Source: Pseudomonadota bacterium
GTDB taxonomy: Bacteria; Pseudomonadota; Gammaproteobacteria; Burkholderiales; Burkholderiaceae_F
Assembly: GCA_029778535.1 (NCBI GenBank)
Contig: JAKOQB010000039.1
Coordinates: 41,298 to 105,297 of the forward strand
DNA length: 64,000 nucleotides
Direction: 5' to 3'
Every line of letters starts with the position of its first letter. Positions within the stretch are counted from its first letter, which is position 1. Shown one piece after another: positions 1-64,000 of this stretch. The notes under the pieces are model-generated. The model was given only the letters and a program-made list of their open reading frames with translations. It was not told where the DNA came from and did not search any database. The position numbers and the translations under genes were made by a program.

Positions 1-52
1 AACGGATGTTCGCGCTCGGAGGCTGGCAATGACCGATGCGCGGGACGCGCGT

Positions 53-541
53 TCAGTTGATTGCGATGCGCGCGCGGATCGATGGATTGGCGGAGATCTT
101 GTCGGCGTGCTGTGCCATCAGCCGATCGGCGTGCGGCAGCCGCAGCGCGATGTCGTCGAGCGAAGCCACATAAGCCGGCTGCGTGAGCGCTCGCTGCCGA
201 TCGGCCGGAAGGTCATGGTGCAGGTAGCACTCGCCGAAGTCGAAGCGCTCGCACCGATGCCGCGCGCCCGCCGGTTCGGTCAGCGGGCGAACAAGACCAT
301 GGACGCACAAGCCGAACGCATCGAGCGCTGCTGCGCTGACGGCCGGTGCAGTCGAAGCGGACCATCGCTTCGCCATGCCTCTTGCGGACGGGAAACCGGG
401 TCACGCCGTCCGGCGTCAATACGCGGCACTTGATCTCGAAGTGCGGCGGTGCCGGACCGATCAGATAGCGGCCCTGCGCGAGGCCAGGAAACGGCGACGG
501 ATCGAGCCGCCTTCGAACACCTCGATGCAGTCCTCCGCCAT
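53..541 (-). pseudogene. Small gene downstream of the CoA ligase whose coding signal switches frame twice; family not recognised
   Basis: A minus-strand ATG at 541 (8 nt after the ligase stop) opens MAEDCIEVFEGGSI.. and hits TGA at 461-463. High-GC3 reading continues in a neighbouring frame (..DPSPFPGLAQGRYLIGPAPPHFEIKCRVLTPDGVTRFPVRKRHGEAMVRFDCTG) from about 500 to about 328. It then returns to the first frame (ALDAFGLCVHGLVRPLTEP..FDFGECYLHHDLPADRQRALTQPAYVASLDDIALRLPHADRLMAQHADKISANPSIRARIAIN, stop at 53). The middle frame has no start codon upstream of TTG 419. Confidence 0.3.
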
Positions 542-549
542 CGCCCGGC

Positions 550-2268
550 TCAGCCCGCTCCCGCGGCGCGCTGGCGCAACTTGAAGCGCTGCACCTTGCC
601 GGTCTCCGTGCGCGGCAGCGCGTCGATGAATTCGACCGCGCGCGGATATTTGTAGGGCGCGATCTGCGCCTTGACGAACTCCTGCAGCTCGCGCATCAGC
701 TCGGCGCCGGCATGCACGCCGGGCTTCGGCACCACGTACGCCTTGACGATCTGCCCGCGCTCCGGATCGTCGGCGCCGACGACCGCGCATTCGGCCACCG
801 CCGGGTGCAGCAGCAGCGCGCTCTCCACCTCGGGCCCGGCGATGTTGTAGCCGGCCGAGATGATCATGTCGTCGGAACGCGCGTGATAGGTGAAATAGCC
901 GTCGGTATCCATCGAGAACGTGTCGCCGGGCAGGTTCCAGCCCTGCTTGACGTAGTTGCTCTGGCGCGGATCGGCGAGATAGCGGCAGCCGGTCGGCCCC
1001 TTGACCGCGAGCTTGCCGAGCGTTCCCGGCGGCACGGGCTTCATGTCGTCATCGACCACCTGCGCGACATAGCCGGGGACGACCTTGCCGATCGCGCCTC
1101 GCCTGACTTCGTCTCCCGCGGACGAGATGAAGATATGGATCATCTCGGTCGCGCCGATGCCGTCGATCATCTCGATGCCGGTGGCTTCCTTCCAAAGCTG
1201 CCGCGTCGCGTCGGGCAGCGCCTCGCCGGCCGACACGCTCTTGCGCAGCGAGGGGATCGCCAAGCCGCGGCCGGGCTCCTTCAGCAGCAAAGCGCATTGG
1301 CGGTACATCGTCGGCGCGGTGAAGAGCACCGTGGCGCGCGTCTGCGCGATCAGTTCGAGCAGCGTGTCCGGCGCGAGCTTTTCCGCCAGCACCACGCTGG
1401 CGCCGGCGCGCAGCGGCATGGTCAGCAGCCCGCCGAGCCCGAATGTGAATGCCAGCGGCGGCGTGCCGCAGAAGATGTCGTCCGGCGCCGGCTTCAGCAC
1501 GTGCCGCGGGAACGCGTCCGACATGATCAGGATGTCGCGGTGGAAATGCACGGTGCCCTTCGGCACGCCGGTCGTGCCCGAGGTGAACGCGATCAGCGCC
1601 ACGTCGTCGCGGTGCGTGTCGCAGCCCGCGTAGTCGACCGGCTTGGCGGCCGCGCGCGCGTCGAGCGAGCCGGGCCGGCCGTCGTTGAAGAACAGCACCT
1701 GCTTCAGCGTCGGCGAGTGGAACTCGGAGGCCGGATCGAGGTTGTGCGCCAATTCGTCCTTCAGCCGCACGTCGCACAGCGCGGCGGTGATCTGCGCCTT
1801 GTCGATGATCGGCTTCAGCTCCCGCGCGCGCAGCAGCGGCATCGTGCCGACCGCGATCAGCCCCGCCTTGACGACCGCGAGCCAGCTCGCCGCCATCATC
1901 GGATTGTTCGGGCCGCGCAGCAGCACGCGATTGCCCGGCACCAGCTTCAGATCGTCGATCAGCACGCGCGCGATGCGGTTGACCTGCGCGGTCAGCTGCT
2001 CGTAGGTGCAGGTCACGACTCGGTTGCCGTCGAGCGTGCGCAGCGCGATGCGCCGGCCCCAGCCGCGCTGGACAGTGCGATCGAGCAGCTCAACCGCCGC
2101 GTTCAGCCGCTCCGGATGCCGGTACTCGGGGCGATCGAACAGGAACTCAGGCCACTCGCCGCGTGGCGGCAGGTGATCGCGGGCAAAGGTGTCGACGTGC
2201 GCGGTCAGCGGATTGACCTCGCGCTGTGCGCTCTGGGATGCGCGCCTGGGGCGGCCCGGCGCGCGCAT
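550..2268 (-). CDS. AMP-dependent aryl/acyl-CoA ligase (benzoate / 2-aminobenzoate-CoA ligase-like)
   Basis: C-terminal 572 aa of the 797-aa track ORF. It carries adenylate-forming enzyme motifs: IAFTSGTTGVPKG, GDTFSMDTDGYFTYHARSDDMII and LPRTETGKVQRFKL. The start was trimmed to ATG 2266-2268, which shares one base with the upstream gene's TGA (2268-2270). The longer N-terminal extension is Arg/Gly-rich and overlaps the Bug gene. Confidence 0.85.
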   Translation of the reverse strand: MRAPGRPRRASQSAQREVNPLTAHVDTFARDHLPPRGEWPEFLFDRPEYRHPERLNAAVELLDRTVQRGWGRRIALRTLDGNRVVTCTYEQLTAQVNRIARVLIDDLKLVPGNRVLLRGPNNPMMAASWLAVVKAGLIAVGTMPLLRARELKPIIDKAQITAALCDVRLKDELAHNLDPASEFHSPTLKQVLFFNDGRPGSLDARAAAKPVDYAGCDTHRDDVALIAFTSGTTGVPKGTVHFHRDILIMSDAFPRHVLKPAPDDIFCGTPPLAFTFGLGGLLTMPLRAGASVVLAEKLAPDTLLELIAQTRATVLFTAPTMYRQCALLLKEPGRGLAIPSLRKSVSAGEALPDATRQLWKEATGIEMIDGIGATEMIHIFISSAGDEVRRGAIGKVVPGYVAQVVDDDMKPVPPGTLGKLAVKGPTGCRYLADPRQSNYVKQGWNLPGDTFSMDTDGYFTYHARSDDMIISAGYNIAGPEVESALLLHPAVAECAVVGADDPERGQIVKAYVVPKPGVHAGAELMRELQEFVKAQIAPYKYPRAVEFIDALPRTETGKVQRFKLRQRAAGAG

Positions 2269-3113
2269 CAGTCGACTTTGGCGCCGGAGAACTGGACCAC
2301 GCGCGTCCATTTGTCGATCTCTCTGCGGATGAAAGCGGTGAACTGCTCGGGCGTATCGCCGACCGGGACTGCGCCCTGCGCGGCGAACTTCTCGCGCATC
2401 TCGGCCGGCGCGAGCGCCTTGACGACATCCTGGTGCACCTTGTTCACGGCTTCGCGCGGCGTGCCGGCTGGGGCCGGCAGGCCGAACCACGCGGTGGCGT
2501 CCAAGCCCTTCAATCCGGCCGCCTCTTCGATCGTCGGCACGTTGGGCAGCGCCGCCGAGCGCTGGCGCGACGTGACCGCGAGCGCCGTCAGCCGCCCGCT
2601 GCGGATGTTCGGCAGCGCCGACGGCAGGTTGTCGAACATCACCTGCGTGTTGCCGGCGATCAGGTCCTGCAGCGCGGGCGCGGAGCCGCGATACGGCAGA
2701 TGGACCATGTAGACGCCGGTCAGGCTCTTGAAGAGCTCGCCCGACAGGTTGATCGACGTGCCGTTGCCGCTCGAAGCCATGTTGATCCTGCCCGGGTTGG
2801 CCTTCGCATAGGCGATGAACTCCCTGACGCTGTTCACGGGCAGCGCGTGGTGGATCACCATCACGTTCGGCACCGCGGCCACGTCCGCGCCGATGTTGCC
2901 GCCCGCGCCCGCGCGGTTCTCGATCTCGACCGGCTGGCCCCACGTCTTCTGCAGCTCGACCGCGACCAGCCGCGCGACGATATCGGTGGTGCCGCCGGCC
3001 GGGAACGGCACCACGATCTTCACCGGCTTGTTCGGATATGCGGTCTGGGCTGACGCGCCGGTGACGGACGTTGCCGTGACCGCCGCGACGGCGAGCAGAA
3101 ACTTCCTGCGCAT
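2268..3113 (-). CDS. Bug-family (TctC-like) tripartite tricarboxylate transporter substrate-binding protein, apparently carrying an internal in-frame deletion
   Basis: Signal peptide MRRKFLLAVAAVTATSVTGASAQ. Bug hallmarks are present: YPNKPVKIVVPFPAGGTTDIVAR, ENRAGAGGNIGAD, SSGNGTS and a C-terminal ..KWTRVVQFSGAKVD. ATG 3113 is preceded by AAGGAGA. The product is 281 aa against the usual ~320-330 aa. Confidence 0.8.
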   Translation of the reverse strand: MRRKFLLAVAAVTATSVTGASAQTAYPNKPVKIVVPFPAGGTTDIVARLVAVELQKTWGQPVEIENRAGAGGNIGADVAAVPNVMVIHHALPVNSVREFIAYAKANPGRINMASSGNGTSINLSGELFKSLTGVYMVHLPYRGSAPALQDLIAGNTQVMFDNLPSALPNIRSGRLTALAVTSRQRSAALPNVPTIEEAAGLKGLDATAWFGLPAPAGTPREAVNKVHQDVVKALAPAEMREKFAAQGAVPVGDTPEQFTAFIRREIDKWTRVVQFSGAKVD

Positions 3114-3320
3114 GGTGTCTCCTTCGGTGGTTCGCGCCGAGTCTGCCGTTATCCTCGTGATCCGTCTACAGTTGCCGCGGCGCCGGGGCCAACGCCGCGA
3201 CACAGCCAAGCGTCGACCGCGGCTGGACGGCGGCGAGGCGCGGGACATCTGGTTGCATCCTTGAATTGATCGTTCGGCCGACGATGCGGAGTAACTGCGG
3301 TTTGTCCTCGAAGGATGCAG

Positions 3321-3737
3321 CTACGGCTGCAGAGCCCGTAAAGCCTCGGCGACCGCGACGATTCTGATGCCCTGGTAACTGCGCATCGACAAGAGATGCC
3401 GGTCGCCGGAGAAAGCCAAATCGGCGTGCGCCGTGACCGCAGCCGCGATCACATGATCGTCATCCACGTCGCCCGGTACGACGCGCGGCGTGACGGGCGG
3501 CGACGCACAGATCGCCAGTTCTGCGTACAGCGCGATCGCGTCCTCGACTGAAGTCCGCAGCGCCGTCAGGCGCGAAGCCAGATGCGCATGCATCAGAACG
3601 TCGCGTAGTTCGGAAAGCAAAACCGGCGACATGTACAAAGAAATTTCGCCGGCAGCGGCCGCTTCGATCAATTTGTAGGGCGTACCGTCCCACACGAGCG
3701 CCGAAACGACGACGTTCGTATCGAGGACGATCCTCAC
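3321..3737 (-). CDS. PIN-domain toxin (type II toxin-antitoxin system)
   Basis: 138 aa. It starts MRIVLDTNVVVSAL (PIN acidic motif) and has later acidic positions (..VPGDVDDDHVIAAA.., ..FSGDRHLL). There is a 4-nt ATGA overlap with the upstream small gene, the typical TA arrangement. Confidence 0.8.
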   Translation of the reverse strand: MRIVLDTNVVVSALVWDGTPYKLIEAAAAGEISLYMSPVLLSELRDVLMHAHLASRLTALRTSVEDAIALYAELAICASPPVTPRVVPGDVDDDHVIAAAVTAHADLAFSGDRHLLSMRSYQGIRIVAVAEALRALQP

Positions 3738-3997
3738 GATCGCTTCGAATTCGGCGCTTGCGCCTCGCGCGCACGCCGTTCGGCGCGCGCCGCTTTGACT
3801 TCGGCGACAATCTCGTCATCGCTCATCGGCTCGATGCCTGCGGCATGCAGCCGCTCGGCGACTTGCATCAGTCTGCGGCCCGCGTCGCGCCGCATCGCTT
3901 CCTCCAGCAGCCGCTGAATCGCGCTGTCTGTCAGCAGCCCCGTGTCCTTCGCACGCTGCGCCAGGTCGTCGGGCAGGTTCACCACCAGTTCCGTCAT
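3734..3997 (-). CDS. Antitoxin partner of the PIN toxin
   Basis: 87-aa acidic/basic protein MTELVVNLPDDLAQRAKDTGLL.. ATG 3997 lies 8 nt after a GGGAGA Shine-Dalgarno; the track's longer GTG 4015 start lacks one. Its stop overlaps the toxin start. Confidence 0.7.
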   Translation of the reverse strand: MTELVVNLPDDLAQRAKDTGLLTDSAIQRLLEEAMRRDAGRRLMQVAERLHAAGIEPMSDDEIVAEVKAARAERRAREAQAPNSKRS

Positions 3998-4330
3998 CGC
4001 CGCATCTCCCTTCACACAGTCCGCCAGGCCGTTCGCAACTGCAGCTTGGCTTGGGCAAACTTGAATAGGTCTCGCCGCGCCTTCCTCCAGTCAAGCTGGC
4101 AGCATACATGGCACCTGGCTGTACGATGACTCGCCGGAAAGGCTGGCCCCCCGCCGTGCTTCATCGACTGCAGCGGCTGCTTTCCTCGGATAGGACATTC
4201 ATCGCCGCGAAGATGCGGATCGTGAGCATTGCCAGATCGCCCGCATCGTGCGGGCGGACCGACGAGATGCAGTTGGAACGTGGACGGAAATCGAATCGAC
4301 ATGGGCATTCACTTCGAATCGGGGCAGACC

Positions 4331-5842
4331 ATGCCGCGCTACGTGCTGGCGTTTGACCAGGGCACGACGAGTTCGCGCGCGATCGCGTTCGATCGCGCGG
4401 GCCGCGCGGTCGCCACCGCCCAGCAGGAGTTCCGGCAGATCTTTCCGCAGCCGGGTTGGGTCGAGCACGACGCGACCGAGATCTGGCACACACAGCTCGC
4501 CTGCGCGCAGGACGTGCTGCGGAGAATCGGCGCGAGCGCCGCCGATGTCGCCGCGATCGGCGTCACGAACCAGCGCGAAACGACGGTGATGTGGGACCGC
4601 GCTACCAGCCGGCCGATCGCCCATGCGATCGTCTGGCAGGACCGGCGCACGGCGGATGCCTGCGCTGCGCTGCGCGAGCGCGGGATCGAGGAAGTCTTCA
4701 TGCGCAAGGCCGGGCTGCTGCTCGACCCGTACTTCTCCGGCACCAAGCTCGCGTGGCTGCTCGACCATGTGCCCGGCGCGCGCGCGCGCGCCGAGCGCGG
4801 CGAACTGGCGTTCGGCACCATCGACAGCTGGATCGTCTGGAACCTGACGGGCGGGCGCGCGCACGTCACCGATGTCAGCAACGCGTCGCGCACGCTGCTG
4901 TTCAACCTGCACACACTTGACTGGGACGACGAGTTGCTGCGGCTCCTCGACGTGCCGCGTGCGCTGCTGCCGCGGGTCGTGGCATCGAGCGGCACGGTCG
5001 CCGCCACCGATCCCTCGCTCTTCGGCGGGCAGATCGCGATCGCCGGAATTGCGGGCGATCAGCAGGCCGCGACGTTCGGACAGGCATGCTTCACGCCGGG
5101 CATGGCGAAGAACACCTACGGCACCGGCTGCTTCATGACGATGAACCTCGGCGACGCGCCGCAGCCGTCTTCGGCGCGACTGCTGACCACGCTTGGCTGG
5201 CATCTCGGCGACACCGCGTCCCATTCCGCCGCGCCGGCCACGTTCCTGCGCGAAGGCAGCGTGTTCGTCGGCGGCGCGGTGGTGCAGTGGCTGCGCGACG
5301 GGCTCGGGCTGATCGAAAGCTCGGACGAGATCGAGGCGCTGGCGCGCCAAGTGCCCGACAGCGGCGGCGTGATCCTGGTGCCGGCGTTCACCGGGCTGGG
5401 CAGCCCGCACTGGGACCCGCATGCGCGCGGCTCGATGATCGGCCTCACGCGTGGTACCACGCGCGCGCACGTCGCGCGCGCCGCGCTGGAATCGATCGCG
5501 TTCCAGTCGGCGGAGCTGCTGCACGCGATGCAGCGCGACGCCGCCAGCCCGCTCACCGAACTGCGCGTCGACGGCGGCGCGGCGCGCAACGACCTGCTGC
5601 TGCAGTTCCAGGCCGACCTGATCGGCGTTCCGGTGGTGCGGCCGGTCATGACCGAAACGACCGCACTCGGCGCCGCCTATCTCGCCGGGCTGGCGGTCGG
5701 ATTCTGGTCGGGGCTCCCCGAGATCGCCGCGCAGTGGAAGATGGACAGGCGCTTCGAGCCGCGGATGCCGCAATCGACGCGCGACGCGCTGCTGGGCGAC
5801 TGGCTGCGTGCGGTCGAGTGTTCGCGCGGGTGGGCGCAATGA
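4331..5842 (+). CDS. glpK: Glycerol kinase
   Basis: [21 protein letters not shown].., [33 protein letters not shown] and a ..[16 protein letters not shown] tail are FGGY kinase / GlpK signatures. The start was trimmed to ATG 4331. Confidence 0.95.
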
Positions 5843-7278
5843 GCGCCGCCGCACCGGCACCGGTGCCGATCGTGCGTGAACAACTGCTCGCGCGGCTGCG
5901 CGAGCCCAGGACGTGGGACGCGGTCGTGATCGGCGGCGGCGCCACCGGGCTGGGCATCGCGCTCGACGCGGCCACGCGCGGTCTGCGCGTGGCGCTGATC
6001 GACGCGCAGGACTTTGCGGCCGGCACGTCGAGCCGCAGCACCAAGCTGGTCCATGGCGGCGTGCGGTATCTGGCGCAGGGCAACCTGAAGCTGGTGCGCG
6101 AGGCGCTCGAAGAGCGTGCAATCCTGCTCAAGATCGCGCCGCACATCGTGCATCCGCTCGAGTTCATCGTGCCGTGCTACCGGCTGCTCGAACGCGAGTA
6201 CATGCGCATCGGACTGGGAATGTACGACCTCGCGGCGGGGCGCTTCAGCATCGGACCCACACGGGCGCTGCCTCGCGAGGAGACCCTGCAGCGCCTGCCC
6301 GGCGTGAAGGCCGAGGGGCTGCGCGGCGGCGTCAGTTACTGGGACGGCCAGTTCGACGACGCACTGATGTGCATCGCGCTGATGCAGACCGCGTACGCGC
6401 ACGGCGCCACGCCGATCAACTACGTGCGCTGCGTCGCGCTGCGGCCGGAGGGAGCTGCCGCGACGGTAGTCGCGCAGGATGTCGAAACCGGCGAGCGGTT
6501 CGAACTGCGCGCGCGCTGCGTGTTCAACGCGGCCGGCGTGTGGGTCGACGCGATCCGCAAGCTCGCGGATCCCGCCGCGCGCCCGGTCACGACGGTGAGC
6601 CAGGGTTCGCACATCGTCGTCGACCGCGAATTCCTGCCCGGCACCGCCGGCCTGATGATTCCGCGCACGCGCGACGGCCGCGTGCTGTTCGCGATTCCGT
6701 GGCATCACAAGGTGCTGATCGGCACCACCGATCAGCCGCGTGCCGACGCGCCGTTCGATCCGCAGCCGTCGAAGGAGGAGATCGACTTCATCATCGAAAC
6801 CGCGGCCGGCTACCTGCAGCGGCCGATCACGCACGCCGATGTGCGCGCCGCCTTCGCGGGACTGCGGCCGCTGTTCTCACCCCAGGCCGCCGGCAGCACC
6901 GCGAAGATCTCGCGCGAACACGCGGTGCTGACGGAGTTCGGCTGCGTGATCTCGGTGGTCGGCGGCAAGTGGACCACGTACCGGCGCATGGCGGTCGACG
7001 CACTCGACGCCGCGGCGCGTGCGGGCCTGCTGCCGGCAGGGCGGTCGAAGACTGCGGACCTCATGCTGACCCAGGACGACGTGCTGATCGCCGCGGCGAA
7101 CTCCGGTTCCGCCGCGGAGGCAGGCCTGCAGCGCTTCGCCGCGCACTGCCGGCGCTTCACCCAGGCGCGCACGAACGCCGACGTACTGGCGCGGCGCGCG
7201 CGCCTCGAATTCCTCGACGGCGACATGTCGTGCAGAAGCGCGGCGCGCCTGCAGTCGGCTACATCGACAGTGGGCTGA
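5839..7278 (+). CDS. glpD: FAD-dependent glycerol-3-phosphate dehydrogenase
   Basis: The N-terminus [53 protein letters not shown] carries the GxGxxG FAD fold. ATG 5839 overlaps the glpK TGA (ATGA). Confidence 0.9.
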
Positions 7279-7284
7279 CGGGCC

Positions 7285-7313
7285 AAAAAAAAGAGCCGCC
7301 CGAAGGCAGCTCT
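7285..7313 (-). terminator. Rho-independent terminator of the first porin gene
   Basis: The minus strand reads AGAGCTGCC-TTCG-GGCGGCTCT (one mismatch) followed by T8. It lies 20 nt after the porin stop. Confidence 0.75.
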
Positions 7314-7333
7314 AAGAATGTTGCCTTGTCTCG

Positions 7334-8386
7334 TTAGAACTTGTGGCGCAGGCCGAGCGCGATGGTCTGGTTCTTCTGACCCGCGGCGATGTCGTTCAGC
7401 GCATACCACGCGTTCGGCGTCGCGTTGTTCGTGTCCTTCGTCTGCGCGAAGCGGGCATAGATTGTCGTGCGGGCCGACATGTTGTAGTCGCCGCCGATCT
7501 CGAACGACTTCTCCTTGCCGTTGTTCGCATCGTTCTTCGTTTCGCCATACTGGATCAGCGGAACGAACGCGCCGATGGTGTAGTTGGCACCCAGCGACCA
7601 CTGCTTGATCTTCGGGTCTACGCCGGTGACGTTGTCCTGCTTGAACTCGGTGTAGTTCGCGGCGAGCTTCACCCCGCTGAACGTGAAGTTGCCGCCGACC
7701 GCCCACTCCTTGACGCTGTTGACGGTCGCCGACTTCACTTCGTTGTCGTGGTAGCCGAGCACCAGGTTCGCCGGGCCAAAGCCCGCCGACAGGTTCGCGC
7801 CCCAGATGCGTTTCGAGGAGTTGTTGGGATCCTCGCCGGGCGCCCAGGAGATCATGGCCTTGACGGGACCTAGCGCCGGCGTCGTGTACCGCACCTGGTT
7901 GTCCTGGCGCAGCGTGGTGCCGCCGTCCGCCGCGACGATGCCGAAGCTGTTGCCGGGGATCGAGAAAGTCGTGTAGCCGTCGATATCCGAGTCGGCCTGC
8001 GTGTAGAAGATCGGCGCGTACTGGCGGCCGACCAGGATCGAACCGAAGCCGCCATCGAGGCCGACGAAGGCTTGGCGTCCGAAGATCCGTCCGCCCTGCC
8101 CCAGCGTGCCGTTGTCGCTGTTGAAACCGCCCTCAAGGGTGAACACCGCCTTCAGGCCGCCACCCAGGTCTTCCGTGCCGCGCAGACCCCAGCGCGGTCC
8201 ATTCAGGCCACCGGCCGACAACCGGGTTACGTTCTTCTCCTGGCTTGCCGCCGTACCACCCGGGACACTGGTCTTCGCCGACTCGAGGTAGGTATCGATC
8301 AGCCCGTAGAGCGTCACATTCGACTGCGCGTATGCGGCGCCCGAAAAGGCGCCCGCGATCGCCAGAGCCGCTAACGTTTTCTTCAT
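7334..8386 (-). CDS. Outer-membrane general porin (Gram-negative porin family, OmpC-like)
   Basis: Signal peptide MKKTLAALAIAGAFSGAAYAQ, then SNVTLYGLIDTYLE, an alternating beta-strand pattern and the C-terminal ..IALGLRHKF. ATG 8386 follows GGAGA. Confidence 0.9.
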   Translation of the reverse strand: MKKTLAALAIAGAFSGAAYAQSNVTLYGLIDTYLESAKTSVPGGTAASQEKNVTRLSAGGLNGPRWGLRGTEDLGGGLKAVFTLEGGFNSDNGTLGQGGRIFGRQAFVGLDGGFGSILVGRQYAPIFYTQADSDIDGYTTFSIPGNSFGIVAADGGTTLRQDNQVRYTTPALGPVKAMISWAPGEDPNNSSKRIWGANLSAGFGPANLVLGYHDNEVKSATVNSVKEWAVGGNFTFSGVKLAANYTEFKQDNVTGVDPKIKQWSLGANYTIGAFVPLIQYGETKNDANNGKEKSFEIGGDYNMSARTTIYARFAQTKDTNNATPNAWYALNDIAAGQKNQTIALGLRHKF

Positions 8387-8623
8387 CTGTATCTCCAGTT
8401 TTGTCAATGGAACAACACCAAGCCATCCACCCCGGACACGCTGCGTGTCGTCGTCCGACCGCATGCGCCTTGATGTCATGCACTTCCGATGGAAGCTTGG
8501 GCCGATTTTTTCAGACTTCGGTGGCAGCGGCAAAAACGATGCTGGTCAGACACCCAAATTTGGTGTTGTTCTGTCGGATTCCCGCAACAGACATCGACCT
8601 TGGTCGCGCAAACCCAAACACCG

Positions 8624-8656
8624 AAAAAAGAAAGGGGTGCTCCACGCACCCCCTTT
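8624..8656 (-). terminator. Rho-independent terminator of the second porin gene
   Basis: The minus strand reads AAAGGGGGTGC-GTGGA-GCACCCCTTT followed by CTTTTTT. It lies 18 nt after the stop at 8675. Confidence 0.75.
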
Positions 8657-8674
8657 CCTCAGGCGAGCCGGTGA

Positions 8675-10051
8675 TCAGAACGTATGGCGGATGCCCGCTT
8701 GAAGCACTCGACTGTCCTCGCCCGGCGCCGTCGTCCAACCGCCACGGCAGCATGCAGCCCCCAGTGCCGCGCGCGCCTGGTCCTTGTTGTTGGCGAGCGC
8801 GGCCGAGGCATAGAGCGCCGAGCGCTTAGACAGGTTGTAGATGTAAGCGAGGCCGAACACGTCGACGGTCGCATCTGCCGTCGCCCACGGGCTGCGCGCG
8901 CTGTCCTTCGAGTTCGTGTACGAGGCCAGCAACTGGCCGGGACCGACGTTCCATTGCAGGCCGATGTGGTAGACGCGCATGTCGGTCGGGCCGGCCAACC
9001 CGCGGAGCGAGTCGACGTCGAAGGCGTTGATGAAGAGGCCGCCGACGATCGAGTTGATCGCCGCCGAGTTGCCACCAGTCGTGATCAGGATGCTCTGCAG
9101 ATCCTCCGGTCGAAGCACCGGATTGTCGTTCTTCGCCTTCAGATACTGGCCGAACAACTTGACCGCTCCGACCGTTGCGCTGCCGCCGATGCTGTAGGTC
9201 TCCAGCCCCTTGCGATTCTCGTTCGGAGCTGCGAATGTCACCGTTCGGTTCTGGTTGTAGCCGACGCCCACCCCGAACTGCGGCGTGTTGTACTGCAGGT
9301 TGAAGCCATAGAAGTCGTCGCCGCGCTCCGGTGGGGCGATGCGTTCGCTGCGCGTCGGCAGCGGAGTCAGTCCCTCCGCGCCGCCGAATCCGTACATGGC
9401 GGACAGAGTGAAGCCCTTCAGTTCGGCGCGGTACTGTATCGCGTTATTTGCGCGAATGTTGATCGTCGAGACCTGTCCCGGATTGCCGGCAAACGAGTCG
9501 GCAAACGAATTGAACTTGATCAGCACTTCGTAGTTGGGCGTGTACTGCCGTCCGAGCAGAATTGCGCCGTACGGCGTCACCAGTCCTGCAAACGCCTGCC
9601 GGTCGAAGATCGCACCGGCGCTGTTGACCGTGCTGACCGCCTGCAGCAACGTGGTATTGAGCGAGTTCAACCCAGCCAGCAGGGGTCCTCCCACGGAGGG
9701 TGGCAGAACGTTGGCCGGGGGAATCAACGCCACGCCGGGACAGGTCGTGCCGCAGAAGAAGGTCGGACCGCGGTTGGACATCAAGCCCGTGTCCGTCTCG
9801 AACCGGCTTTCCAAGGTGAACAGCGCCCGGTAGCCGCCGCCGAGATCTTCGCTGCCGCGGATACCCCAGCGCGACCCGGTGGAGATTCCGCTCGTGACCT
9901 TGGTCACCGAAGCATTCGGACCGTTATCGACGTGCTCGATGCCGACGTCGATGATGCCGTACAGCTCGACGCCCGGCGGAGTGGGTCCGCCTTGTGCGAA
10001 GGCTGCGGGAAATGCAAGTGCCAATGCCAAGGTCAGCACAGTCTTGCGCAT
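8675..10051 (-). CDS. Outer-membrane porin, enlarged paralogue (458 aa) containing four cysteines
   Basis: Signal peptide MRKTVLTLALALAFPAAFAQ. Porin signatures are LYGIIDVGIEHVDN, SRWGIRGSEDLGGG and a C-terminal ..LQAGIRHTF. Long insertions relative to the neighbouring 350-aa porin include FFCGTTCPG and GAACCRGG. Confidence 0.85.
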   Translation of the reverse strand: MRKTVLTLALALAFPAAFAQGGPTPPGVELYGIIDVGIEHVDNGPNASVTKVTSGISTGSRWGIRGSEDLGGGYRALFTLESRFETDTGLMSNRGPTFFCGTTCPGVALIPPANVLPPSVGGPLLAGLNSLNTTLLQAVSTVNSAGAIFDRQAFAGLVTPYGAILLGRQYTPNYEVLIKFNSFADSFAGNPGQVSTINIRANNAIQYRAELKGFTLSAMYGFGGAEGLTPLPTRSERIAPPERGDDFYGFNLQYNTPQFGVGVGYNQNRTVTFAAPNENRKGLETYSIGGSATVGAVKLFGQYLKAKNDNPVLRPEDLQSILITTGGNSAAINSIVGGLFINAFDVDSLRGLAGPTDMRVYHIGLQWNVGPGQLLASYTNSKDSARSPWATADATVDVFGLAYIYNLSKRSALYASAALANNKDQARAALGAACCRGGWTTAPGEDSRVLQAGIRHTF

Positions 10052-10199
10052 TGTGTCTCTCCTCGTGCAGGTATGTAGGTGGTTTCGGCGAATACTAGCG
10101 CTGGACTTTTCTGGAGCGAGATGGCTTCAAGCAATGGTGCTCGCTGAATGCGCTGCGCGTAACATTTCCGCAACAACGATATTCTGAACGGAATCGGCA

Positions 10200-10829
10200 A
10201 TGAGAAGCCTGATCGACGATTTCCTCGGCTCCGCCGATCGCGCGCTGCGAACGCTGGCCGGTGCGGGCACGGCGGCCCGCGCGTACCCGGCCGAGCAGGC
10301 GCGGTCGGACGATCTGCCCGACGAGCAGCGGCGCGAAGCCGCGGCGCTGATGCGAGTCAACCACGTCGGCGAGATCTGCGCGCAGGCGCTCTACGAGGCG
10401 CAGGCGATCGGAACGTCCGATCCGCGCCTGCGCGAGGCGTTCAAGCAAGCGGCGCAGGAGGAGGCCGACCACCTGGCGTGGACGCGCCGGCGAATCGCCG
10501 AACTGGGCGGCCGCACCAGCCTGTTGAATCCGCTCTGGTATGCGGGTTCGTTCGGCATCGGACTGGCGGCGGCCCGGCTCGGGGACAAGGTGAGCCTCGG
10601 ATTCATGGCCGAGACCGAGCGCCAGGTCGAGCAGCATCTGCAGGGGCATCTGGCGCGGCTGCCGACCGGCGACGCGGCCTCGCGCGCGGTGATTGCGCAG
10701 ATGGAGGAAGACGAGGCGCGCCACGGAGCGACCGCGCGCCAAATGGGAGGCATCGATCTGCCGTGGCCGGCCCGGGTCGCGATGAAGATCGCGGCGCGGG
10801 TCATGACGACGACCGCGCACCGGATCTGA
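10200..10829 (+). CDS. coq7: Demethoxyubiquinone hydroxylase (di-iron, Coq7 family)
   Basis: Contains [32 protein letters not shown] and EEDEARHG, which are the repeated ExxH carboxylate-bridged di-iron motifs of Coq7. Confidence 0.9.
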
Positions 10830-10839
10830 CGTCGATCCG

Positions 10840-11259
10840 CTACGGCTCTTCGATCAGCTCGATCGAGTAATCGAGCTGCGCCGTCTTTGCCAGCATCGCC
10901 GACGCCGAGCAGTACTTGTCGTGCGACAGCTTCACCGCTCGCTCGACCGCCTCGCGCTTCAACCCGCGGCCGCGCACGATGAAGTGAAAGTTGATCCGGG
11001 TGAAGACCTTGGGGTCCTCCGCCGCGCGCTCCGCGTCGAGCTTCACCTCGCAGCCGGTCACCGCGTGCCGGCCGCGCTTCAAGATCAGCACCACGTCGAA
11101 GGCGGTGCAACCGCCGGTGCCGACGAGCACCATTTCCATCGGCCGCGGCGCCAGGTTGCGGCCGCCTCCGTCCGGCGCGCCATCCATCGTCACAAGGTGG
11201 CCGCTGCCGGTTTCGGCCACGAAGCTCATCCCGTCAATCCAGCGAACCTTGCATTCCAT
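10840..11259 (-). CDS. OsmC/Ohr-family peroxiredoxin-like protein
   Basis: 139 aa with the two conserved Cys contexts ([10 protein letters not shown] and [11 protein letters not shown]) typical of the OsmC family. Confidence 0.85.
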
Positions 11260-11446
11260 CGGGTCGTGCCCGGGTCAGTGCGCTCCAAGCTCGGGAGCAA
11301 GCGGCCGTTTGCGAAAAGCTCGGCCGGGCGGATACAATACGCGGCTTTTCGCGGCTGGCGGCCCTGACGCTGGTTCGCAGGCGTTGCCAGTGCTGCCGCT
11401 TCCGGCGCCGCGACGCAACCTTTCGGTTCGACGGCAAGCAAAACTC

Positions 11447-11875
11447 ATGAAGACTTTTTCCGCCAAGCCGCATGAAGTGCGGCGCGACTGGTTTCTGATC
11501 GATGCCAGCGACAAGGTGCTCGGCCGGCTGGCGGTCGAGATCGCTCGCCGCCTGCGCGGCAAGCACAAGCCCGAATACACGCCGCATGTCGACACCGGCG
11601 ATTTCATCGTCGTCGTCAATGCGGGCAAGATCAAGGTCACCGGTGCGAAGGCGGCCGACAAGACCTACTATCGCCACACCGGCCATCCCGGCGGCGTCTA
11701 CGAGACGAGCTTCGAGAAAATGCAGAGCCGCTTCCCCGGCCGCGCGCTGCAGATCGCGGTCAAGGGCATGCTGCCCAAGGGCCCGCTCGGCTACGCGATG
11801 ATCAAGAAGCTGAAGATCTACGGCGACGGCGCGCATCCGCACACCGCGCAACAACCCAAGGTGCTGGAAGTCTGA
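11447..11875 (+). CDS. rplM: 50S ribosomal protein L13
   Basis: [56 protein letters not shown].. The start was trimmed from the longer track ORF to ATG 11447. Confidence 0.97.
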
Positions 11876-11882
11876 GGCAAAG

Positions 11883-12275
11883 ATGATTGGCAGCTACAAC
11901 TACGGCACCGGCCGTCGCAAGAGTTCGGTCGCTCGCGTTTTTATCAAGCGCGGTACCGGCAAGATCGCCATCAACGGCCGCCCGATCGACGAGTACTTCA
12001 ATCGCGAAACCGGCCGCATGATCGCGCGCCAGCCGCTCGAACTCACCAACAACGCGACCGCGTTCGACATCCAGATCAACGTCAGCGGCGGCGGCGAGTC
12101 GGGCCAGGCCGGGGCGGTGCGGCACGGGATCACGCGCGCCCTGATCGACTACGACGCGACGCTCAAACCGGCGTTGTCGAGCGCGGGTCTGGTCACGCGC
12201 GATGCGCGCGAGGTCGAGCGCAAGAAGGTCGGACTGCGCAAGGCGCGCCGTCGCAAGCAGTTCTCGAAGCGCTGA
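11883..12275 (+). CDS. rpsI: 30S ribosomal protein S9
   Basis: ..[13 protein letters not shown].., [19 protein letters not shown] and a C-terminal [12 protein letters not shown]. Confidence 0.97.
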
Positions 12276-12310
12276 TCGTTCTGCGGGCGCCGGCATCAGG
12301 TGCCGCGCGG

Positions 12311-12342
12311 GTTACCAAACAAGCGGCACCATCATGGTGCCG
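12311..12342 (+). terminator. Terminator-like hairpin after rpsI
   Basis: AAGCGGCACC-ATCAT-GGTGCCGCTT is a perfect 10-bp stem followed by GCATTTC (a weak U-tract). Confidence 0.5.
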
Positions 12343-12428
12343 CTTGCATTTCGGCTGCCTATACTGCGTTTCCAGGCCATGGCCGCTGACGCGCGCAGCG
12401 GTGGTTGCATTCCGAGGCCCGCCCGAAA

Positions 12429-13166
12429 GTGAAGTGGAAACTGTTTCTGCGCCAGTTGTCGGTCAGTGCGCCGCGCATGACCGTGCGCTCGCAGTTGCCG
12501 CTGACCGTGCGCGCCTTCGTCGGGTTCCTGGTGCTGGCGCTTGCGGCCGCCGTCGGCGTGGCGCTGTACGACTACGGGCGTGACTTCGCCGGGCCCGACC
12601 GCAAGGAGCTGATCGCCGAGCTCGAGCGCGCGCAATCGCAGGCGCGCGAGCTGCGCGCCGAGCGCGACCGATTCGCCGCGATGGCCACGGCGCTGGAGAG
12701 CCAGATGAAGATCGAGCGCTCGGCCCAGCAGCAACTGGCGCAGCAGGTGAGCGAACTCGAGGTGGACCGCAACAAGCTGCGCGACGACCTGGCGTTCTTC
12801 GAAACGTTGCTGCCGACCAAGCCGGGCGCGCAGGGAGTGGTGATCCGCAGTTTCCGCATGCAGCCCGACGATGCGCCGAGCCAGATGCGCTATCGGCTGC
12901 TCGTGCAGCAGGCCGGCAAGCCCGACCGCGATTTCGTCGGCGCGGTCCAGATGCAGGTCAACCTCGTGCAGGGCGGCCATCCGCTGACGCTGCAGCTGCC
13001 CGACCCGGCTGTCCCCGAAATGGCGAAATCCCTCGAGCTGTCGTTTCGCCACTATCAGCGCGTCGAAGGGGCGTTCACCCTGCCCGCCGGCGCGGTGGCG
13101 CGATCGGTGCTCGTCCGCATAGTGTCATCTGGCCAGACGAAGGCGCAACAGAGCTTCATGTTGTAA
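12429..13166 (+). CDS. Conserved membrane-anchored coiled-coil protein (DUF6776-like)
   Basis: VKWKLFLRQLSVSAPRMTV.., one TM segment (AFVGFLVLALAAAVGVALY), a coiled-coil stretch (ELERAQSQARELRAERD..) and high GC3. The start is uncertain (GTG 12429 preferred; TTG 12405 or ATG 12477 possible). The family name is from memory. Confidence 0.6.
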   Translation: MKWKLFLRQLSVSAPRMTVRSQLPLTVRAFVGFLVLALAAAVGVALYDYGRDFAGPDRKELIAELERAQSQARELRAERDRFAAMATALESQMKIERSAQQQLAQQVSELEVDRNKLRDDLAFFETLLPTKPGAQGVVIRSFRMQPDDAPSQMRYRLLVQQAGKPDRDFVGAVQMQVNLVQGGHPLTLQLPDPAVPEMAKSLELSFRHYQRVEGAFTLPAGAVARSVLVRIVSSGQTKAQQSFML

Positions 13167-13184
13167 CTTGCCATGGGAGGTCCT

Positions 13185-13643
13185 ATGTTCGGAAAACGTC
13201 CGGTCACACCGAAGGAAATCGGCAGCCTTATCGGCTCCGGTTCGACAATCTCTGGCGACGTCACCTTCACCGGCGGCCTGCGGGTCGACGGCATCGTGCG
13301 CGGCGCGGTCCGCTGCGGCGACGGTGACAAGGGCGGCATGCTCGTGATCAGCGAGCACGGCTGCGTAGAAGGCGAAGTCCGCGCCGCGCACGTGGTGGTC
13401 TCCGGCCGCATCAACGGTCCCGTTCATGCGACCGAACTGGTGGAACTGCAGCCCAAGGCGCGCATCGTCGGCGACGTGCACTACAAGGCCCTCGAAATGC
13501 ATCACGGCGCGGTCGTCGAGGGCCTGCTGGTGCATCAATCAGTGCAGGAAGCCCCGCGCACGATCGGCTTGAAGCTGGCGGTCGGTGCCCCCAAATTGGA
13601 AGTAATGTCGGCCGAGCCAAAGGCCGAGTCGGGCAGAGGGTAA
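13185..13643 (+). CDS. Bactofilin-family polymer-forming cytoskeletal protein
   Basis: Repetitive beta-helix pattern: GSGSTISGDVTFTGGLRVDGIVRGAV.., EGEVRAAHVVVSGRINGPVHATELVELQPKARIVGDVHYKALEMHHGAVVEG. ATG 13185 follows GGGAGG; the track start is 13173. Confidence 0.8.
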   Translation: MFGKRPVTPKEIGSLIGSGSTISGDVTFTGGLRVDGIVRGAVRCGDGDKGGMLVISEHGCVEGEVRAAHVVVSGRINGPVHATELVELQPKARIVGDVHYKALEMHHGAVVEGLLVHQSVQEAPRTIGLKLAVGAPKLEVMSAEPKAESGRG

Positions 13644-13711
13644 TCTGATGCCGGTCAACCCGCGGGGAGTTTCGTCCCTATAATCGCGGACAGGCCCTCC
13701 AGGAGCACGCC

Positions 13712-14062
13712 ATGAACGCAGCCGTTGAAATGCCCGCCCCGCTGAACTTTTCCGATTCGGCCGCGGCGAAGGTCAAGCAGTTGATCGATGAGGAAGGCAA
13801 TCCCGATCTGAAGCTGCGCGTGTTCGTGCAGGGCGGCGGCTGCTCGGGCTTCCAGTACGGCTTCACGTTCGACGAGGTCGTCAACGACGACGACGCGACG
13901 ATGGAAAAAAATGGCGTGACGCTGCTGATCGACTCGATGAGCTACCAGTACCTGGTCGGCGCCGAGATCGACTACAAAGAAGACCTCGAGGGCGCGCAGT
14001 TCGTGATCCGCAACCCGAACGCGCAGACCACCTGCGGCTGCGGTTCTTCGTTCTCGGTCTGA
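13712..14062 (+). CDS. erpA: Iron-sulfur cluster insertion protein ErpA (A-type carrier)
   Basis: ..[20 protein letters not shown].. and a C-terminal [19 protein letters not shown] follows AGGAG. Confidence 0.93.
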
Positions 14063-14082
14063 CGCTTCGCGTACTCGGACAA

Positions 14083-14106
14083 TCGGGGCGCCCGCGGGCG
14101 CCCCGA
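14083..14106. terminator. Bidirectional GC hairpin between convergent erpA and anmK
   Basis: TCGGGGCGCC-CGCG-GGCGCCCCGA is a perfect 10-bp stem. ATGATTTCT follows on the plus strand. Confidence 0.6.
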
Positions 14107-14113
14107 ATGATTT

Positions 14114-15223
14114 CTAGGCCGGGTAAAGCGCGCCGAGCACGCGTTCGCCGCGCGCTCCGGTGACTGCCGGGACGTTGCCCGGCCGCCGGGCCAGATGCGC
14201 GCGCGCCAGCCACGCGAATGCCAGCGCCTCAACGTGCTGCGGGTCGACGCCCAGGCGCGCGCTGGAAAGCACCGCTCGCGGCGCGCACTCGTCGCCCAGC
14301 AGCTTCATCAGCGTGGCGTTCTGCGCGCCGCCGCCGCAGACCACTACGTCGCGGGAATCGGGGAGAAAACGCGCGATCGCCTGCCCGACCGCTCGCGCGG
14401 TCAGGCGGGTCAGCGTGGCCTGCACGTCGGCCGCCGCGAGGTCGCGCCCGTCGAGCTGCCGCGCGAGCCATTCGACGTTGAACAGTTCGCGTCCGGTACT
14501 CTTCGGCGGCGCCAGCGCGAAATAGGGCTCCGCCAGCATTGCTTCGAGCAGCGCCGCGTTGGTATGCCCCGACGCCGCCCAGCGCCCGTCGCGGTCGAAC
14601 GGCTCGCCCAGATGGCGGCGCGCCCACGCGTCGATCAGCACGTTGCCCGGCCCGCAGTCGAAGCCCGTAACACTGCCGCCGGCCGGCCCGGGAATCCCGG
14701 TGGCATTGCTGATGCCGCCGACGTTGACCACCGCGCGCGGCGCATCGGCCGCGAACATGGCCGCGTGGAATGCCGGTACCAGCGGCGCGCCCTGGCCGCC
14801 GGCGGCGATGTCGCGGCTGCGGAAGTCCGCCACCACGTCGATGCCGGTCAGTTCGGCGAGCACGGCCGGGCCGTTCAGTTGCAGCGTGTAGCCGGCCTCG
14901 GGCCGGTGGCGCACCGTCTGACCGTGCGCGCCGATGGCGCGCACCTGCTCGGCTTCCACGCCCGCATGCAGCAGCAAGTCCTGCACCACCGACGCATATG
15001 CACGAGCCAGGTGTTGCGCGGCCACTTCGGCGCGATGCAGCTCGTCCGACCCAGGCTGCAGCAACTGCTCGAACGCCGCGCGCAGCTCCGGCGCGAAGCC
15101 GTGCTGAGAATGCGCGAGCAGGCGGGGCCGCGGCGTGCCGAGATCCGCCAGCACGCCGTCGACACCGTCGAGACTGGTGCCCGACATCAGTCCGATGAAG
15201 AGTTCCGAGTCGGCCATGGGCAT
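14114..15223 (-). CDS. anmK: Anhydro-N-acetylmuramic acid kinase
   Basis: [21 protein letters not shown].., ..NVGGISN.., ..[12 protein letters not shown].. and ..VCGGGAQN.. The start is ATG 15223 or 15217. Confidence 0.9.
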
Positions 15224-15289
15224 CAATTAGACTCCGCCTCCTTCGATCACGCCATCCTGCGCGCCGTTGCGGCGCCTGCGTTCCATTTC

Positions 15290-16522
15290 ATGTCGGGCCG
15301 GACTTATCCCATCACTGCAGAAGTCGTGCGCGCGCTTGCGCTGGTGCTGCGCGGCTGCGACGAACTGCTGATCGAAGCCGAATTCGCGCAGAAGCTCGCG
15401 CGCTCGGCGGCGACCGGCAAGCCGCTGCGCTGCAAGCTGGGGCTCGACCCGACTGCGCCCGACATCCATCTCGGCCACACGGTGGTGCTGAACAAGCTGC
15501 GCCAGCTTCAGGACCTCGGCCACACGGTGATCTTCCTGATCGGCGACTTCACCTCGATGATCGGCGACCCGTCCGGCCGCAACACGCTGCGACCACCGCT
15601 GTCGCGCGAGGAGATCGAGGCCAACGCGAAGACCTACTTCGACCAGGCCGCGCTGGTGCTGGACCGCACGAAAACGGAGATTCGTTATAACTCCGAGTGG
15701 TCGCTGCCGTTAGGCAGCGACGGTCTGATCCGTTTATCTGCGAAGTACACGCTGGCGCGGCTGCTCGAGCGCGACGACTTCGCCAGGCGCATGGCCTCCG
15801 GCCAGCCGATCGCGATGCACGAGTTGCTGTATCCGCTGATGCAGGGCTACGACTCGGTCGCGCTGCACGCGGACTTGGAGCTCGGCGGCACCGACCAGAA
15901 GTTCAACCTGCTGGTCGGCCGCGAACTGCAGCGCCATTACGGCCAGGAACCGCAGTGCATCCTGACGATGCCGCTGCTCGAGGGGCTCGACGGCGTCGAG
16001 AAGATGTCGAAGAGCAAGGGCAACTACGTCGGCATCACCGAGCCGCCGTTCGAGATGTTCGGCAAGGTGATGTCGATCTCCGACGAGCAGATGTGGCGCT
16101 GGTACGACCTGCTGTCGATGCGCGGCAACGACGAGCTCGCCGCGCTGCGCCGCCAGGTCGCGGAGGGCCGCAACCCGCGCGACGTGAAGGTGCTGCTGGC
16201 CAAGGAGATCGTCACGCGCTTTCATTCGGCGCGCGCGGCCGATCAGGCGGAGTTCGAGTTCATGGCCCGCTTCAAGGCGGGCGCCATCCCGAACGAGATG
16301 CCCGAATTCACGTTCGCGACCGGGGGCAAGGGCATGGCGATCGCGCAGCTGCTGAAGCAGGCCGCGCTCGCGCCTTCGACCAGCGAGGCGATCCGCAACG
16401 TCGAGCAGGGCGGAGTCCGCATCGACGGCAGCAAGGTCGCCGACCGCGCGCTGCTGGTGCAGCCCGGCACCTACGTCGTGCAGGTCGGCAAACGCAAGTG
16501 GGCGCGCGTGGCGTTGACCTGA
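15290..16522 (+). CDS. tyrS: Tyrosine--tRNA ligase
   Basis: Contains [13 protein letters not shown] (HIGH motif), KMSKSKGN (KMSKS motif) and a C-terminal S4-like domain. Only the last 410 aa of the 775-aa track ORF are used; the extension is antisense to anmK. Confidence 0.95.
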
Positions 16523-16547
16523 TCGCGTCCGACTGCGCGGGCCGGCG

Positions 16548-16997
16548 ATGATCGCGCTGATCCAGCGGGTGGTGCAGGCGCGGGTGCGCGTCGAGGGCAG
16601 CGTGGTCGGCGAGATCGGCCCCGGGCTGCTGGCCTTCGTGTGCGCGGAACGTTCCGACACCGAGCGCGAGGCCGATGCACTGCTCGCCAAGCTGCTTTCG
16701 TATCGAGTGTTCGCCGATGCAGACGGCAGGATGAATCGCAGCGTGCGCGACGTCGACGGCGGGCTGCTGATCGTGTCGCAGTTCACCCTCGCGGCGGACA
16801 CCAACGCCGGTACGCGGCCGAGCTTCACGCCGGCGGCCGCGCCCGAGCTGGGCCGGCGCCTGTACGACCACTTCGTCGCGCGGGCGCGGCTGGCGCACCG
16901 GCAGGTGGCAACCGGCGAGTTCGGTGCGATGATGCAGGTGGAACTGGTCAACGACGGTCCGGTCACGTTCTGGCTGCAGGTCAGGCCACGTGCGTAA
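16548..16997 (+). CDS. dtd: D-aminoacyl-tRNA deacylase
   Basis: [17 protein letters not shown].., ..[18 protein letters not shown] and ..[21 protein letters not shown]. Confidence 0.93.
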
Positions 16998-17010
16998 CAA
17001 GGAGTCAACG

Positions 17011-17637
17011 ATGAAGCTCACCAGCACCTCGTTCGCCGACGGCGGCAGGATCCCGGGCGAATACGCGTTCGCGGTGACCGATCCGGTGCACCACGTGAAG
17101 CTGTCGTCGAACCGCAATCCGCAGCTCGCGTGGAGCGAGGTGCCGGCGGGCACGAAGTCGTTTGCCGTGATCTGCCACGACGTCGACGTGCCGAGCCGGC
17201 CCGACGACGTGAACCAGGAAGGGCGCGAGATCCCCGCGACCCTGCCGCGGGTCGACTTCTTCCACTGGGTGCTGGTCGACGTCCCGCCGACGACGACCTC
17301 GATCGACGCCGGCGCGTATTCGCACGCGGTTACCCCGCGCGGCAAGAGCGGACCTGCCGCGCAGCACGGCACGCGCCAGGGGATCAATGACTACACGAAC
17401 TGGTTTGCCGGCGATCACGACATGGAAGGCGACTACTACGGCTACGACGGCCCGTGTCCGCCGTGGAATGATTCGATCGTCCATCGCTACGTGTTCACCG
17501 TGTACGCGCTCGACTTCGAGCGCATGCCGCTCGAAGGCCGGTTCGGCGGCGCCGACGTGCGCCGCGCGATCGAAGGTCACGTGCTCGGAGCCGCGCAGAT
17601 CGCCGGCACTTACACGCTGAATCCGCGCCTTGCCTGA
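17011..17637 (+). CDS. YbhB/YbcL-family (PEBP / Raf-kinase-inhibitor-like) protein
   Basis: ..NRNPQLAWSEVPAGTKSFAVICHDVDVP.., FFHWVLVDVP and ..HRYVFTVYALD.. ATG 17011 follows AAGGAG. Confidence 0.85.
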   Translation: MKLTSTSFADGGRIPGEYAFAVTDPVHHVKLSSNRNPQLAWSEVPAGTKSFAVICHDVDVPSRPDDVNQEGREIPATLPRVDFFHWVLVDVPPTTTSIDAGAYSHAVTPRGKSGPAAQHGTRQGINDYTNWFAGDHDMEGDYYGYDGPCPPWNDSIVHRYVFTVYALDFERMPLEGRFGGADVRRAIEGHVLGAAQIAGTYTLNPRLA

Positions 17638-18274
17638 AACAACCGTCCTGCTGATCCGCCACGGCGAAACCGCCTGGAACGCCGAGCACCGCATCCAGGG
17701 CCTGCTCGATGTGCCCCTTTCGACCACCGGCGTGTGGCAGGCCGCGCGCCTCGCAGAGCGCCTCGGTTCCGAGCCGATCGAAGCGATCATCGCCAGCGAT
17801 CTGGCGCGCGCGTGGCTGACCGCGCAGCCGCTGGCGCAGCGGCTCGGGCTGGAGCCGGTCGCGGAACCGCGCGTGCGCGAGCGCGACTTCGGTTCTTTCC
17901 AGGGCCACACGGTCGACGAGGTCGCCGCGCGCTGGCCGGATGAATTCCACGCGTGGCGCGCGCGCGATCCTGCCTGGGCAATGCCGGGCGGCGAATCAGG
18001 ACATCAGTTCATCGCGCGCGTGCTGGAGGCGCTGCACGATGTCGCGCGTACGCACGCGGGCCGCACGGTCGCGGTCGTCACGCACGGCGGCGTGCTCGAC
18101 GTCGTCTATCGCCATGCGCGCGCATTAAGCTGGGACGCGCCGCGCGAACACCAGATGCTCAACGCGGCGATCAACCGGCTGTTGGCGAGCGCGGCGCCGC
18201 TGCGGCTGACCGTGCTCGAATGGGCCGATCGCGCACACCTCGACACCGCGCGCGACGAGATCGCCGCGGGCTGA
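17630..18274 (+). CDS. Histidine phosphatase family protein (phosphoglycerate-mutase-like)
   Basis: VLLIRHGETAWN (the RHG catalytic motif) and ..VVTHGGVL.. A TTG start overlaps the upstream stop. Confidence 0.85.
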   Translation: MPETTVLLIRHGETAWNAEHRIQGLLDVPLSTTGVWQAARLAERLGSEPIEAIIASDLARAWLTAQPLAQRLGLEPVAEPRVRERDFGSFQGHTVDEVAARWPDEFHAWRARDPAWAMPGGESGHQFIARVLEALHDVARTHAGRTVAVVTHGGVLDVVYRHARALSWDAPREHQMLNAAINRLLASAAPLRLTVLEWADRAHLDTARDEIAAG

Positions 18275-18416
18275 CGCGCGAACAGACCGTCGCCCCGCCG
18301 CGGGCCGGGGCCGGATTTCGACCGCTGCGATTCGGGTGTTGACCTGCGCCACGACAGTGCGCGCCGGCCTTGCCGTGGCGCAAGGTCGGCAGGCGCGCGA
18401 AACCTAGACTGGCTGC

Positions 18417-19673
18417 ATGAACGACGCGGCCACCCTGGCGCTGACGTTTGCCACCAGCGCGGCGATCGGCCTGCTGGTCGGGCTGGAGCGCGAGCGCAAT
18501 CCGCGTGCCAAGGCGGGATTGCGCACCTTCGCGCTGATCGCGGTGCTGGGCTCCGCCAGCGCGCTCGTCGCGCAGGCGACCGCGAGCGGCTGGATCCTCG
18601 CGGCCGCGCTGCTGGCGATCGGCATCTCGATCGCGGGCGCGCACCTGCTCGATCCGGAGACGCGCGCCGACGACTACGGCACCACGACCGTGGCGGCGGC
18701 GCTACTTGTGTTCGTGCTTGGCGCGATCAACGTGTTCGGCTACCGGCTGCTGGCGGTTGCGGTCGGCATCGGCATGACCGCGCTGCTGCATTTCAAGGTC
18801 GAGCTCGAAGTCGCCGCGCAGCGCCTGACCCCGACCGACATCCGCTCGATCCTGCAGTTCGGCGCGGTCAGCGCGGTGATCCTGCCGCTGCTGCCGAACC
18901 AGCCGTACGGCCCCTATGGCGTGCTCAATCCGTTCCACATCTGGCTGATGGTCGTGCTGATCTCCGGCGTCAGCCTGGCCGGCTACGTCGCCTGGCGGTT
19001 GACGCTCGAGCGCAAGGGCCTGCTGCTGACCGGGCTGCTCGGCGGCGTGGTGTCGAGCACCGCGACCACGCTGGTGTACGCGCGCCACGCGCGCGCGGCC
19101 ACGCAGCCGGTCGCCTCCGCGCAGACGGTGATCCTGCTCGCCAACGTGGCGATGCTGGCGCGCGTACTGGTGATCATCGCGATCGTCGCGCCCGGTGCGC
19201 TGTGGGCTGGCGCGATCACGTTGCTGCCGGCCGCGCTGCTCGCGCTGCCGGTCGCGCTGCGGCGACTGTCGCGCGGCGCGCAGGAGTCGCGCGCGACGGA
19301 CGAACACCGCAACCCGACCAATCTCGTAACCGGCATCGCGTTCGCCGCCTTCTACGCGTCGATCCTGGTGGTGTCGGCGTGGCTGTCGGAGGAAATGGGC
19401 GCGCGCGGCGTCTACGCGCTGGCGGCGATTTCCGGGCTGACCGACGTCGACGCGATCACGCTGTCGTCGCTGCGGCTGCTCGCCACCGGCGCGATCGAAC
19501 TGCCGGTGGCGGTCACCACGATCTGCGTGGCGATCGTATCGAACCTGGTGTTCAAGTCGATCATCGTGTTCGTCGTCGGCGGGCGCTCGATGGGGCGCGC
19601 TACCGCGCTCGGATTCCTGCCCTCGGCGCTGGCGCTGGGCGGCGGGCTATTCGGGCTGCACGCGCTGGCATAA
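18417..19673 (+). CDS. MgtC-family / DUF4010 integral membrane protein
   Basis: 418 aa, polytopic. The N-terminal ..AAIGLLVGLERERN..AGLRTFALIA.. matches the MgtC/SapB signature, followed by a long hydrophobic C-terminal domain. Confidence 0.75.
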   Translation: MNDAATLALTFATSAAIGLLVGLERERNPRAKAGLRTFALIAVLGSASALVAQATASGWILAAALLAIGISIAGAHLLDPETRADDYGTTTVAAALLVFVLGAINVFGYRLLAVAVGIGMTALLHFKVELEVAAQRLTPTDIRSILQFGAVSAVILPLLPNQPYGPYGVLNPFHIWLMVVLISGVSLAGYVAWRLTLERKGLLLTGLLGGVVSSTATTLVYARHARAATQPVASAQTVILLANVAMLARVLVIIAIVAPGALWAGAITLLPAALLALPVALRRLSRGAQESRATDEHRNPTNLVTGIAFAAFYASILVVSAWLSEEMGARGVYALAAISGLTDVDAITLSSLRLLATGAIELPVAVTTICVAIVSNLVFKSIIVFVVGGRSMGRATALGFLPSALALGGGLFGLHALA

Positions 19674-19690
19674 TTTCACCGCCATCCGAA

Positions 19691-19758
19691 CTCGCGTGAC
19701 TGGCGCAGGGTGATCACACCCAGGAAGCGCGGGGAACATGTCGCCGTACGCCTGGGCA
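19691..19758 (+). promoter_or_regulatory. ZTP (pfl-motif) riboswitch in the glyA leader
   Basis: CUCGCGUGACUGGCGCA-GGGUG-AUCA-CACCC-AGGAAGCGCGGGG, a short linker, then ACGCCUGGGCA. It matches the conserved GUGACUGGCG core, the P1 (CGCG/CGCG) and P2 (GGGUG/CACCC) helices, and the 3' CCGCCUGGGCA pseudoknot element. It lies 50 nt upstream of glyA, a classical ZTP-regulated gene. Confidence 0.75.
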
Positions 19759-19807
19759 CGATGGCAAGTGGCGAACCCAACACTTGTCCAAAGAAGCCGA
19801 GGAAACC

Positions 19808-21064
19808 ATGTACCGACGTACTCAGACCGTCGAGTTGACCGATCCCGCCGTGTGGGCCGCGATCACTGCAGAGAACCGCCGCCAGGAACAGCACATCGAG
19901 CTGATCGCCTCCGAAAACTACGCCAGCCCCGCGGTGATGGCTGCGCAGGGCTGCTCGATGACCAACAAGTACGCCGAGGGCTATCCCGGCAAGCGCTACT
20001 ACGGCGGCTGCGAGCACGTCGACACCGTCGAGACGCTCGCGCTCGATCGGCTGAAGAGGCTCTTTTCGTATCCGACCATCGAACTGGCGGCCAACGTGCA
20101 GCCGCACTCGGGCGCGCAGGCCAACGAGGCGGTGTTCATGGCGCTGCTGAACCCCGGCGACACGATCATGGGCATGAGTCTCGCCGAAGGCGGGCACCTC
20201 ACGCACGGCATGCCGCTGAACATGAGCGGCAAGTGGTTCAAGGTCGTTTCCTACGGCCTGAACGCGCAGGAGGCGATCGACTACGACGAGATGGAGTCGC
20301 TCGCGCATCGCCACCATCCGAAGCTGATCATCGCCGGCGCCTCGGCGTATTCGCTGCACATCGACTTCAAGCGCTGCGCGCAGATCGCGCGCGACATCGA
20401 CGCGCACTTGATGGTCGACATGGCGCACTATGCGGGCCTGATCGCCGCCGGCGTCTATCCGAGCCCGGTGCCGCACGCGGATGTGATCACGTCGACCACC
20501 CACAAGACGCTGCGCGGTCCGCGCGGCGGGCTGATCCTGTGCAAACCGGCGCTGGAGAAGCAGATCAACAGCGCGGTGTTCCCCGGCCTGCAGGGCGGGC
20601 CGCTGATGCACGTGATCGCCGCCAAGGCGGTCGCGTTCCAGGAAGCACTGCAGCCCGAATTCAAGACCTACCAGCAGCAGGTGCTGGTCAACGCGCGCGT
20701 GATGGCTGAAACGCTGGCCAAGCGCGGACTGCGCATCGTCTCCGGCGGCACCCAGAGCCATCTGATGCTGGTCGACCTGCGCAGCAAGCAGATCACCGGC
20801 AAGGACGCCGAGGCCGTGCTCGGGCAGGCGCACATCACGGTGAACAAGAACGCGATCCCGAAGGATCCGGAAAAGCCGATGATCGCCAGCGGCATCCGCA
20901 TCGGCAGCCCGGCGATGACCACGCGCGGCTTCAAGGAGGAGCAGGCCGAGCAGACCGCCAACCTGATCGCCGACATCCTCGACAACCCACGCGACCCCGT
21001 GAACATCGCACGCGTGCGCGACGAGGTGGAGACCCTGACGCGGACGTTTCCGGTCTATGCGTAA
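19808..21064 (+). CDS. glyA: Serine hydroxymethyltransferase
   Basis: ..[42 protein letters not shown].., [12 protein letters not shown] and ..[14 protein letters not shown].. (PLP lysine). ATG 19808 follows GAGGA; the track start is TTG 19784. Confidence 0.95.
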
Positions 21065-21065
21065 G

Positions 21066-21140
21066 GGATTGCGGATTGCGGATTGCGGATCGCGCCCGGA
21101 TCGTCGCCCGCGCAATCCGCGATCCGAGTCGCGCAATCCG
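21066..21140. repeat. Heptamer tandem repeat plus inverted copies between glyA and nrdR
   Basis: GGATTGC x3 then GGATCGC (21066-21093) lies directly after the glyA TAA. Reverse-complement copies GCGCAATCCGC (21110-21120) and GCGCAATCCG (21131-21140) end 2 nt before the nrdR ATG. Several alternative ~10-bp stems are possible. Confidence 0.8.
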
Positions 21141-21142
21141 AG

Positions 21143-21610
21143 ATGAAGTGCCCCTTCTGCCACAACGCCGACACGCAGGTGATCGACTCGCGCGCGTCGG
21201 ACGAGGGGGCGACGATCCGGCGCCGGCGCAAGTGCGTGAACTGCGAGAAGCGCTTCACCACCTACGAGCGCGTCGAACTGGCGATGCCGTCGATCATCAA
21301 GCGCGGCGGCGGGCGCGCCGACTACGACCGCGCCAAGCTGCGCTCGTCGATGCTGCTGGCGCTGCGCAAGCGGCCGGTGCCGCGCGAGGCGGTCGACGAG
21401 GCGATCGGCCGCATCGAGGAAAAGCTGCTCGGGTTGGCCGCGCGCGAGGTCAAGAGCGAAAAGCTGGGCGAACTCGTCATGCGCGAACTGAAGCGCCTCG
21501 ACAAGGTCGCCTACATCCGCTTCGCCAGCGTCTATCGCAGCTTCGAGGACGTCGACGAATTCGCCGAAGTGGTCAAGGAAGTGCGCCCGCCGCGCCGCCG
21601 GCGCGCGTGA
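21143..21610 (+). CDS. nrdR: Transcriptional repressor NrdR
   Basis: [17 protein letters not shown]....[17 protein letters not shown] (zinc ribbon) followed by an ATP-cone. The start was trimmed to ATG 21143. Confidence 0.95.
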
Positions 21611-21642
21611 ATTGACCTCGGTCAGCCCGCGTTGCGCGCGCG

Positions 21643-21670
21643 CTTGGAATCGGCACGCCGCGACGTATCT
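21643..21670 (+). promoter_or_regulatory. Candidate sigma32 (RpoH) promoter for the first hsp20 gene
   Basis: CTTGGAA-N13-ACGTATCT compared with the consensus CTTGAAA-N13-17-CCCCATNT. The -35 has one mismatch and the -10 is weaker. Confidence 0.4.
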
Positions 21671-21744
21671 CTCCTCCACAAAAGAGCCGGTCTGCGGCCG
21701 GCTCGGGCGAGCCGGCGCCGGCTCTTCGGCACAGAGGAGGCGCG

Positions 21745-22197
21745 ATGAACACGGTGCTGACGACAGGATTGCGCCGCGATCCGTTCGGTTCGTTGTTCGA
21801 CGAGTTCCTCGACGATGCGTGGATGCGGCCAGCATGGACCGCGCTGCCGCGGGTCGCCGAGGCGCCGGCGCTGATGCGGGCGCGGATGGACGTGGTCGAC
21901 AGGGGCGAAAGCTATCTGATCACGGTCGAACTGCCCGGGGCGAAGAAGGAGGACATCGACGTTGCGGTCGAAGGCACGCGGGTGGCGATCACGGCCGAGG
22001 CTCGATGTGAAACTCCGGTCAAGGAAGGCGGGAAACCGCTGCACACCGAGCGCATTGCCGGCACCTATGCGCGCAGCTTTGAACTGCCGACCGAGGTGAC
22101 CGAAAGCGGCGCCGAGGCGGTGTTCGAGAACGGCGTGCTGACGCTGACGTTGCCGAAGCGCGCCCCGCTGACCGGCAGACGGCTCGCGATTCACTGA
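21745..22197 (+). CDS. Hsp20 / alpha-crystallin small heat-shock protein
   Basis: ..DPFGSLFDEF.., MDVVDRGESYLITVELPGAKKEDIDVAVEG..V.I and ..SFELP.EV...GAEAVFENGVLTLTLPK. ATG follows GAGGAGG. Confidence 0.9.
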   Translation: MNTVLTTGLRRDPFGSLFDEFLDDAWMRPAWTALPRVAEAPALMRARMDVVDRGESYLITVELPGAKKEDIDVAVEGTRVAITAEARCETPVKEGGKPLHTERIAGTYARSFELPTEVTESGAEAVFENGVLTLTLPKRAPLTGRRLAIH

Positions 22198-22269
22198 GAG
22201 CGCGCGCTTGCGACCGGGCCGCTGCCGTCGGCGGCCCTGGTCGTGACCGGGCGGTCGCCGGGCGGGGGA

Positions 22270-22297
22270 CTTGAAACCAGCGCCGCGCGCCGCATCT
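22270..22297 (+). promoter_or_regulatory. Sigma32 (RpoH)-type promoter for the second hsp20 gene
   Basis: CTTGAAA (22270-22276), a 13-nt spacer, then CCGCATCT (22290-22297), against the consensus CTTGAAA / CCCCATNT. There is one mismatch in total. Confidence 0.65.
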
Positions 22298-22355
22298 GCA
22301 ATCCGTGCGGTCGCCGCCGGCGACCGATGGATTGAATCCCGCTGAGGAGTGCACC

Positions 22356-22796
22356 ATGGCGAATCTGCTAGTACGTCGCGAGCCGTTCGGTTCGTTGTTC
22401 GATGAATTCTTCAATGACTTCTTCGCGCGCGCGGGCATGCCGTTGGCGCGATCGGTCGAACTGCCGGCCGCGGCGCGCGCGCGCATGGACGTGGTCGACA
22501 AGAACGACCGCTACGAGGTGCTGGTCGACCTGCCCGGTGTGAAGAAGGAAGACATCCAGGTCACGATCGAAGGCAATCGCGTGGCGATCGCCGCCGAGTC
22601 GAAGAGCGCGAACGAGGTCAAGGAAGGCGAGCGCCTGATCCACAGCGAGCGCTACGCCGCCAGCTATGCGCGCAGCTTCGAGCTGCCGGTCGAGGTGACC
22701 GAGCAGGGCGCCGAGGCGGCGTTCGAGAACGGCGTGCTGCGCCTGATGCTGCCCAAACGCGCGGCAGTCACCAGCAAGCGGCTCACGATCAGGTAA
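22356..22796 (+). CDS. Hsp20 / alpha-crystallin small heat-shock protein (tandem paralogue)
   Basis: MANLLVRREPFGSLFDEFFNDFF.., MDVVDKNDRYEVLVDLPGVKKEDIQVTIEGNRVAI and ..SFELPVEVTEQGAEAAFENGVLRLMLPK. ATG follows GAGGAG. Confidence 0.9.
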   Translation: MANLLVRREPFGSLFDEFFNDFFARAGMPLARSVELPAAARARMDVVDKNDRYEVLVDLPGVKKEDIQVTIEGNRVAIAAESKSANEVKEGERLIHSERYAASYARSFELPVEVTEQGAEAAFENGVLRLMLPKRAAVTSKRLTIR

Positions 22797-22865
22797 CCGT
22801 AGCCCCCTTTTTCCCGACCCGGCTCCGGCGGGCGCAGGGGGAATGGAAACGTACAATCGGTCGCG

Positions 22866-23963
22866 ATGTATTCGCCGACCGATCATGAGTTTATGCGGCG
22901 CGCGCTGGCGCTCGCTCAGCGCGCGCTGAATCACGCCACTCCCAACCCGCGCGTCGGCTGCGTGATCGTGCGCGACGGCCGCATCCTCGGCGAGGGTTAC
23001 ACGCAGCCGCCGGGATCGAACCACGCCGAGATCGAGGCGCTGCTCGACGCGCGCCGCAACGGCAATGACTTGCACGGAGCCACCGCGTACGTGTCCTTGG
23101 AGCCTTGCTCGCATTTCGGCCGCACGCCCCCGTGCGCGACCGCGCTGATCGAGGCGCGCGTGGCGCGCGTGATCGCGGCGGTCGAGGATCCGAACCCGCA
23201 GGTCGCGGGCCGGGGACTGGAGATGCTGCGCAGCGCCGGCATCGACGTGCGCTGCGGGCTGCTGCGCAGCGATGCGATCGAGATGAACGTCGGCTTCTTC
23301 GCGCGCATGAACCGCGGCCGGCCGTGGGTGCGGATGAAGATCGCCGCCAGCCTCGACGGCAAGACCGCGCTCGACAACGGCGTATCGCAGTGGATCACGT
23401 CGGAAGCCGCGCGCAGCGACGGTCACGCGTGGCGTGCGCGTTCGTGCGCGATCCTGACCGGCATCGGCACGGTGAAGCTCGACAACCCGCAACTGAACGT
23501 GCGGCTGGTCGACACCGTGCGCCAGCCGCTGAAGGTGCTGGTCGACAGCCGGCTCGAGGTCGATGCCGAGGCGCGCCTCTTCGACGGCGCGCCGACGCTG
23601 GTGGCCTGCGCGCGCCGCGACCCGATGAAGGAGGAGCGCCTGCGCGACCGCGGCGCCGCGCTGATCGAACTGCCGAACGAAAGCGGCAAGGTCGACCTGC
23701 CGGCGCTGATGCGCGAACTGGCGCGCCGCGGCATCAACGAGGTGTTGGTCGAAGCGGGCTTCAAGTTGAACGGCTCGCTGGTGCGCACCGGGCTGGTCGA
23801 CGAACTGCTGGTGTACCTGGCGCCCCTGCTGATCGGCGAGGCGCAGGGCATGGTGCATCTGCCGGCGCTGTCGGATCTGGCGCACGCGCAGCGCCTCGTG
23901 TTCCGCGAAGTCACGCAGATCGGCGAAGACGTGCGCCTGCTGGCGCGCTGGGGAGGGCATTGA
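22866..23963 (+). CDS. ribD: Bifunctional riboflavin biosynthesis deaminase/reductase RibD
   Basis: Contains ..NPRVGCVIV.., HAEIEAL and TAYVSLEPCSHFGRTPPC (CMP/dCMP deaminase zinc motif), followed by a reductase domain (..MKIAASLDGK..). Confidence 0.95.
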   Translation: MYSPTDHEFMRRALALAQRALNHATPNPRVGCVIVRDGRILGEGYTQPPGSNHAEIEALLDARRNGNDLHGATAYVSLEPCSHFGRTPPCATALIEARVARVIAAVEDPNPQVAGRGLEMLRSAGIDVRCGLLRSDAIEMNVGFFARMNRGRPWVRMKIAASLDGKTALDNGVSQWITSEAARSDGHAWRARSCAILTGIGTVKLDNPQLNVRLVDTVRQPLKVLVDSRLEVDAEARLFDGAPTLVACARRDPMKEERLRDRGAALIELPNESGKVDLPALMRELARRGINEVLVEAGFKLNGSLVRTGLVDELLVYLAPLLIGEAQGMVHLPALSDLAHAQRLVFREVTQIGEDVRLLARWGGH

Positions 23964-24595
23964 TGTTCGCCGGAATCGTGCAGGCGACCGGACAGATCGT
24001 CCGCGTCGACGAGCTGGGCTTCGGCCGCCGGCTGGTGATCGAGGCGCCCGCGCTCGGGCTGGACGACGTGGCGATCGGGGATTCGATCGCGATCAACGGC
24101 GCGTGCATGACGGTGACGGAGAAGACCGCGCGCACTTTCTCGATCGACGTATCGGCCGAATCGCTGTCGAAGACCGCGGGGCTGGACGCGCGCGGCGAGG
24201 TGAACCTGGAAAAAGCGATGCGGCTGGGCGACCGCATCGACGGCCACCTGGTCAGCGGGCACGTCGACGGCACCGGCATCGTGCACGCGCTCGAGCCGCG
24301 CGGCGAAAGCGTGCTGTTCGTGGTCGAGGCGCCGCCGGAACTGGCGCGCTACTTCGCCTACAAGGGCTCGATCGCGGTCAACGGCGTATCGCTGACGATC
24401 AACCGCGTCGAGGACATCGTGCGCGCCGGCCAGCCGGCCGGCTGCCACGTGTGGATCAATCTGATCCCGCACACGATCGCGGTGACCACGCTGAAGCACC
24501 TCAAGCCCGGCGACCGGGTGAACCTCGAGGTCGACCTGATCGCGCGCTACGTCGAGCGGATGTTGGGCGCGGCGGGGCTGTCGAAGAACGGTTGA
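23963..24595 (+). CDS. ribE: Riboflavin synthase (alpha chain)
   Basis: MFAGIVQATGQI.., ..GDSIAINGACMTV.. and the internal repeat ..KGSIAVNGVSLTI.. The ATG shares one base with the ribD TGA. Confidence 0.93.
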   Translation: MFAGIVQATGQIVRVDELGFGRRLVIEAPALGLDDVAIGDSIAINGACMTVTEKTARTFSIDVSAESLSKTAGLDARGEVNLEKAMRLGDRIDGHLVSGHVDGTGIVHALEPRGESVLFVVEAPPELARYFAYKGSIAVNGVSLTINRVEDIVRAGQPAGCHVWINLIPHTIAVTTLKHLKPGDRVNLEVDLIARYVERMLGAAGLSKNG

Positions 24596-24603
24596 GGTCA
24601 CTT

Positions 24604-25725
24604 ATGTCGCGCCTGTTCGAACCGCTGACCCTGCGCGGGCTGACGCTGCCCAACCGCATCATGGTGTCGCCGATGTGCCAGTACTCGGCCATCGACGGCA
24701 ACGCGACCGCGTGGCATCACGCGCACCTGGGCTCGCTGGCGCTGTCCGGTGCCGGCCTCGTGTGCGTGGAAGCGACCGCGGTGACCGCGGAGGGCCGGAT
24801 CACGCCCGGCTGCCTCGGCCTGTGGTCGGACGCGAACGAGACGGCGCTCGGTGCCGTCGTTGCGACGATGCGCGCGGCCGCGACGAACTCGAAGCTCGCG
24901 ATCCAGCTCGCGCACGCCGGCCGCAAGGGTTCGAGCCACGCGCCGTGGGACGGCGGCCAACTGATCGCCGTCGGCGACGGCGGCTGGCAGCCGGTCGCGC
25001 CGTCGGCGCTTCCGCACGCCGAGGGCGAGACGCCGCCGCGCGCGCTGACGGTCGAGGAGATCGCCGCGCTGCCACGCGCGTTCGCACAGTCGGCCGCGCG
25101 CGCCGCGCGCCTCGGGTTCGATGCGATGGAGATCCACATGGCGCACGGTTACCTGCTGCACGAGTTCCTGTCGCCGGTCGCAAACCGGCGCAGCGACGAC
25201 TACGGCGGCTCGTTCGACCACCGCGTTCGGCTGCCGCTCGCCGTGTTCGACGCGGTGCGCGCCGCGTTTCCGGCCGAGCGCCCCGTCGGCGTGCGCGTGT
25301 CGGCGACCGACTGGCTCGACGGCGAGGAATCGTGGACGCTCGAGCAGACGATCGAGCTGGCTCAACGGCTGAAGGCGCGCGGCTGCGACTGGATCGACGT
25401 GTCGAGCGGCGGCATCTCGCCGCGCCAGAAGATCGCGCTCGGGCCGGGCTACCAGGTGCCGTTCGCGCAGGCGGTCAGAAAAGCTACCGGCATGACTACG
25501 ATCGCGGTCGGGCTGATCACGCAGCCGGCGCAGGCTGAGGCAATCGTCGCCGACGGGCGCGCCGATATGGTCGCGCTGGCGCGCGCGATGCTGTTCGATC
25601 CGCGCTGGCCGTGGCGCGCGGCGATCGCTGTTGGCGGCCGAGTGGCGGCGCCGCGCCAGTACTGGCGCTCGGTGCCGAAGGACGCGAGCCAGGCATTCGG
25701 CCCGATCGTCTACGGCCAGCGGTAG
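24604..25725 (+). CDS. NADH:flavin oxidoreductase (Old Yellow Enzyme family)
   Basis: ..LTLPNRIMVSPMCQYSA.., ..IQLAHAGRKGS.., ..FDAMEIHMAHGYLLHEFLSP..N.R.D.YGGS and ..ADMVALARAML.DP.W. These mark a TIM-barrel FMN oxidoreductase. Confidence 0.9.
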   Translation: MSRLFEPLTLRGLTLPNRIMVSPMCQYSAIDGNATAWHHAHLGSLALSGAGLVCVEATAVTAEGRITPGCLGLWSDANETALGAVVATMRAAATNSKLAIQLAHAGRKGSSHAPWDGGQLIAVGDGGWQPVAPSALPHAEGETPPRALTVEEIAALPRAFAQSAARAARLGFDAMEIHMAHGYLLHEFLSPVANRRSDDYGGSFDHRVRLPLAVFDAVRAAFPAERPVGVRVSATDWLDGEESWTLEQTIELAQRLKARGCDWIDVSSGGISPRQKIALGPGYQVPFAQAVRKATGMTTIAVGLITQPAQAEAIVADGRADMVALARAMLFDPRWPWRAAIAVGGRVAAPRQYWRSVPKDASQAFGPIVYGQR

Positions 25726-25779
25726 ACGCAAGCCGTAGAATCGCCATCCCAGTTCGCGGCCGCGCCGCAAGGATTTGCC

Positions 25780-26922
25780 ATGCTGTCCGCCGTTCCCGCC
25801 CCGTCCAAGCCCGCGCTGCCGATCGCGTCGACCGCCGAACTGATCGACGAGATCCGCAAGGGCAACATCGTCGTGCTGGTCGACGACGAGGACCGCGAGA
25901 ACGAGGGCGATCTGGTGTTCGCGGCCGACTTCGTTACGCCGGAGAAGATCAACTTCCTCGCCAAGTTCGGGCGCGGGCTGGTCTGCATGCCGATCACCGC
26001 CGAGCACGCGGCGCAATTGAAGCTGGCGCCGATGGCGCCGCACAACCGCAGCGTGCACGGCACCAACTTCACCGTCGCGATCGAGGCCGCGCACGGCGTG
26101 TCGACCGGCATCTCCGCCGCCGACCGCGCGCACACGATCCACGTCGCGTCGCGCCCGAACGCGAAGCCGGCCGACATCGTTCAGCCCGGCCACGTGTTCC
26201 CGCTGGTCGCGCAGCCGGGCGGCGTGCTGATGCGCGCCGGCCACACCGAGGCGTGCTGCGACCTGGCGCGGCTCGCGGGCCTCACACCCGCCGCGGTGCT
26301 GTGCGAGATCATGAACGACGACGGCACGATGGCGCGGCTGCCGGATCTGATCCCGTTCGCGCAGAAGCACAATCTGAAGCTCGGCACGATCGCCGACCTG
26401 ATCCACTACCGCGCCGCGACCGAATCGCTGGTCACGCGCGTGGGCAGCCGGAAGGTGCGCACGCTGGCGGGCGAGTTCGAGCTCGTCGCCTATCGCGACG
26501 GGCCGAGCGCCAACGCGCACCTCGCGCTGGTGCTCGGTGCGCCGAGGCCGGACGTCGAGACGCTGGTGCGCGTGCACGAGCCGGTGTCCGCGCTCGACCT
26601 GATCGACACCGACGTCAGCACGCATTCGTGGCCGGTGGCGAAAGCGCTCGCCACGATCGCACAGGCGGGCTGCGGCGTGGTCGTGCTGCTGAACTTCGGT
26701 GAGACCGCGGACCAGCTGCTGCGGCAGTTCGCCGACCTGAACGATCCGGCCGCGCGCGAGCCGGCGCAGCGTGCCGCGAAGATGGACCTGCGCACCTACG
26801 GCGTCGGCGCGCAGATCCTGCGCGATCTGAACGTCGGCAAGATGAAGCTGCTGGCGCGGCCGCGCAAGATGCCGTCGATGACGGGCTTCGGTCTGCAGGT
26901 CACCGGCTACCTGGAAGGCTGA
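25780..26922 (+). CDS. ribB: 3,4-dihydroxy-2-butanone-4-phosphate synthase with a degenerate GTP-cyclohydrolase-II-like C-terminal domain
   Basis: The N-terminal half carries [14 protein letters not shown], ..GLVCMPI.. and ..RAGHTEA..DL.RLAG (RibB). The C-terminal half keeps ..[21 protein letters not shown].. but lacks the Cys-x-Cys zinc ligands and the QEGRGIG segment of active RibA. Confidence 0.85.
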
Positions 26923-26924
26923 GC

Positions 26925-27416
26925 GTGGCGATCGACTTCATCGCGCCGGATCTGGACGGCGCGGGACTGCGGATCGGGCTGGTGCAGGCGCGCTTCAACG
27001 ACTGGGCGGGCGAGGCGCTCGCGCAGGCGTGCCTCGGCGAACTGGCGGCGCTCGGCGTCGACGAGGACGACATCACGCACGTGACTGTGCCGGGCGCGCT
27101 CGAAGTGCCGCTCGCGCTGGCCAAGCTCGCGCAGGCCGGCGACTTCGACGCGCTGATCGCGGTCGGCTGCGTGATCCGCGGCGAAACCTATCACTTCGAA
27201 ATCGTCGCCAACGAATCGGCCAAGGGCATCGCGCAGGTGGCGCTGCAGCGCGGCGTGCCGATCGCCAACGCGATCCTCACCACCAACGACGAGGAGCAGG
27301 CGCGCGTGCGCGCGGCGGAAAAGGGCCGCGACGCCGCCCGCGTCGCGGTCGAGATGGCGAACCTGCTGTGGGCGCTCGAGGAGAGCGGCGACGATGTCGA
27401 CGCGAACCTCGAGTAG
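26925..27416 (+). CDS. ribH: 6,7-dimethyl-8-ribityllumazine synthase
   Basis: ..[10 protein letters not shown].., ..[10 protein letters not shown].. and ..[19 protein letters not shown].. A GTG start follows GGAAGG. Confidence 0.93.
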
Positions 27417-27867
27417 CGCGCCGGCAGCGGCCGGCGGACGCGGCGGCCGCAGCGCGCGCCGGCGCGCGCGCGAACTCGCCCTGCAGGGCCTGTACCAGTG
27501 GCTGGTCGGCGGCCAGGATGTGGCCGCGATCGAGGCGCAGCTGATGGAAACCGAGGGCTACGACCGCGCCGACGCCGCGCACCTGCGCGAGCTGCTGCAC
27601 GGCGCGATCGAGGGTGCCGACGACCTGCGTGCCGAGTTCAGTTCGCTTCTGGACCGCAGCGTGGCGGAGCTGTCGCCGATCGAGCACGCGATCCTGCTGA
27701 TCGGCTGCTACGAACTGAAGCACCGCGCCGAAATCCCGTTCCGCGTCGTGATCAACGAGGCGGTCGAACTGGCCAAGAGCTTCGGCGGTACCGAGGGCTT
27801 CAAGTACGTCAATGGCGTGCTGGACAAGCTGGCGGTTCAGTTGCGCCCGAACGAGGCGGCGCGCTGA
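27394..27867 (+). CDS. nusB: Transcription antitermination factor NusB
   Basis: ..[15 protein letters not shown].. and ..[29 protein letters not shown]. It overlaps the ribH 3' end by 23 nt. Confidence 0.93.
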
Positions 27868-27879
27868 CGGGCGATCGCC

Positions 27880-28773
27880 TCAAGGCTCGAAGGTCATCGT
27901 CACACCGGTCTGCACCTGAGCAAACCGCCGCCGCGTCTGCTCGAAGTAGTCGGTCTCGATCTCAAATCCGACGCTGTTGCGATTCGACCGGATCGCCGCT
28001 TCGGTGGTTGTACCGCTGCCCAGGAACGGGTCGAGCACGGTGTCGCCGACGAAGGAAAACATCCGAATCAACCGGTATGCCAGTTCGATCGGGAACGGCG
28101 CCGGATGGCCATCGCGGGTCGAAGCGCCGCGGATATCGGTCCAGACGGATCGAAACCAGCGCGCGTGGTCTTCCTTGTCGATCAGGCTGAGCACGCGCTG
28201 TTCCAAGCTCGGCCGGCGATAACCGCCCGGTTTTCGGAACAGCAGCACGTACTCGGTGTCGTTCTTGATGATCGCGTTCGGTTCGTAGGGCTTGCCGAGG
28301 AACGCCCCGCTGCCTTCGACCTCGGTCACCGCATTGGCGATCTTGTGCCAGAGGATCGGCGTGAGGTAGTCAAAGCCAATCTCCTGACAGGCGAGGCTGA
28401 TGTCCGCGTGCAGTGGAATCACCACATGCCGGCCATGATGGCGACGCGGCAGACAGACGTCGCCTACCACGACGCACAGTCGTCCGCCCGGAGCGAGCAC
28501 TTCGAAGCACCTGCGCCAGACCTGATTGAGCGACGCAATGAATTCGCGGTAGTTCCGCACATGGCCGAGCTGCGCGTCACCGGCCCCACCGTCGTACTCC
28601 TTCAACGTCCAGTACGGCGGGCTCGTGACGACCAGATGGATCGAAGCTTCTTCCAGGCCGGGCATTTCACGCGCGTCGCCCCGTACAACCCGGTGTCGCG
28701 TCTCTAGAATGCGCGGATGGCGAGCGAGCAGCGCGTCTCGCGCCGCAAATTTCTCGGCAACTGAAGGTTCCAA
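27880..28773 (-). CDS. Type II DNA methyltransferase, beta-class amino-methyltransferase (SPPY motif; N4-cytosine or N6-adenine)
   Basis: Motif IV, LVVTSPPYW, is N-terminal. The AdoMet motif I, VLDPFLGSGTT, is C-terminal, giving the beta-class order. ..GGRLCVVVGD.. is also present. The only available start is TTG 28773. Local GC is about 42-58% against about 70% in the flanks. Confidence 0.85.
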   Translation of the reverse strand: MEPSVAEKFAARDALLARHPRILETRHRVVRGDAREMPGLEEASIHLVVTSPPYWTLKEYDGGAGDAQLGHVRNYREFIASLNQVWRRCFEVLAPGGRLCVVVGDVCLPRRHHGRHVVIPLHADISLACQEIGFDYLTPILWHKIANAVTEVEGSGAFLGKPYEPNAIIKNDTEYVLLFRKPGGYRRPSLEQRVLSLIDKEDHARWFRSVWTDIRGASTRDGHPAPFPIELAYRLIRMFSFVGDTVLDPFLGSGTTTEAAIRSNRNSVGFEIETDYFEQTRRRFAQVQTGVTMTFEP

Positions 28774-28802
28774 GATCGCGCGCTCCAGAAATGGGAGGCC
28801 GG

Positions 28803-29432
28803 GTGAAGCTGGAAGATGTGGTCGAAGCGATTATGCAACGCCCGACGCAGTCGCCGCATCGCCTCCAAACGCTGGCCGACTACCTGCGCGAACTGCTCGC
28901 GCAGCACGGACTTTCAGGCGCCAAAGGCGGTTCGGAAGCGGAGTTGCGCGTCGAGGGACTCGCCCGTGACAAGGATTGGGACATCGCATATGAATTTGCC
29001 GGGAAATTTCGATTGTTGATCTCGCTGAAATCGATGTGGAAGAACGCGGCCGGCACGGTGCCCAACCGGCTCGATGATCACATGGGGGAGCTCGCCAATA
29101 TCCAGCAAATGCGGCCCGAGATCGTCATCGGGTACGTCGTGCTGTTCGATGTTCAAGCCGATTCGGTCCGGGCTGCGGATGGACTGACCTGGTCGGAGTA
29201 CTTCAAGCAGCGAATCGAGCGCATCGCGATCCGCAAGGCGCCACTGTGGAACCAGGGATTGCTCGAAGGCTCCTGGTTCATCCGGATCGACAGCGCGCGG
29301 CCGCATGGCGCCAGGATCCTTGAACCCGATGAAACGGAAGAACGCGGAACGCGATTCATAAGAGACCTGCTGTCGGAGCTCAAGCGCCGCGAGCCGGCAA
29401 TTCCATTCACCCGACCCATCGATCTCGCTTGA
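28803..29432 (+). CDS. Putative type II restriction endonuclease paired with the methyltransferase
   Basis: Transcribed divergently from the MTase with only about 29 bp between starts. It has a candidate PD-(D/E)xK-like core (..RDKDWDIAYEF-x8-LLISLKS..) and I recognise no other family. GTG 28803 lies 5 nt after GGGAGG; the track start is ATG 28791. The gene is low in GC. The assignment is by context plus a weak motif. Confidence 0.55.
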   Translation: MKLEDVVEAIMQRPTQSPHRLQTLADYLRELLAQHGLSGAKGGSEAELRVEGLARDKDWDIAYEFAGKFRLLISLKSMWKNAAGTVPNRLDDHMGELANIQQMRPEIVIGYVVLFDVQADSVRAADGLTWSEYFKQRIERIAIRKAPLWNQGLLEGSWFIRIDSARPHGARILEPDETEERGTRFIRDLLSELKRREPAIPFTRPIDLA

Positions 29433-30400
29433 CCGAATTCGAACTGATCGCCCGCTTCTTTACGCGGCCGTCGCGCGAGCGGCAGGGGGTCGGCGACGAT
29501 TGCGCGCTGATCGATGCCGGCGACCGCACGTTCGCCATCACCTGCGACATGCTGGTCGAGCAGCGCCATTTCTTCTCCGACGCCGACCCCGAGGCGCTCG
29601 GCCACAAGGCGCTGGCGGTCAACCTGTCCGATCTGGCGGCCGCCGGCGCGACGCCGCGCTGCTTCCTGCTCGCGCTGGCATTGCCGCGCGCCGACGAAGG
29701 CTGGCTGGCGGCGTTCGCGCGCGGGCTGTTCGGGCTGGCCGAGGCGTTCGACTGCGAGCTGATCGGCGGCGACACCACGCGCGCGCCGCAATGGCACGAG
29801 GCGCCCGGCCCGCTGACGATCTGCATCACCGCGCTGGGAGAGACGCCGCCGGGGCAGGCACTGTCGCGCGCCGGCGCGCGGCCGGGCGACGATCTGTGGG
29901 TGTCGGGAACGCTCGGCGATGCGGCGCTGGCGCTGGCCCTGGCTGACGGCAGCGCGACGGCCGGCGCCGCCGACCGGCAGGCCTGCTCGGCGCGGTTCGA
30001 CCGGCCGACACCGCGCGTGCGGCTCGGCGAACGGCTGCGCGGGCTGGCGTCTGCGGCGATCGACGTGTCCGACGGCCTGCTCGGTGATCTGGCGCACATT
30101 GCCGAGCGGTCGCGGGTCGGTGCGCGGCTGCGCTGGGATGATCTGCCGCGCTCCGAAGCATTGCGCCGCCAGCCGGCCGCGTTACAGCAGCGCTGCGCGC
30201 TGGCGGGCGGCGACGACTACGAACTGTTGCTGACCGCGCCTCCCGACCGGCGGGCGCAGGTGATCGCGGCGGGCCGGGATGCCGGGGTTCCGGTCACCCG
30301 TATCGGCGAGATACTGGCCGCACCGGGCATCGCGGTGCTCGACGCGGACGGCGCGAACATGGAAACTCCGTTCTCGGCGTTCGACCACTTCCGCTCCTGA
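29429..30400 (+). CDS. thiL: Thiamine-monophosphate kinase
   Basis: (M)TEFELIARFF.., GDDCALI, ..GHKALAVNLSDLAAAGA.P, ..LIGGDTT.. and ..DVSDGLLGDL.H. The TTG start overlaps the stop of the upstream endonuclease gene. Confidence 0.92.
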   Translation: MTEFELIARFFTRPSRERQGVGDDCALIDAGDRTFAITCDMLVEQRHFFSDADPEALGHKALAVNLSDLAAAGATPRCFLLALALPRADEGWLAAFARGLFGLAEAFDCELIGGDTTRAPQWHEAPGPLTICITALGETPPGQALSRAGARPGDDLWVSGTLGDAALALALADGSATAGAADRQACSARFDRPTPRVRLGERLRGLASAAIDVSDGLLGDLAHIAERSRVGARLRWDDLPRSEALRRQPAALQQRCALAGGDDYELLLTAPPDRRAQVIAAGRDAGVPVTRIGEILAAPGIAVLDADGANMETPFSAFDHFRS

Positions 30401-30420
30401 CCGCCTTTTCCGCCGCCGCA

Positions 30421-30993
30421 ATGGCGACCATGCCCCTCGTCAACGATCCGCAGCCGCCGCAGGTGCTCGCCGCCGTGGAAGGAGAATCCGCCCCGCCCGG
30501 CCCGCGGCCCGCGCGCCCGACCTGGCGCTGGATGTGGTCGCACCCGTGGTACGTGCTCGCGCTCGCGGGCGGCGCCGGGCTGCCGCGCTTCGCGCCCGGC
30601 ACCTGGGGCACGCTCGTGGCGTGGGTTCTGTTCGATCTGCTCGACCCGGTGCTGACGGACCTGTCGTGGGCCGGCTTCATCTTCGCCGGGCTGTATTTCG
30701 GGGCCTGGGCCGCGCAGCGCGCCGGCGATGCGCTCGGGGCGAGCGACAGCGGCCACATCGTGATCGACGAGGTGGTCGCGTTCTGGATCGTGCTGTGGCT
30801 GCTGCCGTTGCACGCGTTCTGGCTGCAGGCGCTGGCGTTCGTTCTGTTCCGCGCGTTCGACATCGCCAAGCCGCCGCCGATCCGTCGCCTGGAAGCGCGC
30901 TTCCGCAATGGTTTCGGCGTGATGCTCGACGACCTCGTCGCCGCCTTCTACACGCTGCTCGTGATCGCGATCGGCGTGCGGGTGCTTGGATGA
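30421..30993 (+). CDS. pgpA: Phosphatidylglycerophosphatase A
   Basis: ..APGTWGTL.., ..D.G.IVIDEVVAFW.. and ..FRAFDI.KPPPIR..E.....FGVMLDDL.AA. Confidence 0.9.
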   Translation: MATMPLVNDPQPPQVLAAVEGESAPPGPRPARPTWRWMWSHPWYVLALAGGAGLPRFAPGTWGTLVAWVLFDLLDPVLTDLSWAGFIFAGLYFGAWAAQRAGDALGASDSGHIVIDEVVAFWIVLWLLPLHAFWLQALAFVLFRAFDIAKPPPIRRLEARFRNGFGVMLDDLVAAFYTLLVIAIGVRVLG

Positions 30994-31514
30994 ACGACAT
31001 CTCGGATCAGATCGTCGCGCTGTCGCAGGAACTGGGCGCGCAACTGCTGGCGCAGCATCTGATTGTGGCGACCGCCGAGTCGTGCACCGCGGGCGGTATC
31101 GCGTACGCGATCACGCAGACGCCGGGCTCGAGCCAGTGGTTCGACCGCGGTTTCATCACCTATTCCAACGCGTCGAAGCAAAGCGTGCTGGGCGTTTCGA
31201 CCGCCTACCTGCGCGATTTCGGCGCGGTCAGCGAGCCGGTGGCGCGCGCGATGGCGCTCGGCGCGCTCACCCACAGCCAGGCGCAGATAACGGTCGCGGT
31301 CACCGGCGTGGCCGGCCCCACCGGCGGCACGCCGGACAAGCCGGTCGGCATGGTGTGCCTGGCATGGGCGATCAAGCGCGACCCGACCAGCGCGCCGTGG
31401 GTGCGCACGGCCACGCGCAATTTCAGCGGCGACCGCGCCGCCGTGCGCACGCAATCGATCATCGAGGCGCTCGAAGGGCTGATCGCCCTTCTGAAGCAGC
31501 GGCAGGACGTCTGA
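30990..31514 (+). CDS. pncC: CinA-family nicotinamide-nucleotide amidohydrolase (PncC domain)
   Basis: ..LIVATAESCTAGGIA.. and ..VAVTGVAGPTGGTPDKPVGMVC.A. ATGA overlap with the pgpA stop. Confidence 0.88.
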   Translation: MNDISDQIVALSQELGAQLLAQHLIVATAESCTAGGIAYAITQTPGSSQWFDRGFITYSNASKQSVLGVSTAYLRDFGAVSEPVARAMALGALTHSQAQITVAVTGVAGPTGGTPDKPVGMVCLAWAIKRDPTSAPWVRTATRNFSGDRAAVRTQSIIEALEGLIALLKQRQDV

Positions 31515-31517
31515 GCG

Positions 31518-32408
31518 ATGCAGTTGTTTCCCGGCTTCTCGGCGGAGAAGCGTATCGCCAACGGCGTGCGACTCCACGTGTGCCACACCGTCGGCCAGTC
31601 GGGCCGGCAGCCGTTGCTGCTGCTGCACGGTTTTCCGCAGACGCACGTCATGTGGCACAAGGTCGCGCCGAAGCTGGCGCAGCACTTCACGCTCGTGATT
31701 CCCGACCTGCGCGGCTACGGCGACTCGGACAAGCCGGGCGGCCCACCCGATCATTCCGCGTACAGCAAGCGCGCAATGGCGCTCGATGTGATCGAACTGA
31801 TGCGCGGCCTGGGCTTCGAATCGTTCTTCGTCTGCGGCCACGATCGCGGCGCGCGGGTTGCGCACCGGCTCGCGCTCGACCATCCGCGCGCGGTGCGCCG
31901 GCTGATGCTGCTCGACATCTCGCCCACGCTGACGATGTACGAGCGCACCACGATGGAATTTGCGCGGCTCTACTACCACTGGTTCTTCCTGATCCAGCCC
32001 GAGCCGCTGCCGGAGAAGCTGATCGGCGCCGACCCGATCTTCTACCTGCGTCGCAAGATCGGCGCGTGGGGCTCGGGCGCGACCGATTTCTTCGATCCGC
32101 GCGCGCTGGCCGAATACGAGCGCTGCTTCAACGATCCGGCCGCGATCCACGCGATGTGCGAGGACTACCGCGCGGCGGCGACGATCGACCTCGAACACGA
32201 TCGCGCCGACGCCGACCGCCGCATCGAATGCCCGCTGCGCGTGCTGTGGGGCGAGTACGGCGTCGTGCATAAGCTCTTCACGCCGCTGGCCGACTGGCAG
32301 GCCAAGGCGCGCGGAACGGTGAACGGCCGCACGACGCCGAGCGGGCATTACATCGCCGAGCAGGTGCCCGACCTGCTGCGCGACGACATGCTGGAGTTCT
32401 TCCGGTGA
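31518..32408 (+). CDS. Alpha/beta hydrolase, haloacetate-dehalogenase / epoxide-hydrolase-like
   Basis: ..LLLLHGFPQTHVMWHKVAP.L, ..PDLRGYGDSDKP.. and the nucleophile elbow VCGHDRGARVAHR (an Asp nucleophile as in fluoroacetate dehalogenases), followed by a cap domain and a C-terminal ..SGHYIAEQ. Confidence 0.85.
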   Translation: MQLFPGFSAEKRIANGVRLHVCHTVGQSGRQPLLLLHGFPQTHVMWHKVAPKLAQHFTLVIPDLRGYGDSDKPGGPPDHSAYSKRAMALDVIELMRGLGFESFFVCGHDRGARVAHRLALDHPRAVRRLMLLDISPTLTMYERTTMEFARLYYHWFFLIQPEPLPEKLIGADPIFYLRRKIGAWGSGATDFFDPRALAEYERCFNDPAAIHAMCEDYRAAATIDLEHDRADADRRIECPLRVLWGEYGVVHKLFTPLADWQAKARGTVNGRTTPSGHYIAEQVPDLLRDDMLEFFR

Positions 32409-32755
32409 TCGACGCGCCGTTTCATCGCGCGCTGCGGCTCGGGCTGCACGGCTTTCCTGACCGCAACGCCGAAGACGAGGTCGCGCAGATGGTGCGCGGC
32501 ATCTGGACGCCGCAGGCGCCGTGGATCGTATCCAACGAAGCGCCGGTCGACGCGCTGCTGCTGTGGCGAGGCACGCGCGTGGACGACCCGGACGACGCCG
32601 CGGTGCTGCGGGTGAACCTGCATCGCTCGGCGCCGTCGCGCCGCGATTCGGAACGGCGGCTCGAACCGCTGTTCGTGCGTCGCCCGCTGCGCCAGTCGGC
32701 GCTGCGCGTGGCGCTCGACGCGGCGTTCGCGCGCATCCAGCGGCTGCAGAAATAG
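32405..32755 (+). CDS. Hypothetical protein (116 aa), translationally coupled to the hydrolase
   Basis: A GTG start overlaps the upstream TGA (GTGA). GC3 is very high throughout. I recognise no motif. Confidence 0.5.
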
Positions 32756-32762
32756 CGGCGCG

Positions 32763-33080
32763 ACGGCGCGCCTGCGCTGGCGCGATCCGCAGCGCCGGCG
32801 TCCGAGGCGCGCTGAAACGCCGCTCGATGACCCTGCGCTATGCGGTGTGCGCTGGCGGATCCAATCTGTTGGAACCCGCGGGCCGGGCCGACACAGCGCT
32901 GCTGAAGGTCGGGGGATCGTGCAGCACGCGCAGCACGTCGGCATGGCGGAACAGCGACCAGCCGAGGTAGTCGCGGTGCGCAACCTTGCCGCCGGTCTGC
33001 GGTTCGTCGCAGGCGGCGATCGGGTCTTCGAATACGCGCGGGGACCGCGGGTCCCAGTCGAGGCGGGGAGGGGTGCTCAT
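32763..33080 (-). pseudogene. Cytochrome P450 N-terminal remnant with an in-frame TAG
   Basis: [23 protein letters not shown].. ..[36 protein letters not shown](32838)[19 protein letters not shown]. This matches the P450 N-terminal pattern (W.v.rh.dv..vl.d...FSS ... DPP.HT..RR.v...F.pr....l). Nothing resembling the I-helix or the haem-binding Cys loop follows. Confidence 0.6.
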
Positions 33081-33107
33081 CGGAATCTGCTTCCACCGGC
33101 GGCGCGG

Positions 33108-33136
33108 TTGACAATGAAGCGCCGCCGTTTAAGATA
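33108..33136 (+). promoter_or_regulatory. Sigma70-type promoter candidate for nnrS-fdxA
   Basis: A perfect -35 TTGACA (33108-33113), a 16-nt spacer, then TAAGAT. The -10 overlaps the NsrR-like palindrome. Confidence 0.5.
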
Positions 33137-33153
33137 TACATCAAATACCTCTT
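33131..33153. promoter_or_regulatory. NsrR-like operator (AT-rich 11-1-11 imperfect palindrome) upstream of nnrS
   Basis: AAGATATACAT-C-AAATACCTCTT. The half-sites AAGATATACAT and AAGAGGTATTT (reverse complement) resemble the proteobacterial NsrR half-site AAGATGCATTT as I recall it. It is an isolated AT-rich island in GC-rich DNA, 40 nt upstream of nnrS, a typical NsrR-regulon member. Confidence 0.5.
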
Positions 33154-33192
33154 TAACCGGATCGACACAGCCCGCGCATCGGAGAGCGAGAA

Positions 33193-34413
33193 GTGGCACA
33201 CCTGCTTCAACTGGAGGAACCGGCGCCGGCTACGGCGACGGGCCCCGACCTGCACGCGTTCCTCAGCCTCGGCTTCCGCCCGCTGTACCTCGCCGGCGCC
33301 GCTTGGTCGATCGTCGCGGTCGCGCTCTGGATCTTCGCGCCGCAGTGGCTGCGCCCGCCGCTGGCGGGGGTCGCCTGGCACGCGCACGAGATGCTGTGGG
33401 GTTTCATCGCCACCATCGCGGTCGGGTTCCTGATGACCGCCGGCGCGAACTGGACCGGGCTGAACCCGCTGCACGGACGCGCGCTTGCGCTCGCCTGTCT
33501 GCTGTGGCTCGGCGCGCGCATCGGCTTTCTGATCGGCGGCACGCCGGCATTCGTGGCGGCCGCGGTGGCCGAAGTCGCATTCTTCGTTCTCGCCGCCGGC
33601 GCGATGGCGCGCGTGGTGATCCGCGCGCGCAACCGCCGCAACTACGGCGTGCCGCTGTTGCTGCTGGGCCTGGCGGCGAGCGATGCCGCGTTCCTGCGCG
33701 CCGCGTCCGGCGGCGAGTACGCGGCGCTGATGCCGCGGTTCGAGGCCGGGATGCTGATGATGGCTCTGATCGCTCTGCTGGTGGCGCGGCGCGTGATCCC
33801 GTTCTTCGCAATGCGCGCGGTGCCGGGGCTGCAGATTCCGATGCACGTGCGCAGCGGCCACGTGCAGCTCGGCGCCGGCGTCGTGGCGGTCGCCGCGCGG
33901 GTGTTGGGAATTTCCTGGCTGCTCGCGCTCGCGCTTGCGGTCGCCGGCGCCCTCGCCCTCGTGCAGGTGGTGGCTTGGCGGCCGGGCGCGGTGCTGCGCC
34001 GGCCCTTGCTTTGGATCCTGTACGCCGGCTATGCGGGGCTCGGGCTGGGGCTGCTCGTCGCGGCGGCGCAGGCCGCGGGCGTCGATCTGCGCAGTGCGGC
34101 GCACGTGCACGTGATCGCGCTGGCGGGTTTCTCCGTGCTGATCATCGGCATGATCACCCGCACCGCGCTCGGGCACCTCGGTCGCGCGCTCGCGCTCGAC
34201 CGCAGCACGGTCGCAGGTTACGTGCTGATGCTCGCCGCCGTCGCGCTGCGGCTGGTCGCGCTGGTGCCGTCGGCCGCGAGCCTGCCCGCGCTGCACGCCT
34301 CGGCGCTGGCGTGGATCGCCGCGTTCGCGCTTTACCTGTGGCGCTTCGCACCGTGGCTCGTCCGGCCGCGCGCGGACGCCGCGCGTCCGCAAATCCCCGT
34401 GAGGTCCGCATGA
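33193..34413 (+). CDS. nnrS: NnrS-family haem/copper membrane protein (NO-stress associated)
   Basis: 406 aa, about 12 TM segments. The N-terminal ..[24 protein letters not shown].. ..[22 protein letters not shown] is the NnrS signature. GTG start. Confidence 0.85.
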
Positions 34414-34781
34414 CCTTCGTCGTCACCGAAGCCTGCATCAAGTGCAAGTACACCGATTGCGTGGACGTCTGTCCCGTCGATGCATTCCGCGAGGGCAGGA
34501 ACATGCTGGTGATCGATCCCGAGGAATGCATCGACTGCGCGGTGTGCGTGCCCGAATGTCCGGTCAACGCGATCTACGCGGAGGAAGACGTGCCGGCGGA
34601 CCAGCAGGACTTCATCGCCACCAACGCGACGCTGGCGAAGAAATGGCCGGTCATCGCGCGCATGAAGCCGGCGCCGGTCGACGCCGACGAGTGGGCGCAG
34701 GTCAGGGACAAGCGCGAGCTGCTCGACCTGCGCGCGGCGGGCGCGGACCTCACTGACAAGGCCACTGAACGCGCGCGCTGA
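34410..34781 (+). CDS. fdxA: 7Fe ferredoxin (Azotobacter FdxA type)
   Basis: [58 protein letters not shown] overlap with the nnrS stop. Confidence 0.92.
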
Positions 34782-34786
34782 GCCGG

Positions 34787-35869
34787 TCAGCCGCGCACGC
34801 GCTGCGCGAGCACCGGCGCGAGTTCCGCGTGCGCGCGCAGCAGCAGTTCGCGCGTGGCGTCCCAGCCGATGCAGGCGTCGGTCACCGACACGCCATACTT
34901 CAGTTGCGAACGGTCGTCCGGGATCGGCTGGTTGCCGGCGTTGAGGTGGCTCTCCAGCATCAGCCCGACGATCGAGCGGTTGCCTTCCTTGATTTGGTGC
35001 ACGCAGTCCATGAACACCAGCGGCTGCAGCGACGGGTCCTTCATCGAGTTCGCGTGCGAGCAGTCGACGACGATGTTGGCGGCGAGCTTCGCCTTCGCGA
35101 GCGCCGCTTCGGCCAGCCGGACGCTGACGGTGTCGTAGTTCGGCCGCCCGCCGCCGCCGCGCAGCACCAGATGGCCGAGCCGGTTGCCGCGCGTGCGCAC
35201 GATCGCGGTTCGTCCTGCGCCGTTGATGCCGAGGAAGCTGTGCGGCGTCTGCGCCGACGTGATCGCGTTGACCGCCACGTCGAGCGCGCCGTCGGTGCCA
35301 TTCTTGAAGCCGACCGGCGTGGACAGGCCACTGGCCATCTCGCGATGCGTCTGCGATTCGGTCGTGCGCGCGCCGATTGCGTACCAGCTGATCAGGTCTG
35401 CCAGATACTGCGGCGACAGCGGGTCGAGCGCCTCGCTGCCGGTCGGCAGTCCCAGCTCGGCGAAGTCGCGCAGCAGCGCGCGCGCCTGCCGCATGCCCTT
35501 GCCGATGTGGAACGAATCGTCCATGTCCGGATCGTTGATGAAGCCCTTCCAGCCGGTCGACGTGCGCGGCTTCTCGAAGTACACGCGCATCACCAGCAGC
35601 AGCGTGTCGCGCACTTCGTCGGCCAGTGCGCGCAGGCGCCGCGCGTAGTCGAGCGCGGCGGCCGGGTCGTGGATCGAGCACGGTCCGACGACGACGAACA
35701 GGCGCGCATCGGCGCCGGTCAGGATGCGTTCGAGCTGCGCACGCCCGGCGCGCACGGTCGCCGCCGCGGCTGCGGTCAGCGGGATCTCGCGCTTGATCTC
35801 GTCGGGCGACGGCATGTCGTCGAGGCCGGCGACGTTCAGGTTCTCGACGGAGGGGACGGCTGCGTTCAT
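34787..35869 (-). CDS. aroG: 3-deoxy-7-phosphoheptulonate (DAHP) synthase, class I
   Basis: ..LFVVVGPCSIHD.., ..MRVYFEKPRTSTGWKG.INDP.. and ..VDCSHANS.KD. The start was trimmed to ATG 35869. The isozyme (F/G/H) cannot be determined from sequence alone. Confidence 0.9.
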   Translation of the reverse strand: MNAAVPSVENLNVAGLDDMPSPDEIKREIPLTAAAAATVRAGRAQLERILTGADARLFVVVGPCSIHDPAAALDYARRLRALADEVRDTLLLVMRVYFEKPRTSTGWKGFINDPDMDDSFHIGKGMRQARALLRDFAELGLPTGSEALDPLSPQYLADLISWYAIGARTTESQTHREMASGLSTPVGFKNGTDGALDVAVNAITSAQTPHSFLGINGAGRTAIVRTRGNRLGHLVLRGGGGRPNYDTVSVRLAEAALAKAKLAANIVVDCSHANSMKDPSLQPLVFMDCVHQIKEGNRSIVGLMLESHLNAGNQPIPDDRSQLKYGVSVTDACIGWDATRELLLRAHAELAPVLAQRVRG

Positions 35870-35931
35870 GGTGCGAACTTTAGCGAATCCGCCCCGTCCG
35901 CCGGCCGTCACGCGGTTGCGACACCCGGACC

Positions 35932-35945
35932 TTGACAGTTATCAA
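35932..35945. promoter_or_regulatory. FNR/Dnr-type box
   Basis: TTGAC-AGTT-ATCAA matches the consensus TTGAT-N4-ATCAA at 9 of 10 positions. Its centre lies about 108 nt upstream of the ATG at 36047. It is immediately followed by the hairpin GCCCGGC-CAA-GCCGGGC. Confidence 0.65.
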
Positions 35946-36046
35946 GCCCGGCCAAGCCGGGCGGAACGACGCTGCACGCGTTCTCTCTATGTAGGCAATG
36001 CTGGCGCGCGTGCGCCGGCCCCACGAACTCGAGAGGAGAGATCAAG

Positions 36047-36535
36047 ATGTCGAACACGTTGAAACTGATGACGCCGGCAATCGCAGCCACGCTCGCCGCC
36101 GCCCCGGCGGTGAGCACCGCTCAGACAACCCCGGCCCACGAGCATTCGGCGCACGGCAAGCTCACGCTCGACCACGGCAAGCAGTGGCCGACCGACGAGG
36201 CGCTGCGCACGGGCATGACCAGCATCCGCCAGCTGATCGAACCGCAGCTCGGCGCGATCCACGCGGGCAAGCTCACCGCCGCGCAGTACGCGGAACTGGC
36301 GCAGAAGGTCGAGGGACAGGTCGGCTACATCGTCGCCAACTGCAAGCTCGAACCCAACGCCGACGCGATGCTGCACCTGGTGATCGCTGATATCGGCGGC
36401 GGTGTGGACGCGATGGCGGGCAAGAACGCCAAGGTCCGTCCGGCGCAGGGCGCGGGGCAGGTCGTCACCGCCTTGAACGAATACGGCCGCTACTTCAACC
36501 ATCCCGGCTGGAAACCGATCAAGGCCGGGCAGTGA
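36047..36535 (+). CDS. Secreted His-rich protein of unknown function
   Basis: Signal peptide ..MTPAIAATLAAAPAVSTAQ, then TTPAHEHSAHGKLTLDHGKQWPTDEALRTGM.. ATG follows GAGAGGAGAG. It is the first gene of the exporter cluster. Confidence 0.7.
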   Translation: MSNTLKLMTPAIAATLAAAPAVSTAQTTPAHEHSAHGKLTLDHGKQWPTDEALRTGMTSIRQLIEPQLGAIHAGKLTAAQYAELAQKVEGQVGYIVANCKLEPNADAMLHLVIADIGGGVDAMAGKNAKVRPAQGAGQVVTALNEYGRYFNHPGWKPIKAGQ

Positions 36536-36701
36536 GCGGAGGGACACCCTGAACTTCGAGACTCTGCCGATGTACCCGGCCGCGCTGCTGGTCGGCCGCT
36601 TCGTGCGCCAGTCGCTGCAGGAGGCTGCTGCCGTGCATTGACGCGGAACTGTGCGCGCGGTCACGGCGGCTTCGCCGCGCCGCGGGCACACTGGTGCGGG
36701 T

Positions 36702-37892
36702 ATGGGTACCGACTTCCTCAAACGACTGAGACGGCGCTTCGGCGTGATCGCGCTTGCGGCGGTGCTGCTTGCCGCCTTCGCCTGGGTCGCGCTGACGCAG
36801 GGGCCGATGGCGCCGCCGCAGGTCGTGCTGGCGGCCGCGCGTGAAGGCGCGGCCGCGCCGCAGGCGTTCGGCATCGGCACCGTCGAGGCACGCTACGGCT
36901 ATGCGGTCGGCGCGGTGCAGGCGGGGCGGCTGGTGCGCGTGCTGGTCGACCAGGGCGATGCGGTCAAGCGCGGCCAGTTGCTGGCCGAGGTCGATCCGGT
37001 CGACCTCGACGAGCGGCTCGCCGCCGCGCGCAGCGCGTTCGAGCGCGCGCGTCATTCGGCCGACACCGCGGCCGCGCAGCTCGGCGAAGCGAAGGCCCGC
37101 CAGCAGATGGCATTCGCGTCGGCGAACCGCTGGCGCGATCTCGGCCGGCAGGGCTTCGTCAGCAGCGAAGCGGTCGACGCGAAGGTCGCGGAGGCCGATG
37201 CGACGCGCGCCGGCGTGGACGCCGCCGCTTCGGCGCTCGCGGCGGCGAAGCAGGAGATCGGCCGCAGCAGCGCCGACATCGCCGCGCTCGGCAAGCAGCG
37301 AGCGAACCTGCGGCTGGTGAGCCCCGTCGACGGCGTCGTCACCGCGCGCGAGGCGGAAGCCGGCAACACCGTCGTCGCCGGACAGGCCGTGATCCGCGTA
37401 ATCGATCCGGCCAGCATGTGGGTGCGCGTGCGGATCGATCAGGGCAAGGCGGCCGGCATCGCGCCGGGACAGGCCGCGCGCATCGTGCTGCGTTCGCGCC
37501 GCGGCGAGGCGCTGCCGGGCAAGGTGGTTCGGATCGAGCTGCAGGCCGACCCGGTGACGGAGGAACGACTGGTCGATGTCGCGTTCGATCGTCCTCCAAG
37601 CGGCTGGTCGATCGGCGAACTCGCCGAAGTGACGATCGAGCTGCCGAAGGTCGACGTGGGACTCTTCGTGCCGTCGCAGGCGGTGCAGCGGCTCGGCGCG
37701 CAGACGGGTGTGTGGCGCGTCGATAACGGCCGCGCGCGGTTCGTTCCGGTCAAGGTGGGTGCGAGCACGCTCGACTCCACCCAGATCCTCGACGGGCTTG
37801 CCGCCGGTGACGAGGTGGTCGCGTACAGCCAGCAGACGTTGCGGCCCGACATGCGCGTGCGCGCGGTCACGCGGCTGGCCAGCGCTCGATGA
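36702..37892 (+). CDS. HlyD/MFP-family periplasmic adaptor subunit
   Basis: N-terminal TM anchor, the lipoyl-like ..G.LVRVLVDQGDAVKRGQLLAEVDPVD, a coiled coil, and ..LVSPVDGVVTAREAEAGN.V.AGQ.V. The start was trimmed to ATG 36702. Confidence 0.88.
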   Translation: MGTDFLKRLRRRFGVIALAAVLLAAFAWVALTQGPMAPPQVVLAAAREGAAAPQAFGIGTVEARYGYAVGAVQAGRLVRVLVDQGDAVKRGQLLAEVDPVDLDERLAAARSAFERARHSADTAAAQLGEAKARQQMAFASANRWRDLGRQGFVSSEAVDAKVAEADATRAGVDAAASALAAAKQEIGRSSADIAALGKQRANLRLVSPVDGVVTAREAEAGNTVVAGQAVIRVIDPASMWVRVRIDQGKAAGIAPGQAARIVLRSRRGEALPGKVVRIELQADPVTEERLVDVAFDRPPSGWSIGELAEVTIELPKVDVGLFVPSQAVQRLGAQTGVWRVDNGRARFVPVKVGASTLDSTQILDGLAAGDEVVAYSQQTLRPDMRVRAVTRLASAR

Positions 37893-39082
37893 TCAACCTT
37901 GCCGGCCGCGACATCCTGCATCACTGGGGCCGCTACGCGTTCACCGGCGTCGGCCTCGGGCTGCTGATCGGCGTCACGCTGTCGATGGCGGGCATCTACC
38001 GCGGCATGATCGACGACGCGCAGGCGCTGCTCAACGGCAGCGGCGCCGACATCTGGGTGGTGCAGAAGGACACGCTCGGCCCGTACGCGGAGCCGTCGAG
38101 CCTGCGCGACGACGTGTACCGCGACATCCTCGGCCTCACGGGCGTGCGCGCCGCCGCCAACGCGACCTACCTGACGATGCAGATCGAGCATGAGGGTCGC
38201 GACGTGCGGGTGATGGTCGCCGGCTACGAACCCGGCCAGCCGGGCGAACCGAATCCGCTGGTGGCGGGCCGGCCGATCGCGCGCAGCCACTACGAGGCGA
38301 TCGCGGATGCGAAGACCGGGTTTCGCGTCGGCGACACGGTGCGCATCCGCCGCCACGATTACGCGGTAGTGGGCCTGACCACGCGCATGGTGTCGTCGGG
38401 CGGCGACCCGATGCTGTTCATTCCGCTGAAGGACGCGCAGGAAGCGCAGTTCCTGAAGGACAACGACGCGATCCGCAACGAGCGCAACCGCGTGGCGGCG
38501 AATCCCGCGTTCAATCGCCCCGGCGTGCCGGGTTTGCTCGAAGCGGTGCAGGCGAGCCAGACCAGCAGCCGTTCGGTCAACGCGGTCCTGGTGCGCGTCG
38601 CCGACGGCACGAACGTCGACGCGGTGGCCGACGAGATCGCGCGCTGGAAGCGTCTGACGGCGTACACGCGCGCCGACATGGAGGAGATCCTGGTCGCGAA
38701 GATGATCGCCACCAGCGCGCGGCAGATCGCCACCTTCCTCGTGATCCTGGCGATCGTCAGCGCGGCGATCGTCTCGTTCATCATCTACACGATGACGCTC
38801 GGCAAGATCAAGGAGATCGCGGTGCTGAAGCTGATCGGCACCAAGAGCCGCACGATCTCGGCGATGATCCTGCAGGAAGCGCTCGGGCTCGGGCTGATCG
38901 GCTTCATGGTCGGCCGCGTGGTCGCGGCGCTGTGGGCGCCGTACTTCCCGAAATACGTGCTGCTGATGCCGGGCGACACCGTCAGCGCGTTCTTCGCGGT
39001 GATGGCGATCTGCGCGCTCGCGAGCCTGCTCGCGATCCGCACCGCGCTCGCGGTCGATCCGGCCGAAGCGATCGGCGGCTGA
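37889..39082 (+). CDS. ABC transporter permease, FtsX/MacB/DevC-like
   Basis: N-terminal TM, a large periplasmic domain, then a C-terminal FtsX-type 3-TM bundle (..IKEIAVLKLIGTKSRTISAMILQEAL..). ATGA overlap with the adaptor gene. Confidence 0.88.
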   Translation: MINLAGRDILHHWGRYAFTGVGLGLLIGVTLSMAGIYRGMIDDAQALLNGSGADIWVVQKDTLGPYAEPSSLRDDVYRDILGLTGVRAAANATYLTMQIEHEGRDVRVMVAGYEPGQPGEPNPLVAGRPIARSHYEAIADAKTGFRVGDTVRIRRHDYAVVGLTTRMVSSGGDPMLFIPLKDAQEAQFLKDNDAIRNERNRVAANPAFNRPGVPGLLEAVQASQTSSRSVNAVLVRVADGTNVDAVADEIARWKRLTAYTRADMEEILVAKMIATSARQIATFLVILAIVSAAIVSFIIYTMTLGKIKEIAVLKLIGTKSRTISAMILQEALGLGLIGFMVGRVVAALWAPYFPKYVLLMPGDTVSAFFAVMAICALASLLAIRTALAVDPAEAIGG

Positions 39083-39084
39083 CG

Positions 39085-39798
39085 ATGACCGAGGTTCCGG
39101 CAATCCGAGTCACCGGACTCACCAAGACCTACGGCAGCGGCGCGACCGCGGTGCAGGCGCTCAAGGGCGTCGACCTGACGATCTGGCCCGGCGAAGTCGT
39201 CGGCCTGATCGGCCCGAGCGGCTCCGGCAAGAGCACGCTCCTCAAGTGCCTGGGCGCGGTGATCGATCCGACGTCGGGCCGCATCGAACTCGGCGGCGAG
39301 ACCGTGTTCGAGGACGGATGGAAGATCCGCGACCTGCGCACCCTGCGGCGCGACCGCATCGGCTTCATCTTCCAGGCGCCTTACCTGATCCCGTTTCTCG
39401 ACGCGACCGACAACGTCGCGCTGCTGCCGATGCTGGCGGGGCGCCCGAATCCCGATTCGCGCCGGCGCGCGGTCGAGCTGCTGGTCGATCTCGATGTCGC
39501 GCACCGCGCCGGCGCGCGCGTGTCGGAGCTGTCCGGCGGCGAACAGCAGCGGATCGCGATCGCGCGCGCGCTCGCCAATGCGCCGCCGATCATCCTCGCC
39601 GACGAACCGACCGCGCCGCTCGACAGCGAGCGCGCGCTGGCCGTCGTGCGAATCCTGAACCGCATGGCCGCGCAGTCGCGCGCCGCGATCATCGTGGTCA
39701 CGCACGACGAGAAGATCATCCCGACGTTCAAGCGCATCTTCCACATCCGCGACGGCCGCACGCACGAAGAGGCCGGCGAGGGGCGGGCGGTGGCGTGA
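39085..39798 (+). CDS. ABC transporter ATP-binding protein (MacB/DevA-type)
   Basis: Walker A GPSGSGKST, Q-loop, signature LSGGEQQRIAIARAL, Walker B IILADEPT and an H-loop VTHD. Confidence 0.93.
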   Translation: MTEVPAIRVTGLTKTYGSGATAVQALKGVDLTIWPGEVVGLIGPSGSGKSTLLKCLGAVIDPTSGRIELGGETVFEDGWKIRDLRTLRRDRIGFIFQAPYLIPFLDATDNVALLPMLAGRPNPDSRRRAVELLVDLDVAHRAGARVSELSGGEQQRIAIARALANAPPIILADEPTAPLDSERALAVVRILNRMAAQSRAAIIVVTHDEKIIPTFKRIFHIRDGRTHEEAGEGRAVA

Positions 39799-39811
39799 AG
39801 GAGATTTGACG

Positions 39812-40438
39812 ATGAAGTTTCCCGCGTTCTTCGACGAGGTGCCGGCGATCGCCGTGCGCGACCCGCTGGCCGAACTGCTCGGCGCGGCCGAGAATGGCCG
39901 CATCGAGTATTGCTACGCCGATGCGGTCAAGCTCGCTGGGCATTCCTGCCCGACGGTCGCGAGCGCGTGGCTGATGACCGCGCGCGCGCTGGCGGCGCTG
40001 TACCCGCATGAACTGCCCGAGCGCGGCAACATCCAGGTCGAACTGCGCGGCGCGCAGGAGGAGGGCGTCGAAGGCGGGATCGCGCTCGTCGCGGGGCTGA
40101 TCACCGGCGCCGCGGGCTCCGGAGGTTTCAAGGGCATCGCGGGCCGGCACGCGCGCCGCGAGCTGCTGCGGTTCGGCGCGCCGATCCGCGGCCGCCTGCG
40201 CTTCGCGCGACTCGACACGCAGCGCGCGGTCGAGGTCGACTTTCATGGCGAACGCGTGCCGATGCCGCCCGAGATGAAGGCGCTGCTGGCCGTTGCCGTC
40301 GCGCCGGGCGCGACCGTTGAGGCGCGCGGTGCGTTCGGGCGCCGCTGGCAGTCATGGGTCAAGGCGATCCTGATCGACCACCGCGACGATCCGCAACTGG
40401 TCGAGGTGCACGAAGCGAACGCGGCCGCGCCGGCCTGA
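39812..40438 (+). CDS. Hypothetical protein, possibly FmdE-domain-like
   Basis: ..ADAVKLAGHSCPTVASAWLM.. resembles the H-x-C-P-G/T motif of FmdE-family domains. ATG 39812 lies 8 nt after AAGGAGA. The family call is tentative. Confidence 0.45.
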   Translation: MKFPAFFDEVPAIAVRDPLAELLGAAENGRIEYCYADAVKLAGHSCPTVASAWLMTARALAALYPHELPERGNIQVELRGAQEEGVEGGIALVAGLITGAAGSGGFKGIAGRHARRELLRFGAPIRGRLRFARLDTQRAVEVDFHGERVPMPPEMKALLAVAVAPGATVEARGAFGRRWQSWVKAILIDHRDDPQLVEVHEANAAAPA

Positions 40439-40448
40439 AGCCGCGCCG

Positions 40449-41147
40449 ATGGCCCGCCGCGAAGTCGCCGCGCACGAGCTGCTGGCCAACGTGGCGCTGT
40501 TCAAGCAGCTCGACGCCGCGTCGCGCGCGCGCATCGCCGCGCACGTGAGCAAGCTGCGGCGGCGGCGCGGCGAGCATGTGTTTCATCGCGGCGATGCGCC
40601 GACCGGGTTCTTCGTCGTCGTGTACGGCGAGATCGCACTCACCGTGCCGGGTGCGCGCGGGCCGAGGCTCACGGGCCTCGTCGGTGCCGGCCGCAGCTTC
40701 GGCGAGCCGATGATGTTCCTGAACAAGCCCTACATCGTCGACGCGCGCGCCCACACCGATGCGCTGCTGCTGTTCGTGCCGAAGGACGCGGTGTTCGCCG
40801 AGCTCGAGCGCAACCCGGCGTTTGCCCATCGAATGATCGCGGGACTCGCGGCGCGGATCGAGGCGCTGGTGCACGAGCTCGACGCGCAGGCGCGCGGCTC
40901 GGCGCGCGAGCGGCTGATCGATCACCTGCTGCGCGCGGCCGGCGTGCGCGATGGCGCGGCCGTCATCGAGCTGCCGACGACCAAGGTGGCCCTTGCATCG
41001 CAGCTCGGGCTGACCGCCGAGCATCTGTCGCGGCTGCTGCGCGATCTCGCTGAACGCGAGCTGATCCGCGTCGACGGCCGCCGCATCGCGATCGCCGACG
41101 CCGCGGCGCTGGCGCGCGTCAGGCGGCGCGGTTCCGGAAACGGTTGA
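40449..41147 (+). CDS. Crp/Fnr-family transcriptional regulator (no N-terminal Cys cluster; Dnr/NnrR-like subgroup plausible)
   Basis: A cNMP-binding-like beta-roll (..LFKQLD......I......RR..GE.VF..GD....FFVVV.G.I.L..) and a C-terminal HTH (..[29 protein letters not shown]). The FNR-type CX2CX5C is absent. Confidence 0.85.
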
Positions 41148-41943
41148 TCTGGTCGCGCGCGGCGAGCGCGGCTGCGCGCGCGGCCTGCGCGAAGTCCTCG
41201 CCGTGGCTCGCGTACAGGATTGAGCGCGACGAGTTGATCACCATGCCGGCACCAATGCGCGTCTGCCCGGCCTGCACGGCGGCCTGCACGTCGCCGCCCT
41301 GCGCGCCGATGCCGGGCACGAGCAGGGGCATGTCGCCGACGATCGCCCGCACGCGCGCCAGCTCGACCGGATAGGTCGCGCCGACCACGAGGCCGAGTTG
41401 CCCGCTGGTGTTCCACTCGTCGCGGACGAGCCGCGCGACGCGCTCGAACAGCCGTTCGCCGCCGACATCGATCATCTGCAGCGCGTCGCCGCCGGGGTTG
41501 CTGGTGCGGCACAGGACGAATGCGCCGCGGCCGGGGTAGGAGAGATAAGGAACGATCGCGTCGAGCCCCTGGTACGGCTGCAGCGTGACTGCGTCGGCGC
41601 CGTAGCGCTCGAACACCTCGCGCGCGTACTGCTCGCTGGTGGCGCCGATGTCGCCGCGCTTGGCGTCGAGAATGACCGGCACGTCCGGGTGCTGCGCGCG
41701 CAGGTGCGCGATCAGGCTTTCGAGCTGGTCCTCGGCGCGCGCGGCGGCGAAGTAGGCGATCTGCGGCTTGAACGCGCACACGAGATCCGCGGTCGCGTCG
41801 GCGATCGCGCGGCAGAACTCGTAGATCGCGTCGTCGCGCTCGCGCAGGTGCGCGGGCAGCCGCGTCGCATCGGGATCGAGTCCCACGCACAGCAGCGTAT
41901 CGGCCTGCCGCCAGCGCGCGTCCAGTTTCTCGGTGAATTTCAA
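41119..41943 (-). CDS. pyrF: Orotidine-5'-phosphate decarboxylase (type 2)
   Basis: ..LLCVGLDPD.., ..FKPQIAYF.., ..[12 protein letters not shown] and ..[12 protein letters not shown] 41943 lies 6 nt after GGAGA and gives the usual (M)KFTEKL N-terminus. The alternative ATG 41970 lacks a Shine-Dalgarno. The 3' end overlaps the crp-like gene by 29 nt. Confidence 0.88.
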
Positions 41944-42008
41944 CGTCTGTCTCCACGGATCCGGCGGCATTCTAGAGGCGTGTAACCTGCGCCCCGCCGT
42001 TCGCCGTC

Positions 42009-42890
42009 ATGACTGCGCTCACTCGTCGCGACCTCGTGCTGCTGGCGCTGCTCACGCTCGCGTGGGGCGTGAACTGGCCGGTGATGAAGTTCGGCGTCAC
42101 GTCGTTTCCGCCGCTCCTGTTCCGCGTGATCGTGCTGGCCGGCGGGGTCGCGGTGCTGTGGCTGTGGATCCGCGCGCGCGGGATTGCGCTCGCGGTGCCG
42201 CCGGGCCAGCGGATGACCGTGCTGTGGCTGGCGGTGCCGAACGTGATCATCTGGCAGATCCTGTCGGTGCTGGCGCTGAAGCTGTTGCCGTCGGGGCGCG
42301 CGGCGATCCTCGGCTACACGATGCCGGTGTGGGCGGTCGTCGTCAGCGTCGCGTTCTTCGGCGACCGGCCGCTGCCGCGCCATTGGCTCGGCATCGGCGC
42401 TGCGTTCGTCGGCACGCTGCTGCTGCTGGCGACCGAATTCACCGCGCTGGCCGGCCGGCCGCTCGGAACCATCCTGATGCTGATCGCCGCGGCGACCTGG
42501 GGCTGGGGCACCGTGCTGATGCGGCGGCACGTGCTGGAGCTTCCGACGGTCACCCTCGGCTTCTGGATGCTCGCCGCCGCGATTCCGGTGGCCGCGGTGA
42601 CCACGCTGGCATTCGAGACTGCGCAGTGGCGCGCGCCCACGCCGACCGAATGGGCCGCGATCTCCTACAACATCTTCGTTGCGATCGCCTTTTGCCACAT
42701 CGTGTGGTTTCACCTCGCGCGATTGCTGCCGCCGGCCGCGAGCGGGCTGTCGGTGATGCTGATTCCGGTGCTCGGCGTGTTCTCCAGCATGGCGATGCTG
42801 GGCGAGCAGCCGCACTGGCATGACTACACCGCGCTGGTGCTCATCCTTGTCGCGCTGGCCACCGTGCTGCTGCCGCAGCGGTCGAGGTAG
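42009..42890 (+). CDS. EamA-family (DMT) transporter
   Basis: 293 aa with 10 predicted TM segments in two EamA repeats (..LTLAWGVNWPVMK.. and ..AAATWGWGTVLMR..). Confidence 0.88.
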   Translation: MTALTRRDLVLLALLTLAWGVNWPVMKFGVTSFPPLLFRVIVLAGGVAVLWLWIRARGIALAVPPGQRMTVLWLAVPNVIIWQILSVLALKLLPSGRAAILGYTMPVWAVVVSVAFFGDRPLPRHWLGIGAAFVGTLLLLATEFTALAGRPLGTILMLIAAATWGWGTVLMRRHVLELPTVTLGFWMLAAAIPVAAVTTLAFETAQWRAPTPTEWAAISYNIFVAIAFCHIVWFHLARLLPPAASGLSVMLIPVLGVFSSMAMLGEQPHWHDYTALVLILVALATVLLPQRSR

Positions 42891-42903
42891 GGGAGCAAAT
42901 GCA

Positions 42904-42928
42904 AAGGGCCGGCGTTTCGCCAGCCCTT
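42904..42928. terminator. Hairpin between the convergent eamA-like and chpA genes
   Basis: AAGGGCCGGCG-TTT-CGCCAGCCCTT is an 11-bp stem with one mismatch. There is no strong T-tract on either side. Confidence 0.45.
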
Positions 42929-43055
42929 GGTTACCCTGCGCCGAGCGCAGGAAGTGTCGGCGTCCAATGCGCCGAAATCGATGCCGCTAACGTACCTGTG
43001 ATCGCGCTCGCGCGCAATGGCCGGAAGTTGGGACGCGCTGCGAAGACGTTATCGA

Positions 43056-46000
43056 TCACGCGGGAACGCGCTGCTTGCGTTGCGCCAGGTAACGGCGCAT
43101 CAGCGCCAGCAGTTCGTCTTCCTGGTACGGCTTGCCCAGGTATTCGTTGACGCCAAGGTCGAATGCCATCCTGCGGTGCTTTTCCGCCGTGCGCGACGTG
43201 ATCATGATGATCGGGATGCCGCTCATGGCCGCGTGGCCGCGAACGTTGCGCGTCAGCTCGAAGCCGTCCATCCTCGGCATCTCGATGTCCACCAGCATCA
43301 GGTCGGGCGTCAGATCCTGCAGCTGGCGCAGCGCGTCGACGCCGTCCTTGGCCTGCAGCACCTCGTAGCCGTGGCGCTCGAGCAGCCGCTGGGTGACGCG
43401 CCGGACCGTCAGCGAATCGTCGACCACCATGACCTGCGCCGGCGTGGCGGCGGCGATCTCGGTCGCGCCTTCGGCGCCGCCTTCCCCGGCCTGCGGCGCG
43501 AAGCGCGCGTCGGACAGCGTCGGCGGCTCCGGCGCGCGCATGATCAGCTGCACCGGGTTGATGATCAGCACGATCTCGCCGTTGCCCAGGATCGTCGCGC
43601 CCAGGATGCCGGCCAGCCGCGACACGCTCGCGCCGACCGTCTTGACCACGATCTCCTGATTGTTCGACACGTCGTCGACCGCGATCGCGAGCCGGTCGTC
43701 GCCGGACTTCAGCACGACCACCGGGATCTGCTTGACGTGCGCGAGCGTGATCTCCTCGCCCAGCAGTTGCGCCAGCGGCCGCAGCACGACCGGGCCGACG
43801 CCGGGGACCTCGATCATCCCTTCGCCGATCGAGCGCCCGATCTCCGACGGGCGGAAGCGCAGCACCTGCTCGACCATGCCCGACGGCAGCGCGAAGCGGC
43901 GCTGTCCGACGCGGGCCAGCACCGCCTGCATCACCGCCAGCGTCAGCGGCAGATACAGGGTGAAGCGAGTGCCGCGTCCGGCTTCGGTGCTCACGGCGAT
44001 GCGGCCGCCGAACGAACCCAGCTCGGAGCGCACCACGTCCATGCCGACGCCACGGCCGGCGAGTTCGGTCACCTCGGTCGCGGTCGTGAATCCGGGCGCG
44101 AAGATCAGTTCCATCAAATCGCGCTCGGACACCGGCTGATCGGGAGCGATCAGCTTGCGCTCGATCGCGCGCGCGCGGATGCGCTCGAGGTTCAATCCCG
44201 CGCCGTCGTCGGCGATCACGACGATGATCTCGTTGGCCTCCTGCCGCACGTCGATCTTCAGTTCCCCGGTCTCCGGCTTGCCGGCGGCCCTGCGCTGCGC
44301 CGGCGTCTCCAGCCCGTGGGCGATCGCGTTGCGCACCAGGTGCTCGAACGGCGCGCCCATTTTTTCCAGCACGCCGCGGTCGATCTCGGTGTTGGCGCCG
44401 CGGATGTCGAGGTTCACGCGCTTGTCGAGTTCCTTCGCGGCCTGGCGCGCGACCCGGTACAGGCGCTCGGAGATGTTGGCGAACGTGACCAGCCGCACGC
44501 GCATCAGCTGCTGCTGCAGTTCGCGCGTCAGCCGCCCCTGCGATGTCAGGTCGGAGTCGGCGAGCTGCACGCCCTTGAGCATGCTGCCCTGGACCATTGC
44601 CACATCCTCGACGGTCTCGCGCAGCATCCGCGTCAATTCCTGCAGCCGCGTGTAGCGGTCGTACTCGAGCGGATCGAACGCGGCCGACTCGCGCGAAAGC
44701 TGGTCGGAGCGCGCCTGGATCTGCGCGTCGGCCTGGATCTCCACTTCGCGCAACTGCGAGCGCAGCCGCTGGATGTTCTCGGTCAGGTCGACAATCGCGC
44801 CGCGCAGCGTGGTGACCTCGTTCTCCAGCTTGGCGCGCGCGATCGACACCTCGCCGGCGTGGTCGACCAGCTTGTCGAGCACGTCGGCGCGCACGCGGAT
44901 GTAGTTCGCCGTCGGCGCCGCGGCCGGCGCGGCCATCGTCGCAGTGATCTCCTCGGGCGCGGCCGCCTCGGCCGCCCGCATCGGGGCGACCGGCTGCGCC
45001 GCCGCGGGTGCGGCGGCCTGCGCCGGCGCGATGCCCGACTGCAGGCCGTCGAACAGGCCCAGCGCGTGGTCGTACGCGGTGTGCAGGTCCTCGATCAGAT
45101 CGGCCGGCACGTCGGCCAGGTGCATCGAGGCCTCGATGCGCGTTTCCATGTCGTGCACGACCTCGCCCAGCCGCATCGCGCCCGCCATGCGCGCGCTGCC
45201 CTTGACGGTGTGCAACTGGCGCATCAGCTCGCGCGCCACGTCGCGATCGTTGGGTCGCGCGGCCAGCGCTCGCAGCCTGGCGCCGATCGCGGGCAGCAGC
45301 TCGCTGCCCTCGGTCAGGAACACCGGCAGCAGGTCCGGGTCGAGTTCGTCGCGTACCGCCGGCGCGGCGGGCCGCGGCTCCTCGAGCGGCGCCGTCGACG
45401 CGATCTGGCCGAGCAGCGCGGCGGTCTCCGCCGCGGCCGCGCCTTCTTCCGCGGGTTTGACTTCCTCGGCCGGCTGCGCAGCGGCCGCGGCGACCGGCGC
45501 GATCGCCATCGGTTCCGGCGCGGTGACCGGCGCGGGCGCCGCTTCCTCGGCCGGCGATTCCTCTTCCTCGGCGGCGGGCAGGTGCAGCGCGGCCTGCGCG
45601 CGCACCACGCTCAGCAGGTCCTGAACCGCGGCGGCGTCGAGCGGCGCACGATCCGGATAGATGCCGGCGGCAAACTGGTGCAGCATGCCGCGCATGCGCT
45701 CGATCGCGCGCTCGAGCGTGTCGAACTGCGGCGGCGCCAGCGTCACGTGCGCGCCGGCTTCGCCGCTCAGCTCATGCAGCAGGTCGTCGAGCGGATCGGC
45801 GATCTCGAGCACCGGCTCGACGCCGACCGTGGAGGTGATCCCGGCCAGCGAATGCGCGCGCCGCGCCGCCTGCGCGGACGCCGGCCGCTGCGGTTCGTAG
45901 CGCCACTCGGACACGTCCTGCGCCAGCGTGCGGATGCACTCGTCCGATTCGTTCAGGAACACCGAGTACAACCCGTGGCTGACCGCGACCGGACCGATGC

Positions 46001-48686
46001 GCTTGACCTCGTCGGCGGCGATCGGCTCCGGTTCGGCTGCCAGCGGCGCCTCGACCGGCGCGGCCGCGGCGGCCGGCGCCGGAATCTCGAACTCGAACTC
46101 CGGCACGTCGACGGCGACGTGCTCCTCGTGCGCCTCTTCGGCCGGCGCCGGCGCGACCGGCGCGGCGGCAACCGGCGCGGGGGCGGCCTCCGGCAATCCC
46201 AGTCCGGCGGCGGAAAACGGTCCGCCTTCGCGCACGCGATTGGCGGCGCGCACCAGCGCGTCGCTGTCGATCGGCGCCTGCGGGTTGGCGGCGATCTGCG
46301 CGATCCAGCCGCGCATCAGCGTGCGCGCCGCCGATGCGAGCTTGATCAGGTCGTCGCTGGCCGGGCGTTCCTGCGACAACCACAGGTTGAAGCATTGCTC
46401 GATCGACCAGGCGCCCTCGCCAAAGGACTTCAGCCCCACCATGCGGCTGGATCCCTTCAGCGTGTGGAACGCGCGCCGCGTGGTGGTGAGCGTGGCCTGG
46501 TCGGCCGGCGTGGCCGCCAGCCGCGCGAGCTGCGCGTCGATCGTGTCGAGCACCTCGTTGGCTTCCTCGACGAAGATGCCGAGCAGTTCGGCGTCCGCCG
46601 CGGCCTCGGTCGCGGGCAGCGGCGCGGGCGCAGGTGCCGGCGCCGCGACCGGCGGCGGCGCGAAGATCTGCAGCAGTTCGGCGACCGAATTGGCGTTGCG
46701 CACTTCGTGCAACTGCCTGACCAGCACCGCGGCGCGCGCGGCGCGCTGCTTCAGCGCATCGTCGTCGAGCAGGTCGGCGTCGTTCGTGAGCTGCGGCAGC
46801 ACCTGGTCGAACTCGCGCAGCGCGGTGGTGTCGCCGCTGGCGAGCCGCTGCGCCAGCGCGTGCGCCTGCTCGACGTGGCGGCGTGCGGCCGATTCGACGT
46901 TCTCGCCCGGCGCGCCGCCCATGCGCGTGATCGGGCCCATCTCGCCTTCGCGCGCGGCCTCGATCGGCATGATCGCCAGGTCGGCGGAGAACACGCCGGC
47001 GTCCGCGTCCCAGCGGAACATGCCGCGCGGTCGGTCCGCGTCCTGGCTCAGCGTCTCGACGAAGAAGCCGACCGCGCCCAGGTTGTTGGCGATGCGCAGG
47101 AACTCCTGCTGGCTCGGCGCCGCGTCCGGCCGCGCAAAGCGCTCGATCGCGCTCTGCGCGTTGCGGATCGCCGCCACCGGATCGTCGTGGCCGAGCAGCG
47201 ACAGAACCCCGGCGATCTGGTCGAGCATCGGCGGGGTGGCGGCCAGTTCGGCGCGTTCGGCCGGCTGGCGGAAGAAGCGGTCGAGCCGCTGTTCGACTTC
47301 GCGCAGCGTGGCCTGCGTCTCGGCCACGACCGTGCTCATCGTCAGCCGGTCCTGCGCCTTGCGCGCCAGTTCCGTCAGCCACGGTCCGAGGTCGGGCAGC
47401 GGCTGATCATTGCGCGCGGCCACCAGGCGCTCGGCGACCTGGCGCGCGCGGCTCTCGAACAACGGTTCGGTGTGCGGCAGCTCCTCGATGCCCAGATCGG
47501 CGAACAGCAGCGCCGAGGCGATCTCGATGCCGAGCGTCTCGCGCGCCGACGGCGACATCGTGCCGATGTCGGCAGCGAGCGAGCCGACGGTGTCGAGCAC
47601 GATGTCGATGGCGTGCGCGCCGATCCTGTGCGCCGCCTTGCGCGCGAGCTGGATCTCGTGCACGAACTTGGTCGCGTCGTTCGACAGCCCGCCCGCGAGC
47701 GGACTCCACTGCGCCTTGGCCTGCGCCAGCGCTTCCTTCAGCGTGCGCAGCTGCTCCTGGTCGATCGACGTCAGCGTGGCGCGCTCGAAGTCGGGCGGGA
47801 TCAGCGCGTCGAGGCCGTACAGCCGCTTGATCTCGGCCACGCGCGCCTCGCCTGCTGCTGCGCGGCCGACGTAGTACAGCGCGTCGATCATCAGCCGCTC
47901 GGCCACCGCGCTGCTGCCTTCGATCAGGCGCCGCAGCTGCAGGTTCAGCCGCGCCAGCACGCGCTTCAGATCGACGTCGATCGGCAGGTGGTCGGCGGCG
48001 AGCGCGTCCATCATCCCGCGCACGATCCACCAGAAGCTGCGCGCCAGCCCGCGCTGCGGCAGGTTCTCCAGGTCGAGCAGCGCGTCGCGCATCATGCCGC
48101 GCGCGTCAACGTCGTTCGGATTGCGCAGGAAGCCGAGCAGGCCGCTCTCGAAGTGGACGCGGCGCACGCGCAACTGGTCGGCCGTCATCGGCCGGATGCT
48201 GATGCTGTGAAACGCCGGCCGGCGCGACAGATCGGGAAAGATCAGGTCGGCCGCGTGCACGCGCGGGGCGCGCGACAGCACCAGGATCTCGCGGTAGTAG
48301 GGGAACAGGCGCACCGGCTGGTTCGGCCGCCCCGCCAGCATCGCCTCCAGGTACGCGACCACCGCCGACAGCGTCGACTCGACCGACCGCACCGCCGCCG
48401 GCAGGCACTCGCGTGGCTCGGCTTCCCAGCGCCGCAGCAATTGTTCGACCGCGTCGAGCACCTGCACCACGCCGCGCAGATTGAGCATCTGCAGCGCGCC
48501 GTTGGCCTGGTGGATCTGCGCGCGCGCGGCGCGCAGCGGCTCGACGTCGCCCTTGGCGCCGAGGAATGTCTGCGCGTTCGCGGTCGCCTGCGCCAGCGCG
48601 GTGCGGATCTCGCCCAGCACCCACGCCAGCGGCGCCACGTCGGGCGCGACTTCGGCGATCTGACCCGGATCCTGCGTCTCGCTCAT
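43056..48686 (-). CDS. chpA: ChpA/PilL-type hybrid CheA histidine kinase of the type IV pilus chemosensory system (multiple Hpt domains, CheA core, CheW-like domain, C-terminal receiver)
   Basis: 1876 aa. Repeated Hpt-like segments are present (..RRAFHTLKGSSRMVGL.., ..RRAHSLAGITSTVG.., ..MRQLHTVKGSARMAGA..) with Ala/Pro-rich linkers. The HATPase region carries (..HLVRNAIAHGLE.., ..DDGAGLN.., ..GRGVGMDVV..), followed by a CheW-like domain and a REC domain (..VMVVDDSLTVRR..LMLVDIEMPRMDGFEL..). ATG follows GGAGAG. Confidence 0.92.
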   Translation of the reverse strand: MSETQDPGQIAEVAPDVAPLAWVLGEIRTALAQATANAQTFLGAKGDVEPLRAARAQIHQANGALQMLNLRGVVQVLDAVEQLLRRWEAEPRECLPAAVRSVESTLSAVVAYLEAMLAGRPNQPVRLFPYYREILVLSRAPRVHAADLIFPDLSRRPAFHSISIRPMTADQLRVRRVHFESGLLGFLRNPNDVDARGMMRDALLDLENLPQRGLARSFWWIVRGMMDALAADHLPIDVDLKRVLARLNLQLRRLIEGSSAVAERLMIDALYYVGRAAAGEARVAEIKRLYGLDALIPPDFERATLTSIDQEQLRTLKEALAQAKAQWSPLAGGLSNDATKFVHEIQLARKAAHRIGAHAIDIVLDTVGSLAADIGTMSPSARETLGIEIASALLFADLGIEELPHTEPLFESRARQVAERLVAARNDQPLPDLGPWLTELARKAQDRLTMSTVVAETQATLREVEQRLDRFFRQPAERAELAATPPMLDQIAGVLSLLGHDDPVAAIRNAQSAIERFARPDAAPSQQEFLRIANNLGAVGFFVETLSQDADRPRGMFRWDADAGVFSADLAIMPIEAAREGEMGPITRMGGAPGENVESAARRHVEQAHALAQRLASGDTTALREFDQVLPQLTNDADLLDDDALKQRAARAAVLVRQLHEVRNANSVAELLQIFAPPPVAAPAPAPAPLPATEAAADAELLGIFVEEANEVLDTIDAQLARLAATPADQATLTTTRRAFHTLKGSSRMVGLKSFGEGAWSIEQCFNLWLSQERPASDDLIKLASAARTLMRGWIAQIAANPQAPIDSDALVRAANRVREGGPFSAAGLGLPEAAPAPVAAAPVAPAPAEEAHEEHVAVDVPEFEFEIPAPAAAAAPVEAPLAAEPEPIAADEVKRIGPVAVSHGLYSVFLNESDECIRTLAQDVSEWRYEPQRPASAQAARRAHSLAGITSTVGVEPVLEIADPLDDLLHELSGEAGAHVTLAPPQFDTLERAIERMRGMLHQFAAGIYPDRAPLDAAAVQDLLSVVRAQAALHLPAAEEEESPAEEAAPAPVTAPEPMAIAPVAAAAAQPAEEVKPAEEGAAAAETAALLGQIASTAPLEEPRPAAPAVRDELDPDLLPVFLTEGSELLPAIGARLRALAARPNDRDVARELMRQLHTVKGSARMAGAMRLGEVVHDMETRIEASMHLADVPADLIEDLHTAYDHALGLFDGLQSGIAPAQAAAPAAAQPVAPMRAAEAAAPEEITATMAAPAAAPTANYIRVRADVLDKLVDHAGEVSIARAKLENEVTTLRGAIVDLTENIQRLRSQLREVEIQADAQIQARSDQLSRESAAFDPLEYDRYTRLQELTRMLRETVEDVAMVQGSMLKGVQLADSDLTSQGRLTRELQQQLMRVRLVTFANISERLYRVARQAAKELDKRVNLDIRGANTEIDRGVLEKMGAPFEHLVRNAIAHGLETPAQRRAAGKPETGELKIDVRQEANEIIVVIADDGAGLNLERIRARAIERKLIAPDQPVSERDLMELIFAPGFTTATEVTELAGRGVGMDVVRSELGSFGGRIAVSTEAGRGTRFTLYLPLTLAVMQAVLARVGQRRFALPSGMVEQVLRFRPSEIGRSIGEGMIEVPGVGPVVLRPLAQLLGEEITLAHVKQIPVVVLKSGDDRLAIAVDDVSNNQEIVVKTVGASVSRLAGILGATILGNGEIVLIINPVQLIMRAPEPPTLSDARFAPQAGEGGAEGATEIAAATPAQVMVVDDSLTVRRVTQRLLERHGYEVLQAKDGVDALRQLQDLTPDLMLVDIEMPRMDGFELTRNVRGHAAMSGIPIIMITSRTAEKHRRMAFDLGVNEYLGKPYQEDELLALMRRYLAQRKQRVPA

Positions 48687-48699
48687 GGCGCTCTCCAGG

Positions 48700-50907
48700 T
48701 CAGGACACGCGGAAGCGCGCCACCGACGCCTTCAGTTCGCGCGCGAGCGTGGCGAGCTGCCCGATCGACTGCGCCGCCTGGCGCGTGCCCTGCGAGGTCT
48801 GCTCGGTGGTCGCCAGGATGCTCTCGATCGACACCGCGACGCCGCTGGCCGACTGCGCCTGCTCGCCGGTGGTGCCTGCCACGCGTTCGATGAGGTCGGC
48901 GACCTGCCGCGTCACGCGTCCGATCTCGGCCAGCGACGTGCCGGCGGCATCGGACAGCTTGGTGCCCTCGACCACGCCCTGCGTGCTCTTCTCCATCGCG
49001 GTGACCGCGTCCTGCGTGTCGGTCTGAATCGTTCGGACCAGAGCGCCGATCTGCTTGGCTGCTTCGGCGGACCGGTCCGCCAGCCGCTGCACTTCCTCGG
49101 CCACCACCGAGAAGCCGCGCCCTGCCTCGCCGGCAGAAGCGGCCTGGATCGCCGCGTTCAGCGCCAGCACGTTGGTCTGCTCGGTGATGTCGGAGATCAG
49201 TTCGACGATCTCGCCGATCTCCTGCGACGACTCGCCCAGCCGCTTGATGCGCTTGGCGGTCTCTTGGATCTGCTCGCGGATCTCGTTCATGCCCGCGATC
49301 TGGTTGTACACCGCGCGCTGGCCGCGTTCGGCCGCGTCAAGAGATGCGCGCGCCACGCGCGCCGATTCGGTCGCGCTGCGCGAAGCCTCGTTGATCTGCG
49401 AGGCCATGATCAGCACCTTCTGGCCGGTGTCCTTGATCTCGCGGCTCTGCTGCTCGGAGGCCGACAGCAGCGCGGTCGTGATCTCGCGCGCCTGCGTCGA
49501 CGCGGCGCTGACCTGCTCGGCCGCGTCGTTGATGCGGCTGACCAGCCCGCGCAGCTCCTCGACCGTGTAGTTGACCGAGTCGGCGATCGCGCCGGTGATG
49601 TCCTCGCTCACCGTGGCCTCGATCGTCAGATTGCCGTCGGCGACCTCCTGCAGCTCGTTCATCAGTCGAAGAATGGCGGCCTGGTTCTGCTCGTTGGCGC
49701 GCTTGGCGGCCTCCTCGAACTTCTGCGCCTCGTTGCGGCGCGCCTCGGCTTCGAGCGTGCGGCTGCGGCTGTCGCCGAGCAGGATCTTGACCAGCCCGAT
49801 CGTCGCCAGCAGCACGGCCAACCCGAACACGGCCATGATCACGAAGTTGACCGCGCGCACGCCGCCTTCCTTCTGCAGCTCGCCCTGCACGTTCGACAGC
49901 TGCCCGCGCAGCTTCTCGGCGTCGCGCTGGATCACGGTCTGCGCGCGCCCGGCCTCGACCACGGAAGTGAAACCGCTGCTTGCCGCCGCGATCGACGGCT
50001 GCAGGTCGCCGAACAGCTTGGCGATCTGTTGCAGCCGTGGCCGCGCCTCGCCTTCACCGGCGCTCACGCTCTGCAGCAGATCGCGGAACTGCGCCAGATC
50101 GCGCGTCAGCGTCTGCGCCGCCTCCGCGCCCGCCAGCCCCGCCGGCAGCGCGGCCGCGGTGCGGGCGATGCGCTGCGCCAGCAGCGCGAGCTGCGCCAGC
50201 GGCGCGCTCTGGCCGCGCTGCGCCGCGAGTTCGTCGGTCAGTTGCGCGATGCGCGGCGCCGCCTCGTTCAGCCGCGTCAGGAAGTCGCCGTAGGCGCGCA
50301 GCGCCTTGTCGTGCGCGACGATCTGCGAAGCGGCGGTCTCGGAAGCCTTCCACGTGGTGGCGGCCTGCTCGAGCGCCGGTGCCGCGGACGAGCCGATCGC
50401 GCCGGCCAACGCCTCGAGGTTGGCAGCGACGCGGTCGCGGCTTTCGCGCAGTTCCGTCAGCGCGGTGCCGTTGCCCTCGGCCGCGCGCGGCGCCGCCTTG
50501 GCGAGCCGCTGCGAATGCGTGAGCGTGTCGCCGAGCAGTTGCGCCTGCGCGGCGTTGTTGGCCGCCAGACGAACGTCGATCGCCAGCACCGCCGCGAACA
50601 GGAACGCGAACACGCCCATCAGCGTCAGCATCACCTGCACCTGCGTGTTCAGCGGCCGGGTGCCGATGAAGGGCAGCCTCCACGCCAGCAGGCGATCGAC
50701 CATCCGCGAACCCCAGGTGCTCGACAGCGCGGCCTCGATCGCGCGGCGATCGATCTTCTGCGTCGGCGGGCTGGGCGGGATCGGCGCGCGCGCGCGGCCC
50801 GCCACCTCCGCCGCAGCGAACTCCGTGTAGCGGAACGGCTGCACGGTGATCTGGCCCTCGCCGTCCTTCGACGAGCTTTTCATCTCTGCGTCCATCGCCA
50901 TGCCCAT
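48700..50907 (-). CDS. pilJ: Methyl-accepting chemotaxis protein PilJ
   Basis: The highly conserved MCP signalling hairpin is present (..[48 protein letters not shown]..), with an N-terminal TM, a periplasmic domain, a second TM and HAMP. The start was set at ATG 50907 (AGGAG 8 nt upstream), just after the pilI stop. Confidence 0.9.
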
Positions 50908-50933
50908 TTCCGCACTCCTGTGCGCGCCGTCCG

Positions 50934-51458
50934 TCAGGCGCCGATCGCGCTGAACCGCTCGAACGCCACCAGGCTCGCCAAGTCGAGCTCGGTCAGGATC
51001 GTGCCGTCGCTGTCGCGGTAGCGCACGCGTTCCCACGGCCTGGATCCGTCGTTCGCGGCCTCCAGGCGTTCCAGTTCCTTCAGATTGCGCAGCCCGAAGG
51101 CGCGGGTGATGATCAGCGCCGCGCTCGACTTCAGCGATTCGCCGATCACCAGCAGCTGCTGCGCCTGCTCGGGGCCCAGCGCCGTGCCGCCGCTGAACTG
51201 CATCAGGTCGACCACGCCGACCAGGCGGCCGCGCACGTTGGTCAGGCCCCGGTACCACGGCTTGGTCCACGGCACCGGCGCCACGTCGCCGAGCGGAACG
51301 ATTTCACCGGCCGACGCCATTTCGACCAGATACGCGCGGCTGCCGATGCGCACCGCCAGCCGCAGCGACGCGCCGGTGGCCACCGGCGCGGTCTTCAGGC
51401 GCTCGGCGAGCTGCGTCGAGAAGTCGCGCAGCTTGTCCAGTTGCTTTTCGGACTGCAT
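50934..51458 (-). CDS. pilI: CheW-like coupling protein PilI
   Basis: ..[51 protein letters not shown].. ATG 51458 follows GGAGGAG. Confidence 0.88.
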
Positions 51459-51506
51459 CGACGCTCCTCCGCCGGCCTCGTTACGCGCCACGCCCCGGTC
51501 CATGGA

Positions 51507-51872
51507 TCAGCTCAACGCGGCGATTTTTCCGAGCAGCTCATCTGCCTTGACCGGCTTGGTGATGTAGTCGCGCGCACCCTGCCGCAGCCCCCAGATGCGA
51601 TCGGTCTGCTGGCTCTTGCTGGTGCACATGATCACCGGGATGTTCTGGGTGGCCGGGTCCTTCGACAGCTGCCGCGTCAGTTGGAAGCCGTTCTGCCCCG
51701 GCATCACGACGTCCATCAGGATCAGGTCGGGCGTGTGCGACTTGAGCTTCAGCAACGCTTCTTCGGCATTCTCCGCCACCGATACGTTGAAGCCGTTCTT
51801 GGTCAGCAGTTCGGTCAGGAAGTAGCGTTCAGTCGGCGAATCGTCGACGATCAGAACCTTCTTGATCGGCAT
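51507..51872 (-). CDS. pilH: CheY-like response regulator PilH
   Basis: KVLIVDDSPTER.., ..DLILMDVVMPGQNGF.. and ..PVIMCTSK....D...G...GA.DYI.KP. Confidence 0.92.
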   Translation of the reverse strand: MPIKKVLIVDDSPTERYFLTELLTKNGFNVSVAENAEEALLKLKSHTPDLILMDVVMPGQNGFQLTRQLSKDPATQNIPVIMCTSKSQQTDRIWGLRQGARDYITKPVKADELLGKIAALS

Positions 51873-51899
51873 GTGCCCCCTCGCGCTGTGTATGGTGTT

Positions 51900-52295
51900 T
51901 CAGTCGGCCGCGTGCTGCCGCACCGCAGTCAGCAGGCTGTCCTTGGTGAACGGCTTGGTCAGGTACTCGCTCGAGCCGACCATGCGGCCGCGCGCCCGAT
52001 CGAACAACCCGTCCTTCGACGACAGCATCACGACCGGCGTCTTGGAAAACCGCGGGCTGCGCTTGATCAGCGCGCAGGTCTGATAGCCGTCCAGACGCGG
52101 CATCAGGATGTCGCAGAAGATGATGCTCGGCTGATGATCGGTGATCTTGGACAGCGCTTCGAAGCCGTCCTGCGCCAGGATCACCTGGCAGCCGGCCTGG
52201 GTCAGGAAGATTTCGGCGCTGCGGCGGATGGTGTTCGAGTCATCGATCACCATCACCTTGCGGCCGCGGATGTCGGAGAAGTCCTGCGTCGCCAT
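51900..52295 (-). CDS. pilG: CheY-like response regulator PilG
   Basis: KVMVIDDSNTIRR.., ..IIFCDILMPRLDGYQ.. and ..PVVMLSSKDG.FD.ARG...G...YLTKPF. Confidence 0.92.
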   Translation of the reverse strand: MATQDFSDIRGRKVMVIDDSNTIRRSAEIFLTQAGCQVILAQDGFEALSKITDHQPSIIFCDILMPRLDGYQTCALIKRSPRFSKTPVVMLSSKDGLFDRARGRMVGSSEYLTKPFTKDSLLTAVRQHAAD

Positions 52296-52370
52296 GGCAA
52301 CACTCCCATGTTCAGCGCACGCCGCCGGCCCGACCGGCCGGCGCGGTCCGTCGCAACGGGCTCGACGGCA

Positions 52371-52562
52371 TCAGATCTCCACCATCTCGAAGTCCTCCTT
52401 GCGCGCGCCGCACTCCGGACACGTCCAGTTGGGAGGCAGGTCTTCCCAGCGCGTGCCGGGCGCGATTCCCTCGTCCGGCAAGCCCGCCGCTTCGTCGTAG
52501 ATCCAACCGCAGATCAAGCACATCCATGTACGCGTCCCACTGCCCGCCGTGGTTGTTGTCAT
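52371..52562 (-). CDS. Rubredoxin
   Basis: WMCLICGWIYDEAAGLPDEGIAPGTRWEDLPPNWTCPECGARKEDFEMVEI carries two CxxCG knuckles. Confidence 0.93.
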   Translation of the reverse strand: MTTTTAGSGTRTWMCLICGWIYDEAAGLPDEGIAPGTRWEDLPPNWTCPECGARKEDFEMVEI

Positions 52563-52700
52563 GGCAGCAAAGCATCGAGAAAGAGTCGGCTAACATCTGT
52601 CGAATCGATCATAGCTTGGCCTGCCTAGTTACGGCTTACTTTCGGCTTCATACATACGGCTGAGGGGCTTGCCGGCGCACGGCCGCCTCTGCGCACACCG

Positions 52701-53567
52701 ATGCCCGTTCATGCGCCACCCGTTGTGCTGACCTTCGGAGTCTCGGATCCCACCGGTGCCACCGGGCTGGCCGCCGATGCGATCACGTGCGCGTCGATGG
52801 GTTGCCACGCCGCCGGGGCCGTCACCGCCGTGTCGGTGCAGGACAGCGTGCGGCTGCAGGACGTGCTGGCGATCGAGGGCGAACTGGTCGACGACCAGGC
52901 ACGCGCGGTGCTCGAGGACATGCCGGTGGCGGCGATCAAAGTCGGCGCCATCGGCAGCAGCGACAACGCGCAGGTGATCGCGGCGATCCTGTCGGACTAC
53001 GACGACGTGCCGGTGGTCGTCGATCCGTGGTTCGAGGTGCCGGCCGCGGAGATCGAGGAAAGCCGGTCGGCGCTCGAACTGATGACCGCGATGTGCGAGC
53101 TGATGCTGCCGCGGACCACGATGCTGACGGTCGATCTGAAAACGGCGCGACGGCTGGGTACCGTGCTCGCCGCGGCCGGCGGCAGCACGGAGGAGGATGC
53201 CGATGACCTCAGCGCGTCCGAATGCGCGCGCCGCCTGCTCGGCGCCGGCGCCGAGTACGTGCTGCTGACCGGCGTGCAGACGGCGGGCGGGTTGAACGTC
53301 AACACGCTGTTCGACGCCGAAGGCGGCCAGCAGAACGAAAGCGTCGATCGCGTCGAACTGCGCTTCCGCGGTGCCGGCGACACGCTGTCGGCCTCGATCG
53401 CGGCACTGCTCGCGCAGGGCATCGACGTCGGTGATGCGGTGCGCGAGGCGCACGATTTTCTCGGCCAGTCGCTCGCCGCCGGGTTTCGGCTCGGCATGGG
53501 CGCGGCGATGCCGGATCGGCTGTTCTGGGCGGGCGATGACGGACCGCAGGATGACGGCGACGATTGA
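52701..53567 (+). CDS. thiD: Hydroxymethylpyrimidine/phosphomethylpyrimidine kinase-like protein (divergent ThiD)
   Basis: Ribokinase-like layout: ..VLTFGVSDPTGATGLAADAIT.. ..AAIKVGAIGS.. ..VVVDPW.. ..GAGDTLSA.IAALLAQG.. It sits upstream of and overlaps thiE. The N-terminal glycine motif is divergent from canonical ThiD. Confidence 0.7.
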   Translation: MPVHAPPVVLTFGVSDPTGATGLAADAITCASMGCHAAGAVTAVSVQDSVRLQDVLAIEGELVDDQARAVLEDMPVAAIKVGAIGSSDNAQVIAAILSDYDDVPVVVDPWFEVPAAEIEESRSALELMTAMCELMLPRTTMLTVDLKTARRLGTVLAAAGGSTEEDADDLSASECARRLLGAGAEYVLLTGVQTAGGLNVNTLFDAEGGQQNESVDRVELRFRGAGDTLSASIAALLAQGIDVGDAVREAHDFLGQSLAAGFRLGMGAAMPDRLFWAGDDGPQDDGDD

Positions 53568-54216
53568 GCGCCCGGGCGGCGTCTATCTGCTGACGCCCGA
53601 CTGGAGCGACACCGCGCGTCTGCTCGACTTCACGGGCGTGGCGTTGACGAGCGGGGTGCGCTGGCTGCAGTACCGCAACAAGCGCGCCGAACCCGCGCTG
53701 CGAAGACGGCAGGCGCTGGCGCTGCGCGAACTGACGCTGACGCTCGGCGTGCGGCTGGTGATCAACGACGACATCGATCTGGCGCTCGCCGCGCAGGCCG
53801 ACGGCGTTCACGTCGGCCGCGATGACCCGGACCCGTGGCCGAAGCTCGCGCGCGAAGGCGTGCGGATGCTGGTCGGCGTCTCGTGCTACGACGACTTCGA
53901 GCGCGCGCGGCGCGCGCAGCGCGATGGCGCCGACTACGTCGCGTTCGGCTCGATGTTCGCGTCGGCGACCAAGCCGGCCGCGGTGCGGGCGCCGCCGGAC
54001 CTGCTGTCGCGCGCGCGCGCGCGGGATATGCACGTGGTCGCGATCGGCGGCATCGACGCGAGCAACATCGAGCGGGTCGCGGCCGCCGGCGCACACGCGG
54101 CGGCGCTGATCAGCGCCGTCTTCGATGCGGCCGATCCCGCCGCGGCCGCACTTGAACTCGGCCGCAGATTCGAACAGGGGAGACTTCAACATGAGTCGCA
54201 ACGAGCAGTTCTTTGA
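53536..54216 (+). CDS. thiE: Thiamine-phosphate synthase
   Basis: ..GVYLLTPD.. ..LQYRNK.. ..[23 protein letters not shown].. ..GVSCYD.. ..[13 protein letters not shown].. ..V.AIGGI. The start is ATG 53536 (or 53551). The gene overlaps thiD by 32 nt and hemL by 26 nt. Confidence 0.88.
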
Positions 54217-55516
54217 GCGCGCGCAGCGGAGCATTCCGGGCGGCGTCAATTCGCCGGTGCGGGCGTTCCGCTCGGTCGGCGGCACGCCGCGCTTCATCGC
54301 GCGCGCGCAGGGGCCGCACTTCTGGGACGCCGACGGCAAGCGTTACATCGACTACATCGGCTCCTGGGGGCCGATGATCGTCGGCCATACGCATCCCGAC
54401 GTGGTCGCAGCGATGCAGGCGGCGATCGCGAACGGGATCAGCTTTGGCGCGCCGACCGAGGCCGAGGTCGAGATGGCCGAAACGCTGCTCGCGCTCGCAC
54501 CGTCGATGCAGCAGGTGCGACTGGTTTCGTCCGGCACCGAGGCGGCGATGAGCGCGATTCGCCTGGCGCGCGGCGCGGCAGGCGACGGCAAGGGCCGGCG
54601 CAGGATCGTCAAGTTCGAGGGCTGCTATCACGGCCACGCCGACAGCCTGCTGGTCAAGGCCGGCTCGGGCGCGCTGACGTTCGGCCATCCGAGTTCGGCC
54701 GGAGTGCCGGCGGAGATCACGCAGCACACGATCGTGCTTGACTACAACGACGCGCAGCAGCTCGAGGACGCCTTCAAGCGCCACGGCGACGACATCGCGG
54801 GCGTGATCGTCGAGCCGGTCGCCGGCAACATGAACCTCGTGCGCGCCGCGCCGGAGTTCCTGCGATCGATGCGCGCCCTGTGCACCCGGCACGGCGCGCT
54901 GCTGATCTTCGACGAAGTAATGAGCGGGTTCCGCGTCGCGCTCGGCGGCGCGCAGGCGCTGTACGGGATCGACCCGGATCTGACCGTGCTCGGCAAGGTG
55001 ATCGGCGGCGGCATGCCGGTGGCGGCGTTCGGCGGCAAGCGCGCGGTGATGAAGCATCTGGCGCCGCTCGGTCCCGTGTACCAGGCCGGCACGCTGTCCG
55101 GAAACCCGGTTGCGGTCGCGTGCGGGCTGGCGACGCTGAGGCTGATTCAGCAGCCCGGCTTCTACGAGCGGCTCGGCGCGCAGACCGCCAAGCTGGTGCA
55201 GGGACTTGCGGACGCGGCCCGCGCTGCGGGCGTGCCATTTTGCGCCGATGCGGTCGGCGGCATGTTCGGCCTGTACTTCGCGGCGACCGTGCCGACCTGT
55301 TACGCGCAGGTGATGGCCACCGACAAGGCGCGGTTCAATGCGTTCTTCCACGCGATGCTCGACCGCGGCGTCTATCTGGCGCCTTCGGCGTTTGAGGCCG
55401 GGTTCGTGTCGGCGGCGCACGACGATGCGGTGATCGATGCCACCGTTGCCGCGGCGTATGCCGCGTTCAGGGGCTTACGGAACTCGGGCGGCGGCGCAGG
55501 GACGAACCAGCCATGA
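54191..55516 (+). CDS. hemL: Glutamate-1-semialdehyde 2,1-aminomutase
   Basis: ..[25 protein letters not shown].., ..[14 protein letters not shown].., ..FDEVMSGFR.. and ..[18 protein letters not shown] 54191 follows GGGGAGA. Confidence 0.95.
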
Positions 55517-57636
55517 GGTTACTCAAACTCCTTCTGGCACCCGTGCTGGCGCTGGGGTTGCCGGCCGCGGCCCACGCGCAGCCGGTGCGCGCCGACAACG
55601 CCGAAGTCGAACTGGTGGCGGCGACCGACGCAATCGTCCCCGGCCAGCCGCTGTCGGTCGGACTGCGAGTCAAGCACGATCCCGAATGGCACACTTACTG
55701 GCAGGTGCCGGGCGATTCCGGACTGCCGACGCGGATCCACTGGAAACTGCCGTCCGGCTGGTACGCGGGGCCGATCGAATGGCCGGTGCCGAAGCGCATG
55801 CCGGTCGGGCCGCTGATGAACTTCGGCTACGACGGCGAGGTGCTGCTGCTGACGCAGTTGACGCCACCGGCGGACCTGAAACCGGGCGCGCAGGTCGAGC
55901 TCGGCGCGCGCGCGGACTTCCTGATCTGCCGCGATGTCTGCATTCCCAGCGGCGCCGACGTGGCCCTGAGCCTGCCGGTGCGCGAGGCGGCCAATCCGTC
56001 GCGCCGCGCCGCCCAGTTCGCTGCTACGCGCGCGCTCGTGCCCCAGCGCGTCACGCTGCAGGACGCCACGGCGACGATCGAAGACGATCGCATCCTGCTG
56101 TCGTTCCGCGCGCCGTCTGCGCTGGCGAAGGCCGAATTCTTCCCGCTCGAGGAAGCTCGCATCGAGCCCGCGGCGCCGCAGATCGTGCGTGTCGAAGGCG
56201 ACCGCGTCGCGCTGTATCTGACCGCGGCCAAGCCGATCGCGGCCGGCTTCACGCGCCTGAAGGGCGTGCTGGTTGCCGGTGACGGTCCGGCACGGGCCGA
56301 TCGCGGCGGCTGGGCCGGAGAGATCGAAGTCGCGCTGGCGCCCGGCAAGGTCGCGCCGGTCGAGGCGGCGGGCGCCGCCGTGACCGCGGGCACGCCGATC
56401 ACGCTGTGGTTCGCGCTGATCGGCGCGCTTGCCGGCGGGCTGATCCTGAACCTGATGCCGTGCGTGTTCCCGGTGCTGTCGCTGAAGCTGCTGTCGCTGC
56501 TGCAGCACCAGCGCGAAGAAGATGCGGCGCATGTCGCGCACGCGTCGCTGCGCACGCACGGGATCGTGTTCGGCGTCGGCGTGGTCGCGAGCTTCGTGCT
56601 GCTGGCCGGGGCGATGCTGGCGCTGCGCGCCGGCGGCGCACAACTGGGCTGGGGCTTCCAACTGCAGACGCCGTGGGTGATCGCGGGACTGACGGCGCTG
56701 TTCTTCGTGATCGGGCTGAACCTGCTCGGCGCGTTCGAATTCAACGTCGGCACGCGGCTGGCGAACGCGGCGCCGGCGCAGCGGCTGCGGCCCGACCGCA
56801 TCTCCGGCAGCTTCGGCACCGGCGTGCTGGCGGTCGTGGTCGCCGCGCCGTGCACGGCGCCCTTCATGGGCGCGGCGCTCGGCTATGCGATCACGCAGCC
56901 GGCCGCGCAGGCGCTGCTGGTATTCGCCGCACTCGGCGTCGGCATGGCGTTGCCGTATCTGCTGCTGACCTTCTTCCCCGCGTTGCTCAAACGGCTGCCG
57001 CGCCCCGGCGCATGGATGGAACGGTTCCGGCAGGTCATGGCATTCCCGATGTTCGCCACCTGCGTTTGGCTGCTGTGGGTGCTGGCGCAGCAGGTGAACG
57101 TCAACGCGCTGGCGCTGACGCTGGGCGCGCTGGTGCTGATCGCGCTCGCGGTATGGGCGCTCGGCATCGCACAGCGCGGCGCGACGCGCTGGCGCTGGGT
57201 CGCCCTCGGCGCGGCCGGCGTGGCGTTCTACGCGGTGGCCGCCGCGACCGGGCCCGATTCGATGCGCGCGAATGCATCGACCGTCGTCGACGCCGGCAGC
57301 CCGTGGCAGGCGTGGACCCCCGCCGAGCAGCAGAAGCTGCTCGCAGCGGGCCAGCCGGTGTTCGTCGATTTCACCGCGGCGTGGTGCGTGACCTGCCAGG
57401 CCAACAAGCAGCTGGTGCTCAAGTCGCGCGCGGTGATCGACGCGCTGTCGCAGAAGGGCGTGACGCTGCTGCGCGCTGACTGGACCAATCGCGACGACGC
57501 GATCACGCGCGAGCTGGCGCGCTTCGAGCGCAACGGCGTGCCGCTTTACGTGCTGTACGACCGCAGCGGCAAGGCTCAGGTGTTGCCCGAATTGCTGACC
57601 GAGCGCATCGTGCTGGATGCTTTGCGCCGGATCTGA
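55513..57636 (+). CDS. DsbD-family thiol:disulfide interchange protein (ScsB/DipZ-like: N-terminal periplasmic domain, DsbD membrane core, C-terminal thioredoxin domain)
   Basis: Signal peptide, then ..[18 protein letters not shown].. ..[10 protein letters not shown].. (DsbC/ScsB-like N-domain). The membrane core carries ..[11 protein letters not shown].. and ..[12 protein letters not shown].. The C-terminal ..[15 protein letters not shown] is a CxxC thioredoxin motif. Confidence 0.88.
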
Positions 57637-57659
57637 TCGCCGCTGCCAGCGAGGCCACC

Positions 57660-58262
57660 ATGTTCGGAAGAACTCTGTTCGTTGCCGCGGCGCTGACGTT
57701 CGCGCTGGCTGCGCGCGGTGCGGCGCTGCCTGGACAGCCCGCGCCCGCGTTTGCACTGCCCGATGTCGGCGGAAAGCGCGTCGATCTCGCCGACTTCCGC
57801 GGCAGGTACGTCGTTCTCGAATGGAACAACCCATCGTGCCCGTTCGTGCAGAAGCACTACGGCAGCGGCAACATGCAGACGCTGCAGAAGCGCTTCACCG
57901 CGGACGGCATCGCGTGGCTGACGATCAACTCGACGGTGGCCGGGCATCCGGAGCACCTGCGGCCCGAGCAGCAGGCCGCGTGGCTGAAGCAGCAGAACGC
58001 GGCGCCGACCGCGGCGCTGCTCGATCCCGACGGCAAGGTCGGGCGCGCTTACGGGGCGCGGACCACGCCGCAGATGTTCGTGATCGATCCGGCGGGCGCG
58101 GTGCGCTACGCGGGCGCGATCGACGACAAGCGCAGCGCGGATTCGGCCGACGTGAAGACCGCGCACAACTTCGTCGCGCAGGCGCTCGCCGAGCTGCGCG
58201 GCGGCAAGGCGGTGTCGGTCGCATCGACGCCGCCGTACGGCTGCTCGGTCAAGTACGAGTAG
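57660..58262 (+). CDS. Periplasmic thioredoxin-fold redoxin (AhpC/TSA-like)
   Basis: Signal peptide, then ..PAPAFALPDVGGKRVDLADFRGRYVVLEWNNPSCPFVQKHY.. and ..TPQMFVIDP.G.V.Y.G. Confidence 0.8.
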   Translation: MFGRTLFVAAALTFALAARGAALPGQPAPAFALPDVGGKRVDLADFRGRYVVLEWNNPSCPFVQKHYGSGNMQTLQKRFTADGIAWLTINSTVAGHPEHLRPEQQAAWLKQQNAAPTAALLDPDGKVGRAYGARTTPQMFVIDPAGAVRYAGAIDDKRSADSADVKTAHNFVAQALAELRGGKAVSVASTPPYGCSVKYE

Positions 58263-58274
58263 TTCGGCCCGTCG

Positions 58275-59719
58275 TCAACCGGTCTCGTAGACCCATTGCA
58301 GCAGCGCGTCGTGCACGCCCTGCGCGTCGCGCGCGTTCGGGTGATTGATGATCGCGACCACCGCGTAGCGGCGGCCGCTCGCCGCCAGCACATAGCCCGC
58401 GATCGGCCTCACATCGGCGAGCAATCCGGTCCTGATGTGGGCGCGGCCGGTCGCGCTGTTGCGTTTCTTCATCGTGCCGTCCACACCCGCCAGCGGCAAC
58501 GACGAGACGAACTCGGGCATCAGCGGTCCGGCATACGCGTCGACCAGCAGCCGCGCCAGGCTGCCGGCCGAGATCCGCTCGACCCGCGACAGCCCGGAGC
58601 CGTTTTCGAGCACGAGCTCCGGCATCTGCAGCCCGCGTGTCGCGAGCCAGTCGCGCACCGCGCTTGACGAGTGCTCGGCATTGCCCGGTTGGCGGCTGGT
58701 TTCCGCGCCGATCGTCAGAAACACCTGGCGCGCCATCACGTTGTTGCTGAATTTATTGAGTCGCGGATCACGTCGGCCAGTGGCGCCGACTCGTGCAGCG
58801 CGATGCGGCGCGCGTCCGCGGGCGCGACGCCTTCGCGCACCTTGCCCGTCCAGCCGCCGCCGGCGCTTTCCCGAAGAGCACGGAACGCGGCGCCGAAGTA
58901 CCGGGTGTGTCCGAGCACGCTGATGTGCCGGGTCTTCTCGCCGCAGGCGAGTGGAAATGCGCCGCGCAAGACGGGCGCCATAGGATCGGTGAAGTCGGCC
59001 TGCAGGCGCGCGCGCCAATCGCCGCAGTTGCCGTGGACGCCGCGGACGGTCGGCGGCAGCTTCATTCCCGCCAGCGCCGGCGTGGCGACGACGCGCGCGC
59101 TGCGCGTGTCCGAATCGGGAACGAAGCCGAGCGTCAATGCCTTGAAGTTCAGCAGCAGCGCGTCGGGCCCGGCGTTGTAGGGCCGGTTCGCTTCGCCGTC
59201 GAACAGCGCCGGGTCGTGCAGCAGCGGCTCGAACGCGGACTTGTCGAGCACGAGGTCGCCGCGAATCTCACGCAGACCGTAGGCACGCAGCCTGCTCACC
59301 AGCAACCACAGGTGCTCGGTCACCAGCTTTGGATCGCCGCTGCCGCGCACAACGAGATCGCCTTCAAGCCGGTCGCGGCGCAGCGCGCCGGTTGCGAAGG
59401 CTTACGTGCGCCACGTGCAGGCGGGGCCGAGCAGGTTCAGCGCCGCGTAGGTCGTCACCAGCTTCATCGTCGATTCCGGGTGCATCGGGATCGTCGTGTT
59501 GACCGCGATCGACACGCCGCTGCCCGACAGCGGCTGCACGACGACCGCCGAGGCGGTCGGCGGGATCGCCGCCTGGCGCAGCGCGGCGGCGATAGAGTCC
59601 GACAGTTGTGTGCTCGCGCTGTCGGCGGTCTGCGCGGCCGTTGCACCGGCCATGCGCAGCGTCAGCAGGAATGCGAGGCCGAGGGTGCGGTTCAGCGGCA
59701 CACGGGAGACGACGCGCAT
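58275..59719 (-). pseudogene. dacB: D-alanyl-D-alanine carboxypeptidase/endopeptidase (PBP4, DacB) disrupted by an in-frame TAA and a 1-nt deletion
   Basis: Three track ORFs tile one PBP4 sequence. The N-terminus is ..PMHPESTMKLVTTYAALNLLGPACTWRT-TAA(59402-59404), followed in the same frame by AFATGALRRDRLEGDLVVRGSGDPKLV.. The middle part runs to ..APLADVIRD and then shifts frame at about 58760-58765 (GAC-TCAATAAATTC; restoring one base gives DINKFSNNVMARQVFL). The C-terminal part is ..LENGSGLSR.. ..KTG-like ..HIRTGLL.. ..VVAIINH. Confidence 0.75.
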
Positions 59720-59768
59720 GGCGACGGAACCGACTCGGCGAAAGCGGCGCCTCACGCCGTCGCGGGAT

Positions 59769-60638
59769 TCAGCGGTTCAGCGCGGAGGAAAGGCGGCGGC
59801 GAAAGGATGCGACCAGTTGCGGCTGGCCAGCGGCGAGGTCGAACACCGACAGCATGGTCTTGCGACCGACGTCGTCGCCGAAGCCGCGATCGTGTTCGAC
59901 GATCGCGAGCAACTGCTCGAGCGCAGGCTCGAATTCGCGCCGCGCGATGTGAAGCCGTGCCAGATCCAGGCGCGCCTGCAGATCGGCGGGATCCGCCTCG
60001 ATGCGCGCGTGCAGCGTCGATGCCGGCGGCAATTCGGCGGCGCGGCGCAGACTTTCGGCGCGCGTGGCGAGCGCGCGAAAGCTCGGGTCATCGCGAGTGA
60101 CCTTCGTCGCCGCAGCCAGCAGGCGCTCGGCTTCCTCGATTGCGGGGGCCCCACCGAGCGACTGCGCGTGATCCAGCAGCAGCGCGGCCAGATCGAGACG
60201 CGCGGACTCGTTGTCCGATGACAGCGCGACCGCCGCGCGCAGCGCCGTCGCCGCGGCGGCGACATCGCCGGCCGCGAGCAGTCGCGCTGCCTTGCGCCGC
60301 TCCAGCTCGCTCGGATCCGGCAGCAGGCGTGCGACGAAAGCGCGCAATTGGCTGTCCGGCACGACGCCGACGAACGAGTCGACCGGCTGTCCGTCGGCGA
60401 ACGCAACCACGTACGGAATGCTGCGCACGTTGAACTGCGCGGCGATCTCCGCGTTTTCGTCGGTATTGATCTTGACCACGCGCAGCCGGCCGACGAACTC
60501 GGTTTCGATCCTTTCGAGCATCGGGCCGAGCGTGCGGCACGGACCGCACCACGGGGCCCAGAAATCGACCAGGACCGGCGTGCGGTGCGACGCTTCGATC
60601 ACGTCGCGGGTGAAGGTTTGCTGGGTTGCTTCGATCAT
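59769..60638 (-). CDS. Thioredoxin-domain plus TPR co-chaperone (YbbN/CnoX-like), retaining a WCGPC active site
   Basis: ..PVLVDFWAPWCGPCR.L.P.LE.. ..KINTDEN..IA..F.VRSIP.. is followed by a long helical TPR-like C-terminal domain. ATG 60638 follows GAGG. Confidence 0.88.
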   Translation of the reverse strand: MIEATQQTFTRDVIEASHRTPVLVDFWAPWCGPCRTLGPMLERIETEFVGRLRVVKINTDENAEIAAQFNVRSIPYVVAFADGQPVDSFVGVVPDSQLRAFVARLLPDPSELERRKAARLLAAGDVAAAATALRAAVALSSDNESARLDLAALLLDHAQSLGGAPAIEEAERLLAAATKVTRDDPSFRALATRAESLRRAAELPPASTLHARIEADPADLQARLDLARLHIARREFEPALEQLLAIVEHDRGFGDDVGRKTMLSVFDLAAGQPQLVASFRRRLSSALNR

Positions 60639-60705
60639 CGTTCGCCTCGATACCATCACATCGGGTCGCGCTGCGCGAACATCAAGACCCGCGCGCCTCT
60701 ACCGC

Positions 60706-61380
60706 TCACGCGCTGAGCTGGATCATGCCGAGCCCGGCGCGCCGATGATGGCCGAAACCGCGCAGGATGCGGGCGCGGAACGGGTCCGGGTGGAGCACTT
60801 CGAGCGCGCCCTCGATGGTCGCGTGATCGATGCGGATGCGACTGCCATGGTGCTCGAAGCGCAGTGCGGTCATCGAAACGTCGGCCATCAGCAGGCGCAT
60901 GCCGAAGCGTTCGGCGCTGCCCTTGAACCAGATCTCCACCTCGTCCTTGGTACGGAACGGTTCGACTTCCTTTTCCGCGCCTTCCAGCCGCGCGCGTCCG
61001 GCGCAGACCGGCAGACTGAATCGGTACATCAGGCCGGGCGCCACCTGGATCAGCGTTCGCTTTGGCTCCAGCGCGCTGATCGCGCGCGCCGGCCGCCGCG
61101 GCCACGGCGCGATCGACTGCACCCAGTAACGGCCGTCGATGGTGCTGTCGGCCCGGAACAGGAAGTGGCCTTCGCCGGCGCGATTGCCAAACGTGGTGGC
61201 CAGCTCCGCATGCGCCATCAGCGGATTCGTGTCCGGCGGAAAGGTGACCGCGGTCTCGAACACCTCGACGGTGGGAACCTCAAGCTTCGTATAGCTCAGG
61301 ACCGAATGGACGAAGCGGTCGGGCTTGCGCGCGGCTTCCGGCTTCGATCCGGTGCGTAGAAACGGCAGAGTGAAACTCAT
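60706..61380 (-). CDS. Solitary Cas6e/CasE (Cse3)-like RAMP endoribonuclease homologue
   Basis: 224 aa with segments that parallel CasE sequences recalled from memory:
- NPLMAHAEL (cf. NPYEMHRTL / LYQLHQGL, the catalytic His region).
- GHFLFRAD....YWVQSIAPWP (cf. DFLFHVE....VLLQSAQMP).
- MYRFSLPV (cf. LYFRLRANP).
- EVEIWFKGSAERFGMRL (cf. KVAWLERRLEEGGFRL).
- C-terminal IEGALEVLHPDPFRARILRGFGHHRRAGLGMIQLSA (cf. FEGRLEVVDPERALATLRRGVGPGKALGLGLLSVAP, the glycine-rich loop).
There is no adjacent cas gene or array. Confidence 0.6.
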   Translation of the reverse strand: MSFTLPFLRTGSKPEAARKPDRFVHSVLSYTKLEVPTVEVFETAVTFPPDTNPLMAHAELATTFGNRAGEGHFLFRADSTIDGRYWVQSIAPWPRRPARAISALEPKRTLIQVAPGLMYRFSLPVCAGRARLEGAEKEVEPFRTKDEVEIWFKGSAERFGMRLLMADVSMTALRFEHHGSRIRIDHATIEGALEVLHPDPFRARILRGFGHHRRAGLGMIQLSA

Positions 61381-61410
61381 CCTGGGGCGGGTCGCACGAG
61401 CAATGCGAAC

Positions 61411-61438
61411 CGGGTCCTTCGGAGAATCCGAGGACCCG
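61411..61438. other. GC-rich stem-loop in the leader of the CasE-like gene
   Basis: CGGGTCCT(T)CGGA-GAA-TCCGAGGACCCG is a stem of about 12 bp with one bulged T and a 3-5 nt loop. It lies 31 nt upstream of the ATG at 61380. A second 5-bp hairpin (TCGCA-CGAGCAA-TGCGA) at 61392-61408 sits between it and the start. Confidence 0.6.
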
Positions 61439-61599
61439 TCGCGCGCGGGCCATTAGTAGCGTATCGGTGCATTCTCCGGTATCCCTTTGCATCATTAGCC
61501 CGTTCCGACTAAGCCGCGAGAGGAACTCGGCTTGCAGTCAAGGACTCCAGGCCCCGGAGTTTGGGGAGGGCGGAACGCCGATCAGGGCCGGTCGAGGCC

Positions 61600-61628
61600 T
61601 TGATCGATAAGGACGATGCACTTATCAT
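61600..61628 (+). promoter_or_regulatory. Sigma70-type promoter of groESL
   Basis: TTGATC-N17-TATCAT. The -10 abuts the CIRCE operator, the classical HrcA-controlled arrangement. Confidence 0.6.
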
Positions 61629-61654
61629 TAGCACTCGAAAGCGGCGAGTGCTAA
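61628..61654 (+). promoter_or_regulatory. CIRCE element (HrcA operator)
   Basis: TTAGCACTC-GAAAGCGGC-GAGTGCTAA is a perfect match to the consensus TTAGCACTC-N9-GAGTGCTAA. It lies 82 nt upstream of groES. Confidence 0.92.
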
Positions 61655-61735
61655 CAACACGGCCGCCTTTCTTCTTCGTGAGGTTGCCCTCCATTCATTC
61701 CGTAAGTCGAGAAAGTCCTTTAATCAGGAGCGTTT

Positions 61736-62023
61736 ATGAAAATTCGTCCTTTGCACGATCGCGTGATCGTCAAGCGGCTGGACCAGGAGCGCAAGACCGC
61801 GTCGGGCATCGTGATCCCGGACACCGCGGCTGAGAAACCCGATCAGGGCGAAATCATCGCCGTCGGCCCCGGCAAGCGCGATGACAACGGCAAGCTGATT
61901 GCGCCGGACGTGAAAGTCGGTGACCGGGTGCTGTTCGGCAAGTATGCGGGCCAGACCGTCAAGGTCGAAGGCGAGGAACTCCTCGTCATGCGCGAAGAAG
62001 ACCTCATGGGCGTGATCGCCTAA
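61736..62023 (+). CDS. groES: Co-chaperonin GroES
   Basis: [46 protein letters not shown]. Confidence 0.97.
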
Positions 62024-63706
<1,683 letters not shown>

Positions 63707-63728
63707 GTCCCGCGCTGTGCGGCTAACG

Positions 63729-63757
63729 ACGGCCCGCTTGTGCGGGCCGTTTTTTTG
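63729..63757 (+). terminator. Rho-independent terminator of groESL
   Basis: ACGGCCCGC-TTGT-GCGGGCCGT followed by TTTTTTT. Confidence 0.85.
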
Positions 63758-63784
63758 CCCGCACGCCGCGCTTATCCTCCGGTC

Positions 63785-64000
63785 GTGGCTCCACAAGAAA
63801 CGTCGGCGCCGCTGCGGTCGGGCGGCTGGCTGTTGCTGATCGCGCTCGGCGTCACGCAGATAGTCTCGTGGGGATCGGTCTACTACGGCTTCGCGCTGCT
63901 GCTGGAGCCGTTGCAGCGCGAACTCGGCGCCGGCAAGGACGCGGTGGCGGGCGCGTTCTCCGTCGCGCTGCTGGCATCCGGGTTGTGCTCGATCCACGTC
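63785..64000 (+). CDS. MFS-type transporter, N-terminal fragment (runs off the window end)
   Basis: Open frame from GTG 63785: VAPQETSAPLRSGGWLLLIALGVTQIVSWGSVYYGFALLLEPLQRELGAGKDAVAGAFSVALLASGLCSIHV. This is TM1, a loop and TM2 with high GC3. The ORF is not in the track because no stop codon occurs before the window ends. Confidence 0.6.
   Translation, partial: MAPQETSAPLRSGGWLLLIALGVTQIVSWGSVYYGFALLLEPLQRELGAGKDAVAGAFSVALLASGLCSIHV

Follow-up and report, generated by a model that had tools for sequence, protein, structure and literature searches.

We found that a solitary gene lying between groES-groEL and a ybbN/cnoX-like gene encodes a genuine, strongly diverged homolog of the type I-E CRISPR-associated protein Cas6e. 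The ORF, 224 aa long and with a single possible start codon, lies in a 64-kb stretch of DNA that was analyzed as a whole (the window; for the coordinates of all features, see Table 1). We consider it probable that the gene is a domesticated Cas6e: a stand-alone descendant of a type I-E component, vertically inherited in one Burkholderiales lineage and independent of CRISPR. An initial annotation of this DNA had offered a domesticated RAMP RNase as one of its readings; this is supported in outline by the fixed genomic position, by purifying selection, and by the retained fold, histidine, and glycine-rich loop; the RNase activity of the solo protein is inferred.

Table 1. Features of the Cas6e-like locus and its neighborhood, by position in the window
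Feature	Position	Strand	Basis or remark
ybbN/cnoX-like thioredoxin-TPR gene	59769..60638	−	Pfam Thioredoxin, TPR_19, and TPR_20
σ32-type promoter of the ybbN/cnoX-like gene, CTTGAT-N15-CCCGATGT	60658..60686	−	Just past the Cas6e-like stop codon
Cas6e-like ORF	60706..61380	−	ORF; Pfam, NCBIfam, and PADLOC profiles; structural model; Foldseek; family alignment; dN/dS
Glycine-rich loop GFGHHRRAGLG, residues 208–218 (RAMP signature)	60727..60759	−	Alignments
His57 codon	61210..61212	−	Opposite E. coli Cas6e His20 (hhalign and MAFFT alignment)
Leader stem-loop GGGUCCUCGGA-UUC-UCCGA(A)AGGACCC	61412..61437	−	−21.4 kcal/mol, z = −3.3
Box GCTACTAATGG, candidate −10 element of the Cas6e-like promoter	61450..61460	−	Conserved in leaders
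Boxes GGAACGGGCTAATGA and GGGATACC	61478..61506	−	Conserved upstream of the Cas6e-like gene
groES promoter-like site TTGATC-17-TATCAT (61600–61628) and CIRCE TTAGCACTC-N9-GAGTGCTAA (61628–61654)	61600..61654	+	CIRCE invariant in relatives
groES	61736..62023		After CIRCE; divergent from the Cas6e-like gene
groEL	62054..63706		After CIRCE; divergent from the Cas6e-like gene

Two checks that the initial annotation had proposed, searches with the PF08798 and TIGR01907 profiles and a structure prediction followed by fold comparison, were carried out. PF08798 matches residues 51–222 well above its cutoff (E = 1.6e-16; 61.6 bits, cutoff 25), and the PADLOC Cas6e profile matches the ORF at 8.5e-20. 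The NCBIfam equivalog TIGR01907 gives 35.3 bits, under its cutoff of 45.2, so the protein falls outside the equivalog. An AlphaFold2 model (pLDDT 86) contains a tandem pair of ferredoxin/RRM-like domains that can be superposed on solved Cas6e structures. The top Foldseek matches of the model in the PDB are all Cse3/Cas6e (E from 8e-13 to 1e-8, TM 0.64–0.76): 2y8w, 2y9h, and 3qrp from T. thermophilus, and 4tvx and 4dzd from E. coli. Other Cas6 types are far behind in the ranking, and 3ufc, a Cas6-related protein of P. furiosus, is among the weaker matches. Sequence identity between the solo protein and Cas6e is only 17%–25%, and a search of PDB sequences with the family profile gave nothing at E ≤ 0.001. 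PF08798, PADLOC, the model, and Foldseek together bear out the earlier assignment to the type I-E Cas6e/CasE-like RAMP proteins. The further claim that this likeness extends along the whole 224 aa is correct from about residue 37 onward: the double-RRM fold occupies residues 37–224, and approximately the first 36 residues are not Cas6e.

The motifs on which the original assignment was based (the N-terminal His, FLFR, VQS, YRFSL, and the glycine-rich loop) can each be aligned with E. coli Cas6e. His57 lies opposite E. coli His20, both by hhalign and in a MAFFT alignment with 11 canonical-length Cas6e sequences and E. coli CasE; as in Cas6e (Cse3/CasE) of E. coli and T. thermophilus, it stands at the catalytic position in helix 1. 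This residue is invariant in the solo family, the deepest members included, as well as in canonical Cas6e. In E. coli Cas6e, a His20Ala substitution abolishes RNase activity (PMC4499155). Further along the protein, FLFR (residues 73–76) is opposite FLFH, WVQS opposite LLQS, and YRFSL opposite YFRLR. The C-terminal glycine-rich loop of RAMP/Cas6e proteins is present, opposite GIGPAKSMGCG of E. coli, and shares with Cas6e the pattern G-x-G-x-x-K/R-x-x-G-x-G; an EG-L-V motif is also shared. The positions H57, L74, S89, W151, G191, G208, G210, G216, and G218 are invariant in solo and canonical proteins alike.

At other sites the solo proteins differ from Cas6e. At the position three residues ahead of the catalytic His, Tyr is found in 10 of the 12 canonical sequences, where this protein has Leu54 and all solo members aligned have Leu or Val; this Tyr, a residue with a catalytic role, is Tyr17 in E. 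coli and Tyr23 in T. thermophilus. In place of the canonical R-x-R-A-N-P strand, solo members have S-L-P-V-C-A-G (VCAG for RANP). With the Tyr lost and the strand replaced, cleavage activity could be reduced, altered, or lost. The solo protein also has about 36 extra N-terminal residues: a disordered and variable N terminus (residues 1–22), followed by a conserved, family-specific segment, FVHSVLSYTKLEVP (residues 23–36), for which model confidence is low to medium.

These differences raise the alternative that the protein is an RNA- or protein-binding factor without nuclease activity, in which the Cas6e scaffold serves as a regulator, or as an adaptor through its N-terminal segment, maybe tied to the neighboring chaperone genes. 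The canonical Tyr and RANP strand are lost in all members, and segment 23–36 precedes the fold, as expected of a partner-binding motif. The appearance of 3ufc among the structural matches points the same way, as we take it to be a noncatalytic Cas6 paralog. We nevertheless consider this alternative unlikely. The invariance of the catalytic His in even the deepest members is hard to square with catalysis lost long ago, and Cas6 active sites vary widely in their make-up, the enzymes tolerating very different compositions. The persistent neighborhood of groES-groEL and ybbN would also suit such a factor, but it is loose: ybbN has a σ32-type promoter of its own, no site of this type precedes the Cas6e-like gene, and unrelated genes separate the latter from groES in deep clades. 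The initial annotation's link to proteostasis has to be read in the same way. The gene does adjoin ybbN and groESL, but the link is weaker than implied, given the separate ybbN promoter and the distance to groES in the deep clades.

No CRISPR surroundings were found for the Cas6e-like gene, in agreement with the earlier description of the window as free of cas1, cas2, cas3, Cascade genes, and a repeat array. Tandem Repeats Finder, a direct-repeat search, and Rfam detect no CRISPR array in the window. A PADLOC scan of the 134 window ORFs of at least 170 aa (families at E ≤ 1e-5) reveals no other Cas family among the best 25 of 60 families. No array-like repeats occur in 96 related sequences (693 kb, comprising the 5- to 10-kb flanks of the loci), and the gene tables checked for the relatives' long contigs contain housekeeping genes only, with no cas genes. 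Unlike canonical cas6e, the solo gene is not part of an operon of cas3, cse1, cse2, cas7, cas5, cas6e, cas1, and cas2 with an adjacent array, either in the window or at the related loci. From this context and from the divergence of the protein, the gene appears to be independent of CRISPR.

The family comprises at least 171 clusters at 90% identity from Burkholderiales metagenome bins, all of its members being known from metagenome assemblies. In an exhaustive profile search, scores are 250–280 bits inside the family, whereas canonical Cas6e reaches no more than about 54 bits; giant proteins that match profile residues 111–151 carry fibronectin type III repeats and are an artefact. An alignment of 23 members, reaching down to 50% identity, has a mean column identity of 63% and 57 invariant columns. 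Where the contig allows, there is a full-length match in nearly all of the 96 sequences, with identities of 47%–97% (one locus, L077, is without the N-terminal part). The order ybbN, casE-like gene, groES, which had been singled out for comparison among relatives, is almost fixed. A divergent groES lies upstream in 65 out of 70 loci, and the next gene downstream is ybbN in 66 and dacB in 15 out of 83 loci. In deep-branching members groES is 1–3.6 kb away, with unrelated genes between.

A Cas6e-family protein could also act in trans, maturing crRNAs from a type I-E array elsewhere in the genome, as the initial annotation had suggested among other readings. The bona fide fold and the catalytic His fit this role, as does the name that databases give to the family proteins, type I-E CRISPR-associated Cas6/Cse3/CasE. 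We regard it as very improbable, since the gene, in contrast to mobile cas islands, holds a fixed housekeeping position in 96 sequences, and since canonical Cas6e scores very far below the family. The conservation and dN/dS of the gene are typical of housekeeping genes. Neither an array nor a cas gene was found in the window, the 5–10 kb around each locus contains no array, and the gene tables checked list no cas gene; type I-E operons, moreover, normally carry a cas6e of their own.

The Cas6e-like gene is under strong purifying selection. Its dN/dS is 0.08–0.18 (10 pairs), compared with 0.10–0.34 for ybbN, 0.13–0.28 for dsbD, and 0.03–0.11 for groEL; unlike Cas6e, the solo gene evolves slowly, like a housekeeping gene. 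A solitary, diverged gene under the equivalog cutoff could be seen as all that is left, without function, of a type I-E locus that has decayed, which had been one of the earlier proposals. We reject this proposal, and find it scarcely conceivable, because dN/dS is lower than in ybbN and dsbD and because full-length matches are kept, where the contig allows, in nearly all 96 sequences, with the 57 invariant columns noted above. The dacB gene in the same window, with one stop codon and one frameshift, shows what decay looks like here.

The neighbors are all as first described: a ybbN-like thioredoxin gene 67 nt downstream, and CIRCE with a divergent groESL. The likely start of the ybbN-like gene is the ATG at 60638, which is preceded by GAGG. 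We assign its promoter to the σ32 type on what we take to be the σ32 consensus; both boxes are conserved in all clades. A strict σ32 regular expression matches 35 out of 59 distinct spacers, the rest being one-base variants, and it finds four sites in the window on both strands together. The possibility that the cas6e-like/ybbN spacer holds a conserved RNA element was rejected, as the conserved boxes are those of the σ32-type promoter and there is no hairpin. With the same regular expression, no σ32-type promoter for the Cas6e-like gene or groES was found in 51 spacers on either strand.

The Cas6e-like gene has its own conserved upstream block, separate from the promoters of its neighbors. All 10 clade-A leaders have TACTA, and in several clades GGGAT stands at a fixed 20 nt from the GCTACTAAT box. 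The GCTACTAATGG box is the putative −10 element of the Cas6e-like promoter; a σ70 consensus scan gave no match on the Cas6e-like strand. In the clade at 58%–64% identity, the boxes GGCACGCTTGC were considered as a σ54 promoter and rejected, the spacing between GG and GC being 3 nt too short for the σ54 consensus.

A stem-loop in the leader of the gene had been reported as a stem of about 12 bp at 61411–61438. It is present, at the reported distance of 31 nt upstream of the ATG, although its exact extent is 61412–61437 and the stem has 11 bp, with one bulged A and a 3-nt loop. None of 200 shuffled sequences folds as well. The hairpin occurs in a single copy in the window, and a REP-like repeated element was rejected for this reason. 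The hairpin lies ∼13 nt downstream of the −10-like GCTACTAATGG box and is therefore probably transcribed; if the box is the −10 element, the hairpin would be near the 5′ end of the mRNA. Seven close relatives keep it in position, with bulges that shift. Two double compensatory changes were seen, A-U replacing U-A in L001 and L002 and C-G in L010. These changes and the shifting bulges speak for a structure formed in the RNA rather than for a DNA palindrome to which a protein binds. Compared with shuffled sequences, the hairpins of L001 and L002 show no added stability (z = −0.6 and −1.3, respectively). MAFFT placed its 3′ arm one column out of register, and the sequences were therefore folded singly.

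Conservation of the hairpin is confined to relatives with about 81% identity or more. L091, L092, L093, and L095 lack it, as do other clades, and in clade-A members at 71%–76% identity it is absent or unrecognizable. RNAalifold finds no consensus structure in the 10 full clade-A leaders (−2.5 kcal/mol) or in 14 leaders of the 58%–64% clade (−3.2 kcal/mol, without covariation). At less than about 57% identity, leaders have z-scores near zero and no excess structure, and the mean shuffle z-score of 64 distinct leaders is −0.41. Given the RNAalifold results and the z-scores, we rejected the hairpin as a family-wide feature. The lack of a conserved leader structure in the distant clades indicates that the hairpin is not the common target of the family.

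This distribution bears on the possibility of an autoregulatory RNase, whose main substrate would be its own 5′ leader stem-loop and whose binding or cutting at the 3′ base would set the level of its mRNA. In favor of it, the hairpin folds very stably, has no second copy in the window, is kept in seven relatives with compensatory changes, and is probably transcribed. We think this possibility quite unlikely, however, given the loss of the hairpin within clade A, the absence of a consensus structure beyond it, and the weak folding in L001 and L002. In addition, conserved surface residues are invariant in all clades, which argues for a conserved target. The hairpin is also unlike those of type I-E repeats, which have a 6- to 7-bp stem and a tetraloop, and a 5′ stem-loop is a generic mRNA stabilizer as well. 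Autoregulation through the leader, as first suggested, is therefore not supported as a property of the family, the hairpin being limited to the subclade of at least ∼81% identity. It could be a feature of the window's lineage alone, where the hairpin may be a secondary cis site for autoregulation or a simple stabilizer of the 5′ UTR.

Other candidate targets close to the gene fared no better. An sRNA in the spacer between groES and the cas6e-like gene was considered and rejected: the spacer matches no known RNA family (best Rfam E = 0.46), and its central region cannot be aligned. No hairpin or structured RNA common to the family was found in the flanking noncoding DNA. CIRCE RNA was set aside as a target: the predicted groES −10 abuts CIRCE, so that transcription from the groES promoter would begin within the left arm and leave the hairpin incomplete in the RNA. 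CIRCE is, moreover, widespread in bacteria without the Cas6e-like protein.

The explanation we prefer remains a domesticated Cas6e acting outside CRISPR. From its fixed position, with groEL-groES divergent on one side and ybbN/cnoX and dacB on the other, the gene would supply a protein whose basic cleft and glycine-rich loop bind a single, specific stem-loop of a cellular RNA. The protein would most likely cut at the 3′ base of the stem in a metal-independent, His57-dependent reaction and stay bound to the product, as canonical Cas6e does. The result would be a processing or regulatory factor for the bound transcript. The target RNA is probably encoded elsewhere in the genome; as the gene has a fixed place between two heat-shock units, it may be a transcript involved in stress or proteostasis. 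A full-text search of a library of papers found no description or comparable survey of solo Cas6e. We see even chances that this is the first case of a Cas6e inherited vertically and independent of CRISPR, serving as a housekeeping, structure-specific endoribonuclease or as a regulator that binds RNA, and retooled from a type I-E system in a Burkholderiales lineage to process or control a defined transcript.

Derived uses of Cas proteins have been described before. A Streptomyces module of cas5-cas6-cas7-cas8 and a STAND NTPase is a derived type I-E system without Cas3, adaptation genes, or array (PMC8730458). Like the solo gene, it consists of I-E-derived parts outside canonical adaptive immunity with another predicted role, but it keeps four Cascade genes and a putative cell-death effector and is defense-like. 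Solo-Cas4, which lies outside CRISPR-cas loci together with other Cas-family genes (PMC5704561), sets a precedent, as many members of this Cas family are found at a distance from cas loci. Cas4, however, belongs to another protein family and has another activity, being a DNA nuclease. The P. furiosus protein 3ufc resembles the solo family as a Cas6-fold paralog with an altered active site. It differs in that it is archaeal and of the generic Cas6 family, whereas in the solo family the catalytic His is retained and a CRISPR context is missing; 3ufc presumably still acts on CRISPR repeats. From Cas6e itself the solo gene is set apart by its housekeeping position, by its low sequence identity, and by a TIGR01907 score below the cutoff.

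One practical consequence is that the present database label of the family will yield false CRISPR-Cas calls in Burkholderiales genomes. Cas proteins in nondefense roles are rare and informative, the known ones being mostly whole effector modules or Cas9, Cas1, Cas2, and Cas4. If our explanation is true, the family is an example of a Cas6e re-targeted in nature, its RNA specificity being new and its active site altered (Leu for Tyr, VCAG for RANP); such a protein could be of interest to users of Cas6/Csy4-type RNA-processing tools. It would also mean that the CRISPR module for cutting RNA at specific hairpins can be domesticated on its own and serve the RNA metabolism of the cell.

The initial annotation read the cas6e-like ORF, which has one possible start codon upstream of its conserved region, as a Cas6e/CasE-like RNase along its whole length. 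Profile searches bear out the family: Pfam CRISPR_assoc (PF08798) matches the 224-aa protein with 61.6 bits (gathering score 25; E = 1.6e-16) and the PADLOC Cas6e models with 8.5e-20. The Pfam match covers residues 51-222, however, and the likeness does not reach the N terminus, where the solo family (this protein and its relatives outside CRISPR-cas loci) carries ~36 added residues with a conserved segment at positions 23-36. The NCBIfam equivalog TIGR01907 reaches only 35.3 bits, under its cutoff of 45.2; a direct search of PDB sequences retrieves T. thermophilus Cse3 at only E ~0.01, and a search of them with the solo-family profile retrieves none at E <= 0.001. Together these scores point to a true but strongly diverged Cas6e relative.

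The predicted fold agrees. With 23 family members as input, AlphaFold2 gave a confident model (pLDDT 86) in which residues 1-30 are disordered. The PDB structures that match it best are without exception Cas6e: T. thermophilus Cse3 at E = 8e-13 (TM 0.66-0.75) and E. coli Cas6e at E ~1e-9, with other Cas6 types far weaker. Profile alignment with E. coli CasE (reference sequence identical to PDB 4qyz chain K) places all four motifs named in the initial annotation, pairing His57 with the catalytic His20, FLFR with FLFH, YRFSL with YFRLR, and GFGHHRRAGLG with GIGPAKSMGCG. Mutation of His20 to Ala abolishes Cas6e nuclease activity (PMC4499155).

We aligned the solo family with eleven canonical-length Cas6e proteins and E. 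coli CasE. His57, Leu74, Ser89, Trp151, Gly191, and four loop glycines are invariant in both groups, whereas canonical P-Y-x-x-H is replaced by P-[LV]-x-A-H and the strand R-F-x-L-x-x-N-P by R-F-x-L-x-V-C-A-G. The Tyr thus lost reportedly participates in catalysis in T. thermophilus Cse3, so catalytic competence of the solo proteins is plausible but not assured. A binder or adaptor devoid of nuclease activity would suit the missing Tyr, but given the invariant His57 we regard it as unlikely.

These proteins form a tight family, and the window's copy is no isolated case. At least 171 related clusters at 90% identity emerged from a word-indexed search; the best 120 of these are mostly 201-251 aa, with a few outside that range, and PF08798 is lacking in just one. 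When 1.84 billion representatives were searched exhaustively with HMMER, full-length members scored 250-280 bits, and canonical-length Cas6e came far below, at no more than ~54 bits. Among 23 members with identity down to 50%, 57 columns are invariant. The named organisms among the matches listed are Burkholderiales or Burkholderiaceae metagenome bins. One related locus, L001 (JBLMYK010000197.1), is labeled a Gemmatimonadota MAG, but is probably a mis-binned Burkholderiales contig, since it shares the window's gene order and has 96% identity to it in groEL. Four giant proteins from the profile search (P0128, P0133, P0134, and P0139) match family-profile residues 111-151 in 13-26 stretches; domain scans showed P0134, P0139, and the 570-aa P0145 to be fibronectin type III repeat proteins, and the matches thus seem artefactual, built up from many weak beta-strand alignments.

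The window contains no CRISPR array, and among the best 25 of the 60 PADLOC families matched by its 134 ORFs of at least 170 aa, all Cas models come from the cas6e-like ORF, in keeping with the solitary gene first described. The neighbors are likewise as described: a Thioredoxin plus TPR_19/TPR_20 protein of YbbN/CnoX type downstream, and divergent groES-groEL with its CIRCE upstream. Among 96 related sequences (693 kb), 70 loci have enough upstream sequence, and 65 of these show divergent groES-groEL there; the next gene downstream is ybbN-like in 66 of 83 and dacB in 15. Synteny weakens in the deepest members (47-54% identity), where a BLH-phosphatase-like gene and an MFS transporter separate groES from the cas6e-like gene and dacB is directly next. 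This order suggests slow erosion of an ancestral arrangement rather than a tight operon. Gene tables of the long contigs hold housekeeping genes throughout (pyrimidine genes, ruvX, photolyase, groESL, cas6e-like, ybbN, dacB, redoxin, dsbD, and chemotaxis genes) and no cas genes, and none of the 96 sequences shows array-like periodic repeats. A trans-acting Cas6e that serves a distant I-E array would explain the retained fold and His, but with this context we consider it very unlikely. Fold, profile, catalytic His, and glycine-rich loop place the protein in the Cas6e superfamily; with its equivalog score under the cutoff, no active-site Tyr, and no cas genomic context, it should not be classified as a type I-E CasE.

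Constraint on the gene exceeds that on its neighbors ybbN and dsbD. For ten pairs from three clades, Nei-Gojobori dN/dS is 0.08-0.18, compared with 0.10-0.34 for ybbN (one aberrant value from a mis-framed BLAST segment left out), 0.13-0.28 for dsbD, and 0.03-0.11 for groEL in the same pairs. By comparison with its 477-aa orthologue, which is intact in the related locus L090, the window's dacB, unlike the cas6e-like gene, is interrupted by an in-frame stop (59402-59404) and shifts frame near 58760; this reflects either pseudogenization or a mistake in the assembly. A last remnant of a decayed I-E locus, one of the readings first offered for a gene standing alone, is hardly credible on these values and was rejected.

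The leader hairpin, suggested earlier as the RNase's cis target, is a real stem-loop, slightly shorter than first drawn (-21.4 kcal/mol, z = -3.3; none of 200 shuffles as stable), and occurs once in the window. It lies ~13 nt downstream of the invariant GCTACTAATGG box and is kept only in relatives with at least ~81% protein identity (L090, L003/L011, L094, L010, L001, and L002). Two compensatory changes that replace both bases of a pair (U-A to A-U in L001 and L002; C-G to A-U in L010) are limited but real evidence that an RNA structure is under selection in this subclade; the bulge shifts position between sequences, and the stems of L001 and L002 are no more stable than shuffled sequence. 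The element was not found in members of clade A (the window's own) with 71-76% identity, and neither the 58-64% clade nor the complete clade-A leader yielded a consensus structure. Leader z-scores average only -0.41 over 64 distinct sequences and are near zero below ~57% identity. Since the clades compared all have nearly the same protein surface, a hairpin present in one subclade cannot be the family's conserved substrate; it may be a lineage-specific cis site or an ordinary 5'-UTR stabilizer. That the protein mainly serves to autoregulate through its leader, which the compensatory changes would favor and this distribution disfavors, seems decidedly unlikely.

The three units appear to be controlled separately. 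In every clade the spacer after the cas6e-like stop carries CTTGA or CTTGC, 14-15 nt, then CCCCAT or CCCGAT plus NT, boxes that fit the sigma-32 heat-shock consensus. A strict regex matched 35 of 59 distinct spacers, the remainder being one-base variants; it found only four sites over both strands of the window, one at 60686-60658, and no match on either strand in 51 groES/cas6e-like spacers. ybbN is thus predicted to have a heat-shock promoter of its own and probably belongs to the heat-shock regulon. Next to CIRCE, groES has a sigma-70-like promoter, and the cas6e-like gene its own conserved upstream boxes, separate from its neighbors' promoters; by our reading, the spacing of the boxes in clade A and the 58-64% clade fits no sigma-70, sigma-54, or sigma-32 promoter. 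The gene sits between two stress-controlled units, but nothing indicates that it is controlled with them. The cas6e-like/ybbN spacers of two related loci, L073 (~5625-5870) and L074 (~5625-5835), hold three to four tandem copies of a ~45-nt unit that includes promoter-like boxes CCCATTGAACCCTGCGG...CTCCATCTA.

Features of the window and of related loci (window positions unless stated)
Feature	Position	Strand	Details
ZTP/ZMP riboswitch	19686-19764	+	Rfam RF01750, 47.4 bits; directly upstream of glyA
glyA	19784-21064	+	serine hydroxymethyltransferase
N6/N4 DNA methylase ORF	27880-28773	minus	PF01555, E = 1.6e-41; SPPY motif
Hybrid CheA-like kinase	43056-48686	minus	1876 aa; several Hpt, HATPase, CheW, receiver domains
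MCP	48700-51270		856 aa; adjoins CheA-like kinase
dacB-like gene	58275-59755	minus	D-Ala-D-Ala carboxypeptidase; second downstream of cas6e-like gene
Sigma-32-type promoter (predicted) of ybbN/cnoX-like gene	60658-60686	minus	CTTGA-N14/15-CCCSATNT; same position in related loci L001-L095
cas6e-like ORF	60706-61380	minus	
Leader hairpin	61412-61437	minus	11 base pairs, one bulged A, 3-nt loop
Clade-A upstream boxes	61450-61506	minus	GGAAC.G..TAATG, GGGAT, 20 nt, GCTACTAATGG
CIRCE	61628-61654		upstream of cas6e-like gene
58-64% clade upstream boxes	~100-135 nt upstream of start (e.g., related locus L005, ~9870-9925)		GAGGGACTAATCCGCGCGG...GCGGCACGCTTGC

Elsewhere in the window, the riboswitch is the sole Rfam match, and its place ahead of glyA is a known arrangement. 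The methylase ORF is probably the source of strong PADLOC Type II methyltransferase matches, and the CheA-like kinase and MCP look like a chemosensory cluster.

We favor, as somewhat probable, a domesticated derivative of Cas6e. Such a protein would work independently of CRISPR and recognize a specific stem-loop in a cellular RNA, which it would probably cut via His57, the target being encoded elsewhere in the genome. The nearest precedents are the derived I-E modules of Streptomyces, which lack Cas3 and arrays (PMC8730458), and solo Cas4 genes (PMC5704561). No solo Cas6e family is described in the full texts searched, which take in few subscription journals, so an earlier mention may exist. 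Evolutionary evidence speaks strongly for domestication, and the finding lends itself to direct tests.
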